Shown: positions 1 to 64,000 of the stretch, piece by piece | Numbering within the stretch: the stretch's first letter is position 1 | Layout: the number at the start of each line of letters is the position of its first letter | From: Dehalococcoidia bacterium | Lineage (GTDB): Bacteria; Chloroflexota; Dehalococcoidia; Lucifugimonadales; UBA3495 | Direction: 5' to 3' | Length of the DNA stretch: 64,000 nucleotides | NCBI GenBank assembly: GCA_965232845.1 | Contig: OZ247428.1 | Span: forward strand, 1,565,543 to 1,629,542 | The notes under the pieces: generated by a model | Told to the model about the DNA's origin: nothing | The model's database searches: none | What the model saw: the letters and a program-made list of their open reading frames with translations, nothing else | Program-made: the position numbers and the translations under genes

Positions 1-706
1 CCGAAGGCAGCAAATTGCGTCCCACGAGTCGTGACAAGGCGGCAACAAGTCCATAGCCACCCCAGTTGGAGACGCTGGCGAGTACCAGCCGGTCAACCTC
101 GGTTATGGCCGGTTCGTCAGGCAGGCGGTCAACGGGTGGAATGTGTTCCGCAACATTGCCCATTCCTATCTCGTTACCGCCGTCGCCAATGCCCACTGAA
201 GGTATGCCGAACTCAAAAAGGTAATCCAGCCGGGCGGTGTAATCGGTAATGTCGCGGGAAAGCATATTGAGATAGACATCGTCGGCGTTACGCCCGCACC
301 TCTCGATGGAGACGAGCAGGTCAGGGTTCAGGTCCTCTAATAGTTGCTTAGCCGCTTGCCGGCTTGCCTCATCGCCGGCTATTGGAAAGTCGACCACCGC
401 AGCCCGATCGCCCAGCCACTCACTCATCATGTTAGCGCTGTGGCAGTCGGTAACGTAAATTACTTCTCGCCCAAGCTCTTGCAGTGCGTTGCCGATGGCA
501 ATGGCGCCGGGCGGGCCGTCAGTCTCGTGCTGTCCTGCGGTCAGGATGTAGAACCCGGTGATTATCGCAACCCGGCCCGGGTGGTCCAGCAGGTATTGAG
601 CCGCCTGTTCGCAAAAATCAACGGGAACGAAGGGACGCAGCTCGGAAACACCCCTTTTGTCCTCGGAGAGAATAATGTCCTCGATAGTTTCACCGGCGAA
701 ATTCAT
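1..706 (-). CDS. DUF4392-family protein (partner domain of D-glutamate cyclase-like enzymes); C-terminus runs off the window
   Basis: Absent from the ORF track because there is no stop inside the window. My minus-strand translation from ATG 706-704 reads MNFAGETIEDIILSEDKRGVSELRPFVPVDFCEQAAQYLLDHPGRVAIITGFYILTAGQHETDGPPGAIAIGNAL...GIGDGGNEIGMGNV. GAGGAAG Shine-Dalgarno lies 5 nt upstream. It is 62 nt downstream of the DUF1445 gene on the same strand. Confidence 0.6.
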   Translation of the reverse strand, partial: MNFAGETIEDIILSEDKRGVSELRPFVPVDFCEQAAQYLLDHPGRVAIITGFYILTAGQHETDGPPGAIAIGNALQELGREVIYVTDCHSANMMSEWLGDRAAVVDFPIAGDEASRQAAKQLLEDLNPDLLVSIERCGRNADDVYLNMLSRDITDYTARLDYLFEFGIPSVGIGDGGNEIGMGNVAEHIPPVDRLPDEPAITEVDRLVLASVSNWGGYGLVAALSRLVGRNLLPS

Positions 707-768
707 TGCCACTTCCTCGACCAACAGTTTGCCCAGTACGATGCCGCATATGCAGCGACCAAGGGAGA

Positions 769-1563
769 CTATAAGACCGCATAATCGGCGTCGCGCTGCG
801 CCGTCACGAACATGTGGCCCGGCGCGTGGGTGATCATCAGGGGTGGCTTGCAGTTCAAGGCCACAGCCTGGGGCGTGACACCACAGGCCCAAAAAACCGG
901 TTCCTCGCCAGGGCGGATCTCAACGCCATCGCCAAAATCGGGACGGTCTATATTTTCGATGCCAATGACCGACGGGTCGCCTATGTGTACCGGCGCCCCG
1001 TGAGTGGCTGGGAAACGGGAAGTTATCTGTACCGCCCGGACTATCTTGTCATGCCGCACCGGTCTCATGCTTACCACCATGGGACCGGAGAATACGCCGG
1101 CCGAATTGGTAGCTACGTTGGTAATGTACATCGGTACGTTGCAGTTCATCTCCTGATGTCTCAGGGGGATTCCGGCCTCGGACATCGCGGTCTCGAAAGA
1201 AAAACTGCAGCCCAGCAAAAAGGAGACCAGGTCGTCTCGCCAGATTTCTTTCAAAGAGTCAACCTCGCCGGTAAGTTCGCCGTTCTCGTAAACCCGATAG
1301 TAGGGAATGTCGGTCCTGATATCTGCGCCAGGCGCAGTTAGCCTGGGCTCTACCTCTCCGGCCTCGATGACCTCCAATACTGGGCAAGGGCGTGGATTGC
1401 GCTGGCAAAACAGCAAGAAGTCGAAGGCAAGCTGCCTGGGCAATATAGCGAGGTTGGCCTGAACATAGCCTGGGGCAACCCCTGAAGTGACGCCCCTCCA
1501 ATCGCCGGTGCGGATCTTCTTCCAGGCATCCTGTGGGGTTTGGGGGAGAGTCTGGATGGTCAT
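769..1563 (-). CDS. putative hydro-lyase, DUF1445/UPF0317 family (D-glutamate cyclase-like)
   Basis: ORF track 769..1575. Motifs GVAPGYVQANLAILP, FLLFCQRNPRPCPVLEV and MVVSMRP are typical of DUF1445. ATG at 1563 (GGAGG 5 nt upstream) is preferred over TTG at 1575. Confidence 0.75.
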   Translation of the reverse strand: MTIQTLPQTPQDAWKKIRTGDWRGVTSGVAPGYVQANLAILPRQLAFDFLLFCQRNPRPCPVLEVIEAGEVEPRLTAPGADIRTDIPYYRVYENGELTGEVDSLKEIWRDDLVSFLLGCSFSFETAMSEAGIPLRHQEMNCNVPMYITNVATNSAGVFSGPMVVSMRPVRHDKIVRAVQITSRFPATHGAPVHIGDPSVIGIENIDRPDFGDGVEIRPGEEPVFWACGVTPQAVALNCKPPLMITHAPGHMFVTAQRDADYAVL

Positions 1564-1768
1564 TGGCGCCTCCAATAAAGTGGGTTTGAAGGGTTTCTCG
1601 ATTATTGATGCGATTCGAGAAAACAGCGTGAATTGTCCACATAGTAGTATCCGGTTTCCAACATAGTCAATTCGCAGGTTGGCATTGTTCCTGGCCGAAA
1701 CCGTACGTGAGCAACCGTTATTGGGACCATTGCCCAGGAAACGTCCCCGAAATACGAGCTCTAGCGGT

Positions 1769-1797
1769 TTGGTGTGTCGAACAAAATCGAATATACT
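1769..1797 (+). promoter_or_regulatory. sigma70-like promoter candidate (TTGGTG, 17 nt spacer, TATACT) upstream of the response regulator
   Basis: The hexamers were read directly. The candidate lies inside the 5' part of the ORF-track reading frame (1707 start), which supports the internal GTG start at 1839. Confidence 0.3.
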
Positions 1798-1838
1798 ACC
1801 CGCATCGGAATGCTACCCATTCAACACAGGTCCGGTTC

Positions 1839-2513
1839 GTGTACACCATATTCCTACTCGCAACCCACGGCAACGGCTTGCATGGCCTGCTGGAAACAGT
1901 AAGCCGGTCGGGCTTGTCCTGTCTGTTTGGTTCGGAACTCTCACAGGTGGCCGACGCTGCCGGCACGGAACAAACCCGCATGGACGCCGTGATGCTTGAC
2001 GTAGAATCCTTTCGGCCCGCCGAGTGTCAGGAGCTTGTTACAGGTTGCCGTGAGCTAAAGGTCCCCGTGCTGGCGGTGATTCCGGCGGATTCGCTGGAGG
2101 AATACGACCCTGCAATGAATCCGGACGAGTTCATCCTGAGCCCGATGCAGAAGGAAGAACTGCTGGCCAGAATTAAGCAGGCGATCTACCGGGTAAGCGG
2201 CCCAAGTGGCGGGCAGTTGCTCAAAGTGGGCGACCTCGTAATAGACCTGGAACGGTACGACGTAATGATGGCCGGCCGCAGGGTCTCGCTGACCTACAAG
2301 GAGTTTCAACTGCTGGTCATGCTGGCGTCAAACCCGGGCAGGGTGTACAGCCGGGACGTGCTGCTAAGCCAGGTGTGGGGCTACGACTACCTGGGCGGAA
2401 CCCGGACAGTGGACGTTCACGTCAGGAGATTGCGTTCCAAGATAGAAGACCCAGACCATTCCTTCATCGAAACAATATGGAACGTGGGGTACCGATTCAA
2501 GTCCACCGTTTGA
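1839..2513 (+). CDS. OmpR/PhoB-family winged-helix response regulator with a degenerate (atypical) receiver domain
   Basis: ORF track 1707..2513. The C-terminal half LTYKEFQLLVMLASNPGRVYSRDVLLSQVWGYDYLGGTRTVDVHVRRLRSKIE...GYRF is a canonical Trans_reg_C domain. A GTG at 1839 gives a typical ~225 aa product. The start is uncertain. Confidence 0.8.
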   Translation: MYTIFLLATHGNGLHGLLETVSRSGLSCLFGSELSQVADAAGTEQTRMDAVMLDVESFRPAECQELVTGCRELKVPVLAVIPADSLEEYDPAMNPDEFILSPMQKEELLARIKQAIYRVSGPSGGQLLKVGDLVIDLERYDVMMAGRRVSLTYKEFQLLVMLASNPGRVYSRDVLLSQVWGYDYLGGTRTVDVHVRRLRSKIEDPDHSFIETIWNVGYRFKSTV

Positions 2514-2528
2514 TTTTAGCTCCCGCCC

Positions 2529-5036
2529 TTAGGTGAACTCGGCGCTAACCCGCTCCATAAACCGCGCAACCTGCGCCGCTAGAGTGGCATGTTCCTCCAA
2601 GGCCAACTCCGGATCCTTCTCAATGATCTCCATAGCCTCGTTCCGCGCCATGTCCAGCAGGTCTCTGTCCGATAGCTGGGCCATCCGGAGGCTGGGCAGA
2701 CCGCTCTGGCGGGTGCCGAAGAAGTCGCCAGGACCCCGCATTTCCAGGTCAACCTCGGCCAACTGAAAGCCATCCCGGGTACGTTCCAGCGCCGCCAATC
2801 GCTCCTGGGCCAGTTGGGACGGGTTTTCCGACATGAGAATGCAGTAGCTCTTGTGCTCGCCCCGGCCCACCCGGCCACGGAACTGGTGCAACTGGGAGAG
2901 GCCGAACCGGTCGGCGCCTTCGATAAGCATTACAGTCGCATTGGGCACATCAATACCCACCTCGACCACCGCCGTAGTCACCAGGATGTCCGTTTCACCG
3001 TCTCGGAAACGCCGCATCACCTTGTCTTTCTCCGCTGAGGACATCCGCCCGTGGAGGAGGCCCAGTTTCAGGTCGGGGAACACTTCCTTCGACAACCTTT
3101 GATGCTCGTCAGCCGCTGCCTTTGCTTCGATGACCTCCGATTCTTCTATCAGGGGGCACACTATGAATGCCTGTCGTCCCGCCTGGATTTCACGCCTGAT
3201 GAAGCCATAGGCAGCCTCTCTTCGTTCCGGCTCTAAGTATCGTGTCAGGATTTCCTGGCGTCCTGGAGGAAGTTCGTCAATCGTGGAAATGTCGAGGTCG
3301 CCGTAGAATGTCAACTGCAAGGTCCGGGGTATTGGCGTCGCCGACATGACTAGGGTGTGCGGATTTTCGTCGCTCTTCTGGCGCAGCGCCGACCGCTGCA
3401 TCACACCGAACCGGTGCTGCTCATCCATCACCGCCAGGGCCAGTCGCGGAATTTCTACACCTTCCTGGATCAAGGCATGAGTACCGATAAGCAGATCAAG
3501 GGTTCCTTCGGAGGCCATGCCCGTCAACCGCCTGCGCGGTCTGGCCCGAGTGCTCCCAGTTAGCAGTCCTACCGTCAATGGCCGCCCCAACGCTTCCAGG
3601 TAGACGGTAAGCAAATTCTCGGCCTGGGTGGTGTCTGCCATGCCTCCCAGCAGCCTGGCCACCGTCTGGAAGTGCTGTTCAGCCAGAACCTCAGTCGGCA
3701 CCATGATGGAACCCTGGTACCCGCGGGCTATGGCCGCCAGCAGGGTGATAAGCACTACCACCGTCTTCCCGCTGCCCACTTCCCCTTGCAGCAAACGGTT
3801 CATGGGGGGAGTGCCCTGACCCAGATCGGCCAGAATTTCTTCAATGCTGCGGCGCTGGGCCCCGGTAAGCTCAAAGGGCAGGTTGGATATCAGCCCGTCG
3901 ACCAACTCTGAGCCTCCTGAAATGGTGACACCCTCAATCAGTTGGTTTTCCTTTTGCCGGCGGGACAACACCGACAGTTGGAGAGTCAACAGTTCGTCGA
4001 AGGCCAGGCGGCGGCGGGCCTGATCCCGGTTGGCCTGGCTGGCAGGGAAATGGGCCTGTCTAATGGCCTCCCTCAATGAGATAAGACCTCGACGCTTTCG
4101 TACTGCTTCAGGGAGTGATTCCGATAATAGTGGCAACCCCAACTGAAGCGCTTGCCAGGTAAGGTTGCGAAGAGTCCGACCGGTCAACCCTTGGGTCAAA
4201 GGGTAAACCGGCAAGAGGCGTCCGGTATGAATCGATGGCTGGCCGCCTCGCAGAACTTCATACTCGGGTGATTCGAACACTAACCGGCCGTTGAAGACGT
4301 CAACCTTGCCGCTTATAGCCACCCTAGTACCTGCAGGAAGGGTCCGAGCAAGGTATCCTTGTCCAAACCAGCTAACCTTCACGCTGCCCGTCTCGTCGGC
4401 CAACTGGGCTTCCGTTATCCTGAGCTGGCGGTTTCGCCCTTTTCGCTCTTCACGAATCTCCAGGATGTTCCCCTCTACAGTCCTTTCTTGACCGTATTGC
4501 AATTCCGCAACCTTGACGACAGCGGAGTAATCCAGATGACGTCTAGGGAAGAGGTAGAGAAGATCCCTGAGAGTGGTAACGTCGAGCCTTCCCAATTGAG
4601 CTACCCGCTTGGAATCGACCCGTTGCAGAGCGGTAACCGGCGAATCAAGGCTGAGGGGCGAGGGATCTAATTCGGGAGTGCTGCGCTGGCGGGAGGTCTT
4701 CTTGGGGCGGGTAGCATTGGCCTTGCCGGTCTTCTCGGTCTGGGAGTCCGTGCTCTTGGTTGCAGCAGAAGCGTCATTGCCTTCCAGCATCGCAAGCCAC
4801 TGGCTTGCCCACTCCGCCCTTTCCTCGGAGCTCATGGAGGCATAGCCCGGCCGGATAAGGTGGCGATTGGCTGGAAGCTTGCTAACGAACGAGGCTAAAG
4901 ACGAGGACCACAGGCGTACGAATCCATCCATTCCCCCGATTACAGCCTTGTCGTTGTAGCCGTTAGCACGTTCCAATTCAAGGATGTTCCGGAACGGCTG
5001 CATCCAGGCTTCCGATTGCTGGCGAGAGGAAGTCAT
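2529..5036 (-). CDS. recG: ATP-dependent DNA helicase RecG (with ~150 aa N-terminal extension)
   Basis: 835 aa. Walker A is GEVGSGKT and the DEAH box is MDEQHRFG. Also has the wedge/OB region and the C-terminal TRG motif region RGPGDFFGTRQSG. Confidence 0.93.
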   Translation of the reverse strand: MTSSRQQSEAWMQPFRNILELERANGYNDKAVIGGMDGFVRLWSSSLASFVSKLPANRHLIRPGYASMSSEERAEWASQWLAMLEGNDASAATKSTDSQTEKTGKANATRPKKTSRQRSTPELDPSPLSLDSPVTALQRVDSKRVAQLGRLDVTTLRDLLYLFPRRHLDYSAVVKVAELQYGQERTVEGNILEIREERKGRNRQLRITEAQLADETGSVKVSWFGQGYLARTLPAGTRVAISGKVDVFNGRLVFESPEYEVLRGGQPSIHTGRLLPVYPLTQGLTGRTLRNLTWQALQLGLPLLSESLPEAVRKRRGLISLREAIRQAHFPASQANRDQARRRLAFDELLTLQLSVLSRRQKENQLIEGVTISGGSELVDGLISNLPFELTGAQRRSIEEILADLGQGTPPMNRLLQGEVGSGKTVVVLITLLAAIARGYQGSIMVPTEVLAEQHFQTVARLLGGMADTTQAENLLTVYLEALGRPLTVGLLTGSTRARPRRRLTGMASEGTLDLLIGTHALIQEGVEIPRLALAVMDEQHRFGVMQRSALRQKSDENPHTLVMSATPIPRTLQLTFYGDLDISTIDELPPGRQEILTRYLEPERREAAYGFIRREIQAGRQAFIVCPLIEESEVIEAKAAADEHQRLSKEVFPDLKLGLLHGRMSSAEKDKVMRRFRDGETDILVTTAVVEVGIDVPNATVMLIEGADRFGLSQLHQFRGRVGRGEHKSYCILMSENPSQLAQERLAALERTRDGFQLAEVDLEMRGPGDFFGTRQSGLPSLRMAQLSDRDLLDMARNEAMEIIEKDPELALEEHATLAAQVARFMERVSAEFT

Positions 5037-5113
5037 CGGCTCTTTATCCGACGGACCGCAAAAAATTCAGCTCGTGCTGGCCCATGGGAAATATGGTGTG
5101 GGCTGGAACGCCG

Positions 5114-5953
5114 CTACTCAGCAACCGTTAGCGCCACGCCGACAGCCCGCGGGCCAACGTAGGTACCCAGGGCGGGGCCGAACCGGGCGGTCACGATTTC
5201 CTCTTCGGGCAGCAAATCACTCAGGCTGCTGCGAATCTCGGTTGCCCATTCCTGCTCCGTACTGTAGATCACGCCCAGGCGGACGGGCCGGCCCTTTTCG
5301 CGGGTCAACTCGATCAGGCGACGCATGGCTCGCTGGTGATTGCGAGGCCGTTCAAGGGGATGCACTTCACCGTCAACCAGGGTCAGGATGGGCTTAACGC
5401 TCAGTAGGGAACCCACGAAGGCCTGCGCCTTTCCTACTCGGCCACCCTTTTGCAGGTATTCCAGGGTATCCAATGCAAAAACGGCGGTAGTCCGGGACAA
5501 ATCCCGTCGCACCTCGTCGGCAACTTCCCGGTGCGAGCTTGACTGCCGGGCAGCGTCAACTGCGCCCAGCACCTTCAGCGTAACCGCTATTGAAGCGCTG
5601 TGGGAATCGACGATTTCGATGGGGACGGAGTCTCCCAAACTTGCCTTTGCCTGCTCGGCCGAGTTGACGGTGCCGCTCAGCTTGCCGGAAACATGGATGG
5701 AGACAATCTCGTCGCCCTGTTCCAATATCTCCTGGTAAGCAGCCTGGAAGGTGCCGACGGAAGGCTGGGAAGTAGTGGGCAGGCGGGGGCCGGCAACGAG
5801 GCGCTGGTAAAATTCGTCAGCGGTCAGGTCAATGCCATCCCGATAGGTGACATCGTCAATCACCACGTTGGCTGGCACTACGGTTACGCCAAGTTGCTCA
5901 GCCAGGGCAGGGGGCAAATCAGAAGTGCTGTCAGTTACTATTCGTATTGCCAT
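5114..5953 (-). CDS. DegV-family fatty-acid-binding protein
   Basis: 279 aa. MAIRIVTDSTSDLP...PTTSQPS... is a typical DegV signature. It sits directly downstream of the DAK2/YloV gene. Confidence 0.88.
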   Translation of the reverse strand: MAIRIVTDSTSDLPPALAEQLGVTVVPANVVIDDVTYRDGIDLTADEFYQRLVAGPRLPTTSQPSVGTFQAAYQEILEQGDEIVSIHVSGKLSGTVNSAEQAKASLGDSVPIEIVDSHSASIAVTLKVLGAVDAARQSSSHREVADEVRRDLSRTTAVFALDTLEYLQKGGRVGKAQAFVGSLLSVKPILTLVDGEVHPLERPRNHQRAMRRLIELTREKGRPVRLGVIYSTEQEWATEIRSSLSDLLPEEEIVTARFGPALGTYVGPRAVGVALTVAE

Positions 5954-5957
5954 TTAG

Positions 5958-7616
5958 CTACTCCACGGAAGCAAAGTAGGGATAATGGGGCTGCCCGCCA
6001 AATACCAGGTCAACCTGGATTCCCGGGGTCTGCTCCTCAATCTTTTCGGCCACCGCCTGGGTGGTCTCCTCGTCGGTGTCGGCGCCCCAATACACCGTCA
6101 CGATGTGGTCGTCTGAAAGGCCAACCCCGGCCAACGTCGACAACAAGGCAGCTTCTGCTGAATCCTCCAGAATAGACAGTTTGCCTTCAACCAGGCCCAT
6201 GTAGTCGCCTTCGGACACCGGAGTACCTTCGACGGTGGTGTCGCGAATAGCCCGGGTTACTTCGATGGAAACCACGGCAGCCACCGCATCATTCATGGCC
6301 TGAAGGTTCTGCTCCGCCGTGACCTGGGGATTGAAAGCCAGGGCGGCGGCAATGCCCTGGGATACAGTGGAGGTAGGGATTACGTGGAGGTTCTGAGTTT
6401 CGTTTTCTCGCTCCGTTGCCTGGACAGCAGTAATGGCGACGTTCTTGTTGTTGGGCAGGAGAATGACGTCCTCTCCCCCAGAAGATTCCGCAGCGTTAAT
6501 CAACTGGGCAACGCTGGGATTCATTGTCTGGCCACCACTGACCACTGAAGCGTTGGCAGTCTCGCGGAAAAGCTGCGCCAAGCCTTCTCCAGGCGCGACG
6601 GCCACCAAGGCAATGCCGGACTTGGGAGCATTCCTTCCCTGGTGACCCGAAGCCCAGTCCTGGTTCTGGAGGCTCATGTTGTCAATCTTTATCTGGTCCA
6701 GTTCACCGAGGGATACGCCATAGGTGAGGGCGGCTCCAGGGTTTTCCACATGGACATGCACCTTGATGAACCGGTCATCTCCGATAATGACCAGGGACTC
6801 GGCAGTCTGCGCCAAGTCTGCCCGTACCTGCTCTATGTCCAGGTTTTCGCCCTGGATCATAAACTGGGTGCAGTAGCCCCATTCGGACTCGACGGAGGAG
6901 TCCAGAAAGTCGCTTTCGACTGAAACGGAGGAAAGCTGGGAAGGATCAATCTGGCCTGTGGAGGTCGCCAGACCCAGGTCGGCATCTTCAACATCTTCGC
7001 CGGTAAGGTGCAGGTAGGCGCCACCCAGTATTACTACAATTCCCATACCTCCTGCATCGACAACCCCGGCTTCAGCCAGCTTGGGAAGCAAAGAGGGAGT
7101 GGAGTCCAGGGCTTCTCGGGATGCCTTGTAACCCGTTTCCCAGAACTCTAAAACGTCCCCGCCGCCACCTTCCGTCTCCAGGTTCGATTCCAGAGCCTCG
7201 GCCACACAGCGAATAACCGTCAGCATGGTGCCTTCGACGGGATTACCAACGGACTTATAGGCAGCCTCGGTGGCCCAGCGGAAAGCCTGAGCCAGTTCGC
7301 CGCTGCCGCATACTTCCTTGCCTTCCAGGCCCTGCGCTATGCCCTTGAAGAACTGGGACAGGATGACACCACTGTTTCCCCGCGCTTCCCAGAAGGTGCC
7401 GTCAGCTATCTGGGCGGAAACTTCGCCGACAGTAGCCCCTTCAGAAACGGAAAGTTTGTCGACGCCGGCCCTCATAGTCAGCATCATATTGGTGCCGGTG
7501 TCCCCGTCGGGCACCGGATAGACGTTCAACGCATTGAGAGGGTCCCGGTACCGCTGCAACCAATTGAAGCCGGCGGTGAGAGCCCCGGCCAACTCACTTC
7601 CACTAAGCACCTGCAT
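5958..7616 (-). CDS. yloV: DAK2-domain fusion protein YloV
   Basis: 552 aa. The N-terminal DAK2 motif is LNVYPVPDGDTGTNM. It is part of the conserved yloV-degV-recG arrangement. Confidence 0.85.
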   Translation of the reverse strand: MQVLSGSELAGALTAGFNWLQRYRDPLNALNVYPVPDGDTGTNMMLTMRAGVDKLSVSEGATVGEVSAQIADGTFWEARGNSGVILSQFFKGIAQGLEGKEVCGSGELAQAFRWATEAAYKSVGNPVEGTMLTVIRCVAEALESNLETEGGGGDVLEFWETGYKASREALDSTPSLLPKLAEAGVVDAGGMGIVVILGGAYLHLTGEDVEDADLGLATSTGQIDPSQLSSVSVESDFLDSSVESEWGYCTQFMIQGENLDIEQVRADLAQTAESLVIIGDDRFIKVHVHVENPGAALTYGVSLGELDQIKIDNMSLQNQDWASGHQGRNAPKSGIALVAVAPGEGLAQLFRETANASVVSGGQTMNPSVAQLINAAESSGGEDVILLPNNKNVAITAVQATERENETQNLHVIPTSTVSQGIAAALAFNPQVTAEQNLQAMNDAVAAVVSIEVTRAIRDTTVEGTPVSEGDYMGLVEGKLSILEDSAEAALLSTLAGVGLSDDHIVTVYWGADTDEETTQAVAEKIEEQTPGIQVDLVFGGQPHYPYFASVE

Positions 7617-7937
7617 ATTCGGCCGCCATTTACAAGTTACGCTCCATTAGTGATTCATTATATCGGCACACAGACTAATTTCAACTTGGAAAGGGTGCGG
7701 CAGTACCGAGTTTTTCGAGGTATGCCCGAAGCCTACATGAAACTAATGCCCTCGCTGAAGTATTGCTGGGTTACCGGTGGGGAGTCCCGAGCATTTCAAA
7801 TTACGTTATTCGCTTTCGTGACAGTCTTTCGTGACAGGGCGGAAGAACTTCCATGTCCTCCGGATTCCGTTTCTTGACGGTGTCCCGGCCCTAGCCTAGA
7901 ATGAGCCAACAACGCTAATTTCACCCAATCTTAACGG

Positions 7938-9065
7938 TTGCCGCCAAAGCTGGCCCCGCTTCGACTTGGCGCATCCCGGGTAAGGGTATTGACGGATTCC
8001 GACGGCAATCAGAAACATTATTCGGACTCCTCCGATCGAATCATCTCCGGCAACTCCCAGCCGGACGACGAGAATACGGACGTTTCACTGCGCCCCCGAA
8101 GGCTGGGAGAATTCGTAGGTCAGGCCCCGGTTAAAGACAACCTTGCCATCGGCATCCAGGCCGCCAAGATTCGGGGAGAGTCTTTAGACCATATCATCCT
8201 CTACGGCCCCCCTGGGCTGGGCAAGACCACCCTGGCCCACATTATCGCCAACGAGATGGAGGTTAACATCAAAGTAACCTCCGGTCCGGCCATTGAACGT
8301 GCCGGCGATATGGCGGCCATCCTGACATCTCTCCAGCCCCACGACATCCTTTTCATCGATGAGATTCACCGGTTGCACCGAGTCGTCGAAGAGGTGATGT
8401 ATTCCGCAATGGAGGACTTTTTCCTTTCGTGGATGGTGGGCAAAGGGCTGGCGGCACGGAACATTAACCTCCGGATCAATCCCTTTACCCTCATCGGGGC
8501 CACAACCCGTTTTTCCTTGATCAGCGCGCCGCTGCGGGACCGGTTCGGTTCCGTATTCAGGCTGGACTACTACGAACAGGCGGATATGGAAGTGGTAGTG
8601 AAGCGGTCGGCGGGAATACTTGGAGTAACCACGGATAAGGATGGCGTGTCCGAGGTGGCGGCACGTTCCAGGGGTACGCCCCGAATCGCCAACCGCTTGC
8701 TGAAACGGACTCGCGATTATGCGCTGGTGGTGGCCGACGACGAAATAACGGGCCAGGTGGCGCGCGAAGCACTGAACCGGTTGCGAGTAGACGGGCTGGG
8801 GCTGGATGAGACTGACCACCGCCTGCTGGTCAACATCATAGACAAGTTCAGTGGCGGCCCCGTGGGGCTGGAAACCCTGGCTGCGTCGCTGAGCGAGGAT
8901 TCTGACACGGTGATGGAAGTCTGGGAGCCATACCTGATGCAATTGGGTTTCCTGGAACGCACACCCCGGGGAAGAATCACCACCAGGCGAGCTTACGAAC
9001 ACTTGGGCCGAAAACTGCCCGGTTCCCTGGATGATACTGACCAGGGGCGATTCACGGGATTCTAA
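7938..9065 (+). CDS. ruvB: Holliday junction branch migration helicase RuvB
   Basis: [12 protein letters not shown], Walker [10 protein letters not shown] and Walker B FIDEIHRL. The start is uncertain: TTG at 7938 from the ORF track, or an alternative TTG at 7989. Confidence 0.93.
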
Positions 9066-9158
9066 CTTGAATCCAATTTCTTCCTCGTCAAACGTACGCC
9101 CTTAAATGCCGATAAGTAATATGGCTCCAAAACCAACCTTCAATACAGAGGAGAAACG

Positions 9159-9482
9159 ATGATTTACGAACTGCGAATTTACGATACCCTTCCCGGACGT
9201 CTTCCCGCCCTGAACGAACGCTTCGCCGACCACACCGTGGGGTTCTTCAAAAAGCACAACATCAATGTGGTCGGATTCTGGACCGAGGACATCGGAACCA
9301 GCAACCGTCTGGTCTATATGCTGGGCTACGACAGCCTGGCCGACCGCGAAGCAAAGTGGAGCGCTTTCCAAGCCGATCCCGGCTGGCACAAGGTCAGGGC
9401 GGAATCGGAAGTGGATGGACCCATTAATGCGCTGGTCCGTAACATGATTCTGCGGCCCACTGACTACTCCCCGATGCAGTAG
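9159..9482 (+). CDS. NIPSNAP-family protein
   Basis: 107 aa beginning MIYELRIYDTLPGRLPALNERF..., typical of a NIPSNAP dimeric alpha-beta barrel. GAGGAGA Shine-Dalgarno upstream. Confidence 0.8.
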   Translation: MIYELRIYDTLPGRLPALNERFADHTVGFFKKHNINVVGFWTEDIGTSNRLVYMLGYDSLADREAKWSAFQADPGWHKVRAESEVDGPINALVRNMILRPTDYSPMQ

Positions 9483-9634
9483 TCGCTGGCGGCGGAGTGC
9501 CGACCGCCAAGTGCTGAGTCTGGCTGGACATGCTTTGACATCCCTGGCCATTGAATGAAGCGGTTGCTAGGGACACTGGCAACCGCTAGAATTAGCTTTC
9601 TATTTAAAGCCCACCTTCCTTCGGCGGTTCGCGA

Positions 9635-10894
9635 TTGAATAACTTGGCAACGGGACCCACTTCTCAGGCAAGTGTCTTGGCAAACGTCTTGGACGGCGCG
9701 CATGCAGCAACGCTTGACGCCAGCGAGTCGTTGGCTGCCAGTCGGGAATTGTCCGACGACGAAGCTTACCTGTTTGATGGTAAAGCCTGCCCGCCTGTAG
9801 AGGAACTGTGCGCCCAGGCCTCCCAGATGCGGGATAACGGAAAGGGGAAAATCGTTACCTTCTCCCCTAAAGTGTTCATACCTTTGACCCATCTGTGCCG
9901 GGATTTTTGCGGGTACTGCACTTTCCGGCACAGCCCCGAATCGGCGCCCTCTCTTTACATGACTCCCGAAGAGGTTCTGGAGGTTGCCAGGGCTGGGGAA
10001 CGACTCGGCTGCACCGAAGCCTTGTTCACCCTGGGAGAGAGGCCTGAGCAGAGGTATCCAGAGGCCAGGCAGTGGCTTTCCGACCGAGGCTACGCCACCA
10101 CACTGGAATACCTCACCGAAATGTGCCGGTTGGTAATGGAAGAGACGGACCTAATGCCCCATGCCAACCCGGGTACCATGAGCCGACGGGAGCTGGCGGC
10201 CCTGCAGCCTTTCAACCCGTCCATGGGACTGATGCTCGAAAGTACCAGTCCGCGCCTTTACCAAGAGGGCGGACCCCACGAATTTGCGCCCAGCAAGCGG
10301 CCCAGGGTGCGCTTGCGGACCATGGCGTTGGCCGGAGAATTGGGAATACCTTTCACCACCGGCCTCCTGATTGGGATCGGAGAGACTCGCCGGGAACGTA
10401 TCGACGCTTTCCTGGAAATTCGGTCCTTGCACCGCACCTACGGCCACATTCAGGAAGTCATCGTGCAGAATTTCCGGGCCAAGCCGGCCACACCCATGGA
10501 AGAGGCGGACGATGCATCGGCTGATGAATTGCTCTGGACCGTAGCTGTAGGCCGAATCTTGCTCGGGCCTGCCATGAACCTGCAGGTGCCACCCAATTTG
10601 AGCGCAAGTGACTATCCAGCCTATCTCGACGCAGGAATTAACGATTGGGGCGGCGTATCCCCCCTGACCATCGACTTTGTTAATCCCGAAGCTCCCTGGC
10701 CGGCCCTGCCGGACTTGCAGCGGAATTCCACCGACAAGGGATTTGAACTAAAGCCTCGCCTGCCCGTTTACCCAGAATACTTCATGGGCGCAAGGCAATG
10801 GCTGCCCGAACCCCTTCGAGCCAAGGCGACTTCCCTGGCCGACGAGGACGGTTACGTTAAAGGAGGAATGGAGCGGTATGCCGGAAGAAACTGA
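9635..10894 (+). CDS. cofG: 7,8-didemethyl-8-hydroxy-5-deazariboflavin (FO) synthase subunit CofG, radical SAM
   Basis: Has the CRDFCGYC CxxxCxxC cluster motif after VTFSPKVFIPLT. Followed by cofH with a 17-nt overlap. The start is uncertain (TTG at 9635). Confidence 0.88.
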   Translation: MNNLATGPTSQASVLANVLDGAHAATLDASESLAASRELSDDEAYLFDGKACPPVEELCAQASQMRDNGKGKIVTFSPKVFIPLTHLCRDFCGYCTFRHSPESAPSLYMTPEEVLEVARAGERLGCTEALFTLGERPEQRYPEARQWLSDRGYATTLEYLTEMCRLVMEETDLMPHANPGTMSRRELAALQPFNPSMGLMLESTSPRLYQEGGPHEFAPSKRPRVRLRTMALAGELGIPFTTGLLIGIGETRRERIDAFLEIRSLHRTYGHIQEVIVQNFRAKPATPMEEADDASADELLWTVAVGRILLGPAMNLQVPPNLSASDYPAYLDAGINDWGGVSPLTIDFVNPEAPWPALPDLQRNSTDKGFELKPRLPVYPEYFMGARQWLPEPLRAKATSLADEDGYVKGGMERYAGRN

Positions 10895-12206
10895 TAGCAA
10901 CACCGCCGAGACCACCGCTGCCAACGGCCTGTCGGGCCTGATTGGCCAGCTTGAACCGGAGGTCGCCCACATCCTGGACAACGCCTTGGAAGGCGGGGAC
11001 ATCAGCGTTGAAGACGCTGTCGCTTTGTTTGACACCACGGGCGCCGAGTTTGCCGCCCTGGGAATGGTGGCCGACGAACTCCGCCGCCGCACGGTAGGAG
11101 ACCTGGTTACCTACGTGGTTAACCGAAATATCAACTTTACGAACGTGTGCATAAAACGGTGCGGGTTCTGCGCCTTCAGCCGGGATTTCCGGGAAGAAGA
11201 GGGCTATTTCCTGCCTATTAACGAGATAGTTCGCCGCGCCAAAGAGGCCTGGGACTACGGCGCCACTGAGGTCTGCGTCCAGGCGGGCCTCCCTCCCCAG
11301 ATGGAGGGCGACCTTTACATCAGGCTGTGCGAGGCCATCAAGGAAGAACTGCCCGACATGCACGTCCACGGGTTCTCGCCCGAAGAGGTGCTCTACGGCT
11401 CGGTGCGCTCCCGCTGCACCATCCGTGAGTACTTGGAAGGCCTGCGGGATGCCGGGGTAGGCAGCCTGCCGGGAACCTCGGCAGAAGTTCTCGACCAGGA
11501 ATTGCGAGACCTGATTTCCCCGGGGCGCATCAATGTCGAGCAGTGGAAGGAGGTCATATCGACCGCCCACGAACTTGGTATCCCAACGACTTCCACGGTG
11601 ATGTTCGGCCACGTTGAGACAAACGAACAAATCGCGCGCCACATCGCGCTCCTCAGGGACATGCAGAAGGAAACCGGAGGCTTTACCGAGTTCGTTCCCC
11701 TAAGCTTCGTCAACTCCGAAGCACCAATGTTTTTGAAGGGGCTGGTCGAGGACGTTCGTTCCGGGCCCACGGGTATGGATGTCATAAAAGTGCATGCCAT
11801 TGCCCGTATTATGCTGAACAACTGGATTCCCAACATCCAGGCTTCGTGGGTCAAGGAAGGGAGCCGGATGTCCCAGCTACTCCTGACGACCGGGGTCAAC
11901 GACTTGGGAGGCACCCTCATCAACGAGAGCATTTCTACCTCAGCCGGCGCCCAGCACGGGCAGTTGATGCGCCCTTCCGAATTTCGCCAGATGATTCGCC
12001 AGGCAGGGCGTGTCCCCGCCGAACGTTACACGACCTACGGACTGAAACGCATATACGACCAGGATGATGGACAGGTCGACCCACTTGACCTGGTGGGCGA
12101 TAACGTCGAGGAAATCTTTGGTTCCTACCAACGGTTGGTCAAGCTGGAGACCTACCGGTTCGAGCACCCTCGCCATGCCGCCAATTCGGGCGCTGACACG
12201 CGCTAG
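10878..12206 (+). CDS. cofH: FO synthase subunit CofH, radical SAM
   Basis: 442 aa. The CIKRCGFC radical-SAM motif follows VVNRNINFTNV. Adjacent to cofG and cofD. Confidence 0.9.
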   Translation: MPEETDSNTAETTAANGLSGLIGQLEPEVAHILDNALEGGDISVEDAVALFDTTGAEFAALGMVADELRRRTVGDLVTYVVNRNINFTNVCIKRCGFCAFSRDFREEEGYFLPINEIVRRAKEAWDYGATEVCVQAGLPPQMEGDLYIRLCEAIKEELPDMHVHGFSPEEVLYGSVRSRCTIREYLEGLRDAGVGSLPGTSAEVLDQELRDLISPGRINVEQWKEVISTAHELGIPTTSTVMFGHVETNEQIARHIALLRDMQKETGGFTEFVPLSFVNSEAPMFLKGLVEDVRSGPTGMDVIKVHAIARIMLNNWIPNIQASWVKEGSRMSQLLLTTGVNDLGGTLINESISTSAGAQHGQLMRPSEFRQMIRQAGRVPAERYTTYGLKRIYDQDDGQVDPLDLVGDNVEEIFGSYQRLVKLETYRFEHPRHAANSGADTR

Positions 12207-12227
12207 TTTGTCGGGCTAACCGTCAGT

Positions 12228-13196
12228 ATGTCGCAGTACCAGGGAAACGTACTGGCGCTGGCAGGAGGGGTCGGCGGCGCCAAGCTGGCATTGGGTCTCT
12301 CCCGAATCCTGCCCCCGGACCAGCTAACCATCGTCGTCAACACCGGCGACGACGAGACCTTCCACGGATTGCACGTATCCCCCGATATGGACACGATGTT
12401 ATATACTTTAGCCGGTATTTCCAATCCGGAAACCGGTTGGGGCATCGCGGGCGAGACTTTCCATGCCCTTGGTATGCTAACCAGATATGGTTCCGATACC
12501 TGGTTCAATTTGGGCGACCGGGACCTGGGTACTCACATCAGGAGAACCCAATTGCTGCGGGAAGGGGCATCCCTCTCCGAGGTAACCCGGGAACTCTGCC
12601 AACGCCTGGAGGTCGCTCATCCGATAGTGCCAATGTCTGAGTTGCCGGTCCGGACCTTCCTGAAAACCGACCTTGGCGAATTAGCAATGCAGGAATATTT
12701 CGTCCGGCACCGCAGCGAACCGTCGGTCAGCGGGGTAACCTACCGTGGAGCGGACCAGGCTGGTCCATCAGACGGGTTCGCGAGCGCCCTGGAAAAGGCC
12801 GACCTCGTAGTCATGTGCCCCTCGAACCCCGTGCTGAGCACCGGACCTATCCTGGCCTTGCGGGGTGTTAGGGAAAGGCTGGCAAGAAAGGAAGAAAGCC
12901 GGAAACGCGTGGCAGTAAGTCCTATTATCGGCGGACAGGCGGTGCGTGGTCCCGCAGCCAAGATCATGACAGAATTGGGCTACGAAGCAACTTGCCTGGG
13001 GGTTGCAGGACTTTACCAGGACATCTGCGACGTGTTCCTGATCGATGAACAGGATAAAGGCTTAATTCCTTCCATCGGTGGACTTGGCATGGAACCGGTG
13101 GTGGCTCCGATACTGATGGAAACGGAAGAGGACAAGGTGGCCCTGGCGAGACTCATCCTGGAACTGGGAGGAAGCTCTCAATATGATGGTGGATGA
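12228..13196 (+). CDS. cofD: 2-phospho-L-lactate transferase CofD
   Basis: 322 aa with ALAGGVGGAKLALGL...VVNTGDD...HGL..SPDLDT-like motifs. Confidence 0.88.
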   Translation: MSQYQGNVLALAGGVGGAKLALGLSRILPPDQLTIVVNTGDDETFHGLHVSPDMDTMLYTLAGISNPETGWGIAGETFHALGMLTRYGSDTWFNLGDRDLGTHIRRTQLLREGASLSEVTRELCQRLEVAHPIVPMSELPVRTFLKTDLGELAMQEYFVRHRSEPSVSGVTYRGADQAGPSDGFASALEKADLVVMCPSNPVLSTGPILALRGVRERLARKEESRKRVAVSPIIGGQAVRGPAAKIMTELGYEATCLGVAGLYQDICDVFLIDEQDKGLIPSIGGLGMEPVVAPILMETEEDKVALARLILELGGSSQYDGG

Positions 13197-13908
13197 AAAC
13201 AGCATCATTCCTATAATACCTATGAAACCCCTCGCCGACTGCAAGACGCGCCTTTCGCGCACTTTGACCGCAGAGGAAAGGGGCGACCTGGTTATAGGAA
13301 TGCTTCGCCGGGTTATCATGGCTATCAAAGGTGCCTCAATCGACGTTTTCTGGGTGGTTGGCGGAGACTGGCGAGTTCGCAACCTGACCCGCAATTTCGA
13401 CGGCCTCTGGATTGAAGACTTTGGTCGTAACCTGAACGACACGTTGGACAAGTCCTTTGACCGGGCCTCCCAGCGGGGCTATGGATCCATGTACGTGCCC
13501 GGCGACCTGCCCTTTCTTAAGGCGGCAGATATCACCAGCATGATCCGTTCCGCTGGCCAGGGCAGAAATATTGTCCTCGCACCGGCACGGCGGGACAGCG
13601 GGACCAACAGCATCCTGATTCCCCCCAAGCTCGCCTTCAAACCGGAACTGGGAAACCGAAGCTTCACCAAGCATCTCAGCCAGGCGGGGAAGCTGGGTAT
13701 TTCCGTGGCAATTTGTTACAGCGAAGGATTAGGATTTGACCTGGATATAACCGAAGACCTGGAGTTGTTCCAACAAAAAGAGCCGGGCTTTCTGGAACGC
13801 TTGACTCCCCGCAAGTCTTCGCTCGCGACAGGCGACCTACCCGCTATGCGAGATAATGGTGGCCTGACCAATTTGAGAGAACAAGATGACTTCCTCCGCA
13901 ATCGATAA
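13183..13908 (+). CDS. cofC: 2-phospho-L-lactate (or PEP) guanylyltransferase CofC
   Basis: 241 aa with IIPIIPMKPLADCKTRLS...PGDLPFL motifs. Overlaps the cofD stop by 14 nt. Confidence 0.75.
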   Translation: MMVDENSIIPIIPMKPLADCKTRLSRTLTAEERGDLVIGMLRRVIMAIKGASIDVFWVVGGDWRVRNLTRNFDGLWIEDFGRNLNDTLDKSFDRASQRGYGSMYVPGDLPFLKAADITSMIRSAGQGRNIVLAPARRDSGTNSILIPPKLAFKPELGNRSFTKHLSQAGKLGISVAICYSEGLGFDLDITEDLELFQQKEPGFLERLTPRKSSLATGDLPAMRDNGGLTNLREQDDFLRNR

Positions 13909-13965
13909 CTCCCTTCTTGATCTCTTCCAATCGCCCCGCTCGGCTCTAACGGAGGCTTACCTCGT

Positions 13966-14919
13966 ATGAAACTGGGCTTTCTGTTGCCCACCCGCGGCTT
14001 GCTGCTGTCCGAAGATCGGCCACAAAGCGCCGACCGCATAATCGATCTGGCCTGCCGGGCTGAGGAGGCCGGCCTGGATTCCGTCTGGGTAGGCGACAGC
14101 CTTACGGCAAAGCCTCGCCTAGAGCCCCTGACCGCCCTCGCCGCAGTGGCTGCCCGCACCAGTCGCGTACGACTGGGAACGTCGGTGCTGCTAATGGCCC
14201 TGCGCCATCCGGTGCTCCTGGCCCAAACCCTGGGAACGGTCGACCTGATTTCCAAGGGTAGGCTGATGATAGCTGCCGGTGTAGGCGGGGCCTTCAACGA
14301 AGATCAGCAGGCGGAATGGAGGAGTGCCGGGGTATCGGTTAGGCGCCGGGCCAGCCGAATGGAGGAAATGGTCCAGATAATAAAGGGCCTGGGCCGGGGA
14401 GAAACCATAAACTTCAGCGGCAGGCACTTCGACCTCGAGTCTGTCACGGTCAAGCCCTGGCCCGTTCAGGAGGGAGGCGTACCCATTTACCTGGCATGCC
14501 ACTGGCGAGCGCAGGCACGGGATGCCCAGATAAAGCGCGCTGCCAGGCTCGCTGACGGCCTGATTTCCATTTCAGACACTCCTGAAGAACACGCCAGGCT
14601 TATTGAGGCAGTAAGGGCCGAAGCTGTCGAACTGGGACGTGAACCCGATTCCCTGGACACAGTAATGTATATGACCGTTAACATGGATTCGGATCTCGCC
14701 CGGGCGGAAGCAGAGTCCGAACGGTACCTGCTGGGGTATTACGGCGCCGAAATCTGGGGCGACCGTTGGGGTCCCTTCGGCGGACCCGAGCGGGTCAAGG
14801 AACGGATAGCAGAATATATGGAAGCCGGGGCGGGAACGGTTGTGGTGCGGTTCGCTTCATTCGAACCGGAACAGCAAATGAGCACGTTCCTGGAAAGAGT
14901 GGCGCCCGAGTTTATATAG
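13966..14919 (+). CDS. LLM-class (luciferase-like) F420-dependent oxidoreductase
   Basis: 317 aa with MKLGFLLPTRG...DSVWVGDSL...RLGTSVLL... Sits directly after the cof genes. Confidence 0.75.
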   Translation: MKLGFLLPTRGLLLSEDRPQSADRIIDLACRAEEAGLDSVWVGDSLTAKPRLEPLTALAAVAARTSRVRLGTSVLLMALRHPVLLAQTLGTVDLISKGRLMIAAGVGGAFNEDQQAEWRSAGVSVRRRASRMEEMVQIIKGLGRGETINFSGRHFDLESVTVKPWPVQEGGVPIYLACHWRAQARDAQIKRAARLADGLISISDTPEEHARLIEAVRAEAVELGREPDSLDTVMYMTVNMDSDLARAEAESERYLLGYYGAEIWGDRWGPFGGPERVKERIAEYMEAGAGTVVVRFASFEPEQQMSTFLERVAPEFI

Positions 14920-14988
14920 AGCTTCTACGTGGGCACTACCTTCCTGGAAAGGGAACTTGTTCACAGCATTGCCAACGGAGGAAATTCT

Positions 14989-15762
14989 TTGTATCCCATA
15001 GACCTAAGCGGAAAGAAGGGCATAGTCTTCGGGGTGGCCAACGACCGCAGCATTGCATGGGCCATTGCCCGCATTCTTGGCGAGGCTGGCGCCAAGTTAG
15101 CCCTGACTTACCAGAATGACCGTCTAAAGGACCGGGTAGTGAGCCTGGCCGAGACTGTGGACGGGTCTATTGCCCTGCCCTGTGATGCTTCTGACGACGA
15201 CCAGATCAGGACCGTGTTCGAGGAAGCAGGGAAAGCCTTCGGCGACATTTCCTTCCTGGTCCACAGCATTGCATTCGCTAACCGGGATGACCTTGCCGGC
15301 CGATTCGCCGATACCGACCGCGAGGGATTCAGGGTTGCTCTGGACATAAGCGCATATACCCTGATTCCCCTGGTTAAACACGCCGCCCCTTTGATGAAGG
15401 ACGGTGGCAGCATAATTGCCATGACCTTCGAAGCATCCCAAAAGGTATACCCGGGATACAACGTTATGGGGACCGCCAAGGCCGCGCTCGAACACAGCGT
15501 CCGGCAGTTGGCTTCCGAATTTGGGCAAGACAACATTCGGGTCAATGCTATCTCCGCCGGCCCACTAGACACTCTTGCCGCCAGGGGGATTCATGGGTTC
15601 CTGGACATGAAAAAGATCCACGCGGAAAGGGCTCCGCTGAAGCGCAACATCGTGGTGGACGAAGTTGCCAAGACCGCTTTGTTCCTGTGCAGCGATATGT
15701 CCAGCGGAATCACAGGCTCAATAATTCCGGTGGACGCCGGTTACCACATCATGGCAGTCTAG
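14989..15762 (+). CDS. fabI: enoyl-[acyl-carrier-protein] reductase (NADH) FabI
   Basis: LSGKKGIVFGVANDRSIAWAIA and the YNVMGTAKAALE Y-x6-K catalytic motif. TTG at 14989 with GGAGGAA 5 nt upstream is preferred over the ORF-track GTG at 14929. Confidence 0.9.
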   Translation: MYPIDLSGKKGIVFGVANDRSIAWAIARILGEAGAKLALTYQNDRLKDRVVSLAETVDGSIALPCDASDDDQIRTVFEEAGKAFGDISFLVHSIAFANRDDLAGRFADTDREGFRVALDISAYTLIPLVKHAAPLMKDGGSIIAMTFEASQKVYPGYNVMGTAKAALEHSVRQLASEFGQDNIRVNAISAGPLDTLAARGIHGFLDMKKIHAERAPLKRNIVVDEVAKTALFLCSDMSSGITGSIIPVDAGYHIMAV

Positions 15763-16163
15763 GAATCCCTAACCCTCGAAGATACGAACAGCCGCCATAC
15801 ATAGATTCAGCCCGCCATCAAGCCATGCGGGCTTCCCTATCCCCAGACGCTCTAACAAGGAGCTTGCGGGATCTCCCTTCTCCAAGACCCTGACAACGCC
15901 ACTCTTCAAGAATCTCAGCCCCCTGGAATCTCCCTTTCCTCACAGCACTCTCGTAGCCCACTACGCAGGCTCAAGGTAAAGTGACAAGGCAATAGAAGCA
16001 GCTTGAATTTATGTGGCGCTGTAGTGGCATATGGCTGGTAGCAGGTGGATACTGAAGGCTCTGAGGCCAATGCAAAACAACGGTGCAGTCAATGGAGCAG
16101 GGGGCCGACGCAGGATTGTCGTTACGAGGGTAAGGGGCCGGGCAACCAGGTCCGAAGAACTAT

Positions 16164-16982
16164 CTAGAAGGCTTCCAGGCGCCGTTGGTCGGCCTTTTGC
16201 CGCTCGGCGCGACCCAGCCTTCCGTAAGCTTCCGCCCGATGTTCCCAAGCTTCCCGATACTTGGGGTCCAGCGCTATTGCCTTGGTAAACTGGTCTATGG
16301 CTTCCTGGAATCTTCCCTGATTGAACAGGGTGATGCCCCTTTCAGTCAGGTTGGCCGGCGTAGGAAGTGGCCGGACTGGGGGTGGCTCAACAGGCATAGG
16401 CGGAACAACGACTGCCTGGTCCAGAGGATCGCTCACCGCCTCTTGCGCAAGCACTGGTTCTGAAACTGGTTCCGAGACGGGCTGCTGATCCGACATTCCC
16501 TCGCTCACCGCAGTCTGTACCGTTTCTTCGGCAGGCGCTGTTGCCCCATCTGCTTGAAAAACAGGCGCCACCTCCGGATCCACCACCTGCTCCACCGACT
16601 GGGCTTCGGACGTTTGCTCCAAAGTAACGGCGGCTTCCGCTGCACTTTCCGTTCCATCAGCGGCGGCACGGGAAAGGTCCCAACCACATTGAACGCAGAA
16701 GTTCAGCCCGCCGGTGTCAGGCGCGCCGCAACTGGGACAGGGCATGGAGTCCGCCCCCCTGTTCTTGCGGAACAGAGGACTCCGGAACAGGAGCAGGAAA
16801 ATCAGGGGAGCCATTACCACTGGGCCCAGGAACTGTCGGCTGAAATTCCATGCCAGCGCAATTAGCAGGACCGCCCCCACTCCCCAAAGCCAAGGGTTAA
16901 GGCCCTTGGATCTTGCCAGCCTTGTCGTCCAGAGCACTATGATGCCCAATGAGAGCAGAAGTAAAATATCCTGTGTTTCCAT
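16164..16982 (-). CDS. membrane-anchored zinc-ribbon / TPR protein
   Basis: ORF track 16164..17066; ATG at 16982 (METQDILLLL...) is preferred. Has two N-terminal hydrophobic helices, a CPSCG...CVQCG zinc ribbon, a Pro/Glu-rich linker and a C-terminal TPR (FNQGRFQEAIDQFTKAIALDPKYREAW). Confidence 0.65.
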   Translation of the reverse strand: METQDILLLLSLGIIVLWTTRLARSKGLNPWLWGVGAVLLIALAWNFSRQFLGPVVMAPLIFLLLFRSPLFRKNRGADSMPCPSCGAPDTGGLNFCVQCGWDLSRAAADGTESAAEAAVTLEQTSEAQSVEQVVDPEVAPVFQADGATAPAEETVQTAVSEGMSDQQPVSEPVSEPVLAQEAVSDPLDQAVVVPPMPVEPPPVRPLPTPANLTERGITLFNQGRFQEAIDQFTKAIALDPKYREAWEHRAEAYGRLGRAERQKADQRRLEAF

Positions 16983-17299
16983 ATCCACTAGCTTCGAGAG
17001 CACACCTTGGGTCAACCTGACGTGAAGAGGTATGAAATTTGTTGACTCTCTGTAAAGAATATACACTGAACAGAAAGGGTAGACAATGGCTTAAGGCCCA
17101 TGGAGGTTCAATCTAACCTTTGGAATGCGCCAGGTACCTCGAGTTCTGTTTGACCCAAAGGTACAATGTTGCTATAATTCCGCACTGCCAAAACCCCTTT
17201 GAAAGACCCTCAAGTTGAGCACGACTCAAAGCTGAGACACCACTCTATAACACCCGGACAAGAAACTTTCGGTGGCTACGCCATAAGGAGATTAGAGTT

Positions 17300-18472
17300 A
17301 TGAAACTCACCATTTCTGTATTGAAGGCCGACGTTGGCTCGATTGGTGGACATACCAAACCCTCCCGGAGGATGATTGACGCCACAGAACAGGCAGTGGC
17401 CGACGCCATCAGCAGCGGCCTGTTGATTGACGGTTACGTCGGTCATACCGGCGACGATATCTGCATGACCACCACCCATACTCGCGGCCCCAATGACACC
17501 GAAGTGCACCAGTTTGCGTGGACTACCTTCCTCAAGGCTACCGACATCGCCAGGGAGTACGGCCTTTACGGCGCAGGTCAGGACCTGCTCGCTGATGCCC
17601 CCTCGGGCAATATTCGCGGCGCCGGACCGGCGGTGGCCGAGGTGGAGTTCGATCACGATCCGATTAAGACCAACCCGGTCCGACCGGCAGAATCTTTCTT
17701 TGTACTGGCCGCGGACAAGTGCGGCCCGGGCGCATACAACCTGCCCATGTTCCTTGGCTTTGCTGACCCCATGTATTGTGGCGGCCTGATGCTGCCTCGC
17801 CTGAACCAGGGCTTCACTTTCAATGTTATTGACATGGACAACACCGAGGGAGACAGCATTATTTCCCTCAACGCTCCGGAAGACTACTACAAGTTGGCCG
17901 TTCTGCTCCGCGACAACGAGCGGTTTGGAATCGACTCCATCGTATCCCGTTACTCCGGCGAGATGGCCGCGGCCATTTCTGCCACCCGCCTGCACAATAT
18001 CGCCGGCAGCTACACCGGAAAGGACGATCCGGTTGCGGTTGTGCGGAACCAGGGAATCTTCCCGGCGCCGGAAGAACTGACTTCTCCCTACGCAAAGGCC
18101 CACTTCATTGGCGGTGATGCCCGCGGGTCCCACGTAATGCCGCTGATGCCGGTGCCGATAAACACAGCGGTTACTGGCATGTACTGTTTGCCGCTGGTTT
18201 CCTGCGTTGGCTTCTCCATCGCAGCAGACGGCACATTCTCCGACTCCAACATCGACTTCTTCGACAACCAGTCGTGGGATCACGTGCGCTTGCTGGCCCA
18301 GCAAAAGGCCATTGAAATGCGCTCCCAGGGTTGGTCCGGCGCGGCCATGCTGCCCTACGGAGAGTTGGAATACTCCGGTTTCCGCCAGAGCATAGGCGAC
18401 CTGGTGGACCGGTTTGCCTTCCGCAACGGGCACGGCGCCGAGGTTCCGGAAAAGGCAACCGCCGACGACTAG
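17300..18472 (+). CDS. fbp: fructose-1,6-bisphosphate aldolase/phosphatase (class V, archaeal-type FBPase)
   Basis: 390 aa with MKLTISVLKADVGSIGGHTKPS...HTGDDI...THTRG...GLYGAGQDLL, characteristic of the bifunctional FBPA/P family. AAGGAGA Shine-Dalgarno upstream. Confidence 0.88.
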   Translation: MKLTISVLKADVGSIGGHTKPSRRMIDATEQAVADAISSGLLIDGYVGHTGDDICMTTTHTRGPNDTEVHQFAWTTFLKATDIAREYGLYGAGQDLLADAPSGNIRGAGPAVAEVEFDHDPIKTNPVRPAESFFVLAADKCGPGAYNLPMFLGFADPMYCGGLMLPRLNQGFTFNVIDMDNTEGDSIISLNAPEDYYKLAVLLRDNERFGIDSIVSRYSGEMAAAISATRLHNIAGSYTGKDDPVAVVRNQGIFPAPEELTSPYAKAHFIGGDARGSHVMPLMPVPINTAVTGMYCLPLVSCVGFSIAADGTFSDSNIDFFDNQSWDHVRLLAQQKAIEMRSQGWSGAAMLPYGELEYSGFRQSIGDLVDRFAFRNGHGAEVPEKATADD

Positions 18473-18507
18473 GCTTAAAGACACTCGGCGCTTCCTGGCA
18501 AACTAAT

Positions 18508-18540
18508 GGCCCGGACCAAATGGTCCGGGCCTCTTCATTT
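18508..18540 (+). terminator. rho-independent terminator after fbp
   Basis: Perfect 10-bp stem GGCCCGGACC-aaat-GGTCCGGGCC followed by a T-rich tail tcttcattt. It lies between convergent genes. Confidence 0.7.
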
Positions 18541-18598
18541 ATTGACTATCAGTTGAGTGGCGTTCGAATTGCTTTGAGCCCACCGAAACTGACGGCGC

Positions 18599-19814
18599 TT
18601 ATCCCTTCAGAACCCCATGCCGCTCGAATATTCGCGCCAACTCAGCTACACCTTCCGACACCGTTTCAGCGGTAGGATGGCCGAAGCACAGACGGGCACA
18701 GTTAACGCCACGGCCCTCGGGGGAGAACATGCTGCCGTTATAGTAGCCAACGCCTTCGTTAAATGACTGTTCCTGCAATGCTGCCAGGTCTATGTCCTCG
18801 GGCATTTCCAGCCAGACGTAGAGGCCGCCTTCGGGCTTGCTCCACTGGGCCGCATCGCCGAAATTTTCTCCCAGCGCAGCCAGCATGGCGTCCCGTTTAA
18901 CCCGCAGTGAGTCGTTCTGCTCCTGGATATGGGAGTACATGCTGTCCTTGGCGAATTCCTGGACCGCCAACGCCGCAAACTGGTTGACCCCGCCGCCGCC
19001 CTTGAAACTCATGGCCCGCTGAATGACCTCCTGGGGGGCAACCATGTAGCCAAGACGTACGCCGGGAGCAACTATCTTGGAGAAAGAACCCACGTACAGC
19101 ACCCGTCCCGAGTCGTCCATGGAATGCATGGAGGTCACGTCCTCGCCCTCGAACCTGAGATCGACATAGCAGTCGTCCTCCAGGACCGGGACACCGTATT
19201 TCCCAGTTATTTCCAAAGTCTTAACCCTGCGTTCCAGGCTCATCGTCCAGCCCAGAGGGTTTTGAAACACTGGAATCGTGTAAAGGAACTTCACCTTCTT
19301 GCCCTCGGAAGCCACTGCCGCCAGGGTGCTTTCCAGATCTTCTGGAATTATTCCCTCGTCATCGCACCTGACGCTGCGAACATCGGCGCCAAACCGACGC
19401 ATGGCGCGGAGGGTTCCCAGGTAAACGTACTCTTCGGTAAGCAGCACGTCCCCGGGATCGGTAAGGGCGGCGATCGGTAAGGGCGGCAATCAGCATTGAT
19501 ATGGCCTCGCCGGAGCCTGAGGTCAGGACAATGTCGTCGACACCCACATTCATGTTGCGGTCACGGGCCAGCTTCTCCGCCACCCACTCCCGCAGGGACG
19601 GCAAGCCAGCCGATACGGGGTAAAGCGCCAGGTCCTTTCCTTCCCGTTCCAGCGCCACCTTCAAAGAGTCGGCCAATCCCTCCAGCGGCAGGGTTTCAGG
19701 GTCTGGATAGGCGACGGCAAAGTCATACTTGGCATGCCGATTCTCGCCTCGCACAACGGGCACGGATAACTGGGAATACAAACTGTTGTAGTTGAATGGG
19801 CTTGAGGTTGCCAT
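18599..19814 (-). pseudogene. class I/II PLP-dependent aminotransferase, frameshifted by a 16-bp tandem duplication
   Basis: ORF-track pieces 19359..19979 (N-terminal part from MATSSPFNYN..., ATG 19814 with AGGAGG Shine-Dalgarno) and 18599..19489 (C-terminal part with the SFSK PLP-lysine motif). Deleting one copy of the duplication restores ...GEAISMLIAALTDPGDVLLTEEYVYLG... in a single frame. Confidence 0.8.
19456..19487. repeat. perfect tandem duplication, 2 x 16 bp (GATCGGTAAGGGCGGC)
   Basis: Read directly as cccgg GATCGGTAAGGGCGGC GATCGGTAAGGGCGGC aatcag. It lies at the junction of the two aminotransferase ORF fragments. Confidence 0.95.
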
Positions 19815-19896
19815 TAGGGTCGCCTCCTTTATTGCGCTGGCATTGGGCAAGCGGTGCTGGTAACCAAATATCGCTCTTAAGGTTGCCGGGAAGTGG

Positions 19897-21684
19897 CTAT
19901 TCGGTAATCCGCAACGCCAGGTCCCGCAATTGCGAGTCATCCACCGGCGACGGCGCCCCGAACAAAAGGTCGGTTCCACTTTGGGTCTTTGGAAAGGCGA
20001 TTACGTCCCGTATGGAGTCCGCACCTGCCAGGATAGTGACCAAACGGTCTATGCCGGGAGCTATCCCTCCGTGGGGAGGCGCCCCGTATTCAAAAGCTTC
20101 AAGGATGTGGCCGAATCGCTCCTCCACCTGTTCCCTGCTATAGCCCAGTACGGCAAAGATCTTCTCCTGGAGTTCTCGGCGGTGGATTCGGATGCTGCCA
20201 CTGGCCAGTTCGGAACCGTTGCATACCAGGTCATAAGCCTTCGACTCGATGCCGCCCAGTTCCGGCCCGTCCAGCAGGTCTTCCTTGCCGTCGGCCGGTG
20301 AAGTGAATGGATGGTGAGAGGAATCCCACCTGTTATTGGCCTCGTCCCAGTCGAAGAGAGGGAATCCGGTAACAAATGCAAATGACAGGATGTCCTCGTC
20401 AATCAGCGCCAGCCTTTCGCCGAAATAGTTGCGCATGGAACTGAGCCACAGGTTGGCCCGGCTGGCAGACCCGGCCATCAACACTATCAGATCTCCCCCA
20501 GCAGCGCCCATTCGCTCGGCCAGGCGGCGGGACCATTCCACCGGCATTCTCAACCCTGGGGAAAGCAGAAAATTGTCTTCAGCCAAGTCCGACGGTGATC
20601 CTTCTCCCTGTAGGCGAACATGGCTCATGCCGGCTGCACCAAATTCCTTGGCCGCTTCTTCAAGCCGCCGCATGTCGGACCCGGTGTAGTGGCCCTGTCC
20701 CGGAGCGACGAACCCTTTGACTATGCCGCCCTGCTCGACTGTATTGAGGAATACCCTGAATTCAGTTTCTCCGGCCAGGTCGGTTACATCCGTCATTTCC
20801 AGGCCGAAACGCAGGTCAGGTTTGTCGCTGCCGTAGCGGGCCATCACCTCGTCGTAGGGCAAGCGAGGGAAGGGCTTTATGAGCTTCTTACCCGGGGTCA
20901 ACTTCTCGACCATTCCAGTGTAGAGTTCCTCGGTCAGACGGAGCACGTCTTCCTGGTCGACAAAGCTCATTTCCAGGTCTAGCTGGGTGAATTCGGGCTG
21001 GCGGTCGGCTCTCAGGTCTTCATCCCGGAAGCAGCGGGCAATCTGAAAGTACTTTTCCACTCCCGACACCATTAGCAGTTGCTTCAACTGCTGGGGTGAC
21101 TGGGGCAAGGCGTAAAAGTTGCCCTTTTGCATACGGCTCGGCACCAGGTAATCCCTGGCGCCTTCGGGGGTGCTCTTTATCAGGATGGGAGTCTCAATTT
21201 CGAGAAACCCACGTTCGTCGAGAAAGTCACGGATATACTTGACCACCTGGTGCCGCAAAATCAGATTCCGTTGCATCTGGGGCCGGCGCAAGTCCAGGTA
21301 GCGGTATCGGAGGCGCAAACCCTCATCCGCCTTAACGTCATCTTCTATGTAGAAGGGCGGCGTGAGGGAGGAATTCAGGACCGTCACCTCATCGGCCATA
21401 ACTTCCACCATCCCCGTAGGGAGCGACGGATTTTCCGACTCGGGTGGACGGCGGGTAACAACTCCCTTGACTTCTATAACCCACTCCGACCGAAGCTGCT
21501 CAGCCACCCGGTAAGCCTCGGGGGACAACTCAGGGCTGAACACTACCTGGACGATTCCGGACCTGTCTCTCAGGTCAACAAAAATGACGCCGCCGTGGTC
21601 GCGGCGACTGTCAACCCAACCTGCCAGGGTATGCCGGCAGTCAATCTGGTTTTCCGTAAGGTCGTTGCAACTTGCGCTCTTCAG
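19897..21684 (-). CDS. aspS: aspartate--tRNA ligase, probably initiating at a non-canonical CTG
   Basis: The ORF track starts at GTG 21543. The conserved N-terminal OB-fold sequence ([48 protein letters not shown]) is encoded in frame upstream with no ATG, GTG or TTG. CTG at 21684 is preceded by GGAGGA 5 nt upstream and gives a typical ~595 aa product. Confidence 0.85.
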
Positions 21685-21740
21685 GGGAGTCCTCCGTAAA
21701 CAGGCTTCCGGACTCAGGCGGTCTGTTGCCCGCCCGAAGG

Positions 21741-23540
21741 TTAGAAGCTCACAAATCTTTCAAAAATACTTTCACCCGGAGCTTGTGGGCCCTCCAGCGC
21801 TTCCGCCACTGAGGCTCCTAACTCCTCGGGTCGGCTTACCGGTGGGAAGCAAAGGGTGTCCACACACACATGGGCCAACGCCGTGGCACCATGCCCTGCG
21901 GCCACCGGCTTGATAATTACATGAGGGTGATTAACCCGACAAGCGGCCAGCGAGAGATCAACCGTGGCTTCGTGGCCGGCTTCACCCTCAATGGTGATTT
22001 CTACGGGGGGATGCAGGAAGTGGTCTACGGCAACGGCATAGCTAGCGGCATGTTCACCGAAGTCGCGGTTGGCCTCAACATAGGCGCGGAGCACGTTTTC
22101 CGCCCGCAACTGGTAGCCGGTGTCGCCGGTGGCGTGGTGAAGCTTCAATAGAGCCTCGACCATGATCATGTTCTCAGCCAGTGGCTTTTCCCGCAGCCTC
22201 ATGTAACCCACTGCGGAAGTTTCGGCCTCAGTATCAAAATACCCGCCTCTGGCCTGGTCATAGAACCGCACATCCAATTGTTCTACGGCCTTCTGGGCCA
22301 GCGCCAGGTATTCAGGATCGTTCGGGCAAGAGTTGTGGGCGTCCATCAGGGCGTTCAAATAGGCTGCCCAGTCGGTAAACAGGTCAGTTTCTTCGGAAAG
22401 CTGGGGCGAAAGACGCCCCTGGCGGTCAAAGGCGTGAGGCAGTCGCCCCCCGGCCGCAAAAGCCGACAAGGTTTCCAGCGACTTGAGGGCGATGGCAGCC
22501 AATTCAGGCCTGGGCAATTTCCACGCCGCTTCCAGGAGCAGCGAGGCCGCCTGGCAGGTCAGGCCGGTATAGGAAAACGGGTCCGGGGCGGGCGCTTCCC
22601 CTGTCTTCCTGTCCCCTTCGGGGTAACCGAAATAGTCGGAATGGGCCCCCTGGCTGCCACGAAAGCCCCTTGACTCAGGATCGAGCAGCACCGTAGCCAG
22701 ATAGTCCAACGTACTGGAAGCTATCCCCTTGTACCCAGGATCGTCAAGCAGAATTGACGCGTCCAGGAAAACCCTGGCAAGGTTGATATTATCTTCCAGC
22801 ATCTTTTCGTGCTGGACCTCGGTCCAGTCCTGTTGAGCACAATAACGGAAGAAGCCGCCATCGACCCCGTCGTATAGTTCCCCCGCGACCATTCCGTCCA
22901 GAGATTTCTGCAAGATAGCCCGGTAAAAATCTTCGCCGGAAGTGCGGTAGAGGTGCAGCATGAACTGCAGGATAGGGGCCGAAGGAAACTTGGGCTCTTC
23001 TCCAAATCCGCCGTAACGCGCATCATAGGCTCCGGCCATGCGGCGAGCGATGGTATCCACCAGGCGGTGGTCGATTTCGGCCATGCCAGCGGACACCCGA
23101 CCCACGTAATCCTGTCTCTGGCGGTGCAGTTGGGCTGCCTGGTCGTAGATGCCGGATTTGTCCTCGTCGTAAGCTCGCTTAACTTCTATCAGCATTGCCA
23201 GAAGCTGGTCGGCGGGCAGGTAAGTTGCGCCCGCTATATAACCCCCATGGGGAGTCAGGAACGCCGTGGTGGGCCACCCGCCCACGTTGTAACGAGCGTT
23301 GACGTCGGGCCGGTGGTCATTGTCAACCATCACCGGCACAAAATTGTTGTTGACGAAGATTGCCAGGTCCGAATCTCTGTAGGTTGTCTCCTCCATGACG
23401 TGGCACCAATAGCACCAGACGGCCGATATGGAGAGAAGCACCGGTTTGTCAGAATCCTGGGCAAGCGCAAACGCATCGGGGCCCCAATGCAACCATTGGA
23501 CCTCGGTGCTCTTGCCATCAATTGGGGGAATTCCCGCCAT
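21741..23540 (-). CDS. thioredoxin-domain protein, DUF255/YyaL family
   Basis: N-terminal KPVLLSISAVWCYWCHVME (CxxC thioredoxin-like) plus a long alpha-toroid C-terminal part. ORF track 21741..23555 (TTG); ATG 23540 is the alternative used here. Confidence 0.8.
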   Translation of the reverse strand: MAGIPPIDGKSTEVQWLHWGPDAFALAQDSDKPVLLSISAVWCYWCHVMEETTYRDSDLAIFVNNNFVPVMVDNDHRPDVNARYNVGGWPTTAFLTPHGGYIAGATYLPADQLLAMLIEVKRAYDEDKSGIYDQAAQLHRQRQDYVGRVSAGMAEIDHRLVDTIARRMAGAYDARYGGFGEEPKFPSAPILQFMLHLYRTSGEDFYRAILQKSLDGMVAGELYDGVDGGFFRYCAQQDWTEVQHEKMLEDNINLARVFLDASILLDDPGYKGIASSTLDYLATVLLDPESRGFRGSQGAHSDYFGYPEGDRKTGEAPAPDPFSYTGLTCQAASLLLEAAWKLPRPELAAIALKSLETLSAFAAGGRLPHAFDRQGRLSPQLSEETDLFTDWAAYLNALMDAHNSCPNDPEYLALAQKAVEQLDVRFYDQARGGYFDTEAETSAVGYMRLREKPLAENMIMVEALLKLHHATGDTGYQLRAENVLRAYVEANRDFGEHAASYAVAVDHFLHPPVEITIEGEAGHEATVDLSLAACRVNHPHVIIKPVAAGHGATALAHVCVDTLCFPPVSRPEELGASVAEALEGPQAPGESIFERFVSF

Positions 23541-23928
23541 AGGTTGGCGCTCCAAGCGTCTCTCGCAGGGAAGTAAGCCGCGTCAAAATCCTGCATAAAG
23601 TTAGCATAGCCTATTGGGAATTTCAATCACGCGAGTACAATATTTATACCTAATCCATTCCATATGTTCCGAATTTAGCAACTGAGGGCATTGCCAGCAT
23701 GCGTGGCATTCAGCCTGCGAAAGTAGTAGAGATTCTTCGGAGCGGAGGGGTTAGTGGTAAAGCATGCGTTTGACGAATCCGCTATTTGCGTGGGTGCGTA
23801 CTTACTACAGATCGGATAGATAGATTGCCTTTGCCAGGGCTTAACAATCTCTCCACATTCCTGCGCTATACTGAAATATACAGAGTCCAGGCTGGACAGC
23901 GCTAACAATCCTAAAAAGGAGACTGTTT

Positions 23929-25482
23929 GTGCAGAATATATTCACTTTACCTACTTGCCAACCGTTTAGATCAAAGAAATACGTCAAATGCCACCGAATG
24001 CTTCTTGCTTCATTGATGGTGATTTTATTCGGGATTCTGTTGACCGGGTGTTCCTTCCTGCAACCCGACTTTTCGGCAGGACAGGAGACTGATTCCGAGA
24101 CCAACCAGGGTTCCTCCGAACCCCAAACCGTGGCGATACAAGATTCTCCTGCGCCTTCATCTCAAACTAAAGCCGGCAATGGGAACACAGCATCCGGCGC
24201 TGGGAATGAAACGTCGCCGGTTGCGGCCATTAGTCAGCAGGATGGTGTGGCGAAATCCGAAGCGACAACAGATACAGAAGTCGTCACCGAGACCGCGGAC
24301 ACTATTGGGGCGGGCCCCCTGAGCGACATCCTCGGGGACAACGTGCCCGAAGTGTCTTCCCCGGGGGAAGAAACGGGCGGGAGCAGCCGACCCCAGCTGT
24401 CCGGCTTGACTCCTCTGGAGATTGTGGCGGCTCAAGACGAGGTGCTTGGAGACATCTACGACAGCACCCTGCCATCCGTGGTCCTGATCCGAGTGTCCAG
24501 GAGCCTGGGGTCACTGGCTGACAGGCCCAGGATTCCCGATATACCCGGCATCCCAGACGACTTCTTTGAACGTTCCGGCGGAACGGGTTTTGTATGGGAC
24601 GACGAGGGGCACATCGTAACCAACCATCACGTGGTGACGCAGGCCGACCGGGTAATTGTTGTGCTGCCTAATCGCGTGGAGATGGAAGCGGAATTCATCG
24701 GAAGTGACCCAGACTCGGACCTGGCGGTGCTGAAGGTGTCCGACCCGGACGGGTTGCTCACGCCCGTTACACTGGGGGACAGTGACCAGGTCTATATGGG
24801 GCAGTTGGCCGTCGCAATGGGAAACCCCTTTGGACAGCAATTCAGCATTACGACGGGCATTATCAGCGGCATCGGGCGCACCATTCGCAGCGGGCACAGC
24901 CCCTTCTCCATTCCTGAGGTGCTGCAGACCGACGCTCCCATAAACCCGGGCAACTCGGGGGGGCCACTACTGGACCGCAACGGCCATGTCATCGGAGTAA
25001 ATACCCAGATAATCAGCCGCACCGGCGTGAATTCGGGGATCGGGTTCGCCGTTCCCATCAACATAGCCAAACAGGTGATTCCGTCACTCATGGAGGGCGG
25101 CGAGTACCAGTATTCCTGGCTGGGTATCAGCGGCACCAGCATTTTGCCGGATGTCGCCGAAGCTATGGAGCTGCCCCGTTCCACCCAGGGCGCCCTGGTC
25201 ATCGAGGTTGTGCCCGACGGGCCCGCCGCCAAGTCAGGACTGCTGGGCAGCGACGAAATATTCGAAATGGAGGGGCTGGAATTACCCGTAGGAGGCGATG
25301 TAATTGTAGCCATTGACGGCGCTCCGGTGGAAACTATCGACGACGTGATAGCCTTCCTGGTTGGAAAGACCGAACCCGACCAGACGGTTACGATGGACAT
25401 CATACGGGATGGCGAACAGCAGCAGATTACGGTAACGCTGGGCACTCGCCCTGATCTCTCAAACCCTGCGCCGGAAAACTGA
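23929..25482 (+). CDS. HtrA/DegP-family serine protease with PDZ domain; probable lipoprotein
   Basis: GTGFVWDDEGHIVTNHHVV (His), DLAVLKV (Asp) and GNSGGPLLD (Ser), plus a C-terminal PDZ domain. Has an LLTGC lipobox and a long Ser/Thr/Glu-rich linker. AAGGAGA Shine-Dalgarno before GTG 23929. Confidence 0.9.
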   Translation: MQNIFTLPTCQPFRSKKYVKCHRMLLASLMVILFGILLTGCSFLQPDFSAGQETDSETNQGSSEPQTVAIQDSPAPSSQTKAGNGNTASGAGNETSPVAAISQQDGVAKSEATTDTEVVTETADTIGAGPLSDILGDNVPEVSSPGEETGGSSRPQLSGLTPLEIVAAQDEVLGDIYDSTLPSVVLIRVSRSLGSLADRPRIPDIPGIPDDFFERSGGTGFVWDDEGHIVTNHHVVTQADRVIVVLPNRVEMEAEFIGSDPDSDLAVLKVSDPDGLLTPVTLGDSDQVYMGQLAVAMGNPFGQQFSITTGIISGIGRTIRSGHSPFSIPEVLQTDAPINPGNSGGPLLDRNGHVIGVNTQIISRTGVNSGIGFAVPINIAKQVIPSLMEGGEYQYSWLGISGTSILPDVAEAMELPRSTQGALVIEVVPDGPAAKSGLLGSDEIFEMEGLELPVGGDVIVAIDGAPVETIDDVIAFLVGKTEPDQTVTMDIIRDGEQQQITVTLGTRPDLSNPAPEN

Positions 25483-25505
25483 CGCCGGCTAACGTGTCTT
25501 GCTAA

Positions 25506-25535
25506 GGGGGGCGGTGAAATAGACCGCCCCTTTTT
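25506..25535 (+). terminator. rho-independent terminator after htrA
   Basis: GGGGCGGT-gaaatag-ACCGCCCC followed by TTTTT. Confidence 0.75.
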
Positions 25536-25736
25536 CTATTGAGGATTACCGCAAGGGTCCAAACAACCGGCTCCCAAGCCTTTAGCACTTCCTCTTAGCC
25601 CTTCCATTGACCCGTAGCCCTATTTGGCCTAATCTACTTCCAGCCAGTGTATGGCGCAGTCGTGCTTGCCTTCAATTAGCGGGTGGGACTTCAGCGGCGC
25701 ACCGGGAAATGGTGGGAGATCGGCCAGAAACAGACT

Positions 25737-26213
25737 ATGGACTTGCCAGCACACACTTTTCTGGACCTCAAAGGGATACCATATCGGAGGCTTGAGTTTT
25801 CCTCCGAAACCGATAAAGGGGCCGCCAACGTGGCCCGGGCGCTCGGTTTCGAGGAAGGGCAGATGGTCAAGACCCTGATATTTCGAACCGGTGAAGGGGA
25901 ATTGGCCCTGGTCATGCTGGGTGGCGACCGTCATACAGTCTCTGGCCACTTGAAACGGGCCCTGGGTTCCAGAAATATCAGCCTCGCCGACCCTGACAAG
26001 GTCCTGGAAATCACCGGCTATGCCGTAGGGTCAATACCACCATTTCACTGGCAGCCGACGGGGTTTCGTTCCCTTTTGGACGCTGCTTTGACGGAATATG
26101 AGGAATTGGGTGTTGGATCGGGAGTCTGGGGAAATGAAATCATAATTTCGCCGACCGACTTGATTTGCGCTTCCGGAGCTGAAGTAGTAAATCTGACCAG
26201 GAGAGACCTATGA
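25737..26213 (+). CDS. YbaK/EbsC-type aminoacyl-tRNA deacylase
   Basis: ORF track 25683..26213; ATG 25737 (MDLPAHTFLDLKGIPYRRLEF...) is preferred. The motif KTLIFRTGEGELALVMLGGD...GYAVGSIPPF is typical of the YbaK domain. Confidence 0.75.
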   Translation: MDLPAHTFLDLKGIPYRRLEFSSETDKGAANVARALGFEEGQMVKTLIFRTGEGELALVMLGGDRHTVSGHLKRALGSRNISLADPDKVLEITGYAVGSIPPFHWQPTGFRSLLDAALTEYEELGVGSGVWGNEIIISPTDLICASGAEVVNLTRRDL

Positions 26214-26617
26214 AGTATTGGATTGCCATGGCATTGCTGGTATTGGCGTTGACTGCCTGCTCTCAGTCCGATGCTACAGTAACTACCCCCTCCGGCCTTC
26301 ACTACGAAGTGCTCGCGTCGGGAGACGGGAGTGCCGCATCACCGGGAGACACGGCGGTAGTCCATTACACCGGTTGGCTCGTGGACGACACCAAGTTCGA
26401 CAGTTCAGTGGACCGTGGTGAGCCCTTCCAGTTCGTCATTGGTCAAGGCAACGTTATCCAGGGTTGGGACGAAGCGGTCGCCCTGATGAAGGTTGGCGAC
26501 AAGTGGAGGCTGACTATCCCGCCGGACCTCGCCTACGGTAACCGCAGCATCGGGGGAGGCTTGATTCCTGCGGGCTCAACCCTCATATTCGAGGTGGAGT
26601 TGCTGGATCTGGAGTGA
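26210..26617 (+). CDS. FKBP-type peptidyl-prolyl cis-trans isomerase, lipoprotein
   Basis: 135 aa with an LALTAC lipobox, VHYTGWLVDDTKFDSS...FVIGQGNVIQGWDEA...PPDLAYG. ATGA overlap with the upstream gene. Confidence 0.9.
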   Translation: MKYWIAMALLVLALTACSQSDATVTTPSGLHYEVLASGDGSAASPGDTAVVHYTGWLVDDTKFDSSVDRGEPFQFVIGQGNVIQGWDEAVALMKVGDKWRLTIPPDLAYGNRSIGGGLIPAGSTLIFEVELLDLE

Positions 26618-26666
26618 CCTGTCGCTGCGCAACCTGCCTTGGAGATTACTTTTCCTGTATCTAAGA

Positions 26667-26686
26667 CGAAGAACTGCAGTTCTTCG
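26667..26686. repeat. 20-bp perfect palindrome CGAAGAACTGCAGTTCTTCG (hairpin or operator)
   Basis: Read directly. It is 50 nt after the FKBP stop and 12 nt before the SEC-C mini-gene ATG. There is no T-tract. Confidence 0.6.
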
Positions 26687-26697
26687 ATGGATGAATA

Positions 26698-26859
26698 ATG
26701 GTCAGAGCTAACTGGTTCACTGAGCATCCGCCGGCTTGTACCTGCAACAATTGTGAAGAGAAACGGACAATTGCGCGCCATGAAGGCCGCAAGATAGGCC
26801 GCAACGAGAAGTGCCCCTGCGGCAGCAACAAGAAATTCAAGCGATGCCACGGGCAATAA
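26698..26859 (+). CDS. 53-aa SEC-C-motif zinc-binding mini-protein
   Basis: Below the ORF-track size cutoff. My translation is [53 protein letters not shown]. The C-terminal CPCGSxKKFKxCH is the SecA-type SEC-C metal-binding motif. Confidence 0.65.
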
Positions 26860-27339
26860 CCTGCACCGTGAAACCTCCCCTAGGGTTGTTACCCTCCGAT
26901 TGGCGGATCTTCCCCATCGTGGAAAAGATGCCCTGTCCGAAGGGCTTCTAACGCCTCCCCTATTGCCAGACACACTTCAGTTCTTTCGGCAGTTGCCGCT
27001 GCTGCAATCGCGCCGCGAACTACCGCCTCCACTTCCTCCGCAAGAGCTTCACCGGGCAGGCCAGCCTGACCTGCAATCTCCCTGAGTTGTCATGCCTCAT
27101 CCACCAGGCCCAGCATGCTGAGCCGGTGGCCCAACAGCCAGATGGCTCTGCCCACTTCGTTCATTTCCTTCCTATCTGCCCTCCGTTCGGTTTTTGGACA
27201 ACGTTACATCCGCCATACGGTTTACCACGTATAGAAAGGCAAAGAATCAATACTTGCTGCGGCAATGCGAGATGGAGGAATCAGACGGTAACAGGGGATT
27301 CCCAGCCAGCTTTATTGAGAAGAGGTAACCAGAGGGTAA

Positions 27340-27415
27340 TGGCGCGCCTGGCAGGACTCGAACCCGCAACCCCTGGGTCCGAAGCCCAGTGCTCTATCCA
27401 TTGAGCTACAGGCGC
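27340..27415 (-). tRNA. tRNA-Arg (anticodon UCG), CCA encoded
   Basis: Hand-folded cloverleaf. Acceptor GCGCCTG/CAGGCGC, D-stem GCTC/GAGC, anticodon stem CTGGG/CCCAG with loop CTTCGGA, T-arm GCGGG-TTCGAGT-CCTGC, discriminator G, CCA. 76 nt. Confidence 0.9.
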
Positions 27416-27447
27416 CAATGGGGAACCGGAAACGTCGATTGAATGCT

Positions 27448-27525
27448 TGGGGCGAGCGACGGGATTCGAACCCGTGATCTCCTGTGCCACAGACAGGCGC
27501 CTTAGGCCTCTTGGCTACGCTCGCC
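27448..27525 (-). tRNA. tRNA-His (anticodon GUG) with encoded G-1 and CCA
   Basis: G(-1)+GCGAGCG/CGCTCGC acceptor with C73, anticodon stem CCTGT/ACAGG with loop CTGTGGC, T-arm ACGGG-TTCGAAT-CCCGT. 78 nt. Confidence 0.9.
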
Positions 27526-27843
27526 ATCCGGAGCCACCTGCATTTACCGGGTGACCTTCACCGCCAAAATTCAGGTAGTAGCAATAGTAGCAAAAAGGTA
27601 GCAGGCTTTCAAGATAAGGTACAGGTCGGTTCAGGGTCTCTCGATTGTCTTAACTTTCGCTCATCCTGAACCTGTCGAAGGATGCCTAAGCCATTATGTA
27701 GGTGGTTCGACGGGCTCACCATGGGCGGGGACATAAGAATATGGGCGACAATCGGAAGATCCTGCCGGTCGGTTACCAAGGGGGCTGTGCCCTCGCGCTT
27801 AGTCTCTTGCGTGTCTTTACAATTGATTCTTAGTACCTGTTTA

Positions 27844-27873
27844 TTGCTTTGCAAGGTAATTTCCTAATATAAT
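27844..27873 (+). promoter_or_regulatory. sigma70-like promoter candidate (TTGCTT, 18 nt spacer, TATAAT) for the peptide ABC importer genes
   Basis: The hexamers were read in an AT-richer intergenic stretch about 100 nt upstream of the substrate-binding-protein start. Confidence 0.35.
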
Positions 27874-27977
27874 GCCGGAGGTGCAAACATTGAGATTTAC
27901 TTGAGTGAATGTAATTTTCTAACTGGCAACCGCGACCTTTACACATTCGCACAATGAAATTGATCTGGAAGGTAAAT

Positions 27978-29822
27978 ATGCGTTGGACAACTCTAATGAT
28001 TCTGGCGACGCTGGGACTTTTCCTGGTGGGCTGCTTTCCTGGTGACTCCGAAGAGCCATCTGTAACGCCAACTGAAGCCCCTGCCCCAGTCGCCAGCGAC
28101 ACCACTACGAGCACTGAACCTGAAGCATCGATGAATGCTGAACCGGCGCAGGAAATGACCCAACCCACCGCGACGCCGCAAAGCGTACCCGGAGCCCCCA
28201 ATCCGGAACCTGTACCAACGGCGCCGGTAATCCAAGCCCCCAGCGGCGGTGAAAATCAGGTCTTCAACGTCGGAGGGACACGACCGGCCAACAGCGGTAA
28301 CGGCATGGCGACGGACGGCGGAAAATTGACTCTGCTGTTTGCGGACCCACCAACCTTCGACCCTCATCTGGCCGAGGACAACATCTCTGGCTTGCTGGTC
28401 AATGAGATTTTTGGCGGGTTGGTGAATATAGAACCCTTTAACTTTGCTGTGGCGCCCGACCTGGCGGAGAGTTGGGAAATCAGCGAAGATGGCACCACTT
28501 ATACTTTCCGTATCCATCCCAATGCCAAGTTCCACGATGGGTCACCGGTTACCTCCCAGGACGTTAAGTGGTCAATAGACCGCGTTACCGACCCGGAACT
28601 TGCTTCGCCAGTTGCGCACCAGTACCTTGACGACATTGTCGGTGTCGAAGCAAGGCTGGACGGGGCCTCCCCCGAGGTTTCCGGCGTCCAGGTAGTGGAC
28701 GAGAATACCGTGAGGTTCACCATTGACGCCGCTAAAGCCTATTTCCTGGCCAAGCTTACCTACCCCAGCGGTTTTGTCCTGGACGCCGACAACGTGGCGT
28801 TGGGCGACAGCTGGTTCGAAACTCCCAATGGGACCGGCCCCTTCCGGTTGGATGAGTATCAGATAGGCGAAATTATCCGGCTGGGCCGGAATGAGTATTA
28901 TCACCTGGGGCCACCCCACATTGATGAAGTTGAGATGATTCTCAGCGGCGGCTCCAGCATGATCCTGTTCGAAAACGACGAAATCGACATTACGGGCGTA
29001 GGTTTGGCCGACCTGGAAAGGATACTAGACCCCACCAGCCCTCTTAATCCGCTGGTCCACCCGTATCCGGCCAGATTCACAACCAGTTACATTGGCCTCA
29101 ATGTCGACCAGGCTCCATTGGAAGATCCCAAGTTCCGAAAGGCACTGAACCTGGCCTTTGACCGGGACCAGATCGCTTCCGTGGTATACGAGGGCGCTGT
29201 ACGGCCGGCCAAGACCATCATTCCGCCGCGGTTCCCCTCGTTTAACCCCAACCTTGACCCGTACCCCTATGATCCCGAAGAAGCGCGCCGCCTGCTGGCC
29301 GAGTCCACTTACGGTGCCGATCCGGACAGTATTCCCCGCCTGATTCTAAGCATTTCAGGTAGCCTGGGAGCGGCAGTTCCCCTGGGTCTGGAAGTAATCC
29401 TGCAAGCTTGGGAACAGGAATTGGGGCTGCAGGTAGAGATTCAGCAGACGGAATGGGCCACATTCCTGCAGGACGTAAACGACGAGCGATACCAGATGTT
29501 CTCTCTGGCTTGGGGCGCTGACTACCCCGATCCGGAGAACTTCCTGGACCTGTTGTTCCATAGCGAAAGCGAAGGGAACCGGACCAACTACTCTAACCCT
29601 GAGGTTGACGCCATACTGGAAGAGGCACGGGTTGAACAGGACCCTGCCCGACGTTTCGAGCTGTACAACCAGGTGGAGGAAATGATCCTCGATGATGCCC
29701 CCTGGGTGTTACTTTGGAACGACGAGGACTGGTATTTCCTGATCAAGCCCCACGTCAATGACTACTTCCTGCTCCCGATGACTATTCCCAAGTTCCGTTA
29801 CATACACTTTACCCAACAGTAA
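27978..29822 (+). CDS. ABC transporter substrate-binding lipoprotein, family 5 (peptide/nickel, DppA/OppA-like)
   Basis: ORF track 27954..29822; ATG 27978 with a GGAAGG Shine-Dalgarno is preferred. Signal peptide MRWTTLMILATLGLFLVGC (lipobox). Body motifs LAESWEISEDGTTYTFRIHPNAKFHDGSPVTSQDV are typical of SBP_bac_5. Confidence 0.88.
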   Translation: MRWTTLMILATLGLFLVGCFPGDSEEPSVTPTEAPAPVASDTTTSTEPEASMNAEPAQEMTQPTATPQSVPGAPNPEPVPTAPVIQAPSGGENQVFNVGGTRPANSGNGMATDGGKLTLLFADPPTFDPHLAEDNISGLLVNEIFGGLVNIEPFNFAVAPDLAESWEISEDGTTYTFRIHPNAKFHDGSPVTSQDVKWSIDRVTDPELASPVAHQYLDDIVGVEARLDGASPEVSGVQVVDENTVRFTIDAAKAYFLAKLTYPSGFVLDADNVALGDSWFETPNGTGPFRLDEYQIGEIIRLGRNEYYHLGPPHIDEVEMILSGGSSMILFENDEIDITGVGLADLERILDPTSPLNPLVHPYPARFTTSYIGLNVDQAPLEDPKFRKALNLAFDRDQIASVVYEGAVRPAKTIIPPRFPSFNPNLDPYPYDPEEARRLLAESTYGADPDSIPRLILSISGSLGAAVPLGLEVILQAWEQELGLQVEIQQTEWATFLQDVNDERYQMFSLAWGADYPDPENFLDLLFHSESEGNRTNYSNPEVDAILEEARVEQDPARRFELYNQVEEMILDDAPWVLLWNDEDWYFLIKPHVNDYFLLPMTIPKFRYIHFTQQ

Positions 29823-29843
29823 GCGGGTAACGAGGAGATACCT

Positions 29844-30791
29844 GTGGCGACTTATATTGCCCGCCGGTTGCTCTGGGTGCCGGTTCTTCTGGTACTGGTA
29901 ACCTTCATCACCTTCGCCCTGGGCCGCTTTGGCCCAGGGGATCCGGTGGAGATATTGCTGGGCCAGAACTTCCGACAAGAAGCCTACGAGAGGATCCGGC
30001 AGCAACAGGGCCTCGACGACCCTATACCGGTCCAATATGCCAGGTACGTGGGAAATGCCCTGCGCGGCGACTTCGGCGAAAGCTACCAGTACCGGGGGCG
30101 CAGCGTTACCGATCTCCTGAAAAACAAAGTCTGGATATCTGCCCAGCTTAACTTCGCTGCCCTGCTGATTTCGGTGAGCCTGGGCATTTCTCTCGGGCTC
30201 TTTGCCGCGCTGCGCCAGGGCAGCTGGTGGGATAGCGCCACGGTGGCGTTCACCCTGGTGGGGCAGTCCATGCACGTCTTCCTGACCATACCCCTGGCCC
30301 TCCTGCTCTTTTCACTTAAACTGGGAATTTTGCCGTCCCATGGATGGGACGGATTTTTCTCCACGAGTATCATCATGCCCGCGCTTGTGCTCGGTATTCC
30401 TGGCGTGGCCATAGTCACACGGTTAACCAGGGCCAGCACCCTGGACGTGATCGGGCAGGACTACGTCCGAACGGCCCGTGCCAAGGGCATGCCCGAGCGA
30501 TTGGTGCGAGTTCGCCATATCTTGCGCAACTCCCTGGTCCCGGTGGTTACCACCCTGGGCTTCTCCCTGGCAGGGCTGGCCAGCGGTTCGTTCATCGTGG
30601 AGCTTTATTTCGGCATCCCCGGTGTGGGACTGTTGACTATCGAGTCGCTGTTCTCGCGGGACTACCCGATAATCATGGCGGTAACTTTGCTGGGCACCAC
30701 CCTTTTCGTATTAGCCAACCTGATAGTTGACCTGATATACCCAATCCTGGACCCGAGAATTCGACTGGGAGGTGACTACGTTGCGGGATGA
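29844..30791 (+). CDS. ABC transporter permease (DppB/OppB-like)
   Basis: 315 aa. Begins MATYIARRLLWVPVLLVLVTFITFAL and has the EAA loop YVRTARAKGMPERLVRVRHILRNS. Confidence 0.9.
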   Translation: MATYIARRLLWVPVLLVLVTFITFALGRFGPGDPVEILLGQNFRQEAYERIRQQQGLDDPIPVQYARYVGNALRGDFGESYQYRGRSVTDLLKNKVWISAQLNFAALLISVSLGISLGLFAALRQGSWWDSATVAFTLVGQSMHVFLTIPLALLLFSLKLGILPSHGWDGFFSTSIIMPALVLGIPGVAIVTRLTRASTLDVIGQDYVRTARAKGMPERLVRVRHILRNSLVPVVTTLGFSLAGLASGSFIVELYFGIPGVGLLTIESLFSRDYPIIMAVTLLGTTLFVLANLIVDLIYPILDPRIRLGGDYVAG

Positions 30792-31749
30792 AGCCCAGCG
30801 CCTCCAGATTCGCGATGCCGAACAGAGGTCACACGGGTATTTCTATCTGTCCTTGCGCCGGCTTACCCGCAAGAAGTTGGCAATGACCTGCCTGGTGATC
30901 ATAGTCATCATGTATGGATCAGGCGTATTTGCTCCCCTGGTGGCCCCCCACGGCTACAACGAACAAGACCTTTCCTCGGTCAAGGAGCGGCCAAGCCTGT
31001 TCCATCCCCTGGGAACCGACCGGCTGGGCAGGGACTTGTTGAGCCGGGTCATGTATTCCCTGCGTACTACGGTCATCATCACCGTCACGTCCCTGGTTAC
31101 CGGCGCGCTGCTTCTGGGCGTAACCCTGGGTCTGATAGCGGGTTATTTTGGTCGGCTTGCCGACGGAATTATCATGCGGGTCGGCGAGGTGACATCATCG
31201 TTTCCTGACATTTTTCTTGTTTTGATAATCGTCGCCACGGTGAAGCCCAGAGTTTTGCAATGGGTCAGAGGATTCGAGGATGCCTCGGGGATTGATTGGA
31301 TTATCCGACTGGGGATAGTGGACTACCTGGTAATTTCCCTCGCGCTGGCAGCATTTTCTTGGTTCGGCATGGCCCGCCTGGTACGGGGACAGGTCCTTCA
31401 GGCCAGGGAAAACCAGTACGTAGAAGCCGCCCGGGCAATGGGCTCCTCGACGAAAAGAATACTGGGAAAGCATCTGCTACCCAATGTTATTAGCCCGGTG
31501 ATAGTCTCCGTGTCGGCCGGTTTGGGCGCCGTGGCCGGTGCTGAAGTGGTATTGAGCTGGCTGGGAATCGGCATACAGCCGCCCACCCCCAGCCTGGGCG
31601 TAATGATCTTCGAGAACGGCAACATCTCCGTCCTGCGCAGCGACCCTCACCTGACCCTGGTGCCCTCCAGCGTACTGGTGCTGCTCCTCTTCACCTTCAG
31701 CCTGTTGGGAGATGGCCTTAACGACGCCTTCAATCCCAGGGCCCGTTGA
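30772..31749 (+). CDS. ABC transporter permease (DppC/OppC-like)
   Basis: 325 aa with HPLGTDRLGRDLLSRVMY and the EAA loop YVEAARAMGSSTKRILGKHLLPN. The start may be TTG 30781. Confidence 0.9.
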   Translation: MTTLRDEAQRLQIRDAEQRSHGYFYLSLRRLTRKKLAMTCLVIIVIMYGSGVFAPLVAPHGYNEQDLSSVKERPSLFHPLGTDRLGRDLLSRVMYSLRTTVIITVTSLVTGALLLGVTLGLIAGYFGRLADGIIMRVGEVTSSFPDIFLVLIIVATVKPRVLQWVRGFEDASGIDWIIRLGIVDYLVISLALAAFSWFGMARLVRGQVLQARENQYVEAARAMGSSTKRILGKHLLPNVISPVIVSVSAGLGAVAGAEVVLSWLGIGIQPPTPSLGVMIFENGNISVLRSDPHLTLVPSSVLVLLLFTFSLLGDGLNDAFNPRAR

Positions 31750-31820
31750 CGATGCGGTCCCGCTGCCAGGCACCAGCAATGCGCCGGCAAATATAAGTCC
31801 ATCCTTGGCCAGAGTCCAAA

Positions 31821-31868
31821 GCGAACGTCGAACAGGGGAATCGGCTGATTCCCCTGTTCGACGTTTGC
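31821..31868. terminator. bidirectional terminator hairpin between convergent genes
   Basis: 19-bp perfect stem AACGTCGAACAGGGGAATC-ggct-GATTCCCCTGTTCGACGTT (31824-31865), extendable by 3 more pairs. Confidence 0.7.
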
Positions 31869-32008
31869 GACTGCAACAAGGAGTTAAATTGCCCTAACCT
31901 GGAGGGCGATTGGGGCTACAGGAAGACTGGACATCGGGCCGCGCAGAGTTGCTCGTACCAGCCTTTGCCACATGCTCCCAGCCATTGGCGACGCCGCCAA
32001 ATGCCGCT

Positions 32009-33544
32009 CTAAGCTGTGGTGCGAGACCGCCTGAATAGGACCACACCCATAACTGCACCCAGCAGGAGCAGCAGGAATACGAGGATGACAACGCCGGTCT
32101 GCAGACCGGTGGGACTAAACCCGCCAGGCGTGGCATCCGGAGTAGTGTTGTCCGGTGGTTCCACCACCGGTGCCGGACTTGCGGGCTCTGCCGAAGGCTG
32201 TTCGACCACGGCGGCTACGGGTGCCGGGGTGGATGTTGGTCGACTGGTACTGTCGGGCGCTGGTTGCGGCGGTTCCGGTTGATCGGGTGCCGGCACTGGA
32301 ACTACCGCTGCCGCAGGCGCTGGCTCTCTCGGAGCAAAAGTTGGCGACTGAATTGGAGCAATATTGAAATCAGGAATATTCTGGAGCAGGGGGTTCTTCG
32401 AGGGTTCTTCCGGCCTTGGCAGCGGATCGACCCCAATCGCCTCCCGCCAGGCCGAGTCGAGGCCATGCTGGTCAAATCCGTATACCTGCGTAAGGGCCTT
32501 GTCGATATCAAAGGTCCTGGTTAGTGCCGTCATCAACTCGGCCATTTCTTCTTCGCCGTACTCCTGCACCATGAAGGTCACCACCGACTCCCCGTGGGCG
32601 TAGGCATAAATTATGTCGTCTGGCGTTCCACTGTAGCTGCCGAGGTGCCAGAGAGGGCGTAAGTTGCCTGAATCCCTGGCACGGTCTATAGCCCGGTTGA
32701 CTATGGGGCGGTCCCCGTCGTGTCGTGAACCGTATTCGGCCAGGCCTTCGTTGAGCCAGGCTGGGGCCTGGCTATAGGCTCGCCCCAGGGCGTCTCCAAC
32801 CAGAAGATGAACGAATTCGTGGGCGGTAGTGCCGGTAACCGACCGGTCACCGGAGTGCACCATTAGTACCCGCTCTTCGTCAAAAGCCATGCCCTGGGTA
32901 ATCAACTGTTGGCTGGTCGCCTGGGACCGGAAAGGGAGCGCGCCGAACATGTCCTGGTAGTTGTGGTAGGTTACGATGTGCAGCGGCAATTCCGGGTTGA
33001 CGCCTAATAACGGGCCTGTGATTCTCATGGAAGCCATCGCCGTTTCCAAAACGTGCTCGGCACGGCTCTTGACCAAGGGATTGTTGTAATAGACAGTGAT
33101 AATCCCCTCGGAAACAGTGAACCACTCAAACCGGGTGTCCAGATATACGAAGACCTCGTCTTCAGTCCGCAGAGTACGCCCGGCCTTGTCGGTAACTTCG
33201 AAGTAGTAAGCCAGGCGGGTGCCGGGTGGGACATAGTTGTTACCACTGGTCAGCAATTCCGCTTCTCCACTGACACTGGTACCCGGTTCAAACTCCACCT
33301 GCCGGTAGGCGCTGCGAGTGGTCTGCCCGATGGTCTTCATCACGACCCTGACTTCTTCTATTTCGTCGGGCCCGGCCACTTCAACGTAGAACTTCACGTC
33401 ATCAGGAAAATTGGTTTCGACACTGTGATTCGTAACCTGAATTTCTGTTTCCTGGGCCTGGGTTGCCTCTGGCCAGCCCAGGGTCAGCAATAGTGCAGTT
33501 CCGCTGAGAAGTGCAAGTGTTACAAGGGTAAAGAGCATTCGCAT
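32009..33544 (-). CDS. secreted/anchored zinc metallopeptidase, peptidase-MA-like
   Basis: 511 aa. Has an N-terminal signal peptide, the HEFVHLL HExxH motif with downstream WLNEGLAEY (gluzincin third ligand), a Pro-rich linker and a C-terminal TM helix. Confidence 0.75.
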   Translation of the reverse strand: MRMLFTLVTLALLSGTALLLTLGWPEATQAQETEIQVTNHSVETNFPDDVKFYVEVAGPDEIEEVRVVMKTIGQTTRSAYRQVEFEPGTSVSGEAELLTSGNNYVPPGTRLAYYFEVTDKAGRTLRTEDEVFVYLDTRFEWFTVSEGIITVYYNNPLVKSRAEHVLETAMASMRITGPLLGVNPELPLHIVTYHNYQDMFGALPFRSQATSQQLITQGMAFDEERVLMVHSGDRSVTGTTAHEFVHLLVGDALGRAYSQAPAWLNEGLAEYGSRHDGDRPIVNRAIDRARDSGNLRPLWHLGSYSGTPDDIIYAYAHGESVVTFMVQEYGEEEMAELMTALTRTFDIDKALTQVYGFDQHGLDSAWREAIGVDPLPRPEEPSKNPLLQNIPDFNIAPIQSPTFAPREPAPAAAVVPVPAPDQPEPPQPAPDSTSRPTSTPAPVAAVVEQPSAEPASPAPVVEPPDNTTPDATPGGFSPTGLQTGVVILVFLLLLLGAVMGVVLFRRSRTTA

Positions 33545-33755
33545 CGTTGATTCCTTTACACGGCTAACCCTCTGGGAAGGGGATCAGCAGTTTGGCAGAA
33601 AAATTGTCAAGAATGTAACTGAAACACCATGGCATTATAGAGCTAAGTCTAATCTATAAACAGATAGTGGGTCGCACTTTCTTTTACGCCGGAAAGGCCA
33701 TACCGGACTTGAACCTCTGGCGGCGGCCAAATGAATGCCTTGGATGGCAATGCTG

Positions 33756-33785
33756 TTGGTAAACCCTCTTTTGACCCCCTATAAT
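33756..33785 (+). promoter_or_regulatory. promoter candidate (TTGGTA, 18 nt spacer, TATAAT) ending 6 nt before the gcvT ATG; possible leaderless transcript
   Basis: TATAAT is at 33780-33785 and the ATG at 33792. No convincing Shine-Dalgarno lies between them. Confidence 0.3.
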
Positions 33786-33791
33786 TAAGGC

Positions 33792-34886
33792 ATGAACCTG
33801 CAAACAACTCTCTACCAAGCTCATCTCGATCTGGGCGCCCGCATGGTGCCGTTCGGCGGCTGGGACATGCCAGTGCAGTACGCCGGCATAATCAACGAGG
33901 TCAAGGCGGTGCGTACCGCTGCCGGAATCTTTGACGTCTCCCACATGGGTCGTTTATACATTTCGGGCCCGCAGTCGGGCTCTTTTCTGGACCGCATGCT
34001 CACCGGCTCCGCTACCAACCTTCGGGTGGGGCGTGCCCGCTACTGCCTCATCTGCAATGAGGAGGGTGGCGTAATCGATGACACCATCTTCTACCGGCTC
34101 TCCGAAGACAGCTATTTGTTGATACCAAATGCCGGCAACCGGCCCGCGGTCGTGGACTGGTTTAATGCAAGGATCGAATCCGAATTTGCCGGCGGCGTAG
34201 AAATGGAAGACCGCACCGCCGACTCCGGTCTCATCGCGCTGCAGGGACCCAATGCAGCCACCCTCCTGGATGCCATCTGCCAACTTGAGGATAATGCCCC
34301 GCCTTCCTCTTTGAGGTTCTTTACCTGGGGAGAAGGAAGTTTAGGAAACAGCAAAGTATTCGTGGGCCGCACGGGATACACCGGCGAAGACGGCTTCGAG
34401 CTTTCGATGTTAAGCGAGGACGCAGCTCCAGTGTGGAATGCTTTGATGGCAGCAGGGGCTCTTCCTTGCGGCCTGGGAGCAAGAGACGTGCTGCGCCTGG
34501 AGGCCGGCCTGCCCTTACACGGCCACGAAATTGACCCGGAAACCTCGCCCATTGAGGCGGGTTTGGACCGTTTCGTTCGACGCGAAGGCAATTACATTGG
34601 TCAGCCAGTCTTGGCCGCACAGCGTGAGAGGGGAACAGAAAGGAAGCTGGTAGGCCTCACCCTGCCCGGCCGGAGCGCGCCCCGCGCCGACTACAATATC
34701 CTTTCCGGTGGGCAGGAAGTTGGCCGGATTACCAGTGGCAGCTTTTCGCCAACTCTTGACACCAGCATTGCCATGGGCTACGTTTTGGCGGGCCATTCCG
34801 AACCCGGAACTTCGCTGGAAGTGGATATCAGGGGAAGGATCGCCGCCGCTGAAGTGGTAACGCTACCCTTCTACAATCGAAGTTAA
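33792..34886 (+). CDS. gcvT: glycine cleavage system aminomethyltransferase GcvT
   Basis: 364 aa with LYQAHLDLGARMVPFGGWDMPVQY...FDVSHMG... Confidence 0.95.
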   Translation: MNLQTTLYQAHLDLGARMVPFGGWDMPVQYAGIINEVKAVRTAAGIFDVSHMGRLYISGPQSGSFLDRMLTGSATNLRVGRARYCLICNEEGGVIDDTIFYRLSEDSYLLIPNAGNRPAVVDWFNARIESEFAGGVEMEDRTADSGLIALQGPNAATLLDAICQLEDNAPPSSLRFFTWGEGSLGNSKVFVGRTGYTGEDGFELSMLSEDAAPVWNALMAAGALPCGLGARDVLRLEAGLPLHGHEIDPETSPIEAGLDRFVRREGNYIGQPVLAAQRERGTERKLVGLTLPGRSAPRADYNILSGGQEVGRITSGSFSPTLDTSIAMGYVLAGHSEPGTSLEVDIRGRIAAAEVVTLPFYNRS

Positions 34887-34917
34887 TACATACCAAAGAC
34901 CAGGAGGTCCGGACAGA

Positions 34918-35307
34918 ATGAGTCCCGACGACCGCAAATATACCCGAGAGCATGAGTGGGCCAAGCTGGAAGACGCCGAAACCAAGCTGGTGGCCGTAGG
35001 CATCACACACTTTGCTCAAGATGAACTGGGTGACATAGTCTATTTTGATCTTCCCCAATCCGGAGCCACCGTTTCCTATATGGAAAAGATGGGAGAGGTT
35101 GAATCGGTTAAGGCTGTTTCAGATCTGTTCTCTCCGGTTACCGGCAAAATTGAAGCTATCAACGACGGGCTTATCGACCACCCCGAACTGGTCAACGACG
35201 ACCCTTTCGAATCCGGCTGGATTATGCGTGTGGCACTGGAAAACCTCAGCGAGTTGGATAGCTTGATGACCGCCGCCGAATATGACGAGTACATTGGCGC
35301 TAACTAA
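34918..35307 (+). CDS. gcvH: glycine cleavage system protein H
   Basis: 129 aa with YTREHEWA... and the lipoyl-lysine motif VESVKAVSDLFSP. Confidence 0.95.
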   Translation: MSPDDRKYTREHEWAKLEDAETKLVAVGITHFAQDELGDIVYFDLPQSGATVSYMEKMGEVESVKAVSDLFSPVTGKIEAINDGLIDHPELVNDDPFESGWIMRVALENLSELDSLMTAAEYDEYIGAN

Positions 35308-35451
35308 GCAGTAAAGGTTAGGCCGGTGCAGGGTGGCGGTGCGGACAAGCCTCAGCACGAATTTGAAAACAGGTTCAGGTCGGGGAATAGCGACAAATTC
35401 ATCGCTCACCGAATTTCTCAACCCATCAATAATTATTCAGGAGTTGCGCCC

Positions 35452-36804
35452 TTGACCACCGCCCACTTTCAGTCGCATTACATCCCGAACACCGAGCAGG
35501 AACAGGCCGAGATGCTGGCTACGCTCGGCCTAACCTCTATAGATGAACTCTTCCACGACATCCCTGACGAGTTTCGCAACCCTCCCCTGAACCTTCCCGC
35601 CCCGTTGTCGGAACTGGAAATCCAGAAGGAACTGGGAGAATTGGCCGCAAGGAACAGGGCCCTGGGAAGCGGACCGTCCTTCCTGGGAGCGGGTTCCTAC
35701 CATCACTTCATTCCCGCCATCGTAAAGGCCCTGATGACGCGCGGAGAGTTTCTTACCGCTTACACCCCCTACCAGCCCGAAGTAAGCCAGGGCACTCTGC
35801 AGGTAATCTACGAATTCCAGACCTTGATCAGCAACCTCTACGGGATGGAGGTAGCCAACGCCGGTATGTACGACGGGGCAACCAGCCTGGCCGAGGGTGT
35901 GCTGATGGCTTGCCGTGTCACTCGACGAAGCCGCGTGGCCGTCCTGGACACCGTCTCCCCCAACTACCTTCAGGTGATCCGCACCTATTGCCAGGCCCAG
36001 GGCATTAGCCTCGAAGTGGTTCGACATTGGGAGCCGGAAGTTGGCGACGACACGGCCTGCCTTGTGGTTCAGTACCCCAATTTTTACGGCGCGGTGGAAG
36101 ACCTGAAGGAATTCGCCGAAATGGCCCATGGGCACGGGGCTTTGCTGGTGGTTTCGGCAGACCCCATGATTTGCGGAATGTTCAATCCGCCGGGCCACTA
36201 TAGCGCCGATATCGTTACCGGAGAGGGACAACCCCTTGGCATTCCGGTCAGTTACGGGGGGCCCTACCTGGGTCTCTTCACCTGCAAGGAGCAGTACATC
36301 AGGCAGATGCCCAGCCGATTGGTCGGCCGCACTTTGGACAGCCAGGGGCGCAACGGTTTTGTGCTGACTCTCCAGACCAGGGAACAGCACATCCGGCGTG
36401 AACGGGCTACCAGCAACATCTGCACCAACGAGGCTCTCTACGCCCTGGCTGCCACCATTTACCTGGCCGCCGTGGGAAAACAGGGGCTTCGACAGATGTC
36501 CGAGTTGTGCTACCACAAGGCCCACTATGCCGCTTCCCGGATCGAGGAACTGTCCGGGTACTCCCTGCCTTTCAAACGTGGGCCCTTCTTCCAGGAATTC
36601 GTAGCCCAGTGTCCCGCGCCACCCCAGGAGATTAACCGGAAGCTGTTGGAGCGGAATATCCTCGGTGGACTGGACATCAGCGTCCCGCCCTACAGCGACC
36701 CAATGCCTCCGGACGTTGACAAGGGGCTATTGGTCTGCGTAACCGAAATGAACAGCAAGGATGAAATAGACGCTCTGGTAGCAGGGCTGGCGGAGTTTAG
36801 CTAA
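35452..36804 (+). CDS. gcvPA: glycine dehydrogenase (aminomethyl-transferring) subunit 1, GcvPA
   Basis: ORF track 35326..36804. TTG 35452 (AGGAG 8 nt upstream) gives a typical ~450 aa protein beginning LTTAHFQSHYIPNTEQEQAEML. Confidence 0.92.
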   Translation: MTTAHFQSHYIPNTEQEQAEMLATLGLTSIDELFHDIPDEFRNPPLNLPAPLSELEIQKELGELAARNRALGSGPSFLGAGSYHHFIPAIVKALMTRGEFLTAYTPYQPEVSQGTLQVIYEFQTLISNLYGMEVANAGMYDGATSLAEGVLMACRVTRRSRVAVLDTVSPNYLQVIRTYCQAQGISLEVVRHWEPEVGDDTACLVVQYPNFYGAVEDLKEFAEMAHGHGALLVVSADPMICGMFNPPGHYSADIVTGEGQPLGIPVSYGGPYLGLFTCKEQYIRQMPSRLVGRTLDSQGRNGFVLTLQTREQHIRRERATSNICTNEALYALAATIYLAAVGKQGLRQMSELCYHKAHYAASRIEELSGYSLPFKRGPFFQEFVAQCPAPPQEINRKLLERNILGGLDISVPPYSDPMPPDVDKGLLVCVTEMNSKDEIDALVAGLAEFS

Positions 36805-38264
36805 TGCACAATGGTGGATCTCGCGATACTTCACAGTTGCTAATGGAACGCAGCATGTCCGGCCGGGTTGGTGTGGTAACGCCCGCCCTGGACGTGCCAG
36901 CACAACCGTTGCCCGATGCATCGATGCTGCGTGAAGACCTGGCCCTGCCCGAAGTATCTGAACCGGGAGTAGTCCAATACTTTACTGCCCTCAGCCAATT
37001 GAATTTCTCAATTGACACCCAGTTCTATCCCTTGGGCAGTTGCACCATGAAGTACAACCCGAAAATCAATGACGAAGTGGCTTTCCTTCCCGGCTTTGCA
37101 TCCATCCATCCCATGCAGCCGGTGGATCAGAGCCAGGGCGCCTTGGACCTGCTGTATCGGCTTCAGGGGTTCCTCGGCGAGATCACCGGCATGTCCGGTG
37201 TCAGCCTGGCTACTCTGGCCGGCGCCCATGGCGAGTTGGCCGGCGTCTTGATGATGCGCGCCTACCACCACGCCCAGGGCGATATGGGCCGCACCAAGAT
37301 GGCCATCCCGGACAGCGCTCACGGTACTAATCCCGCTTCCGCGGCCATGGCCGGGTTCGATGTTGTCACCCTGGCCTCGGACCAGGACGGGAACGTGGAC
37401 CTGGAGGCGCTGCACGAACTGGTCGGGCCCGACCTGGCCGGGGTAATGATCACGCTGCCCAGCACCCTTGGCCTCTTCGACCAGAATATCGTAGAAGTCT
37501 GTCGCATAGTTCACGAGGCGGGTGGACTGGTTTACGGCGACGGGGCGAACATGAATGCTCTGGTGGGCCGGACCAAGCTCGGAGAACTGGGCTTCGACGT
37601 TATCCACCTGAATTTGCACAAGACCTTCAGCACCCCCCACGGCGGCGGCGGTCCAGGGGCTGGACCGGTATGCTGCGTCCCTGCCCTGGAGCCCTATCTG
37701 GCCGCGCCGGTGGTCGCCAACGGCAGCGGGGAGTTCTCCCTGACCACTCCGGAGCAGAGCATCGGCAAGATCAGCGGATTTCACGGTAACTTCGGAGTTC
37801 TAGTACGGGCCTACACCTATATCCGCACTCTGGGGGACGCCGGCATCAAGTCAATCAGCGGCAACGCCGTATTGAACGCCAACTACCTGCTGCAGGCCCT
37901 GCGCGACATTTACTATCTGCCCTATGACCGTACCTGCATGCACGAGGTAGTCTTCTCCGCCGACTGGCAGCGGACGAGGGGAGTTAGTGGACTGGACGTT
38001 GCCAAACGGCTGCTGGACTATGGCTTTCATGCCCCCACCATGTACTTCCCGCTTATCGTCCACGAGGCCCTGATGATCGAACCCACCGAGTCGGAGAACC
38101 GGGACACTCTGGATGCATTCATCCAGGCCCTGCGAGACATTAATCGGGAATCCGAAGAGGACCCGGACATGGTCCACCACGCACCGCACACAACCCCAGT
38201 GTCTCGGCTCGACGAGGCGGGAGCGGCGCGGCATCCGAACCTGCGGTGGCGGCCGTCTGACTGA
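36804..38264 (+). CDS. gcvPB: glycine dehydrogenase subunit 2, GcvPB
   Basis: 486 aa with the PLP-lysine region NLHKTFSTPHGGGGPG. TAATG overlap with gcvPA. Confidence 0.95.
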   Translation: MHNGGSRDTSQLLMERSMSGRVGVVTPALDVPAQPLPDASMLREDLALPEVSEPGVVQYFTALSQLNFSIDTQFYPLGSCTMKYNPKINDEVAFLPGFASIHPMQPVDQSQGALDLLYRLQGFLGEITGMSGVSLATLAGAHGELAGVLMMRAYHHAQGDMGRTKMAIPDSAHGTNPASAAMAGFDVVTLASDQDGNVDLEALHELVGPDLAGVMITLPSTLGLFDQNIVEVCRIVHEAGGLVYGDGANMNALVGRTKLGELGFDVIHLNLHKTFSTPHGGGGPGAGPVCCVPALEPYLAAPVVANGSGEFSLTTPEQSIGKISGFHGNFGVLVRAYTYIRTLGDAGIKSISGNAVLNANYLLQALRDIYYLPYDRTCMHEVVFSADWQRTRGVSGLDVAKRLLDYGFHAPTMYFPLIVHEALMIEPTESENRDTLDAFIQALRDINRESEEDPDMVHHAPHTTPVSRLDEAGAARHPNLRWRPSD

Positions 38265-38338
38265 TTTCCCTGGCAAAGAAGAGTAAGGGCCTGGCAAATG
38301 CGCTAACAGCAGGAGCAAGGCCCAACATTGGATAACAT

Positions 38339-38376
38339 GGAACGCAGGTTCTCTCGGGCCTGCGTTCCGGTCTTTT
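38339..38376 (+). terminator. rho-independent terminator of the gcv operon
   Basis: GGAACGCAGG-ttctctcggg-CCTGCGTTCC, then ggTCTTTT. Confidence 0.65.
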
Positions 38377-38524
38377 CACTGGGTGGTTCCCCAGCTCATG
38401 CCAAAGCAATGGAACCTCATCCAGGTATTTGCTCAAACGACTGACCAAACTGGCAATCCCAATTTCCAAGGGTTACAATGCCCCAAAGTCAGGTTGTCCA
38501 GTCCCTAATCTGAGGAGGTGTGAA

Positions 38525-39466
38525 ATGCCCCTTGACCCTCAAATCGTAACTGTTATGGAAGCCGTTGCCGCCCTCGGGTTGCCTCCCAACAACGAAGTTT
38601 CTCCCGAACAAGCACGGATAAACGGCAAGATGCGGCCCCGCGCGCCTGGACCCGAAGTCAGCAAGGTTGAAGACCGCACCATTCCGGGCCCGGACGGCGA
38701 AATAGCCGTTCGCATCTATACCCCCGCAGGCTCCGGCCCCTTCCCCGGCCTGGCCTGGTTCCACGGCGGTGGCTGGGTCGTAGGCGATCTGGATACGGCC
38801 GACGGCGCCTCTCGCCACCTGTGCGTCGGTGCCAACTGCGTGGTAGTCTCCGTTGATTATCGTCTCGCTCCGGAAACCAAGTTCCCTGGACCCGCCGAGG
38901 ACTGTTACGCGGCTACCCAATGGTTGGCCAGTAATGCGGCTTCCCTCAACGTAGACCCGACCCGCATCGCCACCGGCGGAGACAGTGCCGGTGGAAACCT
39001 GTCTGCTGCGGTGTCCCTCATGTCTCGCGACCGGGGCGGCTGTGACCTCGTATTTCAACTGCTGGTTTACCCTGTAACCGAGCGAAACTTCCAGACCGTG
39101 TCCTACATCGAAAACGGGGAGGGCTACTCGCTCAGCCGTGACGGGATGATCTGGTTCTGGGACCACTACCTGGCTGGCGACGCGGATTCGACCAACCCTT
39201 ACGCTGCCCCCATGCATGCCAGTGACCTGAGCGGACTTCCGCCGGCCCTGGTAATAACTGCTGAGTTCGACCCGCTTCGGGACGAGGGTGAGGCTTTCGG
39301 TCAGAAGCTGGCCGAAGCCGGCGTTCCCACCACTTGCAGCCGCTACGACGGTATGATTCACGGGTTCTTCGGCATGTCGGCAGCGGTGGACAAGGCAAAA
39401 CTGGCAGTGGAGCAGGCCGCAACCTGCCTGCGGGAAGCTTTTGCCGGCGCTCCCGTCGGAAGCTAG
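38525..39466 (+). CDS. alpha/beta hydrolase, hormone-sensitive-lipase-like esterase (family IV)
   Basis: ORF track 38429..39466; ATG 38525 with a GAGGAGG Shine-Dalgarno is preferred. Has the HGGGW oxyanion motif and the GDSAGGNL nucleophile elbow. Confidence 0.88.
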   Translation: MPLDPQIVTVMEAVAALGLPPNNEVSPEQARINGKMRPRAPGPEVSKVEDRTIPGPDGEIAVRIYTPAGSGPFPGLAWFHGGGWVVGDLDTADGASRHLCVGANCVVVSVDYRLAPETKFPGPAEDCYAATQWLASNAASLNVDPTRIATGGDSAGGNLSAAVSLMSRDRGGCDLVFQLLVYPVTERNFQTVSYIENGEGYSLSRDGMIWFWDHYLAGDADSTNPYAAPMHASDLSGLPPALVITAEFDPLRDEGEAFGQKLAEAGVPTTCSRYDGMIHGFFGMSAAVDKAKLAVEQAATCLREAFAGAPVGS

Positions 39467-39517
39467 CTTAGCTTCTACGAGACAATGCTCGGTAGGGTAG
39501 ACCGCGACCGGAAAATG

Positions 39518-39558
39518 GGGCAAGGATGACATTTCATCTATCCTTGCCCTTTCCTTTT
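39518..39558 (+). terminator. rho-independent terminator after the esterase gene
   Basis: GGGCAAGGAT-12 nt loop-ATCCTTGCCC followed by TTTCCTTTT. Confidence 0.6.
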
Positions 39559-39684
39559 GGTTGCCAGTGGCCTTAACAGTGTCTGGATTCTCAATGCCTC
39601 AAACGTCAGTTCAAATAGTCACTCAGTTGACTTTGTGATAGTATCCTCAAAATGCGCTGCATACCCCATCCTTGCCAGGAATTC

Positions 39685-40206
39685 ATGCTGAAAACTTTCC
39701 AGGACTCCGATTCTATCCAGAATATTGTTGGTTATGTCATCCGTGCAGCCCTGGGTACCGGAATGGCAGTGGTGCTGGCCGCGGTGGGAGTTGTGCTGGC
39801 GAGAATGGGCTTGCTGCTCTTCGGCCTGACCTCCTGGAATGCCTGGCTGGCAATGCTGGTTGTCGGGGCAGGAGTGGGCGCGGGACTGGGAAGCGGCACG
39901 GCCTGGCTCTGGTTGAAGGGCATGGGGAGCGCCTCCACTGCCTGTCTGTTCATACTGGCCCTGGCCGCCGGAGTTTGTGGAAGCTGGCTGGCTTATCAAT
40001 ATGGGGCAGGGGTGAAGCCTGAATGCTGTGCTTCTCCAGAAATGGGCCCCATTGCCTACGCCATTGTTGGGGCAGTTCTGGCTTCAAGTGGAACGGCCCT
40101 GGTGTGCGGCGTTGTTGGCCAGAATATTGGGCGAGCACTGCGTTCCAGGCAAGGCGCCACACCGGTTCCTGTTCGCGGGGGCCCGCCGGAACTGGACAGC
40201 AAGTAA
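39685..40206 (+). CDS. hypothetical Gly/Ala-rich integral membrane protein (about 4 TM helices)
   Basis: ORF track 39652..40206; ATG 39685 is preferred. Has hydrophobic segments AALGTGMAVVLAAVGVVLA, LAMLVVGAGVGAGLG, CLFILALAAGVCGSWLAY and IAYAIVGAVLASSGTALVCGVV. I recognise no family. Confidence 0.5.
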   Translation: MLKTFQDSDSIQNIVGYVIRAALGTGMAVVLAAVGVVLARMGLLLFGLTSWNAWLAMLVVGAGVGAGLGSGTAWLWLKGMGSASTACLFILALAAGVCGSWLAYQYGAGVKPECCASPEMGPIAYAIVGAVLASSGTALVCGVVGQNIGRALRSRQGATPVPVRGGPPELDSK

Positions 40207-40248
40207 CCCTTGCCAGATTGCCCAACCTTAGCCACGGAGGCTTAAAGG

Positions 40249-41166
40249 GTGCAAAAATTTATTGCGCGCCGCTTGGTCATCACTATATTTACCCTGATTC
40301 TGGTCTCTTTAATTGTTTTCGTCATGGCCAGAGCCTCCGGCGACCCGCGAACCCTGCTCCTGGATGACTACGCCAGCACCGAAATGTGGGACGAGTTGGG
40401 GGTTGAATTAGGGTTGGACAAGCCACTCTACTTCCAGTACGCCATTTTCCTGGGTGATGCCCTCTTGCTCGACTTTGGAGACTCGGTAATCGATAACCAG
40501 CCAGTAACCGAAACCATCCTGGAACGGCTTCCGGCAACGCTGCAATTGGGCGCTGCGGCCTTTTTCTTCTCCCTGGCGGTGGGGATTCCACTGGGAATCC
40601 TTTCTTCGATCCGACGGGATAGTTTGTGGGACCAGGTAGGCAAGGTAGTGGCCCTCCTGGGACAGTCAATGCCGCCTTTCTGGTTGGGCATCATGCTGAT
40701 TTTCTTCTTCGCGGTGATGCTGGGATGGGTCCCGCCTTCGGGACGCTACGAATGGAACAGTTTCGTCCTGCCGGCCATTACCCTGGGCTGGTTCACGGTG
40801 GCGGCCAACATGCGCATCGTACGGTCCGCAATGCTTGACAGCCTGGATACGGAATACATCAAGCTGGCGCGGGCCAAGGGAGTTTCGGAGACTCAGATAA
40901 TCTGGAAGCACGCCCTCAAGAATGCAGTCATACCCCCGCTGACCTTCATGGGAATCACCCTCGGGACCCTGGTAACCGGCTCTATTGTGGCCGAGACGGT
41001 TTTCGCATGGCCCGGTATTGGCTTGCTGGCATTTGATGCCCTGAGGCAGTCTGACTACTCTCTCCTGCAGGGGATTGTCATATTCTTTGCCGTGATGTAC
41101 CTGGGTACTTCTCTTCTGGTGGATATACTTTACGCGTACCTCGATCCCAGAATCCGATTTAGCTAG
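40249..41166 (+). CDS. ABC transporter permease (DppB/OppB-like)
   Basis: 305 aa. Begins MQKFIARRLVITIFTLILVSLIVFVM and has the EAA loop YIKLARAKGVSETQIIWKHALKNA. Confidence 0.9.
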   Translation: MQKFIARRLVITIFTLILVSLIVFVMARASGDPRTLLLDDYASTEMWDELGVELGLDKPLYFQYAIFLGDALLLDFGDSVIDNQPVTETILERLPATLQLGAAAFFFSLAVGIPLGILSSIRRDSLWDQVGKVVALLGQSMPPFWLGIMLIFFFAVMLGWVPPSGRYEWNSFVLPAITLGWFTVAANMRIVRSAMLDSLDTEYIKLARAKGVSETQIIWKHALKNAVIPPLTFMGITLGTLVTGSIVAETVFAWPGIGLLAFDALRQSDYSLLQGIVIFFAVMYLGTSLLVDILYAYLDPRIRFS

Positions 41167-41184
41167 GTCTAAGAGAGACGTTTA

Positions 41185-42222
41185 ATGGCAGACACCGTTC
41201 TAGTATCCCGGCCCGATTCATCATTTCAGCCTATGCAGAGGATTCGTGGACTGCGCCGGCGGCATATCCTGTTGGGCATTTCCGTCTTCCTGCTTTTAAT
41301 GGTAGCCGGTACCGGGATTTTCGCTCCCTTGCTGGCTCCCCATAACCCCCACCGGGGAACTCTGGCGGACCAGAAGCTGCCTCCGGCGTGGATTGGAGAG
41401 CGCACTACAACGAAGGCAGTGGTGGAGTTTCCGGAGCCGGGATTGAGCCACCGCCAGATCTCCATTTCCAAGGCCCAGCGTATCGACCCCAACGCCGAGC
41501 TTGGCGGTGAGGTTAGCGTAATATTGCGGGACGGGGGAAACTCGAAATACCTGCTGGGCACCGACGACCTGGGCCGGGATATTCTTAGTCGCATGATTTA
41601 CGGGGCCCGCATTTCTCTGATTATCGCCGCCGTAACCCTGGGCATTGGCGGCGCAATAGGGACCGGATTGGGCCTGATCGCCGGGTATGTCGGAGGGCTG
41701 ATTGACGAAATCGTAATGCGCATCGTGGACATTTTCCTGGCGCTGCCTCTCGTCCTGGTGGCGCTGGTATTGGTGGTAGCGGTGGGACAGTCTTTCTTCA
41801 TAACTACGGTGGTGCTGGTATTGTTCATCTGGGTGCGCTTCGCCCGGCAGATCCGGGGCGAAGTGTTGCAGCTGAAGACCATGGATTACGTCTCCCTGGC
41901 CAAGGTGGCAGGGGCTTCAACTCCGCGCATTCTTTTCGTTCACCTGTTCCCGGGGGTGATCAATACGCTAATCGTCGTGGCGACTCTCCAGGTCAGCATA
42001 GTAATCCTGGTTGAGTCCACCCTGAGCTTCCTGGGCGCGGGTGTGCCGCCGCCAACACCGGCCTGGGGTTCCATGGTCGCGGACGGCCGGGACTTTTTGG
42101 CCGATGCCTGGTGGATCTCAACCATGCCAGGGGTGGCCATATTGCTGACCGTCTTGTCCCTGAATTTGTTCGGGGACTGGCTGCGGGACAGGCTGGACCC
42201 CAAGTTGCGCCAGTTGAGTTAG
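41185..42222 (+). CDS. ABC transporter permease (DppC/OppC-like, long N-terminal region)
   Basis: 345 aa with LLGTDDLGRDILSRMIYG and the EAA loop YVSLAKVAGASTPRILFVHLFP. Confidence 0.9.
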   Translation: MADTVLVSRPDSSFQPMQRIRGLRRRHILLGISVFLLLMVAGTGIFAPLLAPHNPHRGTLADQKLPPAWIGERTTTKAVVEFPEPGLSHRQISISKAQRIDPNAELGGEVSVILRDGGNSKYLLGTDDLGRDILSRMIYGARISLIIAAVTLGIGGAIGTGLGLIAGYVGGLIDEIVMRIVDIFLALPLVLVALVLVVAVGQSFFITTVVLVLFIWVRFARQIRGEVLQLKTMDYVSLAKVAGASTPRILFVHLFPGVINTLIVVATLQVSIVILVESTLSFLGAGVPPPTPAWGSMVADGRDFLADAWWISTMPGVAILLTVLSLNLFGDWLRDRLDPKLRQLS

Positions 42223-42273
42223 TGCCGGTAAGAATTAACATACGGCTGACGATGCAGCCGCGGGAGGGTAGAA

Positions 42274-43119
42274 ATGGAACAAGTATCTAGCAGCGTATTT
42301 GCAGAAACCCAGATTCGAGGGTGCAATCACGGTTTCGTCGTCACGTCGGAAGGCGTGGTGATGATCGACAGTCCCCAGAAACCAAGCGACGCCCTCAAAC
42401 TGAAAGAGGAAATTGCCAAGCACGGCGAGCTTCTTTACATCATCAACACGGAACCCCACGGCGACCACTGGACTGGTAACGCCTATTTTGACGTGCCGGT
42501 CGTAGCCCACGAGGGAGTGCGGCAGCGCATCCTGGACACCAACCTGGAAGAGCACGTGGCGCGGGTAGCTGGCATGGGCCCCGATGAGCCGGCCCTGTTG
42601 GAGAATTACACTCCCAACGCGCCGGTGATCACGTTTCGCAACGGCATGACCATGCATGTGGGCGACCATACCTTCCAGATGATTCACATGCCGGGCCATA
42701 CCCTCTACCAGGCCGCTATCCTGATTAAGGAAGAAGGTGTGGTCTTCACCAGCGACAACATATTCCACAAGGTGCAGACCTACATCCAGGAAGCCAACCC
42801 CGACCAGTGGCTGCGGGCCCTGGAGTCCCTGCGCCGGCTGGACGAGGAGATATTTATTCCCGGCCACGGCCGCCGCTGCGACAAGGGCTACCTGGACGAG
42901 CAGGGCGAGTACATCCTGGAGTGGAAAGAATACGCCCGCAACGCCGTGGAGCGCGGCATGACCCGTGACGAGGCCGTCGAAAATCTCACCGACCTGACCG
43001 ACCGCTACCCCATGGATGTGGGCCAGGACGGCACCTCACCCAGGGTAATGAAGATGAACGCCGCCAACCTGTGGGACTATTGGAACAGGGAAGGCGTTCA
43101 CGAAGACCGGCCGGATTAG
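42274..43119 (+). CDS. MBL-fold metallo-hydrolase
   Basis: 281 aa with an INTEPHGDHWTGN (HxHxDH-type) motif, HMPGHT and a later PGHG. GGGAGGG Shine-Dalgarno upstream. Confidence 0.8.
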   Translation: MEQVSSSVFAETQIRGCNHGFVVTSEGVVMIDSPQKPSDALKLKEEIAKHGELLYIINTEPHGDHWTGNAYFDVPVVAHEGVRQRILDTNLEEHVARVAGMGPDEPALLENYTPNAPVITFRNGMTMHVGDHTFQMIHMPGHTLYQAAILIKEEGVVFTSDNIFHKVQTYIQEANPDQWLRALESLRRLDEEIFIPGHGRRCDKGYLDEQGEYILEWKEYARNAVERGMTRDEAVENLTDLTDRYPMDVGQDGTSPRVMKMNAANLWDYWNREGVHEDRPD

Positions 43120-43272
43120 GTGCTTTCCATTCACAGGAATCAGAAGACTAAGAAGCAGCCGAAAAATCCTTTCCCCCTTGGCGGGCGAAAGTAAGGATGG
43201 GGGTGACGAGTAGAGTAATGTCACCTCAACGCAGCGCTGAGCATATGTTCGGCGGTTTTGAGATAGTTATTA

Positions 43273-43302
43273 AGAATGGGCAGTCACCATACTGCCCATT
43301 CT
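43273..43302. terminator. bidirectional terminator hairpin between convergent genes
   Basis: 12-bp perfect stem AGAATGGGCAGT-caccat-ACTGCCCATTCT. Confidence 0.6.
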
Positions 43303-43340
43303 ATTCCCAGTTTCCCGATAAACTTGCCAATAGGGACCCT

Positions 43341-43901
43341 CTAGACCCTCTCACCCTTAAATGCCCACAGCCAGTCCTGATCCCGGGCCGGGCCCGTAAC
43401 CCACCCGTCCATGGCCTGCTGGCGTTCCGCCCCAATGTCCACACCCAGGCCATCGGCCAGCCGGTTCATGAAATTGAACAGGCAGGTAATCCCCACCACT
43501 GAAAGTATCTGCTCATCAGGCAATCCCAGTTCCCTCAGGGTAATTACATCCGCCTCCCGCATTTCCGTCGGTTCTTTGGTCAGCTTCACCGCAAAGTCCA
43601 GCATGCCACGGGTCTGCGGGTCGAGGTCGGCAGTCGTATAGTCGTGCAGGACATGACTGGCGTATTCCGGGTCGTCGGAATGTTGACGGAGGAACCCCCC
43701 GTGGGAAGATGCTCAATAGCGGCAGCGGTTGATCACTGACACGGCTACGGCAATGGATTCCTCCTGAATCCGGGTCAGCTCCGAGGCGCCGAAACTGACG
43801 GCCTGGTTAAGGTTGCGGACCGCCTCCATCATCCTGGGGTTAATGGACATGGAGCTAATAATGCCGGGCATGCCCACGTCTTCCTGTCTTATCCAGGTCA
43901 T
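43341..43901 (-). CDS. AhpD-like / carboxymuconolactone decarboxylase (CMD) family peroxidase-related selenoprotein, CxxU motif (in-frame TGA at 43715-43713)
   Basis: ORF-track pieces 43713..43901 and 43341..43604 are in one frame; I verified this codon by codon. Readthrough gives ...IAVAVSVINRCRY-U-ASSHGGFLRQH...MLDFAVKLTKEP... The family motif is N-x-C-x-Y-C-xxx-H, so the TGA replaces the second Cys. The total of 186 codons is typical for the family. AAGGAG Shine-Dalgarno at the start. Confidence 0.8.
43686..43702 (-). promoter_or_regulatory. candidate bacterial SECIS hairpin for the AhpD-like gene
   Basis: On the coding strand, ACGGGG-GGUUC-CUCCGU forms a 6-bp stem including one G-U pair, with a GGU-containing apical loop. 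It starts 10 nt after the UGA. Confidence 0.45.
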
Positions 43902-43987
43902 GGTCTGCTCCTTCTTCTCCCGTCATCTGGTCCAGTAAATGACGGGTAGTTCTTTTTGGGTAATTCTCCAACAGTGGCCAATTCAGG

Positions 43988-44374
43988 CTATTCGCTCACC
44001 GAGGCCGGGCGCGCCCCCTCCAGGTAATGAGTATGTTCCGCAGAATAGGGATCAAGGGCAGGAAAGAACACCAGCAGGTGAGCCGTACCTTCGCCGGTAA
44101 CTCTAAAGGAGTGCTCAGCCCCGGGGGGAATGACCACGGTGTGGTTAGGGCCGACAGTCCGGGTTTCCCCATCCATGCTGACTTCCAAAGTTCCTTCCAT
44201 TATGATGATCAGCTCGTCAATAGTGTGAGTGTGCAACGGAGCGCCGGCTCCAGGCTCGGCGGTATTGATGCTAAAGGTGCTGGTTACCCCCTGTTCGTGG
44301 CCGGCCACGTCCCACTTTCGGTAGCCAGGCCGCCAGGGCACTTCCGGAGCATGGGAATGGTCAATTATGGGCAT
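43988..44374 (-). CDS. cupin-domain protein
   Basis: 128 aa with GAGAPLHTHTIDELIIIMEGTLEV...PPGAEHSF (two cupin motifs). GGAGGA Shine-Dalgarno upstream. It lies 86 nt upstream of the AhpD-like gene on the same strand. Confidence 0.8.
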   Translation of the reverse strand: MPIIDHSHAPEVPWRPGYRKWDVAGHEQGVTSTFSINTAEPGAGAPLHTHTIDELIIIMEGTLEVSMDGETRTVGPNHTVVIPPGAEHSFRVTGEGTAHLLVFFPALDPYSAEHTHYLEGARPASVSE

Positions 44375-44620
44375 GCTGTCCTCCAGGGCGTTCGGTCAGG
44401 TTGGCTGCGGGCAGCACCTGCCGGCGATTTGCGCCCCATTGTACCCCATATTCCCCTAACTGCCAGACCAGAAAAACAGGGGCCAGGAACAAGCGCGCCA
44501 CCTAAGGTGCCCCTGCCGGAACTAACTTGGCGAACACCGTTGAATATTTGATTTCACGTACGGGCGCCCGGCGGTAGCCGTGCTATACTTGGTCAATCAC
44601 CGGCATTTCAGGAGGAACTT

Positions 44621-45139
44621 ATGACCACGCCAGCGGCACAACCGGATAGTGACCGGATTTCCCGGTCTTTTACCATCCAGGGCGACGCGATGACCCTGGA
44701 AGGCATGAAAAAGCAGGCGGAAGCCCGCGGTTTCACGATTATGTGCGACGAAGGGCCCCCTATGGGCGACAACACCGCGCCTTCTCCCATGACCTATTTC
44801 GCGGTCGCCATCCTGTTTTGAGAAATGACCCAGCTTGAGCGGTACGCTCAGATGATGAAAGTGGACCTGGGGCAGGTAAAAGCTAATGTCGGCTTTTCGG
44901 TTTCTTCCGAAGGTTCGGTGCTTCGACAAACGGTTCAGGCCAAGGCGGACAAGATCAACATTCACTATGACGTAGTTTCTAATGACCCGCCGGAACGGGT
45001 GGCTGGCCTCATGCGGAACGCCCGCAACGGTTGCTACGCCCGCCAGTCCTTCGGGCGCCCTGAGTTGTTCGAAGACACTATCAACTTGAATGGCGAGCCC
45101 TTTGACATGGCTGACTACCCGGCTCCAGGCGACAACTAA
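44621..45139 (+). CDS. OsmC/Ohr-family peroxiredoxin-like selenoprotein (in-frame TGA at 44819-44821)
   Basis: ORF-track pieces 44621..44821 and 44825..45139 are in the same frame (offset 204 nt). Readthrough gives ...NTAPSPMTYFAVAILF-U-EMTQLERYA... and later RNARNGCYARQSF. The TGA aligns with the first conserved OsmC Cys (E. coli ...IGAAHAAC-FSMALS), and the second Cys motif is retained. AGGAGG Shine-Dalgarno 6 nt before the ATG. Confidence 0.8.
44835..44851 (+). promoter_or_regulatory. candidate bacterial SECIS hairpin for the OsmC-like gene
   Basis: UUGAGC-GGUAC-GCUCAG, a 5-7 bp stem with GGU in the apical loop, beginning 13-14 nt after the UGA. Confidence 0.45.
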
Positions 45140-45328
45140 CTTACGGACGCCTTCCGGACTGTATAAATCCAGGCCCAGTTATTCAACGTAGTATATACTG
45201 ACAGGGGTCGTTGGTGTTTCATCCCTCACCCCCTTGGAATGCCAGGCTCCTGTCACAATGCCAGCGGTCGAGGCTGTCAGTCAGATGGCCCACGCTGGCC
45301 CAACCGATTCCAGAGACAAATTCATGCA

Positions 45329-46330
45329 ATGGGCAAGGCAGTGGCGGACGACAGGACTACTACGGAACTCACCTCTGAAATTCCGGCGATAGTTACTCAA
45401 GGGTTAACACGGCAGTTCGGCAAAGTTACCGCCCTTAACAACGTGAGCCTGGTGGTTCCCTCTGGAACCGTCCTGGGGTTGTTGGGCCCCAACGGTTCCG
45501 GCAAAACCACCTTGCTCAGCGTCTTGGCGGGCTTTATTTCTCCGACCGCCGGCAACTTTCAACTATTGGGCCAACCCGACCACAGCCAGGCGCTGGCCCG
45601 TACGGGTTCGCTTATCTCACGTCCTCTCTTGTGGCCCCACCTGACCTGCCACGACAATTTGCGCTGCATCCAGGGGATAACCGGCCTCCAGCCTGACCTC
45701 TACGAAGTGGACCGCCTGCTGGCAGAGGTGGGCTTGGAGAGGAGCGCGGCCAATCGAAAATTCGGCCAGTGTTCCACCGGAATGAGGCAGCGCCTGGGCA
45801 TCGCCACCACCCTGCTGGGCAATCCTGACCTGCTCCTGCTGGACGAACCCACCACGGGGCTGGACCCTGAGGGCATGGTGGAAATCCGGAACCTGATTCG
45901 CGAATTGGGAAACAAGCCGGGACGCTCCATAATAATGTCCAGCCATTTGCTCCACGAAGTCGAACTTACCTGCGACCACTACGCAATAATCTTTCGAGGC
46001 AATCTGGTGGACCAGGGACCCTTAACGAGTGCAACCCTGCCTGTCTCTGCCGTTCAGGTAAACACCACGGACAATGTGCGCGCCCTCGATTGCCTCGTCA
46101 AAAAAGGCTGGAGCGCCTCCGCCAACTCAAGGGACACCGGCCAGCACCAATCCTTGATTGTGGAAACCCAGCCTGGCGCCGAATGGAAGGTGGCCCGGGA
46201 CCTGGCGGAGTTTGGCATTTATCCCTCTGACATGCGCCCCTCCGAATCGACCCGCTTTGCCGGGTCGCTGGAGGGAAAGTACCTGGTCGCCGTGGGCCGC
46301 GGGGAAGTTGAAGGTGGCCAGAAGGAATGA
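45329..46330 (+). CDS. ABC transporter ATP-binding protein (ABC-2/GldA-like exporter type, extra C-terminal domain)
   Basis: ORF track 45239..46330; ATG 45329 is preferred. Walker A is GPNGSGKTT, the signature is CSTGMRQRLG and Walker B is LLLLDEPTTGLD. Confidence 0.9.
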   Translation: MGKAVADDRTTTELTSEIPAIVTQGLTRQFGKVTALNNVSLVVPSGTVLGLLGPNGSGKTTLLSVLAGFISPTAGNFQLLGQPDHSQALARTGSLISRPLLWPHLTCHDNLRCIQGITGLQPDLYEVDRLLAEVGLERSAANRKFGQCSTGMRQRLGIATTLLGNPDLLLLDEPTTGLDPEGMVEIRNLIRELGNKPGRSIIMSSHLLHEVELTCDHYAIIFRGNLVDQGPLTSATLPVSAVQVNTTDNVRALDCLVKKGWSASANSRDTGQHQSLIVETQPGAEWKVARDLAEFGIYPSDMRPSESTRFAGSLEGKYLVAVGRGEVEGGQKE

Positions 46331-47103
46331 TCCGCCAAGTGATTTGCCTGGCGCAATGGGAATGGTTTCGCCAGAGTCGAAAAATCAGTGTGATTCTGTT
46401 GCATTCTCTGGCCCTCCTTCTGGCGGTGGTAGTGCTGGGCGTGGCCGCAATGAACAATATCGGATGGATCCCCTTCCCTGTGGAAGTGAGCTACTTCCAA
46501 GCGGCTTCGGGCTTCCTTTCGACGGTGAGTCCCCTGCTGGCCATCCTGTTGGCCGCATTGGTACACGCCATTGACCTGCAAGGGGGAAACTGCCGGACAC
46601 TGGCCGCCCGGGGCGCTTTGAGAAGCTCGATACTGGCCTCCAAGGCCATGTTGTCCGCACTGGTGTTGCTTGGTTTTCACCTGTTTGTTGTGGCGCTCGC
46701 CTTTTTGCTTGCCCTGGCTATCGCACCGAACTTCGACGACTGGCGGGCAGGCCTCACCGGCGTTGGCGCTTCCTTTTTGATCTCCCTGCTTTACCTGGCC
46801 CTGGGTATCGCGCTTAGCCACTGGCGACAGTCCACCGCTTTTACGGTCGGGATCGGGATAGCCGTCATTTTTTTCGAAGCAATTGCCTATCCCATCGCCG
46901 GCGAATTGGGCCAATTCATTGAATGGCCCATCAGTGAAGTTACGGCCTGGACCATGTGGGGAATCTCCAACGGTTTGCAGGGTGACAGCGACTTGCTTGG
47001 CGCGGGTTGGTATGTTCCCATCCTAATAGGATACATCGGTATGTTGGCGGGACTTTCCCTGCTTGCTTTCCGGAAGTCTGATTTGCGGGCGGGTGGTGAG
47101 TAA
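46327..47103 (+). CDS. ABC-2-type transporter permease
   Basis: 258 aa with about 6 hydrophobic helices. ATGA start/stop overlap with the ATPase gene. Confidence 0.75.
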   Translation: MIRQVICLAQWEWFRQSRKISVILLHSLALLLAVVVLGVAAMNNIGWIPFPVEVSYFQAASGFLSTVSPLLAILLAALVHAIDLQGGNCRTLAARGALRSSILASKAMLSALVLLGFHLFVVALAFLLALAIAPNFDDWRAGLTGVGASFLISLLYLALGIALSHWRQSTAFTVGIGIAVIFFEAIAYPIAGELGQFIEWPISEVTAWTMWGISNGLQGDSDLLGAGWYVPILIGYIGMLAGLSLLAFRKSDLRAGGE

Positions 47104-47146
47104 TAGACAAGCTACTTTGTACCTGTAAGGGCGGCGTCTGAGGAAC

Positions 47147-47168
47147 TTGACACTTTCTTGACACTTTC
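47147..47168. repeat. tandem direct repeat, 2 x 11 bp (TTGACACTTTC)
   Basis: Read directly, 44 nt after the ABC-2 permease stop. A third TTGACAC box lies at 47308. Confidence 0.9.
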
Positions 47169-47307
47169 GGACTACTATCTGCCTATGGTAGGTCTGGCCT
47201 TGAAGACCTTGGGACAATAAATCCGGCCGGGCGTCGGTGGCGTATTCTCTCTCAAATGACCGGAGTTGCGCAGCCATCTCAGCCTGGGCCTACGACAGCT
47301 AGCTACG

Positions 47308-47336
47308 TTGACACCTAGAATTACCTAGGTTAACAT
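47308..47336 (+). promoter_or_regulatory. sigma70-like promoter candidate (TTGACA, 17 nt spacer, TAACAT) upstream of sppA
   Basis: The hexamers and spacing were read directly. The spacer contains the ACCTAG-aatt-ACCTAG repeat. Confidence 0.35.
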
Positions 47337-47424
47337 CATAGGCCAGTATTTCGAATCTGACTCTTTTTTGCCCTCTCCGCATCGACGAGAAGTTTGCCCC
47401 GAGTCTGGGGATTAGTAGGTATGA

Positions 47425-48546
47425 ATGCGAATAGTCGCAGCCTTGGGACGAGTATTAGCTAACTGGTACGTGGCTGGGCCAGGCTTGGCAATAGCGGGCT
47501 TGGTCATTGGGTACGGAATCTTCTTCTATGCGATCCCCGGATATCCGGTACTGTTCCAGTCTGTCCCCGGCAACCCCAAGATAGGCGTCATCGATATTCC
47601 TTTTTCAGGAATTAACGAAAATTCCGCCTATGTTATAACCGCCTACCTGAACTACGCTCGCCTCAATCCGGAAATCAAGGGCGTACTCATCAAGCTGGCC
47701 AGCCCAGGGGGCGGCGCATCCGCCAGCGAGCAGCTTTACCACGAAACCGCCAGGCTTCGAGAAGAGAAGCCCGTCGTCATGGTAATGAACGGCATGGTCG
47801 CCAGCGGCGGTTACATGATGGCGATGGGTGTCAACCACTCCTACGCAAAGACTTCCTCCCTGGTCGGCAACGTGGGCGTAGTCGCCGGAACCGGCCCCAT
47901 TTTCCCTCCCCAGATTCCTGAACAGATAGCTTTCACCGGACCGTACAAGCTGACTGGGTCATCTCGCAGGGATTGGATATCAGACCTTGACCTGCTCAAG
48001 GAAGCATTCGTCTTGATGGTGGTCCAGGAAAGAGGAGATAAGCTCAAGATAACCCCGGAACAGGTCGGCGAGGGCAAGCTCTATACAGGTGTGGAGGCGG
48101 TGTCACTGGGCCTGGTGGATGAAATCGGCAGCGATACTGAAGGCTTCGCGAAAGTGGCGGAACTGGCCGGTATCAGTAATTACGGATTGGTCAACGTAAA
48201 CGTGGAAGTCAACCGCCTCTTCGTTCAGGACTTGCGGCGCATCTACTCCTCCAGCGGTGATATCGACCAGCCTCTGACCGAATCTGACGTGAACCTGCTC
48301 CAGATAATGGCAAGCCGCCAGGCTGTGCCAAGTCAGGGAGATACGGGTCAGGACGGGAATGCCTCCGAGTTACCCGAAATTGGCGACCTTAACACCGGTC
48401 CTGCATTGCCAAATGACTTCAGCGCTTTGAACCGCCCTATGGAATTCGGAGCATTGGGCCAGCCTCTTGGCAGCAAATTCCCCGACCTTCCCGTCGAAAT
48501 TAACCAACCGCAGTTTTACTACTTATACGTTGGAGCAGACCACTAA
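47425..48546 (+). CDS. sppA: signal peptide peptidase SppA (S49 family, 36K type)
   Basis: 373 aa with an N-terminal TM helix, IKGVLIKLASPGGGASASEQLY and the nucleophile region MNGMVASGGYMMA. Confidence 0.85.
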   Translation: MRIVAALGRVLANWYVAGPGLAIAGLVIGYGIFFYAIPGYPVLFQSVPGNPKIGVIDIPFSGINENSAYVITAYLNYARLNPEIKGVLIKLASPGGGASASEQLYHETARLREEKPVVMVMNGMVASGGYMMAMGVNHSYAKTSSLVGNVGVVAGTGPIFPPQIPEQIAFTGPYKLTGSSRRDWISDLDLLKEAFVLMVVQERGDKLKITPEQVGEGKLYTGVEAVSLGLVDEIGSDTEGFAKVAELAGISNYGLVNVNVEVNRLFVQDLRRIYSSSGDIDQPLTESDVNLLQIMASRQAVPSQGDTGQDGNASELPEIGDLNTGPALPNDFSALNRPMEFGALGQPLGSKFPDLPVEINQPQFYYLYVGADH

Positions 48547-48547
48547 A

Positions 48548-49834
48548 GTGTGGAAACTAGCTGTACTACCGGCCTTCCTGGTTGTCTTTCTCTTGGTGGC
48601 GCTCTTCACCTTTTACCGGGGTGTATACACGGCCCCTCCTACTCCCGACATTGCCTTTACGGAAATAACCTCTGAACCAACGGCTGCCAGTGAATATTCG
48701 GACGAACCAGTATTCTCTAGCAATCCCGTGGGCGGAGAAATTCGTGGGCATTTGCTGGTTGACGACTCTCACCGGAACAACTTCTATCGGGCTGAAATTG
48801 GCACTCTGCTGTCCCGGGTTGCGGCAAGGGGCTACGTTGCCAGTTTTCGCGAGCAGGACGCAACCGTCAAGTTGGCAACTCAACTCAGCCAAGTGGACGC
48901 TCTTGTCGTAGTCCTCCCCACACAGCCATTTAATGCAGAAGATATCGAAGCCGTCGTTGATTTCGTTGAGACCGGCGGGAAGCTGCTCTTGGTAGGTGAT
49001 CCGGGAAGATTCTTCAACCTGAATGAACTCGCGGAACCCCTGGGCATCTCCTTCCAGCCCGATTACCTCTACAACCAGGTAGAATACGATTCCAATTTCC
49101 GTGACATTTTCGTTCGCGACTTCCAGGCCGACTCCATTACCACGGGCGTGGGGGAGATGGTCTTCTATTACGCCGGGTCCCTAAAGTCCGCCGGGCCTGG
49201 TCTGACCCTCACCGATAGCAACACTCGTTCCACACTTTCGGAAACCGGAACCCCTCGCTCATCCGTAGCGATAGGGGCCCATAGAAACGTCCTGGCAGTT
49301 TACGACTTGACCTTCATGATTCCGCCGTACAGCGGCGTCAAGGACAATGGGCGCCTAGTGTCCAACATCGCCGATTTCCTGACGGAAGGCGACCGCAGCT
49401 ATAGGCTGGCCGACTTTCCCCGATTTTTCCAGGGCGAAGTTGACATCATGGTGGGGGAGCCCGGCCTGATCTCCCAGGGAGCCAGGATGAAGCAGGTCCT
49501 GGGCAGCAAAGGCATCACCGCCCAACTGCGCGGCACTGAAAACGTGGGCACAGACACTGTCTTGCTGGCCCTGTTCGAGAATCACGCCGGCGTGTCCCGT
49601 TACCTTGAGGCGAATGGCATTCGCATCGGCGACACTTTGGACACCCCCTTTGCCTCGGGCATTTCACTGGAAGAGCGAGCGGTAATGCTGCTGGACCGGT
49701 CGGGTGAACGGGACGTCCTGGTAATAGTTGCAGACACCTCTGACGGGTTAGAGTCTGCCATTAACCTGCTAAACGCGGGCACGTTCCGGAATGGACTAGT
49801 TGACGATATTACAGGGGTGTTTGAAACCAGATGA
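48548..49834 (+). CDS. membrane-anchored hypothetical protein, GldG / DUF4350-like (ABC-transporter-auxiliary-type) domain
   Basis: ORF track 48467..49834. GTG 48548 lies 1 nt after the sppA stop. Has the N-terminal TM VWKLAVLPAFLVVFLLVALFTFY. The motif ALVVVLPTQPFNAEDIEAVVDFVETGGKLLLVGDP resembles GldG/DUF4350 proteins. The family call is tentative. Confidence 0.5.
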   Translation: MWKLAVLPAFLVVFLLVALFTFYRGVYTAPPTPDIAFTEITSEPTAASEYSDEPVFSSNPVGGEIRGHLLVDDSHRNNFYRAEIGTLLSRVAARGYVASFREQDATVKLATQLSQVDALVVVLPTQPFNAEDIEAVVDFVETGGKLLLVGDPGRFFNLNELAEPLGISFQPDYLYNQVEYDSNFRDIFVRDFQADSITTGVGEMVFYYAGSLKSAGPGLTLTDSNTRSTLSETGTPRSSVAIGAHRNVLAVYDLTFMIPPYSGVKDNGRLVSNIADFLTEGDRSYRLADFPRFFQGEVDIMVGEPGLISQGARMKQVLGSKGITAQLRGTENVGTDTVLLALFENHAGVSRYLEANGIRIGDTLDTPFASGISLEERAVMLLDRSGERDVLVIVADTSDGLESAINLLNAGTFRNGLVDDITGVFETR

Positions 49835-51576
49835 AGATTAGACCTCTTCCTTTCCTCATGCCGGTGGCTGCTGTATTGCTCCTGCTGGTGATGGCCTGTT
49901 CAGAACAGGCGTCGGATTCAAACCCTGATGCTCAATCCACCGGCGCAAGTACGGAAATGTCGGCGTCTTCCGGTTCCGCTCCTACAGCGGTGCCTGTATC
50001 CGCGGAACTTGTTACAGAATTTTCTGCTGCCCAGGATTCCATCAACGCCGACTGGGACGAACTCCACGTCGACTTTGACCGCTGGCGGGGGAATCTCAGC
50101 GCATGTGACCGCACTGCCGCCCTTGCCGCCATGCGGGTGTTCGCCAGCGACTTCGGGCAAGTCGCCGAGCAAGCCCGTGCCCTGCCCGGCAAGGGGATCA
50201 CTCGGGAACTGCCTGACAATGTGATCCTGGCAGCCAACAGCGAAGAAGCCTCACTGAGGTTGTTGCGGGACACTTGGCTTCCCGGTGACGTTTCTCTCCT
50301 GGAAAACACCCAGACTGAGCGGGCCACGGCAGCCGGTTTGATACGTGCCACAGCCATTGAAGTAGACAAACTGGAAGAACTGGACAAGCCGGAAGACCAG
50401 GAAGTAGCCGAGGATTTCGCAGACGCCCTGGCGCCGGTAGACGAGGCTTGGGACGCCTTCAGCGATTCATATGGAGCATTGGAAGACGATCACATTGACC
50501 TCAGTGTCAGCGAAATCGTCACCCGCCTCAGAGTATTGATAGATGAGCACGAGGCTGTGCTGGAAAGCCTGGAAGATATCCCTTCCGACAAGGTCACCGA
50601 CGCTGTTCAGGACCAACTGGTCGAAGCCGCTGAAGCAGAGTCCGAAGCATTAGACGACTTGCTGGACGCCTTCCGCCGGGAAGCCAGGGCAGCCGACAGC
50701 GGCAATGGAGCGGAGGATTCTGACAGCGCTGCCCAGAACGGCAATGGGAACGGCGATGGAAATGGGGGTACGGCATCAAGCGAAAATGGGCCCGAAGCCA
50801 GTTCTGAAGAATCTGCCGAATCCGTCGAGGAAGGCACCGAGGGCTCTACCGGTTCACCCCAGGGAACGGCCGAAAACCACGAGCGTGGTACCGTAGGCCT
50901 GGGTCAAGTAACTGGACAGACCGGACCGGATGTCCAGGGAGGCGTAACCGGAATCCCCACCCTCTTCACCGGTCTTCCCACCGGCCTGACTGACCCCACC
51001 ACTGCCGGCCAACAAGCGGGCCCCGACTCTTCCGAAGACGAAGAGTCCGGTGCCGAAGAGGCAGACTACTCTGCATACTTCGATACTTTCGAAGATACGC
51101 TGGACCAGACGAAGGTAACTCGAAAGCAGGCTGGCCGGGAGCTTGAAGCCATAATCGAAGGCGTCAGTGAAGACGACAAAGAAGCCCTGGCAGAATTTAC
51201 GTCCGCCTTTGCGGATCTAATGGATGACTGGAACAATTTCCATGCAGAGTTTGACCGGTGGGTACGAACAGAGGGTAATTGTAACCGCACCAGCGCCGTG
51301 GAAGAGCTCCACGATTTCAACCAGCAGTTCAGTGAGCTAGGCAACCGTGTGAGGGAACTGTCCCAGGTGTCTTACCTCCGGCCCAGCTCTGATCTCCTCG
51401 CTGAGGCCATCGACCGGGAGGGTGCCGCCTTGCGGGGGCTTGCCAGCACCTGGGCTCCTTACGAAAGCGATGTCTATCGTGGCCTGGACGATGAAAGGGC
51501 CAATGCAGTGAATCTGAGGCGACTGGCCGACCGTCGGACGCAAGAATTGATTGAAAGGAACGGAATGGTGCAGTAA
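49831..51576 (+). CDS. acidic lipoprotein with two copies of an unrecognised ~100-aa domain flanking a disordered linker
   Basis: 581 aa. ATGA overlap with the upstream gene. Signal peptide plus lipobox LLLVMAC. Has the internal repeats DWDELHVDFDRWRGNLSACDRTAALAAMRVF... and DWNNFHAEFDRWVRTEGNCNRTSAVEELHDF... Confidence 0.7.
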   Translation: MKIRPLPFLMPVAAVLLLLVMACSEQASDSNPDAQSTGASTEMSASSGSAPTAVPVSAELVTEFSAAQDSINADWDELHVDFDRWRGNLSACDRTAALAAMRVFASDFGQVAEQARALPGKGITRELPDNVILAANSEEASLRLLRDTWLPGDVSLLENTQTERATAAGLIRATAIEVDKLEELDKPEDQEVAEDFADALAPVDEAWDAFSDSYGALEDDHIDLSVSEIVTRLRVLIDEHEAVLESLEDIPSDKVTDAVQDQLVEAAEAESEALDDLLDAFRREARAADSGNGAEDSDSAAQNGNGNGDGNGGTASSENGPEASSEESAESVEEGTEGSTGSPQGTAENHERGTVGLGQVTGQTGPDVQGGVTGIPTLFTGLPTGLTDPTTAGQQAGPDSSEDEESGAEEADYSAYFDTFEDTLDQTKVTRKQAGRELEAIIEGVSEDDKEALAEFTSAFADLMDDWNNFHAEFDRWVRTEGNCNRTSAVEELHDFNQQFSELGNRVRELSQVSYLRPSSDLLAEAIDREGAALRGLASTWAPYESDVYRGLDDERANAVNLRRLADRRTQELIERNGMVQ

Positions 51577-51625
51577 CCCAGCTTCTTCGGTCTTCGGCGT
51601 AACCCATTAGCCAGCTACAACAGTG

Positions 51626-51658
51626 GCCCCCATCTTCCAGCCTTTTGAAGATGGGGGC
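51626..51658. terminator. bidirectional terminator hairpin
   Basis: 12-bp perfect stem GCCCCCATCTTC-cagcctttt-GAAGATGGGGGC followed by TTCTTCT. It lies between convergent genes. Confidence 0.7.
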
Positions 51659-51767
51659 TTCTTCTGTGGTCGAGGGCTCTGAACTCCCAGCATATAAGGC
51701 CCGATCGCGCCGGCGTCCCGCTAAAGGTTTATTTGGCGAGGCTCGAAACAAGGCCAACTGCCCCGGG

Positions 51768-52850
51768 TCACGAACCGGTCACAAGGCGCTCGACCATTTC
51801 AGCGCCCTGTAGGACCTCCGGGATCACCGCAGTCTCTTCCTTGGTGTGGAAAGAGCGTACGCCAATGCCTACCGGCAAAGCGGCTATCCCATGCTCGAAG
51901 AACACGTTGGAGTCGGAACCGCCTCCACTACCTTCCAGTCGCGGTTCCATTCCCACTTCCCCCAGCGCCCGGGCCAGCATAGCCACCGTGGAATGTTCGG
52001 CACCTACCCGATAAGCCCGGTAGCTGTTCTTTATGTCAACATCAAGGCGCGCCTCCGGGTACATTGCTGAGACCTCGTCAAACACCTGGCGGAACCGGTC
52101 GGTATAGCGGTCCAGCTTTTGCTGATCCCGACTTCGTATCTCCCCGTCCAGGAAGGCCCGCTCGGGAATTATGTTTCGTTTCAGCCCTCCTTCCAGGTAT
52201 CCGATATTGGAAGTCGTCTCCTCGTCGATCCGGCCCAAGGGAAGCCTGGTCAAAAGGTGTCCGGCGATTACCAGAGCCGAAATGCCATTCTCGGGTTCCA
52301 GTCCAGCGTGGGCGGCGCGACCGTGTATCTCCACCTTCACCACATTCTGGGAAGGCGCTGCTACGGTTAGCCGGTTCACCGGGCCTTCGCCATCAAGTAC
52401 AACACCACGCTTGGCGGATACCAGGCTGAAGTCCAGGTTGTGTGCCCCGTTTAGTCCCCCTTCTTCGGCACGGGAAAATATTACTTCTACAGGCAGATGC
52501 GTTGCCCCTGACTCTCGAACCGCAGTCAAAGCCTCCAACACAATGGCTACTCCCGCTTTGCAGTCACCTCCCAGTATGGTGGTACCATCGGAGTGAAGCA
52601 CATCCCCATCAAGTTGCGGTTTGATGCCACGGCCGGGTTCCACCGTATCCAAATGGGCCGATAGGATAAGCGGTTCCCCCTCCCCGTCGAGCTTGGCTAT
52701 CACATTCTTGTAGGCATCGTGCTGTACCTTGAATCCCAGGGCTTGAAGGCGGGAAGATACTTCCCAGTCCATTTCGTCCTCTTCGCCGGTGGGACTGTCG
52801 ATACGGATCAGGTCCATCAGCGTCTTGATCAACCTCTCCCGGTTCGCCAT
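51768..52850 (-). CDS. M20-family metallopeptidase (peptidase T / tripeptidase-like)
   Basis: ORF track 51768..53051; ATG 52850 (MANRERLIKTLMDLIRIDSPTGEE) with an AAGGGAGGGG Shine-Dalgarno is preferred. Has the motifs SAHLDTV, GGDCKAG and SRAEEGG. Confidence 0.85.
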   Translation of the reverse strand: MANRERLIKTLMDLIRIDSPTGEEDEMDWEVSSRLQALGFKVQHDAYKNVIAKLDGEGEPLILSAHLDTVEPGRGIKPQLDGDVLHSDGTTILGGDCKAGVAIVLEALTAVRESGATHLPVEVIFSRAEEGGLNGAHNLDFSLVSAKRGVVLDGEGPVNRLTVAAPSQNVVKVEIHGRAAHAGLEPENGISALVIAGHLLTRLPLGRIDEETTSNIGYLEGGLKRNIIPERAFLDGEIRSRDQQKLDRYTDRFRQVFDEVSAMYPEARLDVDIKNSYRAYRVGAEHSTVAMLARALGEVGMEPRLEGSGGGSDSNVFFEHGIAALPVGIGVRSFHTKEETAVIPEVLQGAEMVERLVTGS

Positions 52851-52966
52851 CCTGTCCCCTCCCTTAAGTGGCTGTGGTCTTTGTTGCCGATTATACAGTA
52901 GAAGCACCGACCTAAAGACATGCCTTAACCTGTTGTGTATACTGAACCAACGGTAAGGGAGCGGGA

Positions 52967-53212
52967 ATGGAACTTTCGGTGAGATTTTTTGCGTTGTACC
53001 GCGAACGGGCCGGTTGCAGTGTGACAGGCATATCGGTCGAGCCGGGAGCAACCGTCGCGGACTTGTTGACCACTGTTCGGGAACAGTTTCCGCGTCTGGC
53101 GCCTCCCGACGTTCAGATAGTAGTAGCAGTCAACGAAGAGTACGCCGAACCGGATACCCCCCTGAGCGCCGGAGATGAAATCTGTTTGATTCCCCCGGTC
53201 AGCGGAGGCTAA
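52967..53212 (+). CDS. moaD: MoaD/ThiS-family sulfur carrier protein
   Basis: 81 aa ending in the ...IPPVSGG diglycine. Immediately upstream of moaE. Confidence 0.85.
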   Translation: MELSVRFFALYRERAGCSVTGISVEPGATVADLLTTVREQFPRLAPPDVQIVVAVNEEYAEPDTPLSAGDEICLIPPVSGG

Positions 53213-53265
53213 GACCCCTCCAGGCTCCTCCACCTGGCAAGCCATCCCCATAGCAGGTCATAAAT

Positions 53266-53751
53266 ATGAGCGACATGATAGTTATTACCGAGCAACCCCT
53301 CAATCCGGAGGACTACACCAGCTTGGTGCAACGTGATTCCAACGGCGCCGTGGTGACTTTCCTCGGGACCACCAGGGATTCCTTCGAGGGGAAAAAGGTC
53401 ATTCACCTGGAATATGAAGCCTACGAGGAAATGGCCTACAAGAAGCTGGAGGAAATCCGCCAGGAGCTGAAGGCCGAGTTTGGTGTGGAAGATGTCGCCA
53501 TTGCCCATCGCATCGGACCGGTGAACATCGGTCAGATCAGCCTGGTGGTGGCTGTTGCTTCACCACATCGGAAAGAGGCCTTTTACGCCTGCCACGAAGC
53601 GGTCAACCGGCTAAAGCATGTAGTGCCCATTTGGAAGAAAGAGGTCTACGAAGGCGGAGAACACTGGGTCTCTTGCGAAGACCACGAATTCCACGAAGAA
53701 TCCGCTTCCCATAAACCTGAGACGGCACCCGCCACAGCGGATAACGACTAG
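53266..53751 (+). CDS. moaE: molybdopterin synthase catalytic subunit MoaE
   Basis: 161 aa with GAVVTFLGTTRD...LEYEAYEEMA...HRIGPVNIGQISLVVAVASPHR...IWKKE. Confidence 0.88.
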   Translation: MSDMIVITEQPLNPEDYTSLVQRDSNGAVVTFLGTTRDSFEGKKVIHLEYEAYEEMAYKKLEEIRQELKAEFGVEDVAIAHRIGPVNIGQISLVVAVASPHRKEAFYACHEAVNRLKHVVPIWKKEVYEGGEHWVSCEDHEFHEESASHKPETAPATADND

Positions 53752-53754
53752 CCC

Positions 53755-54996
53755 TTGCTTTCCCGACGGTGCCTTTTCATGCTGATGGGAGCCTTGGCGC
53801 TCCTGCCCACTTACTTGTTTCTCGCCACAACCCAGGTATTATCCAATGAGCCAGTTGTTACCTTGCGTCTTTGCCGCGCGTTTGTTACTCCCTGCCAGCA
53901 GGAAGTAAACCTGCCTGTCGGCGGGGAAGTGGCTCTGGCCCTCCGCTTAGACTCCCCTGATTCCCCTGCGCCCGCACAACCCTTGTCTTTGGTCGCCTGG
54001 TACCTGAAGGTGCTCTTCCTTGAAGACGAAGCTGTCGAAATCTCAACCCTTCGCTCGGCAGGCAGGCCCTTCCAGGAACGGGGTTCCCCTGACTTGGTCC
54101 TTAATGATGTCAGGTCTCTCCATGAACCACCACCTCGGTCGTCCAGCGAAAGTTTGGGATATTACCGCATAAGTAACGGTTACGAGCATGGCACAAGAAC
54201 GGCGGAATATGGGGTTACTGTGGTAGCTTTCGCTCCACGCGGACAAGCCGAGGCGGGTATCCGTTTACCAGAGGAAGGCAGCGTTTTGATCGGTAACATT
54301 AACCTAAGGGGGCTTAATGCCGGCACCACTCAACTGCTAGCCGGAGAATCAGCATCCCTTAGCCCCCAGGTCGTTCTCGCCGATGGCTCGAGTGGTTTGA
54401 GCCAGACCGAACTGGAAGTCGATGGTCCCCTGGCGGTGATAAATGTGGGGACCACGGCAGAGAAATCCCGCCTGCAAGGCCACGTTTGGTCAGACCTGCC
54501 GGCTGGCGAGGGCTCCTTTCATCCGTTCACTGGTACCTTCGACGTTCAATTCTGGCAGCCTGGTACCGTCCCAGTGTGGCAGGGAGGAACTGACCATCCC
54601 ACGGTGACCTTTACCAACCTGACCGCGGACGGCGAAGGCAACTACCACGTGCCCGACCTTACTCCCCAACTGCTTCCTGCTGGAAGTTACGATCTGCGAG
54701 CCAGGGGAGCGGGAACCCTTTCTATTATGGAGCGGGACGTGCATATTGATACCTCGGGAAGCAGCGGGCAGCCCTTGCCAATAACCATAATAGTGAACCT
54801 GGGGCCGCTGCCGTCCGGGGACCTAACTGGCGACAACAGGGTGAATGAAGAAGATTTGACCCTTCTTAAATCGAACTTCGGAAGCCTGGCAAGTCGCAGC
54901 GATGCCGTGGCAACAGGAGACATCAACAATGACGGGATAGTGGACGGCCAGGACTTTTCCCTCATGGCTGCCAACTTCAGGAAGCAAGGGGAGTAA
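53755..54996 (+). CDS. secreted hypothetical protein with C-terminal dockerin-type repeats
   Basis: 413 aa with an N-terminal hydrophobic signal-like segment. The C-terminus has two Ca-binding dockerin-like repeats, GDLTGDNRVNEEDLTLLKSNF and GDINNDGIVDGQDFSLMAANF. Confidence 0.6.
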   Translation: MLSRRCLFMLMGALALLPTYLFLATTQVLSNEPVVTLRLCRAFVTPCQQEVNLPVGGEVALALRLDSPDSPAPAQPLSLVAWYLKVLFLEDEAVEISTLRSAGRPFQERGSPDLVLNDVRSLHEPPPRSSSESLGYYRISNGYEHGTRTAEYGVTVVAFAPRGQAEAGIRLPEEGSVLIGNINLRGLNAGTTQLLAGESASLSPQVVLADGSSGLSQTELEVDGPLAVINVGTTAEKSRLQGHVWSDLPAGEGSFHPFTGTFDVQFWQPGTVPVWQGGTDHPTVTFTNLTADGEGNYHVPDLTPQLLPAGSYDLRARGAGTLSIMERDVHIDTSGSSGQPLPITIIVNLGPLPSGDLTGDNRVNEEDLTLLKSNFGSLASRSDAVATGDINNDGIVDGQDFSLMAANFRKQGE

Positions 54997-55085
54997 GTGC
55001 AAATCACTCCTCGAATTGAAATCCTACGTCAGGCCAAGACAGGAGCGGTTGGACAACTCATTTCAAGCAGACGACTTGCGTTCAA

Positions 55086-55574
55086 CTACCCCTGTAAGGA
55101 AATAGTCGCTGTAGCCTCCGCAACCAGTTGGTTGTCCTGGTTTTCAATCGCAACCAGGCACTTAACGAGGTTCAGCCCATCTGCCTGCCCCTTGTCAACA
55201 ACTCTGCCCGACATGCTTATGGTGTCCTCCGGTTTTACAGGAACAACCAATTTCAAGTCCAAGCTGCTCCCCCTGGCAACTATGTTCGGCAGCGGAAAAC
55301 CCTTTTCCAGCAACTCGGTAACGTAGGACAACAGTGCCTGACTCGCTGCCTCAGCGGTTTTGAGCGGGTCATCTTCTGCATCCTCACCACCCCGGCCATC
55401 GTGGGGAGACAAGAACTTCAAGAAGGTCTCGATGGTATCTGACGTTTCCCACTTAACTACTATGGGAAGTTCGTCTCCGATACTCACCGATTCAAATGTA
55501 GTAGTCTTAGCCCACAATCTTGCCATAGCCTCATTCTCGCCAACCGTATCTTGCTTAACAAGGGAAGTACCCAA
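55086..55574 (-). CDS. MaoC-like / hotdog-fold dehydratase-family protein
   Basis: 162 aa with a hotdog-like C-terminal part ...ISMSGRVVDKGQADGLNLVKCLVAIENQDNQLVAEATATISL. The start is uncertain (TTG 55574 or ATG 55526). Confidence 0.5.
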   Translation of the reverse strand: MGTSLVKQDTVGENEAMARLWAKTTTFESVSIGDELPIVVKWETSDTIETFLKFLSPHDGRGGEDAEDDPLKTAEAASQALLSYVTELLEKGFPLPNIVARGSSLDLKLVVPVKPEDTISMSGRVVDKGQADGLNLVKCLVAIENQDNQLVAEATATISLQG

Positions 55575-55720
55575 CGCACATTATCCTTCAATCGATTGCC
55601 AGGGCCAAGGTCTGCCAAGCTGTCTCAGCTTTTCGCGACCGCCGGTCTGTGTGCTAAACTGGCTTCCTGTTTGTATGCTAAAACAACAGTATTTTCCAGA
55701 GCCCGGGGAGGCAACATCCA

Positions 55721-56431
55721 ATGACCAGCAAGGAATCAGCTTTGAATCGGGGAATGGTGGTAGTAGCCCACGCCGACGACGCCGAATGGGGTTGTTCCGG
55801 CACCGTCGCCAAATTGTGCGCCGAGGGGTGGGAAATGGTGTATGTCCTTTGCACCGACGGCAGCAAAGGCATCGACGACCCGGAAATTTCCGGCGAAGAA
55901 CTTATTCGGATTAGAATGGAAGAACAGACCAACGCCGGAAAAGTTCTGGGACTTCACGATGTCGTGTTCCTGGGCTACGAGGATGCCATGCTCCAGCCCA
56001 GCCTTGACCTACGCCGGGACATCGCCAAACAGATACGCCGCTATCGCCCCAACCTCGTAATCTGCCAGAATCCGGTTCGTGACCTGGTAGGCCGAGGCTA
56101 CATCGGACACCCAGACCATTTTGCCGCCGGCGAGGCCACCCTGGCAGCGGTCTACCCCACGTCCCGCGACCGCCTAACCTTTCCCGAACTGCTGGCGGAA
56201 GGACTGGAGCCGCACAAAGTCCCGGAACTTTGGATAATGGACCGCCAAAACGCCGACCAATACGTAGATGTAACCGACTACATCGAAACCGCGGTGAACG
56301 CCCTGCGGGCCCACGCCAGCCAGGTCGATTCAGATGATGCCGACAGATACTTAAAGGGCTGGCGAAGCGAAATTGGCGCCGAAGTGGGTTTCCAATATGC
56401 CGAGGCCTTCAAGCGATTTGAAATGCACTGA
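55721..56431 (+). CDS. PIG-L/LmbE-family deacetylase
   Basis: 236 aa with the motifs VVVAHADDAEWG, TDGSKG and GHPDH. Confidence 0.85.
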   Translation: MTSKESALNRGMVVVAHADDAEWGCSGTVAKLCAEGWEMVYVLCTDGSKGIDDPEISGEELIRIRMEEQTNAGKVLGLHDVVFLGYEDAMLQPSLDLRRDIAKQIRRYRPNLVICQNPVRDLVGRGYIGHPDHFAAGEATLAAVYPTSRDRLTFPELLAEGLEPHKVPELWIMDRQNADQYVDVTDYIETAVNALRAHASQVDSDDADRYLKGWRSEIGAEVGFQYAEAFKRFEMH

Positions 56432-56461
56432 TGGAAGCCGGCAAATGCAGCCACAAAATGC

Positions 56462-56487
56462 GAGGCGGGTCAGTGACCCGCCTCTTT
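56462..56487. terminator. bidirectional terminator hairpin
   Basis: GAGGCGGGTC-agt-GACCCGCCTC followed by TTT. It lies between the convergent PIG-L and arsM genes. Confidence 0.6.
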
Positions 56488-56515
56488 CGCTAACCCTTGG
56501 AAAGGAAATGCCTGG

Positions 56516-57313
56516 CTAAGCCGGCTTGTGGGCCACAACCTTGACGCTGGCCACGTTCAGCGACTTCCCGTCCTCGTCGAACTTGATGCTCTCGTCTGTA
56601 GTTTCGACGTCGATAAATCCTGCCTCCTGCAACCGGCCCAGGTAAACCGCCTTGTCTTCCGCCCCACCAACACAGGCTACCCAGGCCTCCGCATCGGTAA
56701 TGGAGGGCCCCTCGGGACTGAGGGCTACCATGTCTGAGACGTGCACCCTTCCGCCCGGCGCCAATACCCGGTAGGCCTCGCGGAAAACGGCGTCCTTATC
56801 CGGCGAAAGGCAGATAACGCAGTTGGAAATGACCACGTCCACGCATTCGTCGGGCAGAGGAATGTTTTCCATCTCGCCTTCTACAAATTCCACATTGGTT
56901 AACCCGGTGGTAGCCAAGTTCTTGTGCGCCAGTTCCAGCATGTCCAGGGTCATATCCAGTCCTGTCACATGCCCCGACTCGCCTACTTGCTGGGCAGCCA
57001 GGAAGCAGTCGATGCCTCCTCCGGAACCCAGGTCCAATACCCGCTCACCGGGCTTTAGACCCGCCAATGCCGTGGGGTTTCCGCAACCCGCCGAGGCGGC
57101 CACTGCTTCAGCGGGAAGTCCGGCCACCTGCCCTTCGTTATAGAGCCTCAGGGCCCGTTCCGCATCCTCGGGACTGCAGCACCCCGGATCACCGGAGCAG
57201 GCAGCTTCGTCACTTGCGTTGTCCTGGGCGGCGGACAGTTCAATCACGCCTCTCGCCCTAGCCCCATATCTCTCCTGTACAAATCGCTTGATTTCACTCT
57301 GGTCAGTTGCCAT
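56516..57313 (-). CDS. arsM: arsenite S-adenosylmethionine methyltransferase (ArsM-like)
   Basis: ORF track 56516..57349; ATG 57313 with a GGAGGA Shine-Dalgarno is preferred. Has Cys-rich N-terminal motifs (CSGDPGCC), GCGNPTALAGLKPGERVLDLGSGGGID and NCVICLSPDK. Confidence 0.8.
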   Translation of the reverse strand: MATDQSEIKRFVQERYGARARGVIELSAAQDNASDEAACSGDPGCCSPEDAERALRLYNEGQVAGLPAEAVAASAGCGNPTALAGLKPGERVLDLGSGGGIDCFLAAQQVGESGHVTGLDMTLDMLELAHKNLATTGLTNVEFVEGEMENIPLPDECVDVVISNCVICLSPDKDAVFREAYRVLAPGGRVHVSDMVALSPEGPSITDAEAWVACVGGAEDKAVYLGRLQEAGFIDVETTDESIKFDEDGKSLNVASVKVVAHKPA

Positions 57314-57549
57314 TGATTTCCTCCAGGGGCTTGTGCTGATATTTTCCAACCACTAACGTTAAAGCCGAATGGGTTAAATTCCAGATTTGAGTATAAGTAC
57401 GGACTGGAAGTGGGTCAAATCGCTTGAATTCCGCTGAAGCTTTCGACTTTGTCTTGCAAAGAAGTTTCTATGTTAGAATGGGCCAAAATGACCCTTGGGA
57501 ATCCAGCCTTATCTACAGACTGCAACCCAACTAGCGGGAGGGGAACACG

Positions 57550-58137
57550 ATGATTGACCAGGTAGAGTTGATGAGAATTGTAGAGCAACACCGGGACGGC
57601 GCCGTAGTGGTTCCGGCCATGCGGGCCAATCTCGGTTGGGCAGAGGTATCTAACGACGTGACGCGGGACGTCCCGGCCAGTGGCGCTATGGGAAAGACCA
57701 ATTCCTTTGCCCTGGGCGTGGCACTGGCCAGGCCGGAGGAAAAGGTCATCATATTTGACGGCGACGGAAGTCTGCTCATGAATCTGGGCGCCCTGGTGAC
57801 CATCGCCAACAAAGCCCCTACCAACCTTTATCACTTCGTAATGGAAAACGGCGTATACGCTACCACCGGCGGCCAGGAAGTACCTGGGGCCGAAAGCACT
57901 GACTACGAGGCTATGGGCCGTTCCGCCGGCTATGCGCATGCCTATTCGTTCGATAACCTGGAAGACTTTGCCACACAGGCCGGGGAAATCCTCAACGAAG
58001 AGGGACCCACTCTCATCGCCGTAAAGACTGTCCCCAACATCCGCTACCCTGACGAACGCATGGGAGGAGGAACGCGCAGCAACCGGCGTACTCCCCAGGC
58101 AATCCAGGAGTTGATGGAAGAGTTTGGGTTGAAGTAG
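57550..58137 (+). CDS. thiamine-diphosphate-binding protein, C-terminal TPP (PP) domain only (sulfopyruvate/phosphonopyruvate decarboxylase beta-subunit-like)
   Basis: 195 aa with the GDGS...N TPP-binding motif in IIFDGDGSLLMNLGALVTIA...MENG. GGGAGGGG Shine-Dalgarno upstream. Confidence 0.7.
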   Translation: MIDQVELMRIVEQHRDGAVVVPAMRANLGWAEVSNDVTRDVPASGAMGKTNSFALGVALARPEEKVIIFDGDGSLLMNLGALVTIANKAPTNLYHFVMENGVYATTGGQEVPGAESTDYEAMGRSAGYAHAYSFDNLEDFATQAGEILNEEGPTLIAVKTVPNIRYPDERMGGGTRSNRRTPQAIQELMEEFGLK

Positions 58138-58367
58138 AGTCGGCTGACCTTCCCAGAATGAAGTAGAAACTATCTCAAGAATTCCCTTCCCCCCCGACAA
58201 GGGAAAGTATGGATGGCGGCGACGAATAGCGTATTTTCATTACCGCGCTAAACGGCGACTTTAACCGCCGGTTTCAAGATAGTTTCCAGATAACCCAACA
58301 AAGCATTGTCGTTGGCTAAAATCAGTGCCTTGAAACGTGCGTTTCGGGCTGAATCAAAGGACTGACT

Positions 58368-59462
58368 ATGAGAATAACCGGCTTTGACACTCGCATAGTG
58401 CGGGTTCCCGCGGAAAATCCCCTGGTTGAATGTATACCCGTCGGCCCCGGCACAAGGGACTTCGTTCTCCTGGAACTGAATACCGACGAAGGGATTCAGG
58501 GCATCGGATATTCCTTCATTCCCGGCATGGTGGGCAATCCCCTGTTTACTGCCCTCAAGGTCACCGTCGATGTCATGTGCGAAATAATCTCAGGTGACGA
58601 TCCCTTTCCAGTCGAGGCCATCGTCAACAAACTAAAACGCCAAACCGGCACCATAGGCCCGGGCTTGTTCAATTTCGCCCTCGCCGGTGTGGATATGGCA
58701 TTGTGGGATATCAAGGGCAAAGCCTTCGGGGTTCCCGTGGCCACGCTGCTGGGCGGCCACCGGGACCGGGTTCCAACCTACGCCAGCGGCCAGCTAACCC
58801 GCGACCGTAACCTGGAGTTCCTGGCTGATGTGGGGCAGCGCCTGGTGGAAAAAGGGTTCCGTCAGATGAAGACCCAGATGGGCGCCGAACCCCTGGCGGA
58901 TGACGAAGTTGCCCGGATCCGTGTCATGCGGGAAGCCATCGGTCCCGACATTGACCTGATGTGCGACATCAACCAGCTTTGGGACGTTAACCGGTCCATA
59001 AGCATCGGAAAGCGGGTCGAGGAGTTCAACCTCTTCTGGCTGGAGGATATGACCACATACGACGATTACCAGGGCTTGGCCCGCATCGCCGACGCCCTGA
59101 CCACTCCGATTGCCGCCGGTGAGTATGTCTTCGGAATCGCTCCCTTCCGCCAGCTAATCGAAAATCGGTCTATCGACATTGTTATGATCGATCTGATGAG
59201 GGTCGGGGGCATTACCCAGTTCCAGAAGGTGGCCGGTATGGCCGAGGCCTTCAATATGCCGGTAGTAAGCCACATTGCTCCGGAAGTCCAGGTGCACAAC
59301 ATGGCTGCGATTCCCAACGGTCTGACCGTGGAATACATGCCCTGGTCGCTCCAGTTGTTCGAGGAGACTCCTGATATTGTGGACGGCGACATCGTGGTGC
59401 CCGACAAACCCGGACTGGGTCTGACATTCAGCGAGGACGCAATCAGGCAGTACGGCGTCTAG
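58368..59462 (+). CDS. enolase-superfamily enzyme (mandelate racemase / muconate lactonizing enzyme family)
   Basis: 364 aa with the motifs MALWDIKGK, LMCDINQLW, FWLEDM and IDLMRVGGIT, which carry the metal ligands. Confidence 0.85.
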   Translation: MRITGFDTRIVRVPAENPLVECIPVGPGTRDFVLLELNTDEGIQGIGYSFIPGMVGNPLFTALKVTVDVMCEIISGDDPFPVEAIVNKLKRQTGTIGPGLFNFALAGVDMALWDIKGKAFGVPVATLLGGHRDRVPTYASGQLTRDRNLEFLADVGQRLVEKGFRQMKTQMGAEPLADDEVARIRVMREAIGPDIDLMCDINQLWDVNRSISIGKRVEEFNLFWLEDMTTYDDYQGLARIADALTTPIAAGEYVFGIAPFRQLIENRSIDIVMIDLMRVGGITQFQKVAGMAEAFNMPVVSHIAPEVQVHNMAAIPNGLTVEYMPWSLQLFEETPDIVDGDIVVPDKPGLGLTFSEDAIRQYGV

Positions 59463-59529
59463 CTCAACCCTGTGGACCGTCCCTGGGAAACCCCAAGATC
59501 TGTATTAGAAATTTACCGGAGGAAGAAAT

Positions 59530-59826
59530 ATGACCGCGCAACTGCGCATTTACACCATAAATCGAGGAATGATGGACTCCTGGCTCAAGGTATTCAACGA
59601 GCACATCCGCCCCCTGCACGACCGCTTGGGCATTCCAGTTGTCACCTCCTACGTCAACGCCGACCGGACCGAGTTCATCTGGGTGCGCAAATTCAACAAT
59701 GCCGAGGAGATCCCCAACAAGGAAGCCTCCTATTTCGCATCTCCGGAACGGACTGCCCTGGGCGACATCCCCACCAGCCATATCGCCAAGATGGAAGTTC
59801 GAGTGATTGAAGAGGTAACAGTCTGA
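59530..59826 (+). CDS. NIPSNAP-family protein
   Basis: 98 aa beginning MTAQLRIYTINRGMMDSWLKVFNEHIRPL... GGAGGAAG Shine-Dalgarno upstream. This is the second NIPSNAP gene in the window. Confidence 0.75.
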   Translation: MTAQLRIYTINRGMMDSWLKVFNEHIRPLHDRLGIPVVTSYVNADRTEFIWVRKFNNAEEIPNKEASYFASPERTALGDIPTSHIAKMEVRVIEEVTV

Positions 59827-60133
59827 GGCCTTCCAGGCTATCGCAAAACCTGGCGAGCCCTTCAAGCGTAGTTAGTGTTGAACAGTACATTCAGTTCAAC
59901 CGTGGCAGAAAATGAAAGTATTCCGAAGGCTATGGGAACTGCTGTCCGGTCTTGGCAATATGCCCAGTCCTCGCCCCATGGGCAACTATGGTCAATACCT
60001 GACTGATACGGTCCAATACCACCATTGAGGGCCACGTCCCTGACCCTCAGTTGAGGGTCGCCATGCTAGGATTTCGAAGCCCAGCCGATCCGGCTATACT
60101 GTGATTCAATCCTAAGGTCTGCCAGGACAACCT

Positions 60134-60502
60134 ATGCTTGAATCAGCAAACCGCTATGCCGTTGCCAGCCAGGAATTCATGACCAAGGCATACAAATACT
60201 TTGAAGAAGGTGATTTGGTACAGGCTTCAGAAAAGGGTTGGGGAGCCGCAGCATCAATGGTTAAAGCCGTTGCCGAGGAACGGGGCAGGCCGCATCGCCA
60301 CCACCGCCTGCTGTATGAAATTGTTGAGGACCTGGTGGAGGAAACAGGCGACGAGGAATTGTCTGTTATATTTGACCAGGCTTCCCGATTACATGCTAAC
60401 TATTACGAAAATTGGATGCGGCGACGTGCGGTGCGACGTTCATTGGCGGCCATAGAGCAATTCAGGGACAAGTTGGACCCGTTGCTGGCACAAGAACGGT
60501 AA
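60134..60502 (+). CDS. PaREP1/HEPN-like helical protein
   Basis: 122 aa. FEEGDLVQASEKGWGAAASMVKAVAEERG...HRHHRLLYEIV resembles the PaREP1 family. The call is tentative. Confidence 0.5.
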   Translation: MLESANRYAVASQEFMTKAYKYFEEGDLVQASEKGWGAAASMVKAVAEERGRPHRHHRLLYEIVEDLVEETGDEELSVIFDQASRLHANYYENWMRRRAVRRSLAAIEQFRDKLDPLLAQER

Positions 60503-60511
60503 GATAGGCCT

Positions 60512-60955
60512 CTACAGCTCCTTCAGCATCTCTATGTGAGGAATCCCTTCCTCCAGAAACACATCCCCTCTCTCCTTGTAACCATGCTCGGCATAAAAGG
60601 TCTTGACGTACTCCTGCGCGTGCAGCAGGCAATGGGTCAAGCCCTGGGCCTTGGCCTCCTCCTCCAGGCAATGGAGCACCTTTGCCCCCACCCCGTGGCG
60701 GCGCCAGTCTTTGTCCACCGCCATTCGGCCAATACGGCAGGTCCCTTCCTCATCGCCCTCCACTATTAGCATACGACCCGTGCCGATTATCTGGTCGCCA
60801 CATATGGCTACGGCATGGGTTGCGGTCGCATCGGCCTCGTCAAGCTCATTCTCGGCAGGGATCTGCTGCTCAACGACGAATACCCGCATTCGCACGTTGA
60901 TGGCGCCCTCCAACTCAGCTTCGGTTTCGACCAGTTTTGCTTCTATCTCTAACAC
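60512..60955 (-). CDS. GNAT-family N-acetyltransferase
   Basis: ORF track 60512..61009; GTG 60955 gives about 147 aa. Has the acetyl-CoA motif IGRMAVDKDWRRHGVGAKVL. Confidence 0.8.
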   Translation of the reverse strand: MLEIEAKLVETEAELEGAINVRMRVFVVEQQIPAENELDEADATATHAVAICGDQIIGTGRMLIVEGDEEGTCRIGRMAVDKDWRRHGVGAKVLHCLEEEAKAQGLTHCLLHAQEYVKTFYAEHGYKERGDVFLEEGIPHIEMLKEL

Positions 60956-61083
60956 TTGTGAGTTCCCCACTAACAAAGATAGACAGGACAAAGAGGCCAA
61001 GGCGCCCAATCATCCCGTCTATTTAAAGCTGTCTATGTAAGGCCTTCCACCTAAAGATTGATGCCGCCTGGCCGTTAGGACAG

Positions 61084-62283
61084 TTACCGTGCCAGGCCGT
61101 AGGCGACAGCCTTAAGGTTGGCATCCTCCGATTCGTTTAGGGTCGCGGCCACGCTGGCAATCAACTTGCCGCAAGCCGTGTCACCCCAGAACCAGCGGTG
61201 CAGAGCCTCCTCGTCTGCCCCCTTCTGCTGCTCCATCCTGGCTTCGTAATAGAAGGCTTTGAGGTCGTCGGCGCAGTACCGAATGAACTGGGCCCGGGAT
61301 ACCCCTTCCGGCCGCTCCGACATATCGGCATCGGCATCCCCTTCGGCGCAACCCTCAAGAAATCTGATCACGCCCCTGAAGCGTCGCTGGGGAACGCCAC
61401 ACAGACCCACTGCGGTTCTGCCGCCGTTATTGTCCAGCCAGCGTTCGTAAAAGGCCCTCAACGCTGTAACTTCGTCCGCGGCGCTTCGGGTAGCTGGCTC
61501 AACCTTGGTATCGACCTGCGACGCCTGAGGCATTATCGATGGAGCTGAATCATCGGGGAAATCTTCCAACACCGGCCCTGTAGCGGCCTTGAGAAGGTCG
61601 AATGCCGCCTCCAAAACCTGGTGTTGGTACTCCGCATCGTTGGGCCTTCCCAGGGCAAACCCGAAGAAGAAAGGTACGAACAGGGCCCTTGGCGGCTTTA
61701 CCTTCTCGGCATGCTCACGGACCATTGCGATGGTGGTTGTAGCTACTCCATGTTCTTCAATAACCCTGGACAGCACACTCACGGTGTGGGTGCAAAGGGG
61801 TCAAGTAGGGGTCAGGAGCGCCACGTCAACTCCCTCTTCCTTCAGCCACCGAGCCACCTCTGGTCCGGTTTCGTCAATTAGCTTGCTGGCATCACGCAGC
61901 GCGCCCATAAAGGAGTAGTAGTTAGCAGACAATTCACCAATCTTTCCTTGCTCTACCAACTCCCTAAGCCGGTCCACCGGAAATGTGACGTTCAAGTCCC
62001 GATAGATGCCGGTATGGTCGAAGCCTATGGAAAAGTGGCTTTGCACCACGTCCGCCGGGTTGGAGTCGCTGGGAATAACCCGGTAGGTGTACTCGCCGCC
62101 GGGATCATCGCGCGTGAATGGCTTGTCGCCGCGCAGGTGCAGGCCGGCCGAGGTAACCAGGGCAACCTTGCACTGGGACAATGGCTTAGACAATCCCACC
62201 CAGGGTGTGGATTCATGCTCCAGGCAAGGAAAAAACTCCAGTGTCCTGCGCTGTACTTCGCTCAGCGTTTCCAGTCTGGGCAT
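61084..62283 (-). CDS. GrdB/PrdB-family (glycine/sarcosine/betaine/D-proline reductase selenoprotein B-like) selenoprotein, UxxC motif (in-frame TGA at 61803-61801)
   Basis: ORF-track pieces 61801..62283 and 61084..61782 are in one frame. My readthrough gives ...FPVDRLRELVEQGKIGELSANYYSFMG...EEGVDVALLTPT-U-PLCTHTVSVLSRVIEEHGVATTTI... This parallels GrdB ...LRELEKEG.IG...AVILTST-U-GTC...IER.GIP. (from memory). GAGGAGG Shine-Dalgarno before ATG 62283. 399 codons in total. Confidence 0.75.
61764..61800 (-). promoter_or_regulatory. candidate bacterial SECIS hairpin for the GrdB-like gene
   Basis: On the coding strand directly after the UGA: CCCCUUUGCACCCACAC-CGUGA-GUGUGCUGUCCAGGG. The core stem CACAC/GUGUG (61774-61788) has a GU-containing loop, and an imperfect lower stem CCC.../...GGG extends it. 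Confidence 0.4.
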
Positions 62284-62403
62284 TAACGCCTCCTCATGAC
62301 CTGTTCGGACGATTCCCTGAATGTTGCGCCCCTATGGCACCCAGTATCCAAGAACTGAACGCCGGCAGGAGCACATTGCTAATCTTGATCGGCCAGTGGG
62401 CTC

Positions 62404-63498
62404 TTAGTTAAATACGATGGCGCCCCGGCCAACTTCTCCCTGGTCCATGTCGCCATAGGCCTCATTTATCTGGTCCAGAGAATAGTGACGGACCACCAGA
62501 TCGTCGAGGTTCAGCCGTCCCGACAGGTAAAGGTCAACCATGGTAGGCATATCCGTGCGACCCCGGGCCGAACCGTAGTAGGTACCCCGCAGGGTCTTCT
62601 CGTTTCGCACCAGGTCCACGGCATTGATGGGAGCCTCGGCGCCCATCGGGGCAATTCCCACCACCGTAACTGTCCCGCTCTTGGCACACATATCGTAGGA
62701 GGCTTTGACTGTTTCTGCCGAGCCGAACACCTCGAAGGTGTAGTCGGCGCCACGGCCACCTGTGAGTTCCTTGACCTGGGCAACAGGGTCCCGGTCTGCG
62801 GCATTTACCGAGTGGGTCGCGCCGAACTTCATCGCAAATTCAAGCTGGCTCTCGCGGATGTCCACCGCAATGATCTGCGAGGCGTTAAGTAGCTTGGCTC
62901 CCATAATTACGTTGAGTCCCACCCCGCCGCAGCCGACCACCGCGACGGTGCTGCCGGGCTGCACTTTGGCGCTGAACATGGTCGCCCCAACGCCCGTGGG
63001 AACACAACAGCCAATCATCGCCGCTTTGTCCATGGGAATGCCGGAGTTCGTGGGTATGCAGCCGGTTTCCGGTACCACCGCATACTCGGCAAAGCACGCT
63101 ACCTTGCCCATGTGGTGAATATCCCTGTCGCCCTTGTGGAGGCGGGTAGTGCCGTCCAGCATAAAGGGGCCCGTGGCCATGTGCAGATCGCACAGGTTGG
63201 AGTTTCCTTCCAGGCAGGACTTGCACCTGCCACACGCCGGGACAAAGGACAGAATTACCTGGTCGCCAGGCTTGGTCAGGGTAACGCCGGGCCCCACCTT
63301 CTCCACGGTTCCCGCTCCCTCGTGACCCAGCACGGCAGGCAGGGCGATGTTGGCATCACCATGCATAAAGTGCCGGTCGCTGCGGCAAACACCCGCTGCG
63401 CCAATCTTCACCAGCGCCTCACCGGCCTTGGGTTCGTCCAAGTCTACATCCTCAACCACCAAAGGTTGACCATATTCATACAAAACGGCAGCCTTCAA
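62404..63498 (-). CDS. zinc-dependent alcohol dehydrogenase (class III / medium-chain dehydrogenase family)
   Basis: ORF track 62404..63582. TTG 63498 (GGAGGG 6 nt upstream) gives LKAAVLYEYGQPLVVEDV... Has GVCRSDRH, GHEGAGTV, the structural-zinc CGRCKSCLEGNSNLC and the Rossmann motif VVGCGGVGL. Confidence 0.88.
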   Translation of the reverse strand: MKAAVLYEYGQPLVVEDVDLDEPKAGEALVKIGAAGVCRSDRHFMHGDANIALPAVLGHEGAGTVEKVGPGVTLTKPGDQVILSFVPACGRCKSCLEGNSNLCDLHMATGPFMLDGTTRLHKGDRDIHHMGKVACFAEYAVVPETGCIPTNSGIPMDKAAMIGCCVPTGVGATMFSAKVQPGSTVAVVGCGGVGLNVIMGAKLLNASQIIAVDIRESQLEFAMKFGATHSVNAADRDPVAQVKELTGGRGADYTFEVFGSAETVKASYDMCAKSGTVTVVGIAPMGAEAPINAVDLVRNEKTLRGTYYGSARGRTDMPTMVDLYLSGRLNLDDLVVRHYSLDQINEAYGDMDQGEVGRGAIVFN

Positions 63499-63738
63499 TT
63501 GCGGCCCTCCTGAATCTATTTGGTGTTTATCATCCGCATAAGCCTGCTGTATGTCAACCGCTGGAAATCTCCGGAGGCTCACACAGGCTGTTGGATTAAG
63601 GGTGTATCCGGACCCGTCGCATTAACCGATCGCTTGCCCTAATGTGGTAACTGGCAAAATGATGTAATATTCTTTCTGTCGAAAACACCTTGCAACTAGC
63701 CCCGTTGCGCTCGACCTACCCTCCGGAAGGAGTTCTGG

Positions 63739-64000
63739 ATGTTGGAATTAAGGCAAATAACCGCCGCCGAATTTGAGGAATGGGTTCGGGTGGAGGCCAG
63801 GGCCTACGGCAACCGGCTGAATGTCGACCCGGAAGTCCTTCGTCCTAACTTTGACCTGGACCGGTCAATTGCCATGTTCGACGAGGGCAGCATTGTCGGC
63901 GGGGCCCATTCCCACCTGCAGGAGATTTCAATACCCGGTGGCGCATCTGCTATTGCGGGCGTGGCTAATATCGAAGTGCAGCCCACCCACCGGCGGCAGG
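63739..64000 (+). CDS. Eis-like GNAT acetyltransferase, N-terminal part (runs off the window)
   Basis: Not in the ORF track (no stop). My translation is MLELRQITAAEFEEWVRVEARAYGNRLNVDPEVL...AGVANIEVQPTHRRQ. GGAAGGAG Shine-Dalgarno 7 nt upstream. The PTHRR(R/Q)G acetyl-CoA motif resembles Eis-family proteins. Confidence 0.6.
   Translation, partial: MLELRQITAAEFEEWVRVEARAYGNRLNVDPEVLRPNFDLDRSIAMFDEGSIVGGAHSHLQEISIPGGASAIAGVANIEVQPTHRRQ

Follow-up and report, generated by a model that had tools for sequence, protein, structure and literature searches.

A new selenoprotein family, AhpD-like proteins (COG2128) with a CxxU motif, was reported in 2005 on the basis of 27 Sargasso Sea sequences (Zhang et al. 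2005, PMC1088965). In the GOS data, AhpD-like proteins form the fourth most abundant prokaryotic selenoprotein family, with 299 sequences and 902 Cys homologs (PMC2398784), and a 2026 review lists an 'AhpD-like protein, TIGR01926, CxxU' (PMC13188914). BSepDB has a page for the AhpD-like family, and places Dehalococcoidia MAGs among the most selenoprotein-rich bacteria, with 46-49 selenoproteins each (PMC13326102). The biology of CxxU AhpD-like selenoproteins has been described since 2005, and Dehalococcoidia are already known to be selenoprotein-rich. The closest characterized homolog of the protein studied here is DR1765 of D. radiodurans (PDB 6k40), whose knockout is H2O2-sensitive and whose CxxC cysteines are needed for complementation (PMC8945050). 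Four further solved structures, 3c1l, 2pfx, 2oyo and 2prr, are structural-genomics entries described as 'uncharacterized peroxidase-related protein'.

The DNA analyzed here, referred to as the window, is a stretch of 64,000 nt from a Dehalococcoidia bacterium. Its minus strand contains, at 43341-43901, a gene that very probably encodes a 186-residue selenoprotein of the AhpD-like family (TIGR01926/COG2128), with the UGA of codon 63 decoded as selenocysteine (Sec). Translation of this frame shows one internal stop, the TGA at 43713-43715 (-), and 186 codons running from an ATG at 43899-43901 to a TAG stop at 43341-43343. The frame is free of further stops and of frameshifts. The start codon is fixed by the N-terminal motif M[ST]WIR(Q/E)E, which is conserved across 75 relatives, and a Shine-Dalgarno-like GAAGGAG, read off the sequence, lies 6 nt 5' of the ATG (43908-43914, minus strand). 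ORF calling with table 11 splits the gene into a 62-aa ORF (43713-43901) and an 87-aa ORF (43341-43604) in the same frame. The start of the latter is Met100, and residues 64-99 fall between the two called ORFs.

A first-pass annotation of this DNA had proposed that the two ORFs share one frame, that readthrough gives VINRCRY-U-ASSHGGFLRQHSDDPEY, and that residues 64-99 are coding. The frame and the sequence are as claimed in our translation of 43341-43901 (-), and residues 64-99 are conserved as protein in the relatives. No paralogs of the gene were found in the same genome. Every check suggested by the first-pass annotation came out in its favor, with two qualifications given below: the lack of an Rfam SECIS match, and the residues other than Cys in the closest non-Sec relatives. 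The locus is very probably a genuine selenocysteine gene, of a known AhpD-like CxxU antioxidant family, which ordinary gene callers split at the UGA.

Comparison of the read-through protein with profile libraries shows that it belongs to the NCBIfam family TIGR01926 ('peroxidase-related enzyme'), scoring 126.7 bits where the curated cut-off is 81.8. In the alignment, residues 7-154 correspond to positions 24-173 of the 178-position profile, and a match to Pfam CMD covers residues 22-100 (E 6e-10). Both cross the UGA, which settles favorably the profile alignment that had been suggested as a check. The narrower TIGR00778 profile (ahpD_dom) matches residues 41-79 with 40.9 bits (cut-off 27.8). 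The protein contains the AhpD signature E48-x11-C60-x2-U63-x3-H67, in which the codons of Glu48, Cys60 and His67 lie at 43758-43760, 43722-43724 and 43701-43703 of the minus strand. In an alignment of 40 sequences, Glu48 and Cys60 are invariant and His67 is conserved to at least 90%; the invariance of Cys60, which opens the C-x-x-U pair, extends to Sec and non-Sec relatives alike. Residue 63 aligns with the second Cys in 66 Cys-form relatives. The five PDB sequence matches (3c1l, 2pfx, 2oyo, 2prr and 6k40; E 1e-27 to 3e-23) all place it on the second Cys of I-N-x-C-x-Y-C-x-x-x-H-G. The proposal that Sec stands in place of the second Cys of N-x-C-x-Y-C-x3-H therefore agrees with the Cys found there in the wider family and in all solved homologs.

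An AlphaFold2 model, built from the 40-sequence alignment, is an all-helical, single compact domain (pLDDT 91.9, pTM 0.89), in which Cys60 ends one helix and U63 begins the next (H61-74). The top Foldseek matches of the model were 2prr, 3c1l, 2pfx, 6k40 and 2oyo, with TM scores of 0.72-0.77 and an rmsd of 1.3-2.0 Å over ~150 residues, as expected for the all-helical AhpD/CMD fold. These five proteins are 35-36% identical to the window protein, and share its fold and the N-x-C-x-Y-C-x3-H active-site helix, but contain Cys in place of Sec and lack its C-terminal tail. The tail (residues ~155-186, window 43341-43436) is specific to the clade and lies outside the region aligned to solved TIGR01926-type structures. 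It is predicted by AlphaFold2 to form three short helices, and contains an invariant Trp167 and nearly invariant Trp177 and Leu178.

Of the described systems, the 'AhpD-like 1' selenoprotein family (COG2128/TIGR01926) is matched most closely, with the same HMM, a CxxU motif with Sec in the second position, one Sec per protein, and a SECIS hairpin with a G in the apical loop just downstream. Its source, uncultured environmental bacteria, is also comparable, being here metagenome-assembled Dehalococcoidia/SAR202. Nothing essential differs, apart from the conserved Trp-containing C-terminal tail of the Dehalococcoidia clade. AhpD of M. tuberculosis (TIGR00777; 1knc, 1gu9) shares E-x11-C-x2-C-x3-H and the AhpD/CMD helical core. 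However, membership in canonical AhpD was rejected (TIGR00777, 17.6 bits against a cut-off of 191.95), the Foldseek TM score is only 0.45-0.57, and no AhpC partner or lipoamide link is evident for the window protein. Membership in NF041238 (AhpD_rel_CFYUT, alkylhydroperoxidase-related (seleno)protein), which likewise has an AhpD-related domain with Sec in C-x-x-U, was also rejected (56.7 bits against 175). That family has a two-part architecture of 357 positions, and the window protein matches its C-terminal domain only, at profile positions 214-343.

To place the UGA in a wider context, we used a scan of species-representative genomes, which returned 80 loci, all from Dehalococcoidia, SAR202 or Chloroflexota MAGs. 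In 75 of these a TGA occupies the same column, within the motif C-[RH]-[YF]-U-[AT]-x-x-H; the codon is always TGA and never TAA or TAG. Two of the remaining five have Gly at the column, and three are 5'-truncated remnants. In the genus of the window, each of 17 genomes has one gene copy with exactly one TGA, and the same is true of five of the eight other sampled genera of the family. One genome carries tandem AhpD-like genes with one in-frame TGA each (G187:C124:3120-3662 and 3695-4243; L108, L130).

The 3.75-Mb genome encodes tRNA-Sec (67.5 bits; called SeC with anticodon tca by ARAGORN), SelA (550 bits), SelB (352 bits) and SelD (390 bits), all above their family cut-offs. The Sec-insertion machinery, whose absence the first-pass annotation had listed as a ground for abandoning its reading, is therefore present. 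The selD gene (G000:C1:2451001-2451924, L018) itself contains one in-frame TGA, indicating a Sec-form selenophosphate synthetase. A second SelB-like frame (184.9 bits) and a weak tRNA-Sec-like match, 2 kb from selB, were rejected as ordinary translation genes: the region G000:C1:2888500-2890500 (L138:1-2000) contains a tRNA-Thr/Tyr/Thr cluster and, after it, an EF-Tu-like frame of 421 aa that is most likely tuf.

A bacterial SECIS-type hairpin of 17 nt (43686-43702, minus strand) begins 10 nt past the UGA and overlaps codons H67-R72. It consists of a 7-bp stem, ACGGGGG/CCUCCGU, and a GUU loop at 43693-43695 (-). In E. coli fdhF, the minimal SECIS is an upper stem-loop ~11 nt past the UGA, and the spacing and the 17-nt size match. 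The hairpin had been described earlier as starting 10 nt past the UGA, with 6 bp and a GGUUC loop. The position is correct, but the stem has one pair more: a closing G-C pair, which covaries in relatives, reduces the loop from the GGUUC pentaloop to a GUU triloop. The structure, a stem-loop soon after the UGA with a small G/U apical loop, has the sequence features of a bacterial SECIS element.

The evidence for the hairpin comes from comparison with relatives, because the fold of the window's own sequence is not significant: the single-sequence fold of the 61 nt past the UGA was no better than that of shuffled sequences (z = 0.09). An Rfam scan of the whole window and a sensitive scan of 43600-43760 gave no SECIS family (E <= 10 for the hairpin region), and the only match was a chance one to Ref68 (E 3.9). 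Among 75 distinct sequences, the clade consensus is UGA-N10-A-CGGRGR-GUU-YCUCCG-U. The 7-pair helix is paired in 98.5% of cells, compared with 44-62% in controls in which the 3' partners were slid by 1-3 columns, and the covariation score was reached by 0 of 500 column shuffles. The closing pair is G-C in 51 sequences, A-U in 19 and C-G in two, a single A-U to U-A exchange is seen at the outermost pair, and another pair alternates between A-U and G-U. Independent compensatory events at the closing pair are probably few (2-4), because most of its A-U covariation lies in one sub-clade.

Because the hairpin overlaps a conserved peptide, HGGFLR, part of its nucleotide conservation is protein-driven. 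As a control for the overlap with H-G-G/E-F-L-R, synonymous codon variation was measured at every conserved residue of the gene. Leu71 is encoded by CTC in 73 of 76 genes (0.24 bits), compared with 1.38-2.05 bits at other conserved Leu residues, and Arg72 by CGT in 70 of 76 (0.52 bits), compared with 1.77-2.29 bits at other conserved Arg residues. His67 is CAC in 75 of 75 (other conserved His residues, 83 and 86, 0.40-0.66 bits), and Gly68 uses GGR only, whereas GGC dominates for Gly elsewhere in the gene. DNA of seven non-Sec relatives encoding the same peptide served as a further control. Six of these, with Gly, Ala or Thr at the column, have 3-6 of the 7 pairs left, with codons CTG or TTG and CGC. 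The Sec forms have 7/7 pairs in 68 of 76 genes and 6/7 in the other eight. The seventh control, a Trp form with TGG at the column (L022), has the full hairpin (7/7), as would be seen if UGA had changed to UGG only very recently or if the TGG were a sequence variant. The conservation of the hairpin is thus borne out by covariation and by constraint at synonymous sites, and the hairpin is constrained at the RNA level.

These data bear on another reading, to which we give only a slight chance: that the UGA is read as a standard amino acid, by near-cognate suppression with Trp, Cys or Arg or by lineage-wide reassignment. The close relative with TGG (Trp; L022/P0002) and another with Leu at this codon (P0004) show that some members carry other residues at this position. 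Lineage-wide reassignment is contradicted by the window itself, in which TGA terminates 17 of 61 long open frames; TGA is an ordinary stop for these frames, and UGA is therefore not reassigned in this genome. A complete Sec machinery, a column occupied by the redox Cys in the wider family, and a SECIS-type hairpin under RNA-level selection, situated where SelB needs it and decayed in relatives without the UGA, all argue for Sec.

We also consider it very improbable that the locus consists of two small, independent genes, one for a 62-aa protein that stops at the TGA and another for a C-terminal protein started at an internal ATG, although public gene callers annotate relatives in this way (119-aa or 102-aa products). 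A search of 5.8 billion proteins returned full-length relatives of ~185 aa at 47-67% identity, together with very many proteins of ~119 aa or 102 aa, at 65-87% identity, covering the C-terminal 55-63% of the query. All of the 119-aa products begin at a conserved Met two codons past the UGA column, and hundreds of such calls might be taken for a gene of their own. In DNA of four metagenome contigs with short calls, however, the 62-aa ORF, the TGA and the truncated call lie in one frame, with the TGA at the same column. In the window, Ser65 takes the place of the conserved Met and no ATG follows until codon 100, so that residues 64-99, conserved as protein, would be non-coding. Single HMMs and solved structures span the junction, the AlphaFold2 model is one compact domain, and two separate products would halve the active-site motif.

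That the gene is a nonsense-inactivated pseudogene, its two ORFs being decaying remnants, has next to no probability: table-11 calling does yield two fragments, and 5'-truncated remnants do exist in L102, L104 and L105, but the same TGA occupies the same column in 75 species-level genomes only 48-96% identical, no further stops or frameshifts occur, a constrained RNA hairpin follows the stop, and dN/dS in ten close relatives is far below 1 on both sides (0.01-0.15 for residues 1-62, 0.035-0.10 for residues 64-186), indicating that both halves are translated and under purifying selection. The three remnants, which lie in Dehalococcoidia genomes, comprise the C-terminal part only, from ~residue 67-70, and in none of them does the sequence upstream of position 3001 contain a recognizable N-terminal half or UGA; in L104 a short stretch is duplicated at the break.

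Next, we examined the residues that replace Sec in relatives. In a representative library of 1.84 billion proteins, relatives at 35-45% identity have Cys at the column, in N-x-C-x-Y-C-x3-H. In the nearest non-Sec relatives, at ~50% identity, Gly is commonest, and Ala, Glu, Asn, Ser and Thr also occur. A comparison of relatives for alternation between Cys and Sec, suggested earlier as a check, is therefore answered in part: distant members have the expected Cys, but the closest non-Sec relatives carry Gly, Ala, Glu or Asn. A quick maximum-likelihood tree was constructed with SH-aLRT support only, and conclusions from it are provisional. In this tree, 75 Sec forms, one Trp form and one Leu form make up one clade (support 91); its sister clade comprises 35 proteins (support 98), in which a non-redox residue occupies the column. 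A divergent Sec form (L101) branches outside both clades, and the Cys forms are the outgroup. The topology suggests, provisionally, loss of the second redox residue in the sister clade, with Cys60 retained, and may reflect replacement of Sec by a non-redox residue rather than the usual Sec/Cys exchange. The presence of non-redox residues in the nearest non-Sec clade indicates that a second redox residue is dispensable for the fold, and the exact chemistry proposed below is accordingly tentative.

Members of the non-redox clade (P0003-P0010, P0019, P0027, P0122-P0135; L099, L100, L134-L137) keep Cys60, His67 and the Trp-rich tail, and many have long C-terminal extensions (214-486 aa). The three with a reported upstream neighbor, P0005, P0007 and P0010, are each preceded by another CMD-domain gene. 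The Trp form (L022:581-1132, P0002; TGG, one base from TGA) and the Leu form (P0004) are nested inside the Sec clade. Each comes from one short contig, where recent substitution and a sequencing variant are indistinguishable.

The gene neighborhood was compared among the same genomes. Directly upstream of the AhpD-like gene, across an 86-nt gap, is a Cupin_2 gene (43988-44374, minus strand), possibly co-transcribed with it; the linkage does not extend beyond the closest relatives. On the downstream side, an MBL-fold hydrolase gene (42274-43119) lies in convergent orientation. An OsmC-like gene (44621-45139, plus strand), with an ABC ATPase gene after it, is divergent from the cupin gene. The OsmC-like gene is a neighbor and not part of the AhpD-like gene, and has its own TGA at 44819-44821. 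No conserved operon partner was found: linkage to the cupin, OsmC-like and MBL genes is confined to the ~11 closest genomes, and ~70 others have unrelated neighbors, so that no substrate or reductant partner can be inferred from gene context.

In the OsmC-like protein, Pfam OsmC aligns across the TGA (residues 49-145), and a hairpin comparable to that of the AhpD-like gene, with a 7-bp stem and a G-GUA-C apex, lies 13 nt past the UGA. Nearly all of the 23 relatives with this gene have exactly one TGA in it, the exceptions being G207, with two TGA, and G228, with one TGA and one TAG. Across the 41 relatives compared, genomes with both selenoprotein genes, OsmC-like and AhpD-like, occur in the genus and in four more genera of the family; the two are linked within the genus and in G221, of one sister genus, and are unlinked elsewhere. 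A PrdB-like frame of the window (61084-62283, minus strand) also contains a single in-frame TGA (TPT-U-PLC), with a small hairpin after it.

Electron transfer from AhpD to OsmC has been reported for Corynebacterium glutamicum (PMC8945050). By analogy, the AhpD-like and OsmC-like proteins, whose genes are ~700 nt apart, might form a two-selenoprotein relay for hydroperoxide reduction, in which the CxxU protein re-reduces the Sec-peroxidase. If true, this would be a peroxide-defense pair in which both catalytic nucleophiles are selenols. We regard the relay as unlikely; the adjacency and co-occurrence are equally expected of two unrelated selenoproteins in selenoprotein-rich genomes.

For the AhpD-like protein itself, we propose the following mechanism. 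The hairpin at 43686-43702 would act as a bacterial SECIS element and recruit SelB-GTP-Sec-tRNASec before release factor 2 terminates translation at the UGA. In the folded protein, Cys60 and Sec63, at the helix start, would make up a C-x-x-U redox pair, with Glu48 and His67 on either side. We take AhpD of M. tuberculosis, whose second Cys acts as nucleophile and whose first Cys resolves, to be the likely mechanistic template, and presume that Glu48, Cys60, U63 and His67 are equivalent to its Glu118, Cys130, Cys133 and His137. Glu48 and His67 would then correspond to its Glu118/His137 proton relay. Sec63, at the nucleophilic second-cysteine position, would attack an oxidized substrate or partner. 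Resolution of the adduct by Cys60 would give a selenenylsulfide, which a thiol system would re-reduce. The protein most likely serves in defense against peroxide or oxidative stress.

The additions made here to the described family are a SECIS consensus for this clade, the systematic truncation of public gene calls, and the non-redox residues in the sister clade. The main value is in annotation, and the covariation-supported consensus could be used to mend truncated calls. Dehalococcoidia/SAR202 is an abundant, largely uncultured bacterial class, for which hundreds of records are cut at the UGA into 62-aa and 87-, 102- or 119-aa fragments, labeled 'hypothetical' or 'peroxidase-related'. Because the gene is cut at the UGA, the active-site half of the protein is missing from protein databases, and the use of selenium by this class is under-counted.

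Follow-up and report, generated by a model that had tools for sequence, protein, structure and literature searches.

Three genes of catalogued selenoprotein families, including a divergent AhpD-like/OsmC-like pair, in a SAR202-type Dehalococcoidia bacterium

Selenoproteins of the AhpD-like (CxxU), OsmC-like (UxxT) and PrdB (UxxC) types have been in the literature since 2005 (PMC1088965), and their families and motifs are listed in several surveys (PMC1088965, PMC9312934, PMC13188914). The first report of the AhpD-like family came from Sargasso Sea metagenome data, and 'PrdB' selenoproteins carrying the same UxxC motif are abundant in marine metagenomes (PMC1088965); TIGR01926 is the model assigned to the AhpD-like CxxU family in a 2026 review. 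Clusters of Prx-like and AhpD-like genes are mentioned in the selenoprotein reviews consulted, from which the pairing of AhpD-like with OsmC-like genes is absent. With regard to the host group, the ten bacteria that are richest in selenoproteins in BSepDB (2026) include Dehalococcoidia MAGs for which 49 and 46 such genes are listed (PMC13326102). The closest system that has been tested biochemically is that of Corynebacterium glutamicum, in which AhpD-type proteins, together with Lpd, SucB and NADH, preferentially regenerate OsmC and Ohr (PMC10460364, PMC8945050).

The window discussed here, that is, the whole 64-kb stretch of DNA that was analysed, comes from a SAR202-type Dehalococcoidia and carries three genuine selenoprotein genes, AhpD-like, OsmC-like and PrdB/GrdB-like, in which UGA is read as selenocysteine (Sec) at positions 43713-43715, 44819-44821 and 61801-61803, respectively, as the first-pass annotation of the window had proposed. 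In our judgement it is highly probable that the locus as a whole is best explained by members of catalogued selenoprotein families, expressed from separate promoters; the thiol/selenol relay that we propose as their joint function is a separate matter, with about even odds. The initial guess of a Chloroflexota host that employs F420 also agrees with a Dehalococcoidia/SAR202-type organism and with the presence of F420 biosynthesis genes, since cofG/H-like, cofD and cofC genes, as well as a luciferase-like monooxygenase gene, are found in the window. The possibility that the contig is chimeric was rejected in view of its uniform GC content (55-60%) and of synteny with relatives over at least 8 kb. 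An aminotransferase gene elsewhere in the window is clearly disrupted by a 16-nt tandem duplication.

UGA serves as a normal terminator in this DNA. The 48 long ORFs of the window end in TAG (18), TGA (16) or TAA (14), and those closed by TGA, including the genes for a response regulator (1707-2513), HtrA (23929-25482) and an FKBP (26210-26617), have lengths consistent with their families. A genome-wide reassignment of UGA to Trp or Gly, which would account for the in-frame triplets by a different genetic code, is effectively ruled out by this stop-codon usage and by homologue alignments and is given a negligible probability, which it shares with the reading as split cistrons considered below.

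The AhpD-like gene ('peroxidase-related enzyme') occupies positions 43341-43901 of the minus strand and comprises 186 codons, with a single in-frame TGA (43713-43715) that corresponds to Sec63 (...INRCRYU ASSHG...), at the place of the second Cys in the CxxC motif of AhpD. The protein scores 126.7 bits against TIGR01926 (cutoff 81.8) and 40.9 against TIGR00778, the AhpD core model (cutoff 27.8), and it also matches PF02627 CMD. The core motif of AhpD, which we take to be E-X11-C-X2-C-X3-H, is present in the translation as E48-X11-C60-R-Y-U63-A-S-S-H67, with Sec as its second Cys. Alignments with the best PDB relatives (3c1l, 2pfx and 2oyo) run through the UGA and place a Cys at the Sec site. 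This codon is TGA in all 25 syntenic relatives, while a survey of 80 metagenome loci recorded TGA 61 times and TGC or TGT 22 times. The stem of a SECIS-type hairpin, ACGGGGG-GUU-CCUCCGU (43686-43702, minus strand), begins at a distance of 14 nt from the U of the UGA. Among 76 distinct sequences of the Sec form, 57 form all seven of its pairs, and none of the 22 Cys-form sequences does so; the innermost pair varies between A-U, G-C and C-G. Paired cells amount to 87.6%, as compared to 38-53% in controls with the 3' partners displaced by one to three columns. At the Sec site, close paralogues have Gly, Ala, Ser or Glu instead, so that this residue cannot be indispensable for all functions of the subfamily, a point that counts against the relay proposed below. 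The idea that Gly or Trp at this site in close full-length homologues is an artefact of translation with another code was discarded for one of them, P0103, in which the codon is a real GGG. In its HMM, Sec position, E-X11-C-X2-C/U-X3-H core, hairpin and mixture of Sec and Cys forms, the gene is thus a typical member of the AhpD-like family (CxxU; TIGR01926, COG2128), and it differs only by having a cupin gene upstream and an OsmC-like selenoprotein gene opposite.

The OsmC-related selenoprotein gene (44621-45139, plus strand, 172 codons) likewise contains a single in-frame TGA (44819-44821), which encodes Sec67 (...AVAILFU EMTQ...) within the motif U67-E-M-T (UxxT) and coincides with the first Cys of the OsmC fold; the second conserved Cys is residue 137. 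The protein scores 144.1 bits against NF041052, 'OsmC-related (seleno)protein' (cutoff 95), and 48.1 against PF02566 OsmC (cutoff 27.5). The family alignment shows no variation at U67 or C137, so that the two redox residues of OsmC/Ohr are both in place, and PDB 3cje, whose alignment spans the UGA, has Cys at both sites. The Sec codon is TGA in 72 of the 72 related loci that can be aligned across it, and the family is thus almost always found in the Sec form; Cys at this position was seen in a protein designated P0082, in a Lysobacterales locus (L074) and in 3cje. Conservation of the N-terminal extension continues through the TGA. A second SECIS-type hairpin, UUGAGCG-GUA-CGCUCAG (44835-44851, plus strand), has its stem starting 17 nt from the U of the UGA. 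Its apical CGGUACG is invariant, with the Arg and Tyr codons always being CGG and UAC; 94.2% of cells are paired, versus 5-44% in slid controls, and compensatory double changes occur at three pairs, the observed covariation score being reached in none of 500 shuffles. A scan of 185,579 species genomes yielded 68 OsmC-like Sec loci. The family is centred on Dehalococcoidia/SAR202 MAGs, and Tectomicrobia and Binatia are among the groups that supply outliers. With the same motif, Sec at the first Cys and a second Cys approximately 70 residues further on, the gene shows no difference of substance from the catalogued OsmC-like family (UxxT; NF041052, PF02566/COG1765).

In both of these genes dN/dS is low on either side of the UGA (0.02-0.1 upstream and downstream in the AhpD-like gene, 0.0-0.1 in the OsmC-like gene, hence 0.0-0.1 overall), with dS around 1 or higher. 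These data bear directly on the view that the genes are pseudogenes, their in-frame TGAs being due to nonsense mutation or faulty assembly. One clearly disrupted gene, that of the aminotransferase, does exist in the window; against this, the TGA is found at the same codon across dozens of independent assemblies, falls exactly at the position of a catalytic Cys, and is followed by a conserved hairpin, while both halves of the genes are under purifying selection despite saturated synonymous sites. TGA conservation and dN/dS together rule out this view, and we attach next to no probability to it. A further possibility is that each gene represents two cistrons, with translation restarting at the next Met, and an AUG is indeed located two codons past the UGA in most OsmC-like genes. 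Distant OsmC-like Sec genes, however, have no such Met, since they read U-L-L-T-Q, the AhpD-like gene lacks a start codon right after its UGA, and the fold and two-residue redox center extend across it; split cistrons are ruled out by the distant homologues that have no start codon in this position.

Sec decoding of the three genes was also examined through the hairpins jointly. A SECIS-type hairpin follows each UGA, with apical loops GUU (AhpD-like), GUA (OsmC-like) and CGUGA (PrdB-like), and compensatory changes were detected in two of the genes. When a rule was formulated (a stem of 5 bp or more that starts 12-22 nt after the T of TGA and encloses a loop with GU), it selected 29 of the 1756 TGA triplets of the window (1.65%), none of 14 genuine TGA stops and all three candidate Sec codons, figures that are to be read bearing in mind that its criteria were chosen after the three hairpins had been seen. 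Folding of the three post-UGA regions as single sequences gave z-scores near 0; since hairpins as short as these cannot be judged by their stability alone, comparative evidence is needed. Each in-frame UGA is decoded as Sec under the direction of a short hairpin lying approximately 14-17 nt downstream, within the coding sequence, presumably by the usual SelB-dependent bacterial mechanism. No evidence against Sec decoding was found for the three genes. The conserved UGA codons, the hairpins, the purifying selection on the AhpD-like and OsmC-like genes and the TGA stops elsewhere in the window bear out the initial interpretation, namely SECIS-directed recoding rather than a reassigned code, and Sec indeed replaces a redox-active Cys in every case (second Cys of CxxC in the AhpD-like protein, first Cys in the OsmC-like protein, first Cys of CxxC in the PrdB-like protein). 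The expectation that automatic annotation would report six fragments is realised in public contigs, whose products measure 82 and 62, 66 and 95, and 160 and 232 amino acids.

As for the decoding machinery, neither selA, selB, selC nor selD is present within the 64-kb window, ARAGORN detected no tRNA-Sec in it, and Rfam models at gathering threshold recognised two tRNAs and nothing else. SAR202 bin22, which has the same locus (L022 of this survey), is listed with two SelA (COG1921) and one SelB (COG3276) entries (PMC5649159 supplement). Neither the intergenic gaps nor the hairpin-followed TGA triplets of the window yielded a fourth selenoprotein gene. The large selenoproteome that had been deduced from the density of Sec codons fits the BSepDB record of Dehalococcoidia MAGs with 46-49 selenoprotein genes; by the same token, the suggestion that such a selenoproteome is new for this group could not be upheld, as the families have been known since 2005, the two proteins pass the NF041052 and TIGR01926 thresholds, and Dehalococcoidia selenoproteomes are in BSepDB (PMC13326102). 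The finding is hence correct but ordinary, because the three families and the selenium-rich habit of the group had already been catalogued.

The third selenoprotein gene (61084-62283, minus strand, 399 codons) is located 16.7 kb from the stop codon of the OsmC-like gene and matches PF07355 GRDB with an E-value of 3.2e-12. Its UGA (61801-61803, minus strand) corresponds to Sec161 (...LLTPTU PLCTH...) in the motif U-P-L-C (UxxC), and it is occupied by Cys in full-length homologues, which read TPTCPFCTHT. A candidate SECIS hairpin, CACAC-CGUGA-GUGUG (61774-61788, minus strand), has its stem starting 16 nt from the U of the UGA. Five relatives (62-87% identity), one of them a Nitrospinae MAG, retain the TGA, and among relatives the hairpin takes forms such as CACGC-GGUCA-GCGUG (an A-U to G-C change) and CACGC-AGUCU-GUGUG (with a G-U pair); support for this hairpin is weaker than for the other two, as only five distinct sequences are at hand. 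A search of representative proteins, in which the part following the UGA served as query, returned mostly fragments beginning just past the UGA among the best 150 homologues, and an exact-sequence look-up of the window's own fragment gave no match. GRDB/PrdB homology across the UGA, the U-x-x-C motif and the Sec/Cys pairs within the family all link the gene to PrdB/GrdB. It differs from these in scoring 164.8 bits against TIGR04483 PrdB, under the equivalog cutoff of 300, in bearing a C-terminal extension of approximately 170 amino acids past the PrdB-like region, and in its surroundings, which include a GNAT acetyltransferase gene and, adjoining it, a gene for a Zn-dependent alcohol dehydrogenase (62404-63582), the latter being a conserved neighbor in loci L157-L159; genes for PrdA and GrdA/GrdE were not found nearby. 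We consider it unlikely that the protein is a genuine proline or glycine reductase.

The AhpD-like and OsmC-like genes are arranged head to head around a small single-domain cupin of 128 amino acids (43988-44374, minus strand; PF07883 Cupin_2, 1.9e-15), whose metal-binding motif His/His/Glu/His, as read from the translation, is intact (G-X5-H-X-H-X3-E-X6-G and P-X-G-X2-H). The cupin adjoins the OsmC-like gene in most close relatives and is missing in some. Between the cupin and AhpD-like genes lies an 86-nt spacer that contains, as read from the sequence, an 8-bp inverted repeat, CCCGUCAU...AUGACGGG (43919-43946, minus strand), also present in the closest relative; this spacer measures 33-260 nt in relatives and is otherwise unconserved. 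The two genes are probably co-transcribed, to judge from a spacer in which no conserved promoter could be recognised among the relatives compared and which is reduced to only 33 nt in one of them.

The divergent arrangement of the AhpD-like/cupin and OsmC-like genes, with an intergenic spacer of 246 bp (44375-44620), was confirmed in all its coordinates. It had been suggested that the two sides are co-regulated from this shared region, and this the comparison of relatives does not support. In an alignment of 16 relatives, in which the spacer ranges from 103 to 435 nt and is variable in sequence, only two elements are conserved: a -10 box, TACAAT (44438-44443, minus strand), which precedes the cupin/AhpD-like transcript and was also returned by the consensus promoter scan, and a nearly invariant extended -10 element, TGCTATACT (44581-44589, plus strand), which precedes the OsmC-like gene. 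The TGCTATACT motif is also located upstream of the AhpD-like gene in relatives that have no cupin. Consensus promoter and terminator scans of the 246-bp spacer gave no more sites than were found in shuffled sequence. A shared operator was rejected as a candidate, since the alignment reveals no conserved element besides the two -10 boxes, and neither a regulator gene nor such an operator was found at the locus. From this conservation, the OsmC-like gene would be read from its own extended -10 promoter and the cupin and AhpD-like genes from a separate one on the opposite strand, the two promoters standing back to back with no conserved operator in common.

The question of whether the two selenoproteins work together rests on their neighborhood. 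An AhpD-like gene lies within 3 kb of the OsmC-like gene in 19 of the 68 species-level genomes that have the latter, and in the remaining 49 no AhpD-like gene was found within this distance; 45 genomes without an adjacent AhpD-like gene were inspected, and no common neighbor of the OsmC-like Sec gene emerged. The adjacency is kept in four genomes that have no cupin, and five genomes have the cupin and OsmC-like genes with the AhpD-like gene absent. AhpD-like and OsmC-like genes also occur on the same strand in five distant metagenome contigs (L107, L118, L138, L153 and L154), with 42-44% (AhpD-like) and 26-42% (OsmC-like) identity to the window proteins; in four of them the gap is about 130-330 nt and both genes contain the TGA. 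The recurrence of Sec-AhpD/Sec-OsmC adjacency in distant lineages, which is the one modest new point of this work, suggests a relay in which the AhpD-like protein acts as reductase of the OsmC-like one. In such a scheme, the OsmC-like enzyme would reduce an organic hydroperoxide or similar oxidant at Sec67, Cys137 would resolve the oxidised Sec67 as a selenenyl-sulfide, the AhpD-like C-x-x-Sec protein would re-reduce the enzyme, and a lipoyl protein or another dithiol would in turn recharge the AhpD-like protein. That the two selenoproteins form a thiol/selenol relay of this kind is a proposal, drawn by analogy, whose chances of being right or wrong we consider evenly balanced. The analogy is with the AhpD (CgAhp)/Lpd/SucB/NADH system of C. 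glutamicum, where an AhpD-fold oxidoreductase of the CxxC type likewise serves an OsmC-fold peroxidase with two redox residues, Sec67 corresponding to the peroxidatic Cys position of OsmC/Ohr. The C. glutamicum proteins are Cys-based, distantly homologous and biochemically tested, whereas the window pair has Sec in both members, an OsmC-like protein devoid of the canonical Glu, and a coupling proposed from gene adjacency alone.

Alternatively, the two genes could be neighbors by descent only, with separate substrates and reductants, their order being an accident specific to the clade. The module is separable, as attested by the genomes lacking either the cupin or the AhpD-like gene, the 49 of 68 in which the OsmC-like gene stands alone and the variable neighbors, and the spacer contains two independent promoters with no shared operator. 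This has to be set against the recurrence of the pairing in another gene order (same strand) in distant contigs, the rarity of the OsmC-like Sec family (68 loci from 185,579 species genomes) and the biochemical precedent for reduction of OsmC by AhpD; we would give the alternative somewhat less than an even chance. A more ambitious form of the relay would posit a dedicated, all-selenoprotein AhpD-like/OsmC-like pair, with the OsmC-like enzyme acting on hydroperoxides or other oxidants, the AhpD-like protein as specific reductase and the metal-binding cupin as third component in SAR202-type Dehalococcoidia. On this view two or more distant lineages would have put the pair together on their own, SAR202 in divergent orientation and the five soil and sediment contigs on one strand. 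This version is tentative, and we think it unlikely to hold in full.

The relay further assumes peroxidase activity of the OsmC-like protein, an assumption that has to be made because the protein lies on the 3cje branch and has Met in place of the catalytic Glu, in the manner of the YhfA type. In OsmC/Ohr, a catalytic Glu lies some ten residues before the peroxidatic Cys and is accompanied by a catalytic Arg; here, the canonical 'P-E-x-L' position reads P-M-T-Y, and P-L-A-Y in relatives. Matches to true OsmC/Ohr structures are marginal (E-values of 0.04-0.5), the nearest solved relative being 3cje, which is uncharacterised. The missing Glu and the marginal structural matches are the reasons for filing the protein as an OsmC-related selenoprotein rather than among the canonical OsmC and Ohr enzymes, and the label 'peroxidase-type' originally given to it is no more than plausible. 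It could instead be a redox protein of the YhfA type with a different substrate, such as a protein disulfide, persulfide or electrophile, and might act in concert with the metal-binding cupin. For YhfA-type proteins, no activity is known (PMC8945050). The uncharacterised closest structure, the weak resemblance to OsmC/Ohr, the replacement of the active-site Glu by Met or Leu and the fact that in some genomes the cupin is the more persistent neighbor of the OsmC-like gene all speak for such a role. Sec, however, is deprotonated at neutral pH and requires less activation by neighboring residues; moreover, the OsmC-fold redox residues are both retained, and the association with an AhpD-like gene suits a peroxidase and its reductase. 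On balance, we regard a YhfA-type function as possible but rather improbable, and retain the thiol/selenol relay as our working proposal.

Apart from the annotation and adjacency points, nothing here is new, as the families, their motifs, SECIS decoding and Dehalococcoidia selenoproteomes are all on record. Since gene calls on metagenomes routinely split such genes into 'hypothetical' fragments, the selenium and redox metabolism of the abundant marine and sponge-associated Dehalococcoidia is under-counted. The recurrent adjacency of AhpD(Sec) and OsmC(Sec), in turn, provides a testable hypothesis regarding the partner and function of two uncharacterised families that have been known since 2005.

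Re-reading of the window sequence returned exactly the coordinates that the first-pass annotation had assigned to the locus. On the minus strand, the AhpD-like selenoprotein gene (43341-43901) forms one 186-codon frame with a single TGA inside (43713-43715, in the context VINRCRY-U-ASSHGG), and beside it lies a cupin gene (43988-44374), whose 128-aa product matches Cupin_2 and has an intact His/His/Glu/His metal site. A 246-bp spacer (44375-44620) separates the cupin gene from the plus-strand OsmC-like selenoprotein gene (44621-45139), a 172-codon frame that also holds a single TGA (44819-44821, FAVAILF-U-EMTQLERY). The third selenocysteine (Sec) gene, which is PrdB-like, occupies positions 61084-62283 of the minus strand, with its in-frame TGA at 61801-61803 (LLTPT-U-PLCTH). 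Scored against profiles with Cys in place of the TGA codon, the AhpD-like protein passes TIGR01926 ('peroxidase-related enzyme'; 126.7 bits, curated cutoff 81.8), TIGR00778 (AhpD core domain) and Pfam CMD, and the OsmC-like protein passes NF041052 ('OsmC-related (seleno)protein'; 144.1 bits, cutoff 95), a curated and seleno-specific NCBIfam model, as well as Pfam OsmC; the PrdB-like protein matches Pfam GRDB and reaches 164.8 bits with the PrdB model, below its cutoff of 300. The AhpD-like and OsmC-like proteins each retain a two-residue redox centre in which one position is Sec: E-X11-C60-x-x-U63-X3-H67 in the former, and U67 with C137 in the latter.

Five independent lines of evidence, namely codon conservation, Cys homologues, selection, SECIS hairpins and the use of UGA as a stop, establish three real Sec codons in the window, as the first-pass annotation had claimed. 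A scan of 185,579 species genomes, each species represented once, yielded only 68 loci of the OsmC-like Sec family, nearly all from Dehalococcoidia, SAR202 or Chloroflexota MAGs; together with six closer contigs, these provide 72 loci alignable across the site, all of which carry TGA, and the 66 residues upstream of it are conserved as protein on read-through. The AhpD-like site is TGA in 25/25 syntenic genes, and in 80 further metagenome loci it is TGA 61 times and TGC or TGT 22 times. Homologues place Cys at each site: in P0082 (a homologous protein), a Lysobacterales locus and PDB 3cje for the OsmC-like protein, at the second Cys of CxxC in PDB 3c1l, 2pfx and 2oyo for the AhpD-like protein, and at the first Cys of TPTCPFC in full-length homologues of the PrdB-like protein. 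Both sides of the TGA give dN/dS values of 0.0-0.1 in the AhpD-like and OsmC-like genes, whose synonymous sites are at or near saturation. A pseudogene origin is excluded by the conserved TGA, by the Cys found at the site in homologues and by purifying selection on both sides, while reassignment of the code is excluded by the 16 of 48 long ORFs in the window that end at UGA, including the response regulator, HtrA and FKBP genes that had been named as evidence that UGA remains an ordinary stop; split cistrons are excluded by the same five lines. No Sec machinery genes lie within the 64-kb window; SAR202 bin22, which has the same locus (L022), is listed with SelA and SelB in a supplementary COG table (Slaby et al. 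2017, PMC5649159).

Hairpins downstream of all three TGAs, together with termination at UGA elsewhere, bear out SECIS-directed recoding as the mechanism. The OsmC-like hairpin (UUGAGCG-GUA-CGCUCAG) begins 17 nt from the U of UGA and is paired in 94% of cells across 44 distinct sequences (slid controls, 5-44%); three pairs show compensatory double changes, the observed covariation was reached by 0/500 shuffles, and the apex CGGUACG is invariant, synonymous positions included. The AhpD-like hairpin (ACGGGGG-GUU-CCUCCGU) begins 14 nt from the U, its innermost pair varies among A-U, G-C and C-G, and all seven pairs are present in 57/76 distinct Sec-form sequences versus 0/22 Cys-form sequences. 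The candidate PrdB-like hairpin (CACAC-CGUGA-GUGUG) is retained in five relatives, one A-U pair having become G-C. A hairpin rule drawn up after the hairpins were known, whose rates are therefore descriptive, holds for 3/3 candidates, 0/14 genuine TGA stops and 1.65% of all TGA triplets in the window.

Several variants were encountered among the relatives of these proteins. The closest full-length AhpD-like relatives (proteins P0086-P0116, including P0103 from locus L075, 2501-3064) share 47-67% identity with the selenoprotein; their residue at the Sec/Cys position is Gly, Ala, Ser, Glu, Thr or Trp, only the first Cys of CxxC remains, and their genes lie in another context, beside amidase and TPP-enzyme genes. 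The residue of P0103 is encoded by a true GGG. In the AhpD-like gene of metagenome locus L113 (341-763, a single 1.5-kb contig), TGA stands at both CxxC Cys codons (N-R-U-H-Y-U), followed by the usual hairpin; this could point to a diselenide centre (U-x-x-U) or to an error in sequencing. The AhpD-like gene of locus L092 (21-554) has TAA in place of TGA at the Sec position, with an intact SECIS hairpin, probably through recent inactivation or sequencing error, and the OsmC-like frame of L065 (2960-3010; long-read MAG CBDBHA010000002.1) is shifted by one additional C within a run of Cs immediately 3' of the SECIS hairpin, probably a homopolymer assembly error. The PrdB-like selenoprotein bears a C-terminal extension of ~170 aa, and its gene is adjoined by a Zn-dependent alcohol dehydrogenase gene both in the window (61084-63582) and in loci L157, L158 and L159. 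No PrdA or Grd partner genes lie beside it, so that a role as proline or glycine reductase is unlikely. A small nearby ORF (60134-60502), also present beside the gene in L157 and L158, matches the PaREP1/PaREP8 family (81 bits), which is archaeal according to Pfam.

The AhpD-like and OsmC-like selenoproteins may act in sequence, in a relay from the former to the latter whose chances we regard as about even. In Corynebacterium glutamicum, OsmC and Ohr are reduced preferentially by AhpD-type proteins, which draw their electrons from Lpd/SucB/NADH (PMC10460364; reviewed in PMC8945050). The pairing of AhpD-like and OsmC-like Sec genes seen in the window recurs in five metagenome contigs belonging to a far more remote lineage, where both genes share a strand and, in four contigs, are separated by ~130-330 nt, the proteins being 42-44% (AhpD-like) and 26-42% (OsmC-like) identical to those of the window; given the rarity of the OsmC-like Sec family, such repeated adjacency is unlikely to be due to chance. 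Against the relay, however, the two genes are not kept together in most genomes. The OsmC-like protein falls on the branch nearest the uncharacterised structure 3cje and, like YhfA-type proteins, is without the active-site Glu of OsmC/Ohr, and its peroxidase activity is therefore assumed. AhpD and OsmC/Ohr are known to receive electrons from lipoyl proteins (PMC8945050). A complete glycine cleavage operon (gcvT, gcvH, gcvP1, gcvP2; 33792-38264) lies ~6 kb from the locus, and the nearness of its lipoyl protein, GcvH, may be coincidental.

The order AhpD-like, cupin (minus strand), OsmC-like (plus strand) is retained in 15 of the species-level genomes nearest to the window; the cupin is missing from four genomes and the AhpD-like gene from five, and in more distant SAR202-type genomes the OsmC-like gene stands alone, with no common neighbour found. 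Alignment of the spacer across 16 relatives (103-435 nt) reveals only two conserved islands, both short: a minus-strand -10 box TACAAT (plus-strand ATTGTA, 44438-44443), and an extended -10 element, TGCTATACT (44581-44589), of the OsmC-like gene. Nothing else is conserved across these 16 spacers, which are best read, from sequence, as two back-to-back promoters. With these islands alone and no regulator gene adjacent to the locus, the proposal that the shared spacer co-regulates the divergent pair finds no sequence support; co-regulation is possible and unproven. The cupin and AhpD-like genes are probably co-transcribed, since no promoter is conserved in the 86-nt spacer between them, which measures just 33 nt in one relative. 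An 8-bp inverted repeat (43919-43946) between the cupin stop and the AhpD-like start, just 5' of the ribosome-binding site, is kept in the closest relative and not in others.

That closest relative is a Dehalococcoidia MAG chromosome (OZ244136.1, 3.97 Mb) with the same gene order and proteins 95-97% identical for the central locus genes (88% for a downstream ABC ATPase); SAR202 bin22, from the sponge Aplysina aerophoba, is a further relative. These relatives, and an F420 biosynthesis cluster (9635-14919) with two cofG/H-like radical-SAM genes, cofD, cofC and then a luciferase-like monooxygenase gene, show that the host had been correctly placed as Chloroflexota-like and F420-using. GC content is even across the window (55-60%). 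A class I/II aminotransferase gene (within 18599-19979, minus strand) is split into two frames by a perfect 16-nt tandem duplication (19456-19487; GCCGCCCTTACCGATC twice), the result being a pseudogene or an artefact of assembly.

The Sargasso Sea metagenome had yielded AhpD-like (CxxU), OsmC-like (UxxT) and PrdB (UxxC) selenoproteins in 2005 (PMC1088965); they were counted again in GOS data (PMC2398784) and tabulated in reviews of 2022 (PMC9312934) and 2026 (PMC13188914). Chloroflexi had been scored as Sec users by 2006 (PMC1794560). Among the papers covered by the literature search, none combines 'SAR202' and 'selenoprotein'. The earlier suggestion that a large selenoproteome was undescribed for this host group no longer holds, as BSepDB (PMC13326102, May 2026) counts 49 and 46 selenoprotein genes in two MAGs of Dehalococcoidia, which it places within the ten most selenoprotein-rich bacteria. 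The three Sec genes are ordinary representatives of families already catalogued, and the lineage itself was known as selenoprotein-rich; the pairing of AhpD(Sec) with OsmC(Sec), absent from the selenoprotein gene clusters of the 2026 review (PMC13188914), is the sole modestly new observation.

Follow-up and report, generated by a model that had tools for sequence, protein, structure and literature searches.

A probable OsmC-like selenoprotein gene with an in-frame UGA codon in a Dehalococcoidia genome

The locus, its reading frame and its neighbours

The window, by which we mean the whole 64-kb stretch of DNA that was analysed, lies in a single-contig Dehalococcoidia genome of 3.75 Mb that is 96% complete. 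On its plus strand a single frame of 172 codons, closed by a TAA stop, spans positions 44621-45139, and a TGA codon at 44819-44821 is its sole interruption. A Shine-Dalgarno sequence, AGGAGG, can be read at 44610-44615, 5 nt 5′ of the ATG start (44621), and the start of the encoded protein (MTT...) is conserved across the genus. The preliminary description of this DNA had reported two ORFs in the same frame, split by a TGA and one further codon, a geometry that we reproduced exactly: an ORF of 66 aa (44621-44821) and an ORF of 104 aa (44825-45139) have their frame in common, and the TGA and one GAA codon stand between them. Reading through the TGA yields a protein of 172 aa, in which residues 66-71 are F-U-E-M-T-Q (in the context AILF-U-EMTQLERYA). 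Two further features follow on the same strand, a candidate SECIS hairpin with an apical GGUAC (44835-44851) and the codon of Cys138 (45032-45034), the partner cysteine at the resolving position, which is found in the motif NARNGC. Upstream of the second ATG (44825) there is no ribosome-binding site comparable to AGGAGG, and a scan of the plus strand for promoter and terminator consensus sequences returned nothing convincing. Judging from the comparative results given below, it is very probable that 44621-45139 is one gene, that its product is a selenoprotein of 172 residues from the OsmC superfamily (COG1765 / NF041052 branch), and that the UGA is recoded as selenocysteine (Sec). The locus would then be annotated as a single selenoprotein gene of 172 codons, with 44819-44821 marked as a translation exception, in place of two hypothetical ORFs.

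The minus strand carries, at a distance of about 720 bp from the OsmC-like gene, a second selenoprotein gene, one of the AhpD/CMD fold (43341-43901). It has an in-frame TGA at 43713-43715, within the motif N-R-C-R-Y-U (CxxU), and this TGA is conserved in all 27 related loci where the gene occurs; against TIGR01926, "peroxidase-related enzyme", the gene product obtained 126.7 bits (cut-off 81.8). A cupin gene (43988-44374, also on the minus strand) is found between the AhpD-like and the OsmC-like genes. The arrangement in which the AhpD-like and cupin genes face the OsmC-like gene is restricted to the genus and those relatives closest to it (loci L031-L062) and is lost in more distant family members. 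When flanks of up to about 6 kb were inspected at 20 distant loci, no neighbour recurred beyond generic genes of ABC ATPases, luciferase-like monooxygenases and SDR proteins, so gene order there provides no operon-level clue to function, reductant or pathway. Operon-based functional inference was rejected, as none of the 20 distant loci pointed to a conserved partner gene.

Family membership, redox residues and possible chemistry

The joined protein matched the NCBIfam model NF041052, "OsmC-related (seleno)protein", with 144.1 bits (cut-off 95), and the same locus scored 135.4 bits in a six-frame search of the genome. Against the Pfam OsmC family (PF02566) the read-through translation obtained 48.1 bits, above the gathering score of 27.5, while the C-terminal fragment alone reached 24.1 bits, under that score, and the N-terminal fragment of 66 aa had no match in the Pfam search. 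This agrees with the statement in the preliminary description that neither fragment would be a functional OsmC domain by itself. An AlphaFold2 model built with 14 family sequences as input (pLDDT 83.8, pTM 0.74) places U67 within a long central helix (residues 56-78) and C138 between helices 124-137 and 139-143, and the top 50 matches of a Foldseek search against the PDB were all OsmC, Ohr or OsmC-like entries. Two redox residues at a spacing of roughly 60 positions are a hallmark of the Ohr/OsmC superfamily (PMC5384416); U67 and C138 are 71 residues apart, a spacing that we counted as belonging to this hallmark.

The family itself is already known. OsmC-like selenoproteins were originally described from metagenomic data of the Sargasso Sea (Zhang, Fomenko and Gladyshev 2005; PMC1088965) and are covered in later reviews (PMC9312934, PMC13188914). 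They correspond to COG1765/YhfA with the motif UxxT (PMC1088965, PMC13188914, PMC9312934), and NCBI maintains a dedicated model, NF041052. The motif is present here as U-E-M-T, residues 67-70. The statement in the preliminary description that Sec-containing OsmC-like proteins had been seen in surveys of marine metagenomes is therefore correct (PMC1088965). Its further remark that they are rare and routinely mis-annotated is right as to mis-annotation, and the family is less obscure than the remark implied, given the NCBI model. In a collection of 5.8 billion proteins the family is represented almost only by C-terminal fragments of 94-104 aa, and automated gene calls systematically cut its members short at the UGA. 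The relatives retrieved from this collection (P0002-P0082) are mostly unnamed or called "hypothetical protein", and one is mislabelled as a pentose-5-phosphate-3-epimerase. Such truncated entries distort the profiles of the family and the counts of selenoproteins in Dehalococcoidia.

To which residue of the superfamily does the UGA column correspond? [quoted passage not shown] When HMMER was used to align PDB chains with the protein and with the family profile, the U column fell on a Cys in 3cje, 2onf, 2opl, 9wo1 and 1vla, and a full-length metagenomic Cys homologue (P0083) has C-V-L-T-Q at this position. A MAFFT L-INS-i alignment that included bridging sequences and OsmC of E. coli K-12 placed U67 on Cys59 and C138 on Cys125; the mapping of U67 to Cys59 is based on this alignment together with the HMMER profile alignments to PDB chains. 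Local hhalign of the family profile with the single sequence of E. coli OsmC aligned only the region of the second Cys, to KAKAGCPVSQVL, with low probability, and the alignment obtained in forced global mode was meaningless and was set aside. C138 is invariant in the family alignment. These alignments support the assignment of the UGA column to the first conserved Cys of the superfamily, the one at the peroxidatic position, as the preliminary description had proposed on the basis of E. coli OsmC. Its second proposal, that the motif of the second Cys is intact, likewise holds, and the comparison it suggested, of the read-through translation with Pfam OsmC and Cys homologues, puts U opposite the Cys of the catalytic position.

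Besides the two cysteines, the Ohr and OsmC subfamilies both need a conserved Arg and a conserved Glu (PMC5384416), and neither was found here: the Glu of the NPE motif of OsmC is opposite M57 (Leu in relatives), and the OsmC-like selenoprotein family has a gap where E. coli OsmC has its Arg-bearing loop. The absence of these two residues places the protein in a third group of the Ohr/OsmC superfamily (COG1765), which lacks Arg and Glu, is poorly characterised, and has given conflicting peroxidase results for one member (PMC5384416). Hence the term "OsmC/Ohr-family" used in the preliminary description is accurate at the level of the superfamily, but the residues that define the two characterised subfamilies are missing. 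The family has invariant residues of its own, D43, E44, Y59, T70, Q71, R74 and Y75, four of which (T70, Q71, R74 and Y75) are on the same helix face as U67.

By analogy with the characterised members of the superfamily, the most likely course of the reaction would be a cycle of selenolate oxidation, selenenylsulfide formation and reduction by thiols. A hydroperoxide or some other oxidant would convert the selenolate of Sec67 to a selenenic acid, which would condense with Cys138 to an intramolecular selenenylsulfide, and this in turn would be reduced by a thiol donor, for example a lipoyl protein or thioredoxin. As to the substrate, the assignment as a peroxidase is weak. A recoded UGA may also serve a function other than that of a peroxidase, such as a selenenylsulfide oxidoreductase acting on disulfides of proteins or of low-molecular-weight compounds, or a protein of sulfur or selenium trafficking, and we regard this as possible, if somewhat unlikely. 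The missing Arg and Glu speak for it, as does the failure of OsmC-domain proteins with both cysteines in peroxidase assays (PMC5113044; TvOsmC, PMC5384416), and the invariant T70, Q71, R74 and Y75 near U67, together with D43 and E44, suggest a distinct active site. Yet the protein has the fold of the peroxidases, with both redox residues in the same places, and the gene that adjoins this one in the genus encodes an AhpD-like, peroxidase-related selenoprotein. Sec is strongly nucleophilic and its pKa is low, properties that could make the activation network of Arg and Glu dispensable.

Conservation of the UGA and the signal for its decoding

We examined the codon in related genomes, whose records are titled as Dehalococcoidia, Chloroflexota or SAR202 cluster MAGs. 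Among 61 genomes of the genus, family and order, all 27 matches to NF041052 above its cut-off have exactly one TGA, and so do 15 of the 16 such matches in 301 genomes sampled evenly from the phylum; with the Chloroflexota genome samples pooled, the UGA is carried by 41 of 42 matches above the cut-off. Wherever the codon was read in related loci (20 + 31), the TGA was always in one column, the surrounding motif being F/L-U-x-x-T/S, and in the 20 distant loci it occupied the identical column in the 19 loci of the Sec form. In the genus, family and order, conservation of the protein continues unbroken on both sides of the TGA.

The exception in the phylum sample, and its lone stop-free member above the cut-off, is L086 (G102:C3), which has TGC at the Sec column (codon 6307-6309, minus strand). 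Two codons before the loop it has CGC for CGG, by which the otherwise invariant G of the hairpin loop is gone (C at nt 24), and the hairpin fold of this Cys form is the weakest of the set. The genome of the window also encodes a distant paralogue of the OsmC superfamily (L023, G000:C1:1876346-1876732, minus strand), which scores 47 bits against NF041052 and has no stop. It has kept the first Cys (GSCMTVG), has Ser at the position of the second Cys, and is conserved across the genus.

The hairpin begins 13-14 nt after the UGA and has a stem of 6-7 bp, formed by nt 17/18-23 with nt 27-32/33 (counted from the U of the UGA; 44835-44851), with GGUAC at its tip. When the single sequence is folded the hairpin is present, but it is no more stable than in shuffled sequences (z = -0.43), so the SECIS assignment draws on comparative data only. 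In 30 distinct close relatives, 97.6% of the stem cells of the alignment are paired, and four of the seven pairs have changes on both sides. In 25 diverse Sec forms, 96% of the cells are paired, as against 68% in shuffled alignments and 21-56% with slid partners, and compensatory changes are seen in all six pairs; the covariation score was 0.659 (versus 0.158) and was reached by none of 500 shuffles. In these 25 sequences G24 of the loop (44842) is invariant, one of only five such bases besides the UGA. The coding sequence is constrained at the same place: calculated over 31 orthologues with identities of 70% or more, mean synonymous entropy is 0.08 for codons +5 to +9 of the stem (CTT GAG CGG TAC GCT) and 1.07 for the remaining 98 codons that are conserved and degenerate. 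The stem codons form the five-codon window of lowest synonymous entropy in the gene, a value matched or undercut in none of 100000 random draws. Bacterial SECIS elements are poorly modelled in Rfam, and a scan of 44000-46000 with Rfam models at E values up to 10 gave only chance-level matches and no SECIS model. A small apical loop that contains a conserved G serves as a criterion for bacterial SECIS elements (PMC1088965), and the hairpin seen here, directly 3′ of the UGA, has such a G. The stem with a GGU loop 13-14 nt after the UGA had already been pointed out in the preliminary description; its position was confirmed, with covariation and frozen synonymous sites added. The covariance-model check suggested there gave no match with the models of Rfam.

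If the TGA were a genuine stop, the locus would consist either of two short genes, one for 66 aa and one for 104 aa, or of a gene fragment and, after it, a C-terminal half of OsmC that is translated on its own. An ATG does follow one codon past the TGA, and public gene calls list the fragment of 94-104 aa as a protein. However, neither fragment makes up a complete OsmC domain, the Cys homologues are single full-length proteins, the second ATG is without a ribosome-binding site, and covariation marks the hairpin that follows the TGA as an RNA element. In distant Sec forms, moreover, the U is followed by L-L-T-Q with no start codon nearby, and the frame and the conservation run across the TGA, so that a two-gene architecture is not conserved; the preliminary description had named separate conservation of two genes as an outcome that would speak against read-through. 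Altogether we consider termination at this codon highly improbable. A pseudogene, or an error of assembly or sequencing at a TGC or TGT codon for Cys, is next to negligible in probability and appears effectively refuted by the comparative data, since, even though TGA is one substitution away from either codon and L086 has TGC, the same TGA is found in more than 60 independent assemblies across the genus, family, order and phylum, the flanking protein is conserved on both sides of it, and constraint at the RNA level is located exactly at the hairpin.

For recoding of the UGA as Sec the genome has the complete apparatus that the preliminary description had proposed to look for: tRNA-Sec (67.5 bits, with a UCA anticodon by ARAGORN), selA (550 bits), selB (352 bits) and selD (390 bits; L009, G000:C1:2451001-2451924, minus strand) all lie in the same genome and scored over their cut-offs. 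The selD gene carries one in-frame TGA, and its product is presumably itself a selenoprotein. An alternative code with TGA as a sense codon was rejected, because, of the 2224 stop-to-stop frames that are 300 codons or longer, 601 (27%) end in TGA; TGA is thus an ordinary stop in this genome, the code is the standard one, and recoding is site-specific. Comparative evidence supports both the genes and the putative signal for decoding of the UGA. In the mechanism that we propose, SelB with Sec-tRNA(Sec) would bind during translation to the hairpin of 6-7 bp located 13-14 nt past the UGA, the hairpin would present the conserved G(G)U at its tip to SelB, and selenocysteine insertion would replace termination at 44819-44821. 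The register of the hairpin, its invariant loop G and the loss of this G in the lone Cys form provide a good basis for a recoding assay.

Comparison with known systems

The Dehalococcoidia locus adds one more member to a known family, in a lineage that has several selenoprotein genes within one 64-kb window. In this branch without Arg and Glu, Sec may be near-obligatory (41 of 42 matches), which could mean that Cys is unable to sustain the chemistry; in the genus, the protein might further form a relay with the AhpD-like CxxU selenoprotein, whose gene is divergently transcribed. One of the two would then sense oxidants or act as a peroxidase, and its partner would serve specifically to reduce it. 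We offer this combined scheme as a speculation that is more probably wrong than right by a wide measure.

Compared with the OsmC-like selenoprotein family as modelled in NF041052 (OsmC_like_Se), the protein has the same UxxT motif, Sec at the first Cys, the second Cys kept and a SECIS with a loop G, and we see no substantive difference. Here the member comes from a SAR202-type Dehalococcoidia MAG lineage, whereas the original members came from surface-ocean reads, and in the genus of the window the gene adjoins that of an AhpD-like selenoprotein. The closest solved relative is PDB 3cje (Jann_2040 of Jannaschia sp. CCS1, from structural genomics; profile E = 3.4e-19), a Cys form in which the residues U-E-M-T-Q of the window's protein are replaced by C-V-M-T-Q and whose second Cys lies in the same G-C motif. 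With Ohr, a lipoyl-dependent peroxidase (PDB 1n2f, 4xx2), the protein encoded in the window has in common the fold and two redox residues roughly 60-70 apart, but the catalytic Arg and Glu of Ohr are not conserved here and at the level of sequence the match to Ohr is only marginal (3eer, E = 0.34). E. coli OsmC (b1482; PDB 1qwi/1nye), a thiol-dependent hydroperoxide reductase, has the same fold, and both redox positions align with it, although the identity is only about 12%; the protein encoded in the window differs from it in having Sec at the first position and Met for the Glu of NPE, and in lacking the Arg loop (FNTRFE).

What the first reader, a model, noticed from the sequence alone, without database searches (positions are those of the whole stretch)
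61084..62283. Orphan GrdB/PrdB-family selenoprotein (UxxC) without any glycine, betaine or proline reductase partner genes
The 160-aa and 232-aa minus-strand ORFs are one frame interrupted by TGA (61803-61801). The sequence ...GVDVALLTPT-U-PLCTHTVSVLSRVIEEHGVATTTIAMV... mirrors the Sec region of reductase selenoprotein B as I remember it (...AVILTST-U-GTC...IER.G[IV]...). The upstream FPVDRLRELVEQGKIG block is also family-typical. A SECIS-like hairpin (CACAC-CGUGA-GUGUG with an extended lower stem) follows immediately. No grdA, grdC/D/E, prdA, thioredoxin or thioredoxin reductase is nearby. Instead the gene is co-directional with a Zn-dependent alcohol dehydrogenase upstream and a GNAT downstream. 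The protein also lacks the long N-terminal domain of canonical GrdB (Sec at residue 161 of 399). The substrate and electron donor of this stand-alone form are unknown. It may be a different reductive chemistry from Stickland-type reductases.
Basis: partly seen in the sequence, partly recalled or inferred. Interest (0 to 1): 0.68.

Follow-up and report, generated by a model that had tools for sequence, protein, structure and literature searches.

The report
PrdA-less, extended PrdB-like selenoprotein gene
This is a real selenocysteine-encoding gene from a large, uncharacterised branch of the proline-reductase PrdB family that has an extra domain and no usual partner subunit; databases label it proline reductase, but its substrate is unknown.

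Summary
Minus strand 62283-61084 is one 399-codon frame with UGA at codon 161 (61803-61801), and the two called ORFs are halves of one gene.

- **UGA is decoded as Sec.** Of 170 related loci plus the window, all carry TGA at this column except 9, which carry Cys codons. Full-length Cys homologues read TPT-C-PxC.
- **A SECIS hairpin follows.** It starts 12 nt after the UGA and is intact in 150 of 153 TGA genes (one pair short in the other three). It shows compensatory changes and never reaches 5/5 pairs in the 9 Cys-codon genes.
- **The N-domain is PrdB-like, not GrdB-like.** The Sec and resolving Cys align with canonical PrdB (U-GT-C), but the score is below the PrdB equivalog cut-off. The family forms its own clade (92% bootstrap).
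- **A ~165-aa C-terminal domain is unique to this clade.** It has no Pfam, PDB or PrdA similarity.
- **No partner genes were found.** No PrdA/D/E, PrdC, GrdA or thioredoxin reductase occurs in the window or in 2.28 Mb of flanks.
- **The ADH/GNAT linkage is lineage-specific.** Cys forms instead sit in aromatic-catabolic clusters, often followed by a GcvH-like lipoyl protein.

Marine "PrdB" selenoproteins have been catalogued since 2005, so this is a distinct variant of a known kind. Function is inferred only.

The parts
61084..62283 (-). Complete selenoprotein gene: 399 sense codons (UGA161 = Sec) plus the TAA stop
   Evidence: One frame. Homologues with Cys at codon 161 are single 393-399 aa proteins. 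The N-terminus MPRLxxL is conserved.
62289..62295 (-). Shine-Dalgarno-like GAGGAGG, 5 nt upstream of the ATG at 62283
   Evidence: Read directly from the sequence. The internal GTG at 61782, start of the called 232-aa ORF, has no such purine run before it.
61588..62205 (-). PrdB-like alpha/beta catalytic domain, residues 27-232, spanning the Sec codon
   Evidence: TIGR04483 PrdB: E 2e-48, 164.8 bits, model positions 19-219 of 238. Pfam GRDB PF07355: 46.8 bits. Mean 36% identity to canonical PrdB (range 30-41%); D89, D96, P102, U161, C164, E176, G179, T182, P198, R199, G208, G212 and Q220 are invariant across all clades.
61801..61803 (-). UGA codon 161, read as selenocysteine (proposed catalytic nucleophile)
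   Evidence: TGA at this column in 86 of 87 and 75 of 84 loci; all the others have TGC or TGT. It aligns with the annotated Sec of canonical PrdB.
61792..61794 (-). Cys164 codon (TGC), the resolving Cys of the U-P-L-C motif
   Evidence: Invariant in all clades, including canonical PrdB (U-G-T-C).
61762..61802 (-). SECIS element. Core stem 61788-61784 with 61778-61774, loop CGUGA 61783-61779, and a weaker lower stem 61802-61798 with 61766-61762
   Evidence: The core stem is paired in about 98% of Sec forms and shows compensatory changes. G28 of the loop is invariant. The stem is absent from the Cys forms. It begins 11-12 nt after the UGA.
61087..61578 (-). Family-specific, mostly helical C-terminal domain (residues ~236-399), with invariant residues R301, R303, R335, D340, E347, R349, W364 and a terminal R399
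   Evidence: No Pfam hit in any of 15 members. hhalign against PrdA gives probability 0.1%. An exhaustive search finds it only behind a PrdB-like domain. The AF2 model of homologue P0053 shows helices at 266-393 packed into one confident chain (pTM 0.91). Canonical PrdB lacks it.
62404..63582 (-). Context only: co-directional Zn-dependent alcohol dehydrogenase 120 bp upstream
   Evidence: Pfam ADH_N and ADH_zinc_N. Adjacent only in the window's own clade. No terminator-like site lies between the genes.
60512..61009 (-). Context only: co-directional GNAT acetyltransferase 75 bp downstream
   Evidence: Pfam Acetyltransf_10/7/1. The linkage is confined to the same clade.

Best explanation
The gene encodes a genuine selenoprotein of a distinct, widespread clade related to the PrdB subunit of D-proline reductase. 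This clade works without the pyruvoyl subunit PrdA.

Shown here: UGA161 is recoded as selenocysteine by a SECIS hairpin that starts 12 nt downstream. Sec161 and Cys164 occupy exactly the positions of the catalytic Sec and resolving Cys of canonical PrdB. A clade-specific helical C-terminal domain of about 165 residues is always fused to the catalytic domain.

Inferred: the enzyme performs PrdB/GrdA-type chemistry on its own. The selenolate attacks a carbon alpha to a carboxyl or carbonyl group of a small catabolic intermediate whose leaving group needs no Schiff-base activation. Cys164 then resolves the selenoether into a selenenylsulfide, releasing the reduced product. A dithiol re-reduces the Se-S bond. 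In the Cys-form actinobacterial relatives that donor is probably the dedicated lipoylated GcvH-like protein encoded just downstream. In the Sec forms, including this window, the donor is unidentified. The C-terminal domain is proposed to supply the substrate or donor-binding cap that PrdA supplies in the canonical enzyme. The substrate is unknown; the gene contexts point to degradation of organic acids or aromatic compounds rather than Stickland fermentation.
For: - **Sec recoding.** TGA at the Sec column in 161 of 170 related loci plus the window, and Cys codons in the 9 others. Full-length Cys homologues read TP[TS]-C-Px-C. SECIS covariation and the Cys-form negative control hold. A selD homologue lies 9.5 kb from the orthologue in L020.
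- **PrdB relationship.** TIGR04483 aligns across the UGA at E 2e-48. The Sec and Cys align with canonical PrdB, and 13 residues are invariant across clades. The family is a separate clade with 92% bootstrap.
- **PrdA independence.** No PrdA/D/E, PrdC or CBO2463-like hit occurs in 2.28 Mb around 170 members. PrdA is adjacent in 3 of 3 canonical controls.
- **The extra domain belongs to this clade only** and forms one confident chain with the catalytic domain.
- **Dithiol donor.** A GcvH-like gene with an intact ESxKT lipoyl site lies 12-37 bp downstream, or one ORF away, in 4 of 6 informative Cys-form lineages. Proline reductase is a dithiol-dependent, NADH-linked reaction described as compatible with lipoic acid (PMC10298544).
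- **Catabolic context.** Cys forms sit among intradiol dioxygenase, Fe-ADH, MR/MLE, muconolactone isomerase, dienelactone hydrolase, Rieske, thiolase/CoA-transferase and LysR genes. Sec forms sit among SDR, luciferase-like monooxygenase, CoA-transferase III, FAH, amidohydrolase-2, VOC and HpcH genes.
- **Precedent.** GrdB-family proteins are proposed to act on a non-amine leaving group with a partner that lacks a pyruvoyl group (FarB/FarE fluoroacetate reductase, GrdI) (PMC10838667).
Against: - No biochemical data exist for any member.
- The GcvH link is seen only in Cys forms (4 lineages, few loci). It is absent from every Sec-form locus. The window's only gcvH sits in a standard gcvT-H-P operon 26 kb away.
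- No neighbour occurs in more than 9 of 41 lineages. The recurrent ones belong to families that are expanded in SAR202 genomes (my own knowledge), and no background model was run, so the catabolic theme may be chance.
- The C/U-P-x-C motif resembles a glutaredoxin active site, which fits a plain disulfide oxidoreductase equally well.
- The structural model is of a 50%-identical homologue, and I could not inspect its coordinates, so the cap role of the C-terminal domain is conjecture.
- Sec machinery was not seen in the window.
Confidence: 0.45

Rival explanations
1. The protein is a selenocysteine-dependent thiol-disulfide oxidoreductase, a glutaredoxin-like redox relay. The U-P-x-C centre only shuttles electrons, for example oxidising or reducing lipoyl proteins or protein disulfides, and never forms a carbon-selenium intermediate.
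For: The motif PT-C/U-P-[FLV]-C matches the glutaredoxin active site, and the only PDB sequence echo is thioltransferase 1kte (E 0.39). Pfam Thioredoxin_3 scores E 0.15. Most selenoproteins of oxic marine bacteria are redox proteins with UxxC or CxxU motifs (PMC1088965, PMC2398784). A lipoyl-protein neighbour in the Cys forms would also suit a lipoyl-directed oxidoreductase.
Against: The whole 200-residue domain is homologous to PrdB, not only the motif. Thirteen residues, including D89, D96, E176, R199 and Q220, are invariant across clades. No thioredoxin-fold match appeared in the fold search. Neighbours are catabolic enzymes under LysR control, not stress or redox-homeostasis genes. The thioredoxin and glutaredoxin hits are below significance.
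Confidence: 0.28
2. The protein is an ordinary D-proline reductase PrdB subunit, as JGI annotation of its relatives says, and its PrdA partner and electron-transfer genes are simply encoded elsewhere in the genome.
For: The best family hit is TIGR04483 PrdB. Sources name relatives 'D-proline reductase (dithiol) PrdB'. The selenoproteome literature counts such genes as PrdB (PMC1088965, PMC2398784). The rest of the genome could not be searched.
Against: The score of 164.8 bits is far below the equivalog cut-off of 300. The family is a separate clade at 36% identity. It has an extra 165-aa domain that canonical PrdB lacks. None of 170 loci has PrdA/D/E or PrdC, while 3 of 3 canonical loci have PrdA immediately upstream. 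From my own knowledge, the host lineages (SAR202, Entotheonella, Rokubacteria, soil actinomycetes) are not Stickland fermenters.
Confidence: 0.05
3. There is no selenoprotein: either two separate genes, or a pseudogene broken by a nonsense mutation or sequencing error.
For: Gene callers split it everywhere, into 160-aa and 229-232-aa products. The hairpin alone is not significant. No Sec machinery lies in the window.
Against: The same TGA sits at the same column in 161 independent loci from several phyla, with the frame preserved, and the residues between the TGA and the next start codon (P-L-C-T-H-T) are conserved. Cys replaces it in full-length homologues. The hairpin tracks TGA against TGC/TGT almost perfectly. 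The second half has no Shine-Dalgarno sequence.
Confidence: 0.01

Closest known systems
PrdB, the 26-kDa selenoprotein subunit of D-proline reductase (EC 1.21.4.1; TIGR04483), e.g. Terrisporobacter glycolicus WP_081011614.1
   Same: The alpha/beta domain is homologous over about 205 residues (30-41% identity). Sec and the resolving Cys sit in the same columns (U-xx-C). The FPxDRL block is shared, along with invariant D89, D96, E176, R199 and Q220. A SECIS follows directly after the UGA.
   Different: The motif is U-P-x-C-T rather than U-G-T-C-H. The score is below the equivalog cut-off. There is an additional ~165-aa helical C-terminal domain. No prdA, prdC, prdD, prdE or proline racemase lies nearby. 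The hosts are Chloroflexota, Tectimicrobiota, Methylomirabilota, Acidobacteriota and Actinomycetota rather than Clostridia or Lactobacillales.
GrdB / GrdF / GrdH, the selenoprotein B subunits of glycine, sarcosine and betaine reductases (Pfam GRDB PF07355)
   Same: Same superfamily: the Pfam GRDB match is above gathering score. UxxC selenoprotein.
   Different: Only the last ~127 of 347 Pfam positions match, so the GrdB N-terminal half is absent. NCBIfam scores are 46-54 bits against cut-offs of 602-800. No grdA, grdE, grdC/D or trx genes are present.
'Proline reductase PrdB' selenoprotein family of the Sargasso Sea and GOS metagenome selenoproteomes (Zhang, Fomenko & Gladyshev 2005; Zhang & Gladyshev 2008)
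   Same: pfam07355 / UxxC selenoproteins that are abundant in oxic marine samples and strongly Sec-biased: 42 Sec to 1 Cys, and 235 Sec to 110 Cys (PMC1088965, PMC2398784). That matches the Sec dominance found here.
   Different: Those papers list the family as the known enzyme and never mention PrdA or a C-terminal extension. I could not check whether their sequences belong to this clade or to the shorter alphaproteobacterial type.
FarB/FarE GrdB-like fluoroacetate reductase of Cloacibacillus (PMC10838667), and betaine reductase GrdH/GrdI
   Same: Precedent for GRDB-family Sec chemistry on a substrate that needs no pyruvoyl or Schiff-base activation.
   Different: Those are full-length GrdB-type proteins. 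They keep a GrdE/GrdI-type partner and feed GrdA/GrdC/D; none of these is present here.
Alphaproteobacterial ~302-308-aa 'selenoprotein B family' proteins (Roseomonas WP_207415257.1, Haematobacter WP_035710215.1)
   Same: PrdA-less relatives with a C-P-[VI]-C motif.
   Different: A separate clade at 33% identity. Their tail is only 54-59 residues, unrelated in length to the 165-aa domain, and they have an N-terminal extension.

Membership tests
Bacterial selenoprotein (UGA recoded as Sec) | In-frame UGA aligned with Cys in homologues, with the reading frame conserved across it | tested here: met
   TGA in 161 of 170 related loci plus the window, and TGC/TGT in the other 9. Full-length Cys forms exist.
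Bacterial selenoprotein (UGA recoded as Sec) | SECIS stem-loop shortly downstream of the UGA, conserved and covarying | tested here: met
   A 5-bp core stem 12 nt after the UGA with a 5-nt loop and an invariant G. Compensatory changes occur at 2 pairs. Covariation is 0.105 against 0.066, reached by 0 of 500 shuffles. The stem is absent from the 9 Cys-codon genes. No Rfam model matched.
Bacterial selenoprotein (UGA recoded as Sec) | selA, selB, selC and selD present in the genome | not testable with these tools
   None in the 64-kb window. A selD homologue lies in the related MAG locus L020.
Bacterial selenoprotein (UGA recoded as Sec) | Selenium actually incorporated into the full-length polypeptide | not testable with these tools
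   Needs 75Se labelling or mass spectrometry.
D-proline reductase PrdB (TIGR04483 equivalog) | Score at or above the curated equivalog cut-off (300 bits) | tested here: not met
   164.8 bits, E 2e-48.
D-proline reductase PrdB (TIGR04483 equivalog) | Catalytic Sec and resolving Cys (UxxC) in the homologous position | tested here: met
   Aligned with U-GT-C of three annotated PrdB proteins.
D-proline reductase PrdB (TIGR04483 equivalog) | Partnered with the pyruvoyl proprotein PrdA (prdA adjacent) | tested here: not met
   No PrdA/D/E hit in the window or in 170 family loci (2.28 Mb). PrdA is adjacent in 3 of 3 canonical loci. The rest of the genome was not searchable.
D-proline reductase PrdB (TIGR04483 equivalog) | Single-domain protein of about 240 aa | tested here: not met
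   399 aa. Canonical PrdB ends 13-17 residues after the shared domain, while this clade adds about 165.
D-proline reductase PrdB (TIGR04483 equivalog) | D-proline to 5-aminovalerate activity | not testable with these tools
   Enzymology is required.
Glycine/sarcosine/betaine reductase selenoprotein B (GrdB/F/H) | NCBIfam cut-offs (602 / 800 / 775 bits) and the full-length ~430-aa architecture | tested here: not met
   46.5 / 54.4 / 51.5 bits. Only model positions ~220-409 are matched.
Glycine/sarcosine/betaine reductase selenoprotein B (GrdB/F/H) | Operon with grdA, grdE (or grdG/I), grdC/D and trxA/B | tested here: inconclusive
   No GrdE-type (PrdA/D/E-like) hit in the window or in 170 family loci, and Pfam annotation of the window found no such family. 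GrdA and GrdC/D were covered only by that window Pfam pass. No GrdA, GrdC or GrdD query was run against the 170 loci.
Pfam GRDB superfamily (PF07355) | Score above the gathering threshold (22 bits) | tested here: met
   46.8 bits for the whole protein and 50.1 bits for the N-terminal half.
TIGR01918 'various_sel_PB' subfamily | Score at or above 65.45 bits | tested here: not met
   48.9 bits.
Thioredoxin / glutaredoxin fold oxidoreductases | Significant sequence or fold match to a thioredoxin-fold family | tested here: not met
   Thioredoxin_3 E 0.15 and MJ0307 thioredoxin E 0.042, both below cut-offs. PDB glutaredoxin E 0.39. Foldseek found no match at E <= 1e-3.

The most novel reading that the evidence does not exclude
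Carbon-selenium (Stickland-type) reductive chemistry is not confined to anaerobic amino-acid fermenters. A self-sufficient, single-polypeptide Sec enzyme, made of a PrdB-like domain plus a novel cap domain and re-reduced by a lipoyl-protein or other dithiol, would reductively cleave an alpha-substituted acid or ring-cleavage intermediate in aerobic heterotrophs. Such hosts include SAR202, sponge symbionts, Rokubacteria and soil actinomycetes. That would explain why 'PrdB' has ranked among the most abundant ocean selenoproteins since 2005.
Probability: 0.25. Interest if true: 0.8.

Novelty: new variant of a known kind. Interest (0 to 1): 0.55.

Why it matters
'PrdB' has been counted among the three to seven most abundant selenoprotein families of the surface ocean for twenty years. 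It has been filed as D-proline reductase even though these organisms are not Stickland fermenters (PMC1088965, PMC2398784).

This work shows that at least one large branch is a separate clade. It covers SAR202/Dehalococcoidia, Entotheonella, Rokubacteria, Acidobacteria and soil metagenomes. It has an obligatory extra domain and no PrdA, so the database label is probably wrong for hundreds of species.

The work also makes the question testable. Natural Cys forms exist in named actinomycete genomes such as Umezawaea. They need no Sec machinery for expression, and they carry a candidate electron donor (a GcvH-like lipoyl protein) and LysR-controlled aromatic-catabolic neighbours that narrow the substrate search.

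For annotation, gene callers split every Sec member into a 160-aa 'GRDB' fragment and a 230-aa 'hypothetical protein'.

Tried and rejected
1. **ADH/GNAT functional linkage.** Rejected. ADH lies directly upstream only in the window's own clade.
2. **MR/MLE enzyme as a shared neighbour.** Rejected. The window's copy is only about 27% identical to the actinobacterial cycloisomerases, so it is not orthologous.
3. **GcvH-like partner for the Sec forms.** Not found in any Sec locus. The window's gcvH belongs to a normal gcvT-H-PA-PB operon.
4. **C-terminal domain as a fused or degenerate PrdA.** Rejected: hhalign probability 0.1%. No Pfam hit in 15 members.
5. **Solved-structure relatives.** None by sequence or by fold (best TM about 0.28).
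6. **Rfam.** No SECIS or other RNA family besides two tRNAs.
7. **Single-sequence folding of the hairpin.** Not significant, so only comparative evidence counts.
8. **First neighbourhood pass with greedy ORF selection.** It lost more than half of the targets to antisense ORFs. I replaced it with homology clustering of all ORFs.
9. **Structure prediction of the window protein itself.** I modelled the 50%-identical Cys homologue P0053 instead.
10. **Other selenoprotein candidates in the window.** Of 45 same-frame TGA pairs, only this one has a redox motif in a real gene.
11. **Promoter and terminator scan.** Uninformative, at chance level.
Full report
**Observation**

The minus strand from 62283 to 61084 is a single reading frame of 399 sense codons. 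The only interruption is TGA at 61803-61801, which is codon 161. The two ORFs listed mechanically, 160 aa and 232 aa, are its two parts. The second merely begins at the first GTG, seven codons after the TGA.

A GAGGAGG Shine-Dalgarno motif lies 5 nt before the ATG at 62283. Nothing comparable precedes the internal GTG. The local sequence is LLTPT-U-PLC-THT.

**Both halves are one protein**

- NCBIfam's PrdB model (TIGR04483) aligns residues 27-232 to model positions 19-219 of 238. It runs straight across the stop, at E 2e-48 and 164.8 bits.
- Pfam GRDB matches residues 33-160.
- A search of 5.8 billion proteins gave 1650 hits. The nearest (60-87% identity) are all 229-232-aa products, i.e. second halves cut at the same codon.
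- Thirteen full-length proteins of 380-399 aa (44-50% identical) carry Cys exactly where the window has TGA. Their motif is TP[TS]-C-P[FVL]-C-T, and they continue through the whole C-terminal region.

**The TGA is conserved, not accidental**

A pattern scan of one genome per GTDB species found 463 stretches encoding a relative. All 80 best carry TGA at that column. They come from:

- SAR202/Dehalococcoidia, many of them from sponge MAGs
- Entotheonella/Tectimicrobiota
- Rokubacteria/Methylomirabilota
- Binatia
- Terriglobia
- Deferrimicrobiaceae

L059 (OZ244136.1, a Dehalococcoidia MAG) is 95% identical, so the window is most likely from that lineage. A metagenome scan seeded with Cys forms still returned mostly Sec forms. 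Across L006 and L087-L169 the counts were 75 TGA, 5 TGC and 4 TGT.

**SECIS**

Folded alone, the 62 nt after the UGA are no more stable than shuffles (z = 0). Comparative evidence is decisive.

- In an ungapped alignment of 76 distinct sequences, the stem at columns 22-26 with 32-36 is paired in essentially every sequence. In the window this is 61788-61784 with 61778-61774.
- The stem shows compensatory changes: A-U to G-C in 18 sequences, and C-G to A-U in 3.
- The covariation score is 0.105 against 0.066 in shuffles, reached by 0 of 500 shuffles. It also exceeds all slid controls.
- The stem starts 12 nt after the UGA (11 nt where an extra G-C pair forms). From my own knowledge, this matches the spacing of the minimal E. 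coli fdhF SECIS.
- Negative control: the core stem is 5/5 paired in 76 of 78 and 74 of 75 TGA genes (4/5 in the other three). It reaches only 2-4 pairs in all 9 Cys-codon genes.
- Sec forms always encode Val (GUG) in the 3' arm, where the Cys forms shown mostly encode Ala. So the RNA structure constrains the protein sequence.
- A selD homologue lies 9.5 kb from the orthologue in L020.
- The window itself holds no Sec machinery and only tRNA-Arg and tRNA-His.

**What kind of protein**

Plasmid and chromid records gave annotated canonical prdB genes. These match only residues ~20-236, at 31-34% identity.

Direct alignment shows that the window's Sec161 and Cys164 align with the U-G-T-C of PrdB from Terrisporobacter, Peptoclostridium and Ligilactobacillus. 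Thirteen residues are invariant across all clades: D89, D96, P102, U/C161, C164, E176, G179, T182, P198, R199, G208, G212 and Q220.

Canonical PrdB ends 13-17 residues after the shared domain. This family always adds about 165 residues.

A neighbour-joining tree of the shared domain gives three groups:

| Group | Bootstrap support |
|---|---|
| Window family (Sec and Cys forms together) | 92% |
| Canonical PrdB | 100% |
| Alphaproteobacterial 302-308-aa type | not reported (only two sequences) |

Mean identity is 55% within the family and 36% to PrdB. GrdB, GrdF and GrdH models score only 46-54 bits. The protein is therefore PrdB-like, not GrdB-like, and it is below the PrdB equivalog cut-off of 300 bits.

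**The C-terminal domain**

- It has no Pfam match in any of 15 members.
- It has no similarity to PrdA (hhalign probability 0.1%).
- An exhaustive HMMER search of 1.84 billion representatives found 347 hits. All were post-UGA halves, full-length Cys forms or fragments, apart from three long multi-stretch hits (1597-2212 aa) that I take to be repeat or low-complexity matches. None was a free-standing domain.
- AlphaFold2 on the Cys homologue P0053 gave a confident single-chain model (pLDDT 90.6, pTM 0.91). It has an alpha/beta N-domain and helices at 266-393.
- Foldseek against the PDB found nothing at E <= 1e-3, with best TM about 0.28.
- Sequence search of the PDB found only a glutaredoxin active-site echo (E 0.39).

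**Partners**

Pfam annotation of the whole window found no prdA, grdA, grdC/D/E or thioredoxin reductase. It did find:

- a DUF255 thioredoxin-like gene 38 kb away
- a normal gcvT-H-PA-PB operon at 33.8-38.3 kb
- an F420-biosynthesis cluster

Using canonical PrdA, PrdC, PrdD, PrdE-like and the small CBO2463 protein as tblastn queries gave no hit outside the canonical controls. The search covered 2.28 Mb: the window plus all family loci. In all three controls PrdA lies directly upstream of prdB.

**Neighbourhood**

The ADH-target-GNAT arrangement, and the whole synteny block, is shared only by the window's own clade, where targets are at least about 72% identical.

Across 170 loci in 41 lineages, no neighbour occurs in more than 9 lineages:

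| Neighbour family | Lineages (of 41) |
|---|---|
| SDR | 9 |
| Luciferase-like monooxygenase | 8 |
| CoA-transferase III | 6 |
| MR/MLE | 5 |
| FAH | 4 |
| Amidohydrolase-2 | 4 |

VOC, MBL, TPP enzymes and HpcH aldolase follow. These are catabolic families. From my own knowledge several of them are expanded in SAR202, and no background correction was made.

The Cys forms differ. They sit in LysR-controlled clusters with the following genes:

- intradiol dioxygenase
- Fe-ADH
- MR/MLE
- muconolactone isomerase
- dienelactone hydrolase
- Rieske oxygenase
- thiolase and CoA-transferase

In 4 of 6 lineages with readable downstream flank, a GcvH-like gene with an intact ESxKT lipoylation motif follows within 12-37 bp, or after one small ORF.

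**Mechanism**

Shown here: Sec recoding, homology of the U-xx-C centre to that of PrdB, independence from PrdA in the gene neighbourhood, and an obligatory extra domain.

Inferred:

1. The selenolate attacks a carbon alpha to a carboxyl or carbonyl group.
2. Cys164 resolves the adduct to a selenenylsulfide.
3. A dithiol regenerates the enzyme.

The dithiol step fits the literature on proline reductase. It is written as a dithiol-dependent reaction, is NADH-linked rather than thioredoxin-linked, and is described as 'compatible with ... lipoic acid' (PMC10298544). It also fits the GcvH-like neighbour of the Cys forms.

Doing without a pyruvoyl partner has a proposed precedent where no Schiff base is needed, in FarB/FarE fluoroacetate reductase and GrdI (PMC10838667).

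The main rival is a plain selenol/thiol-disulfide oxidoreductase, and it cannot be excluded.

**Novelty**

Zhang, Fomenko and Gladyshev listed 'proline reductase PrdB' as the third most abundant selenoprotein family of the Sargasso Sea, with 42 Sec and 1 Cys. Zhang and Gladyshev counted 235 Sec and 110 Cys in GOS. Neither paper mentions PrdA (PMC1088965, PMC2398784). Later reviews list only canonical PrdB.

I found no paper describing a PrdA-less, C-terminally extended clade or its GcvH link. The library searched is limited to open-access texts.

The window gene is thus one ordinary member of a large clade that is uncharacterised and probably mis-annotated. That makes it a new variant of a known kind rather than something categorically new.

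**Caveats**

- The lineage clusters are single-linkage.
- The GcvH association rests on few loci.
- I could not inspect the model's coordinates.
- I could not search the rest of any genome.

Noticed in passing
L020:20679-21197: A selD homologue lies about 9.5 kb downstream of the PrdB-like gene in a Dehalococcoidia MAG of the window's clade. It is 55% identical to Terrisporobacter SelD over 173 aa (E 9e-57) and is cut by the locus end. This is the only Sec-machinery gene seen near any family member.
   Followed up: partly
window:9635-14919: An F420 biosynthesis cluster: two radical-SAM CofG/CofH-like genes, CofD and CofC. A luciferase-like monooxygenase follows directly, so it is possibly F420-dependent.
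   Followed up: no
window:60134-60502 (+): A 122-aa protein of the 'archaeal' PaREP1/PaREP8 family (PF05942, E 6e-23) in a bacterial Dehalococcoidia context. It is conserved at the same position in L001 and L002.
   Followed up: no
L171:6890-7798 and L173:5887-6813: A third PrdA-less type of 'selenoprotein B family' protein occurs on alphaproteobacterial plasmids. It is 302-308 aa with a CP[VI]C motif, a short 54-59-aa tail and an N-terminal extension. The Roseomonas copy is adjacent to selO.
   Followed up: partly
L172:4666-5934: In Peptoclostridium acidaminophilum a PrdA-like ORF (47% identical to T. glycolicus PrdA over 423 aa) lies directly upstream of prdB. It is missing from the PLSDB gene table.
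   Followed up: no
L059:10001-11196: The closest relative of the window gene (95% identity, OZ244136.1) has a match length of 1196 nt, and its readthrough frame ends early at 249 aa. This suggests a frameshift or assembly error in that record.
   Followed up: no
window:17276-18484: Two nearly coextensive long ORFs lie on opposite strands (402 aa minus, 390 aa plus). The minus-strand ORF has no Pfam match, and the plus-strand ORF was not tested, so the true gene here is unresolved.
   Followed up: no
window:53755-54996 (+) and L001/L003 equivalents: A 413-aa protein with a C-terminal dockerin type I domain (E 6.5e-8) in a Dehalococcoidia genome. It is conserved in relatives next to MoaE and ThiS-like genes.
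   Followed up: no
L085 (JAHRHA010000356.1, 2.7-kb contig): A Sec-form (TGA) family member is binned to a Micromonosporaceae MAG, whereas the other actinomycete-type relatives are Cys forms. On such a short contig this may be a binning error.
   Followed up: no
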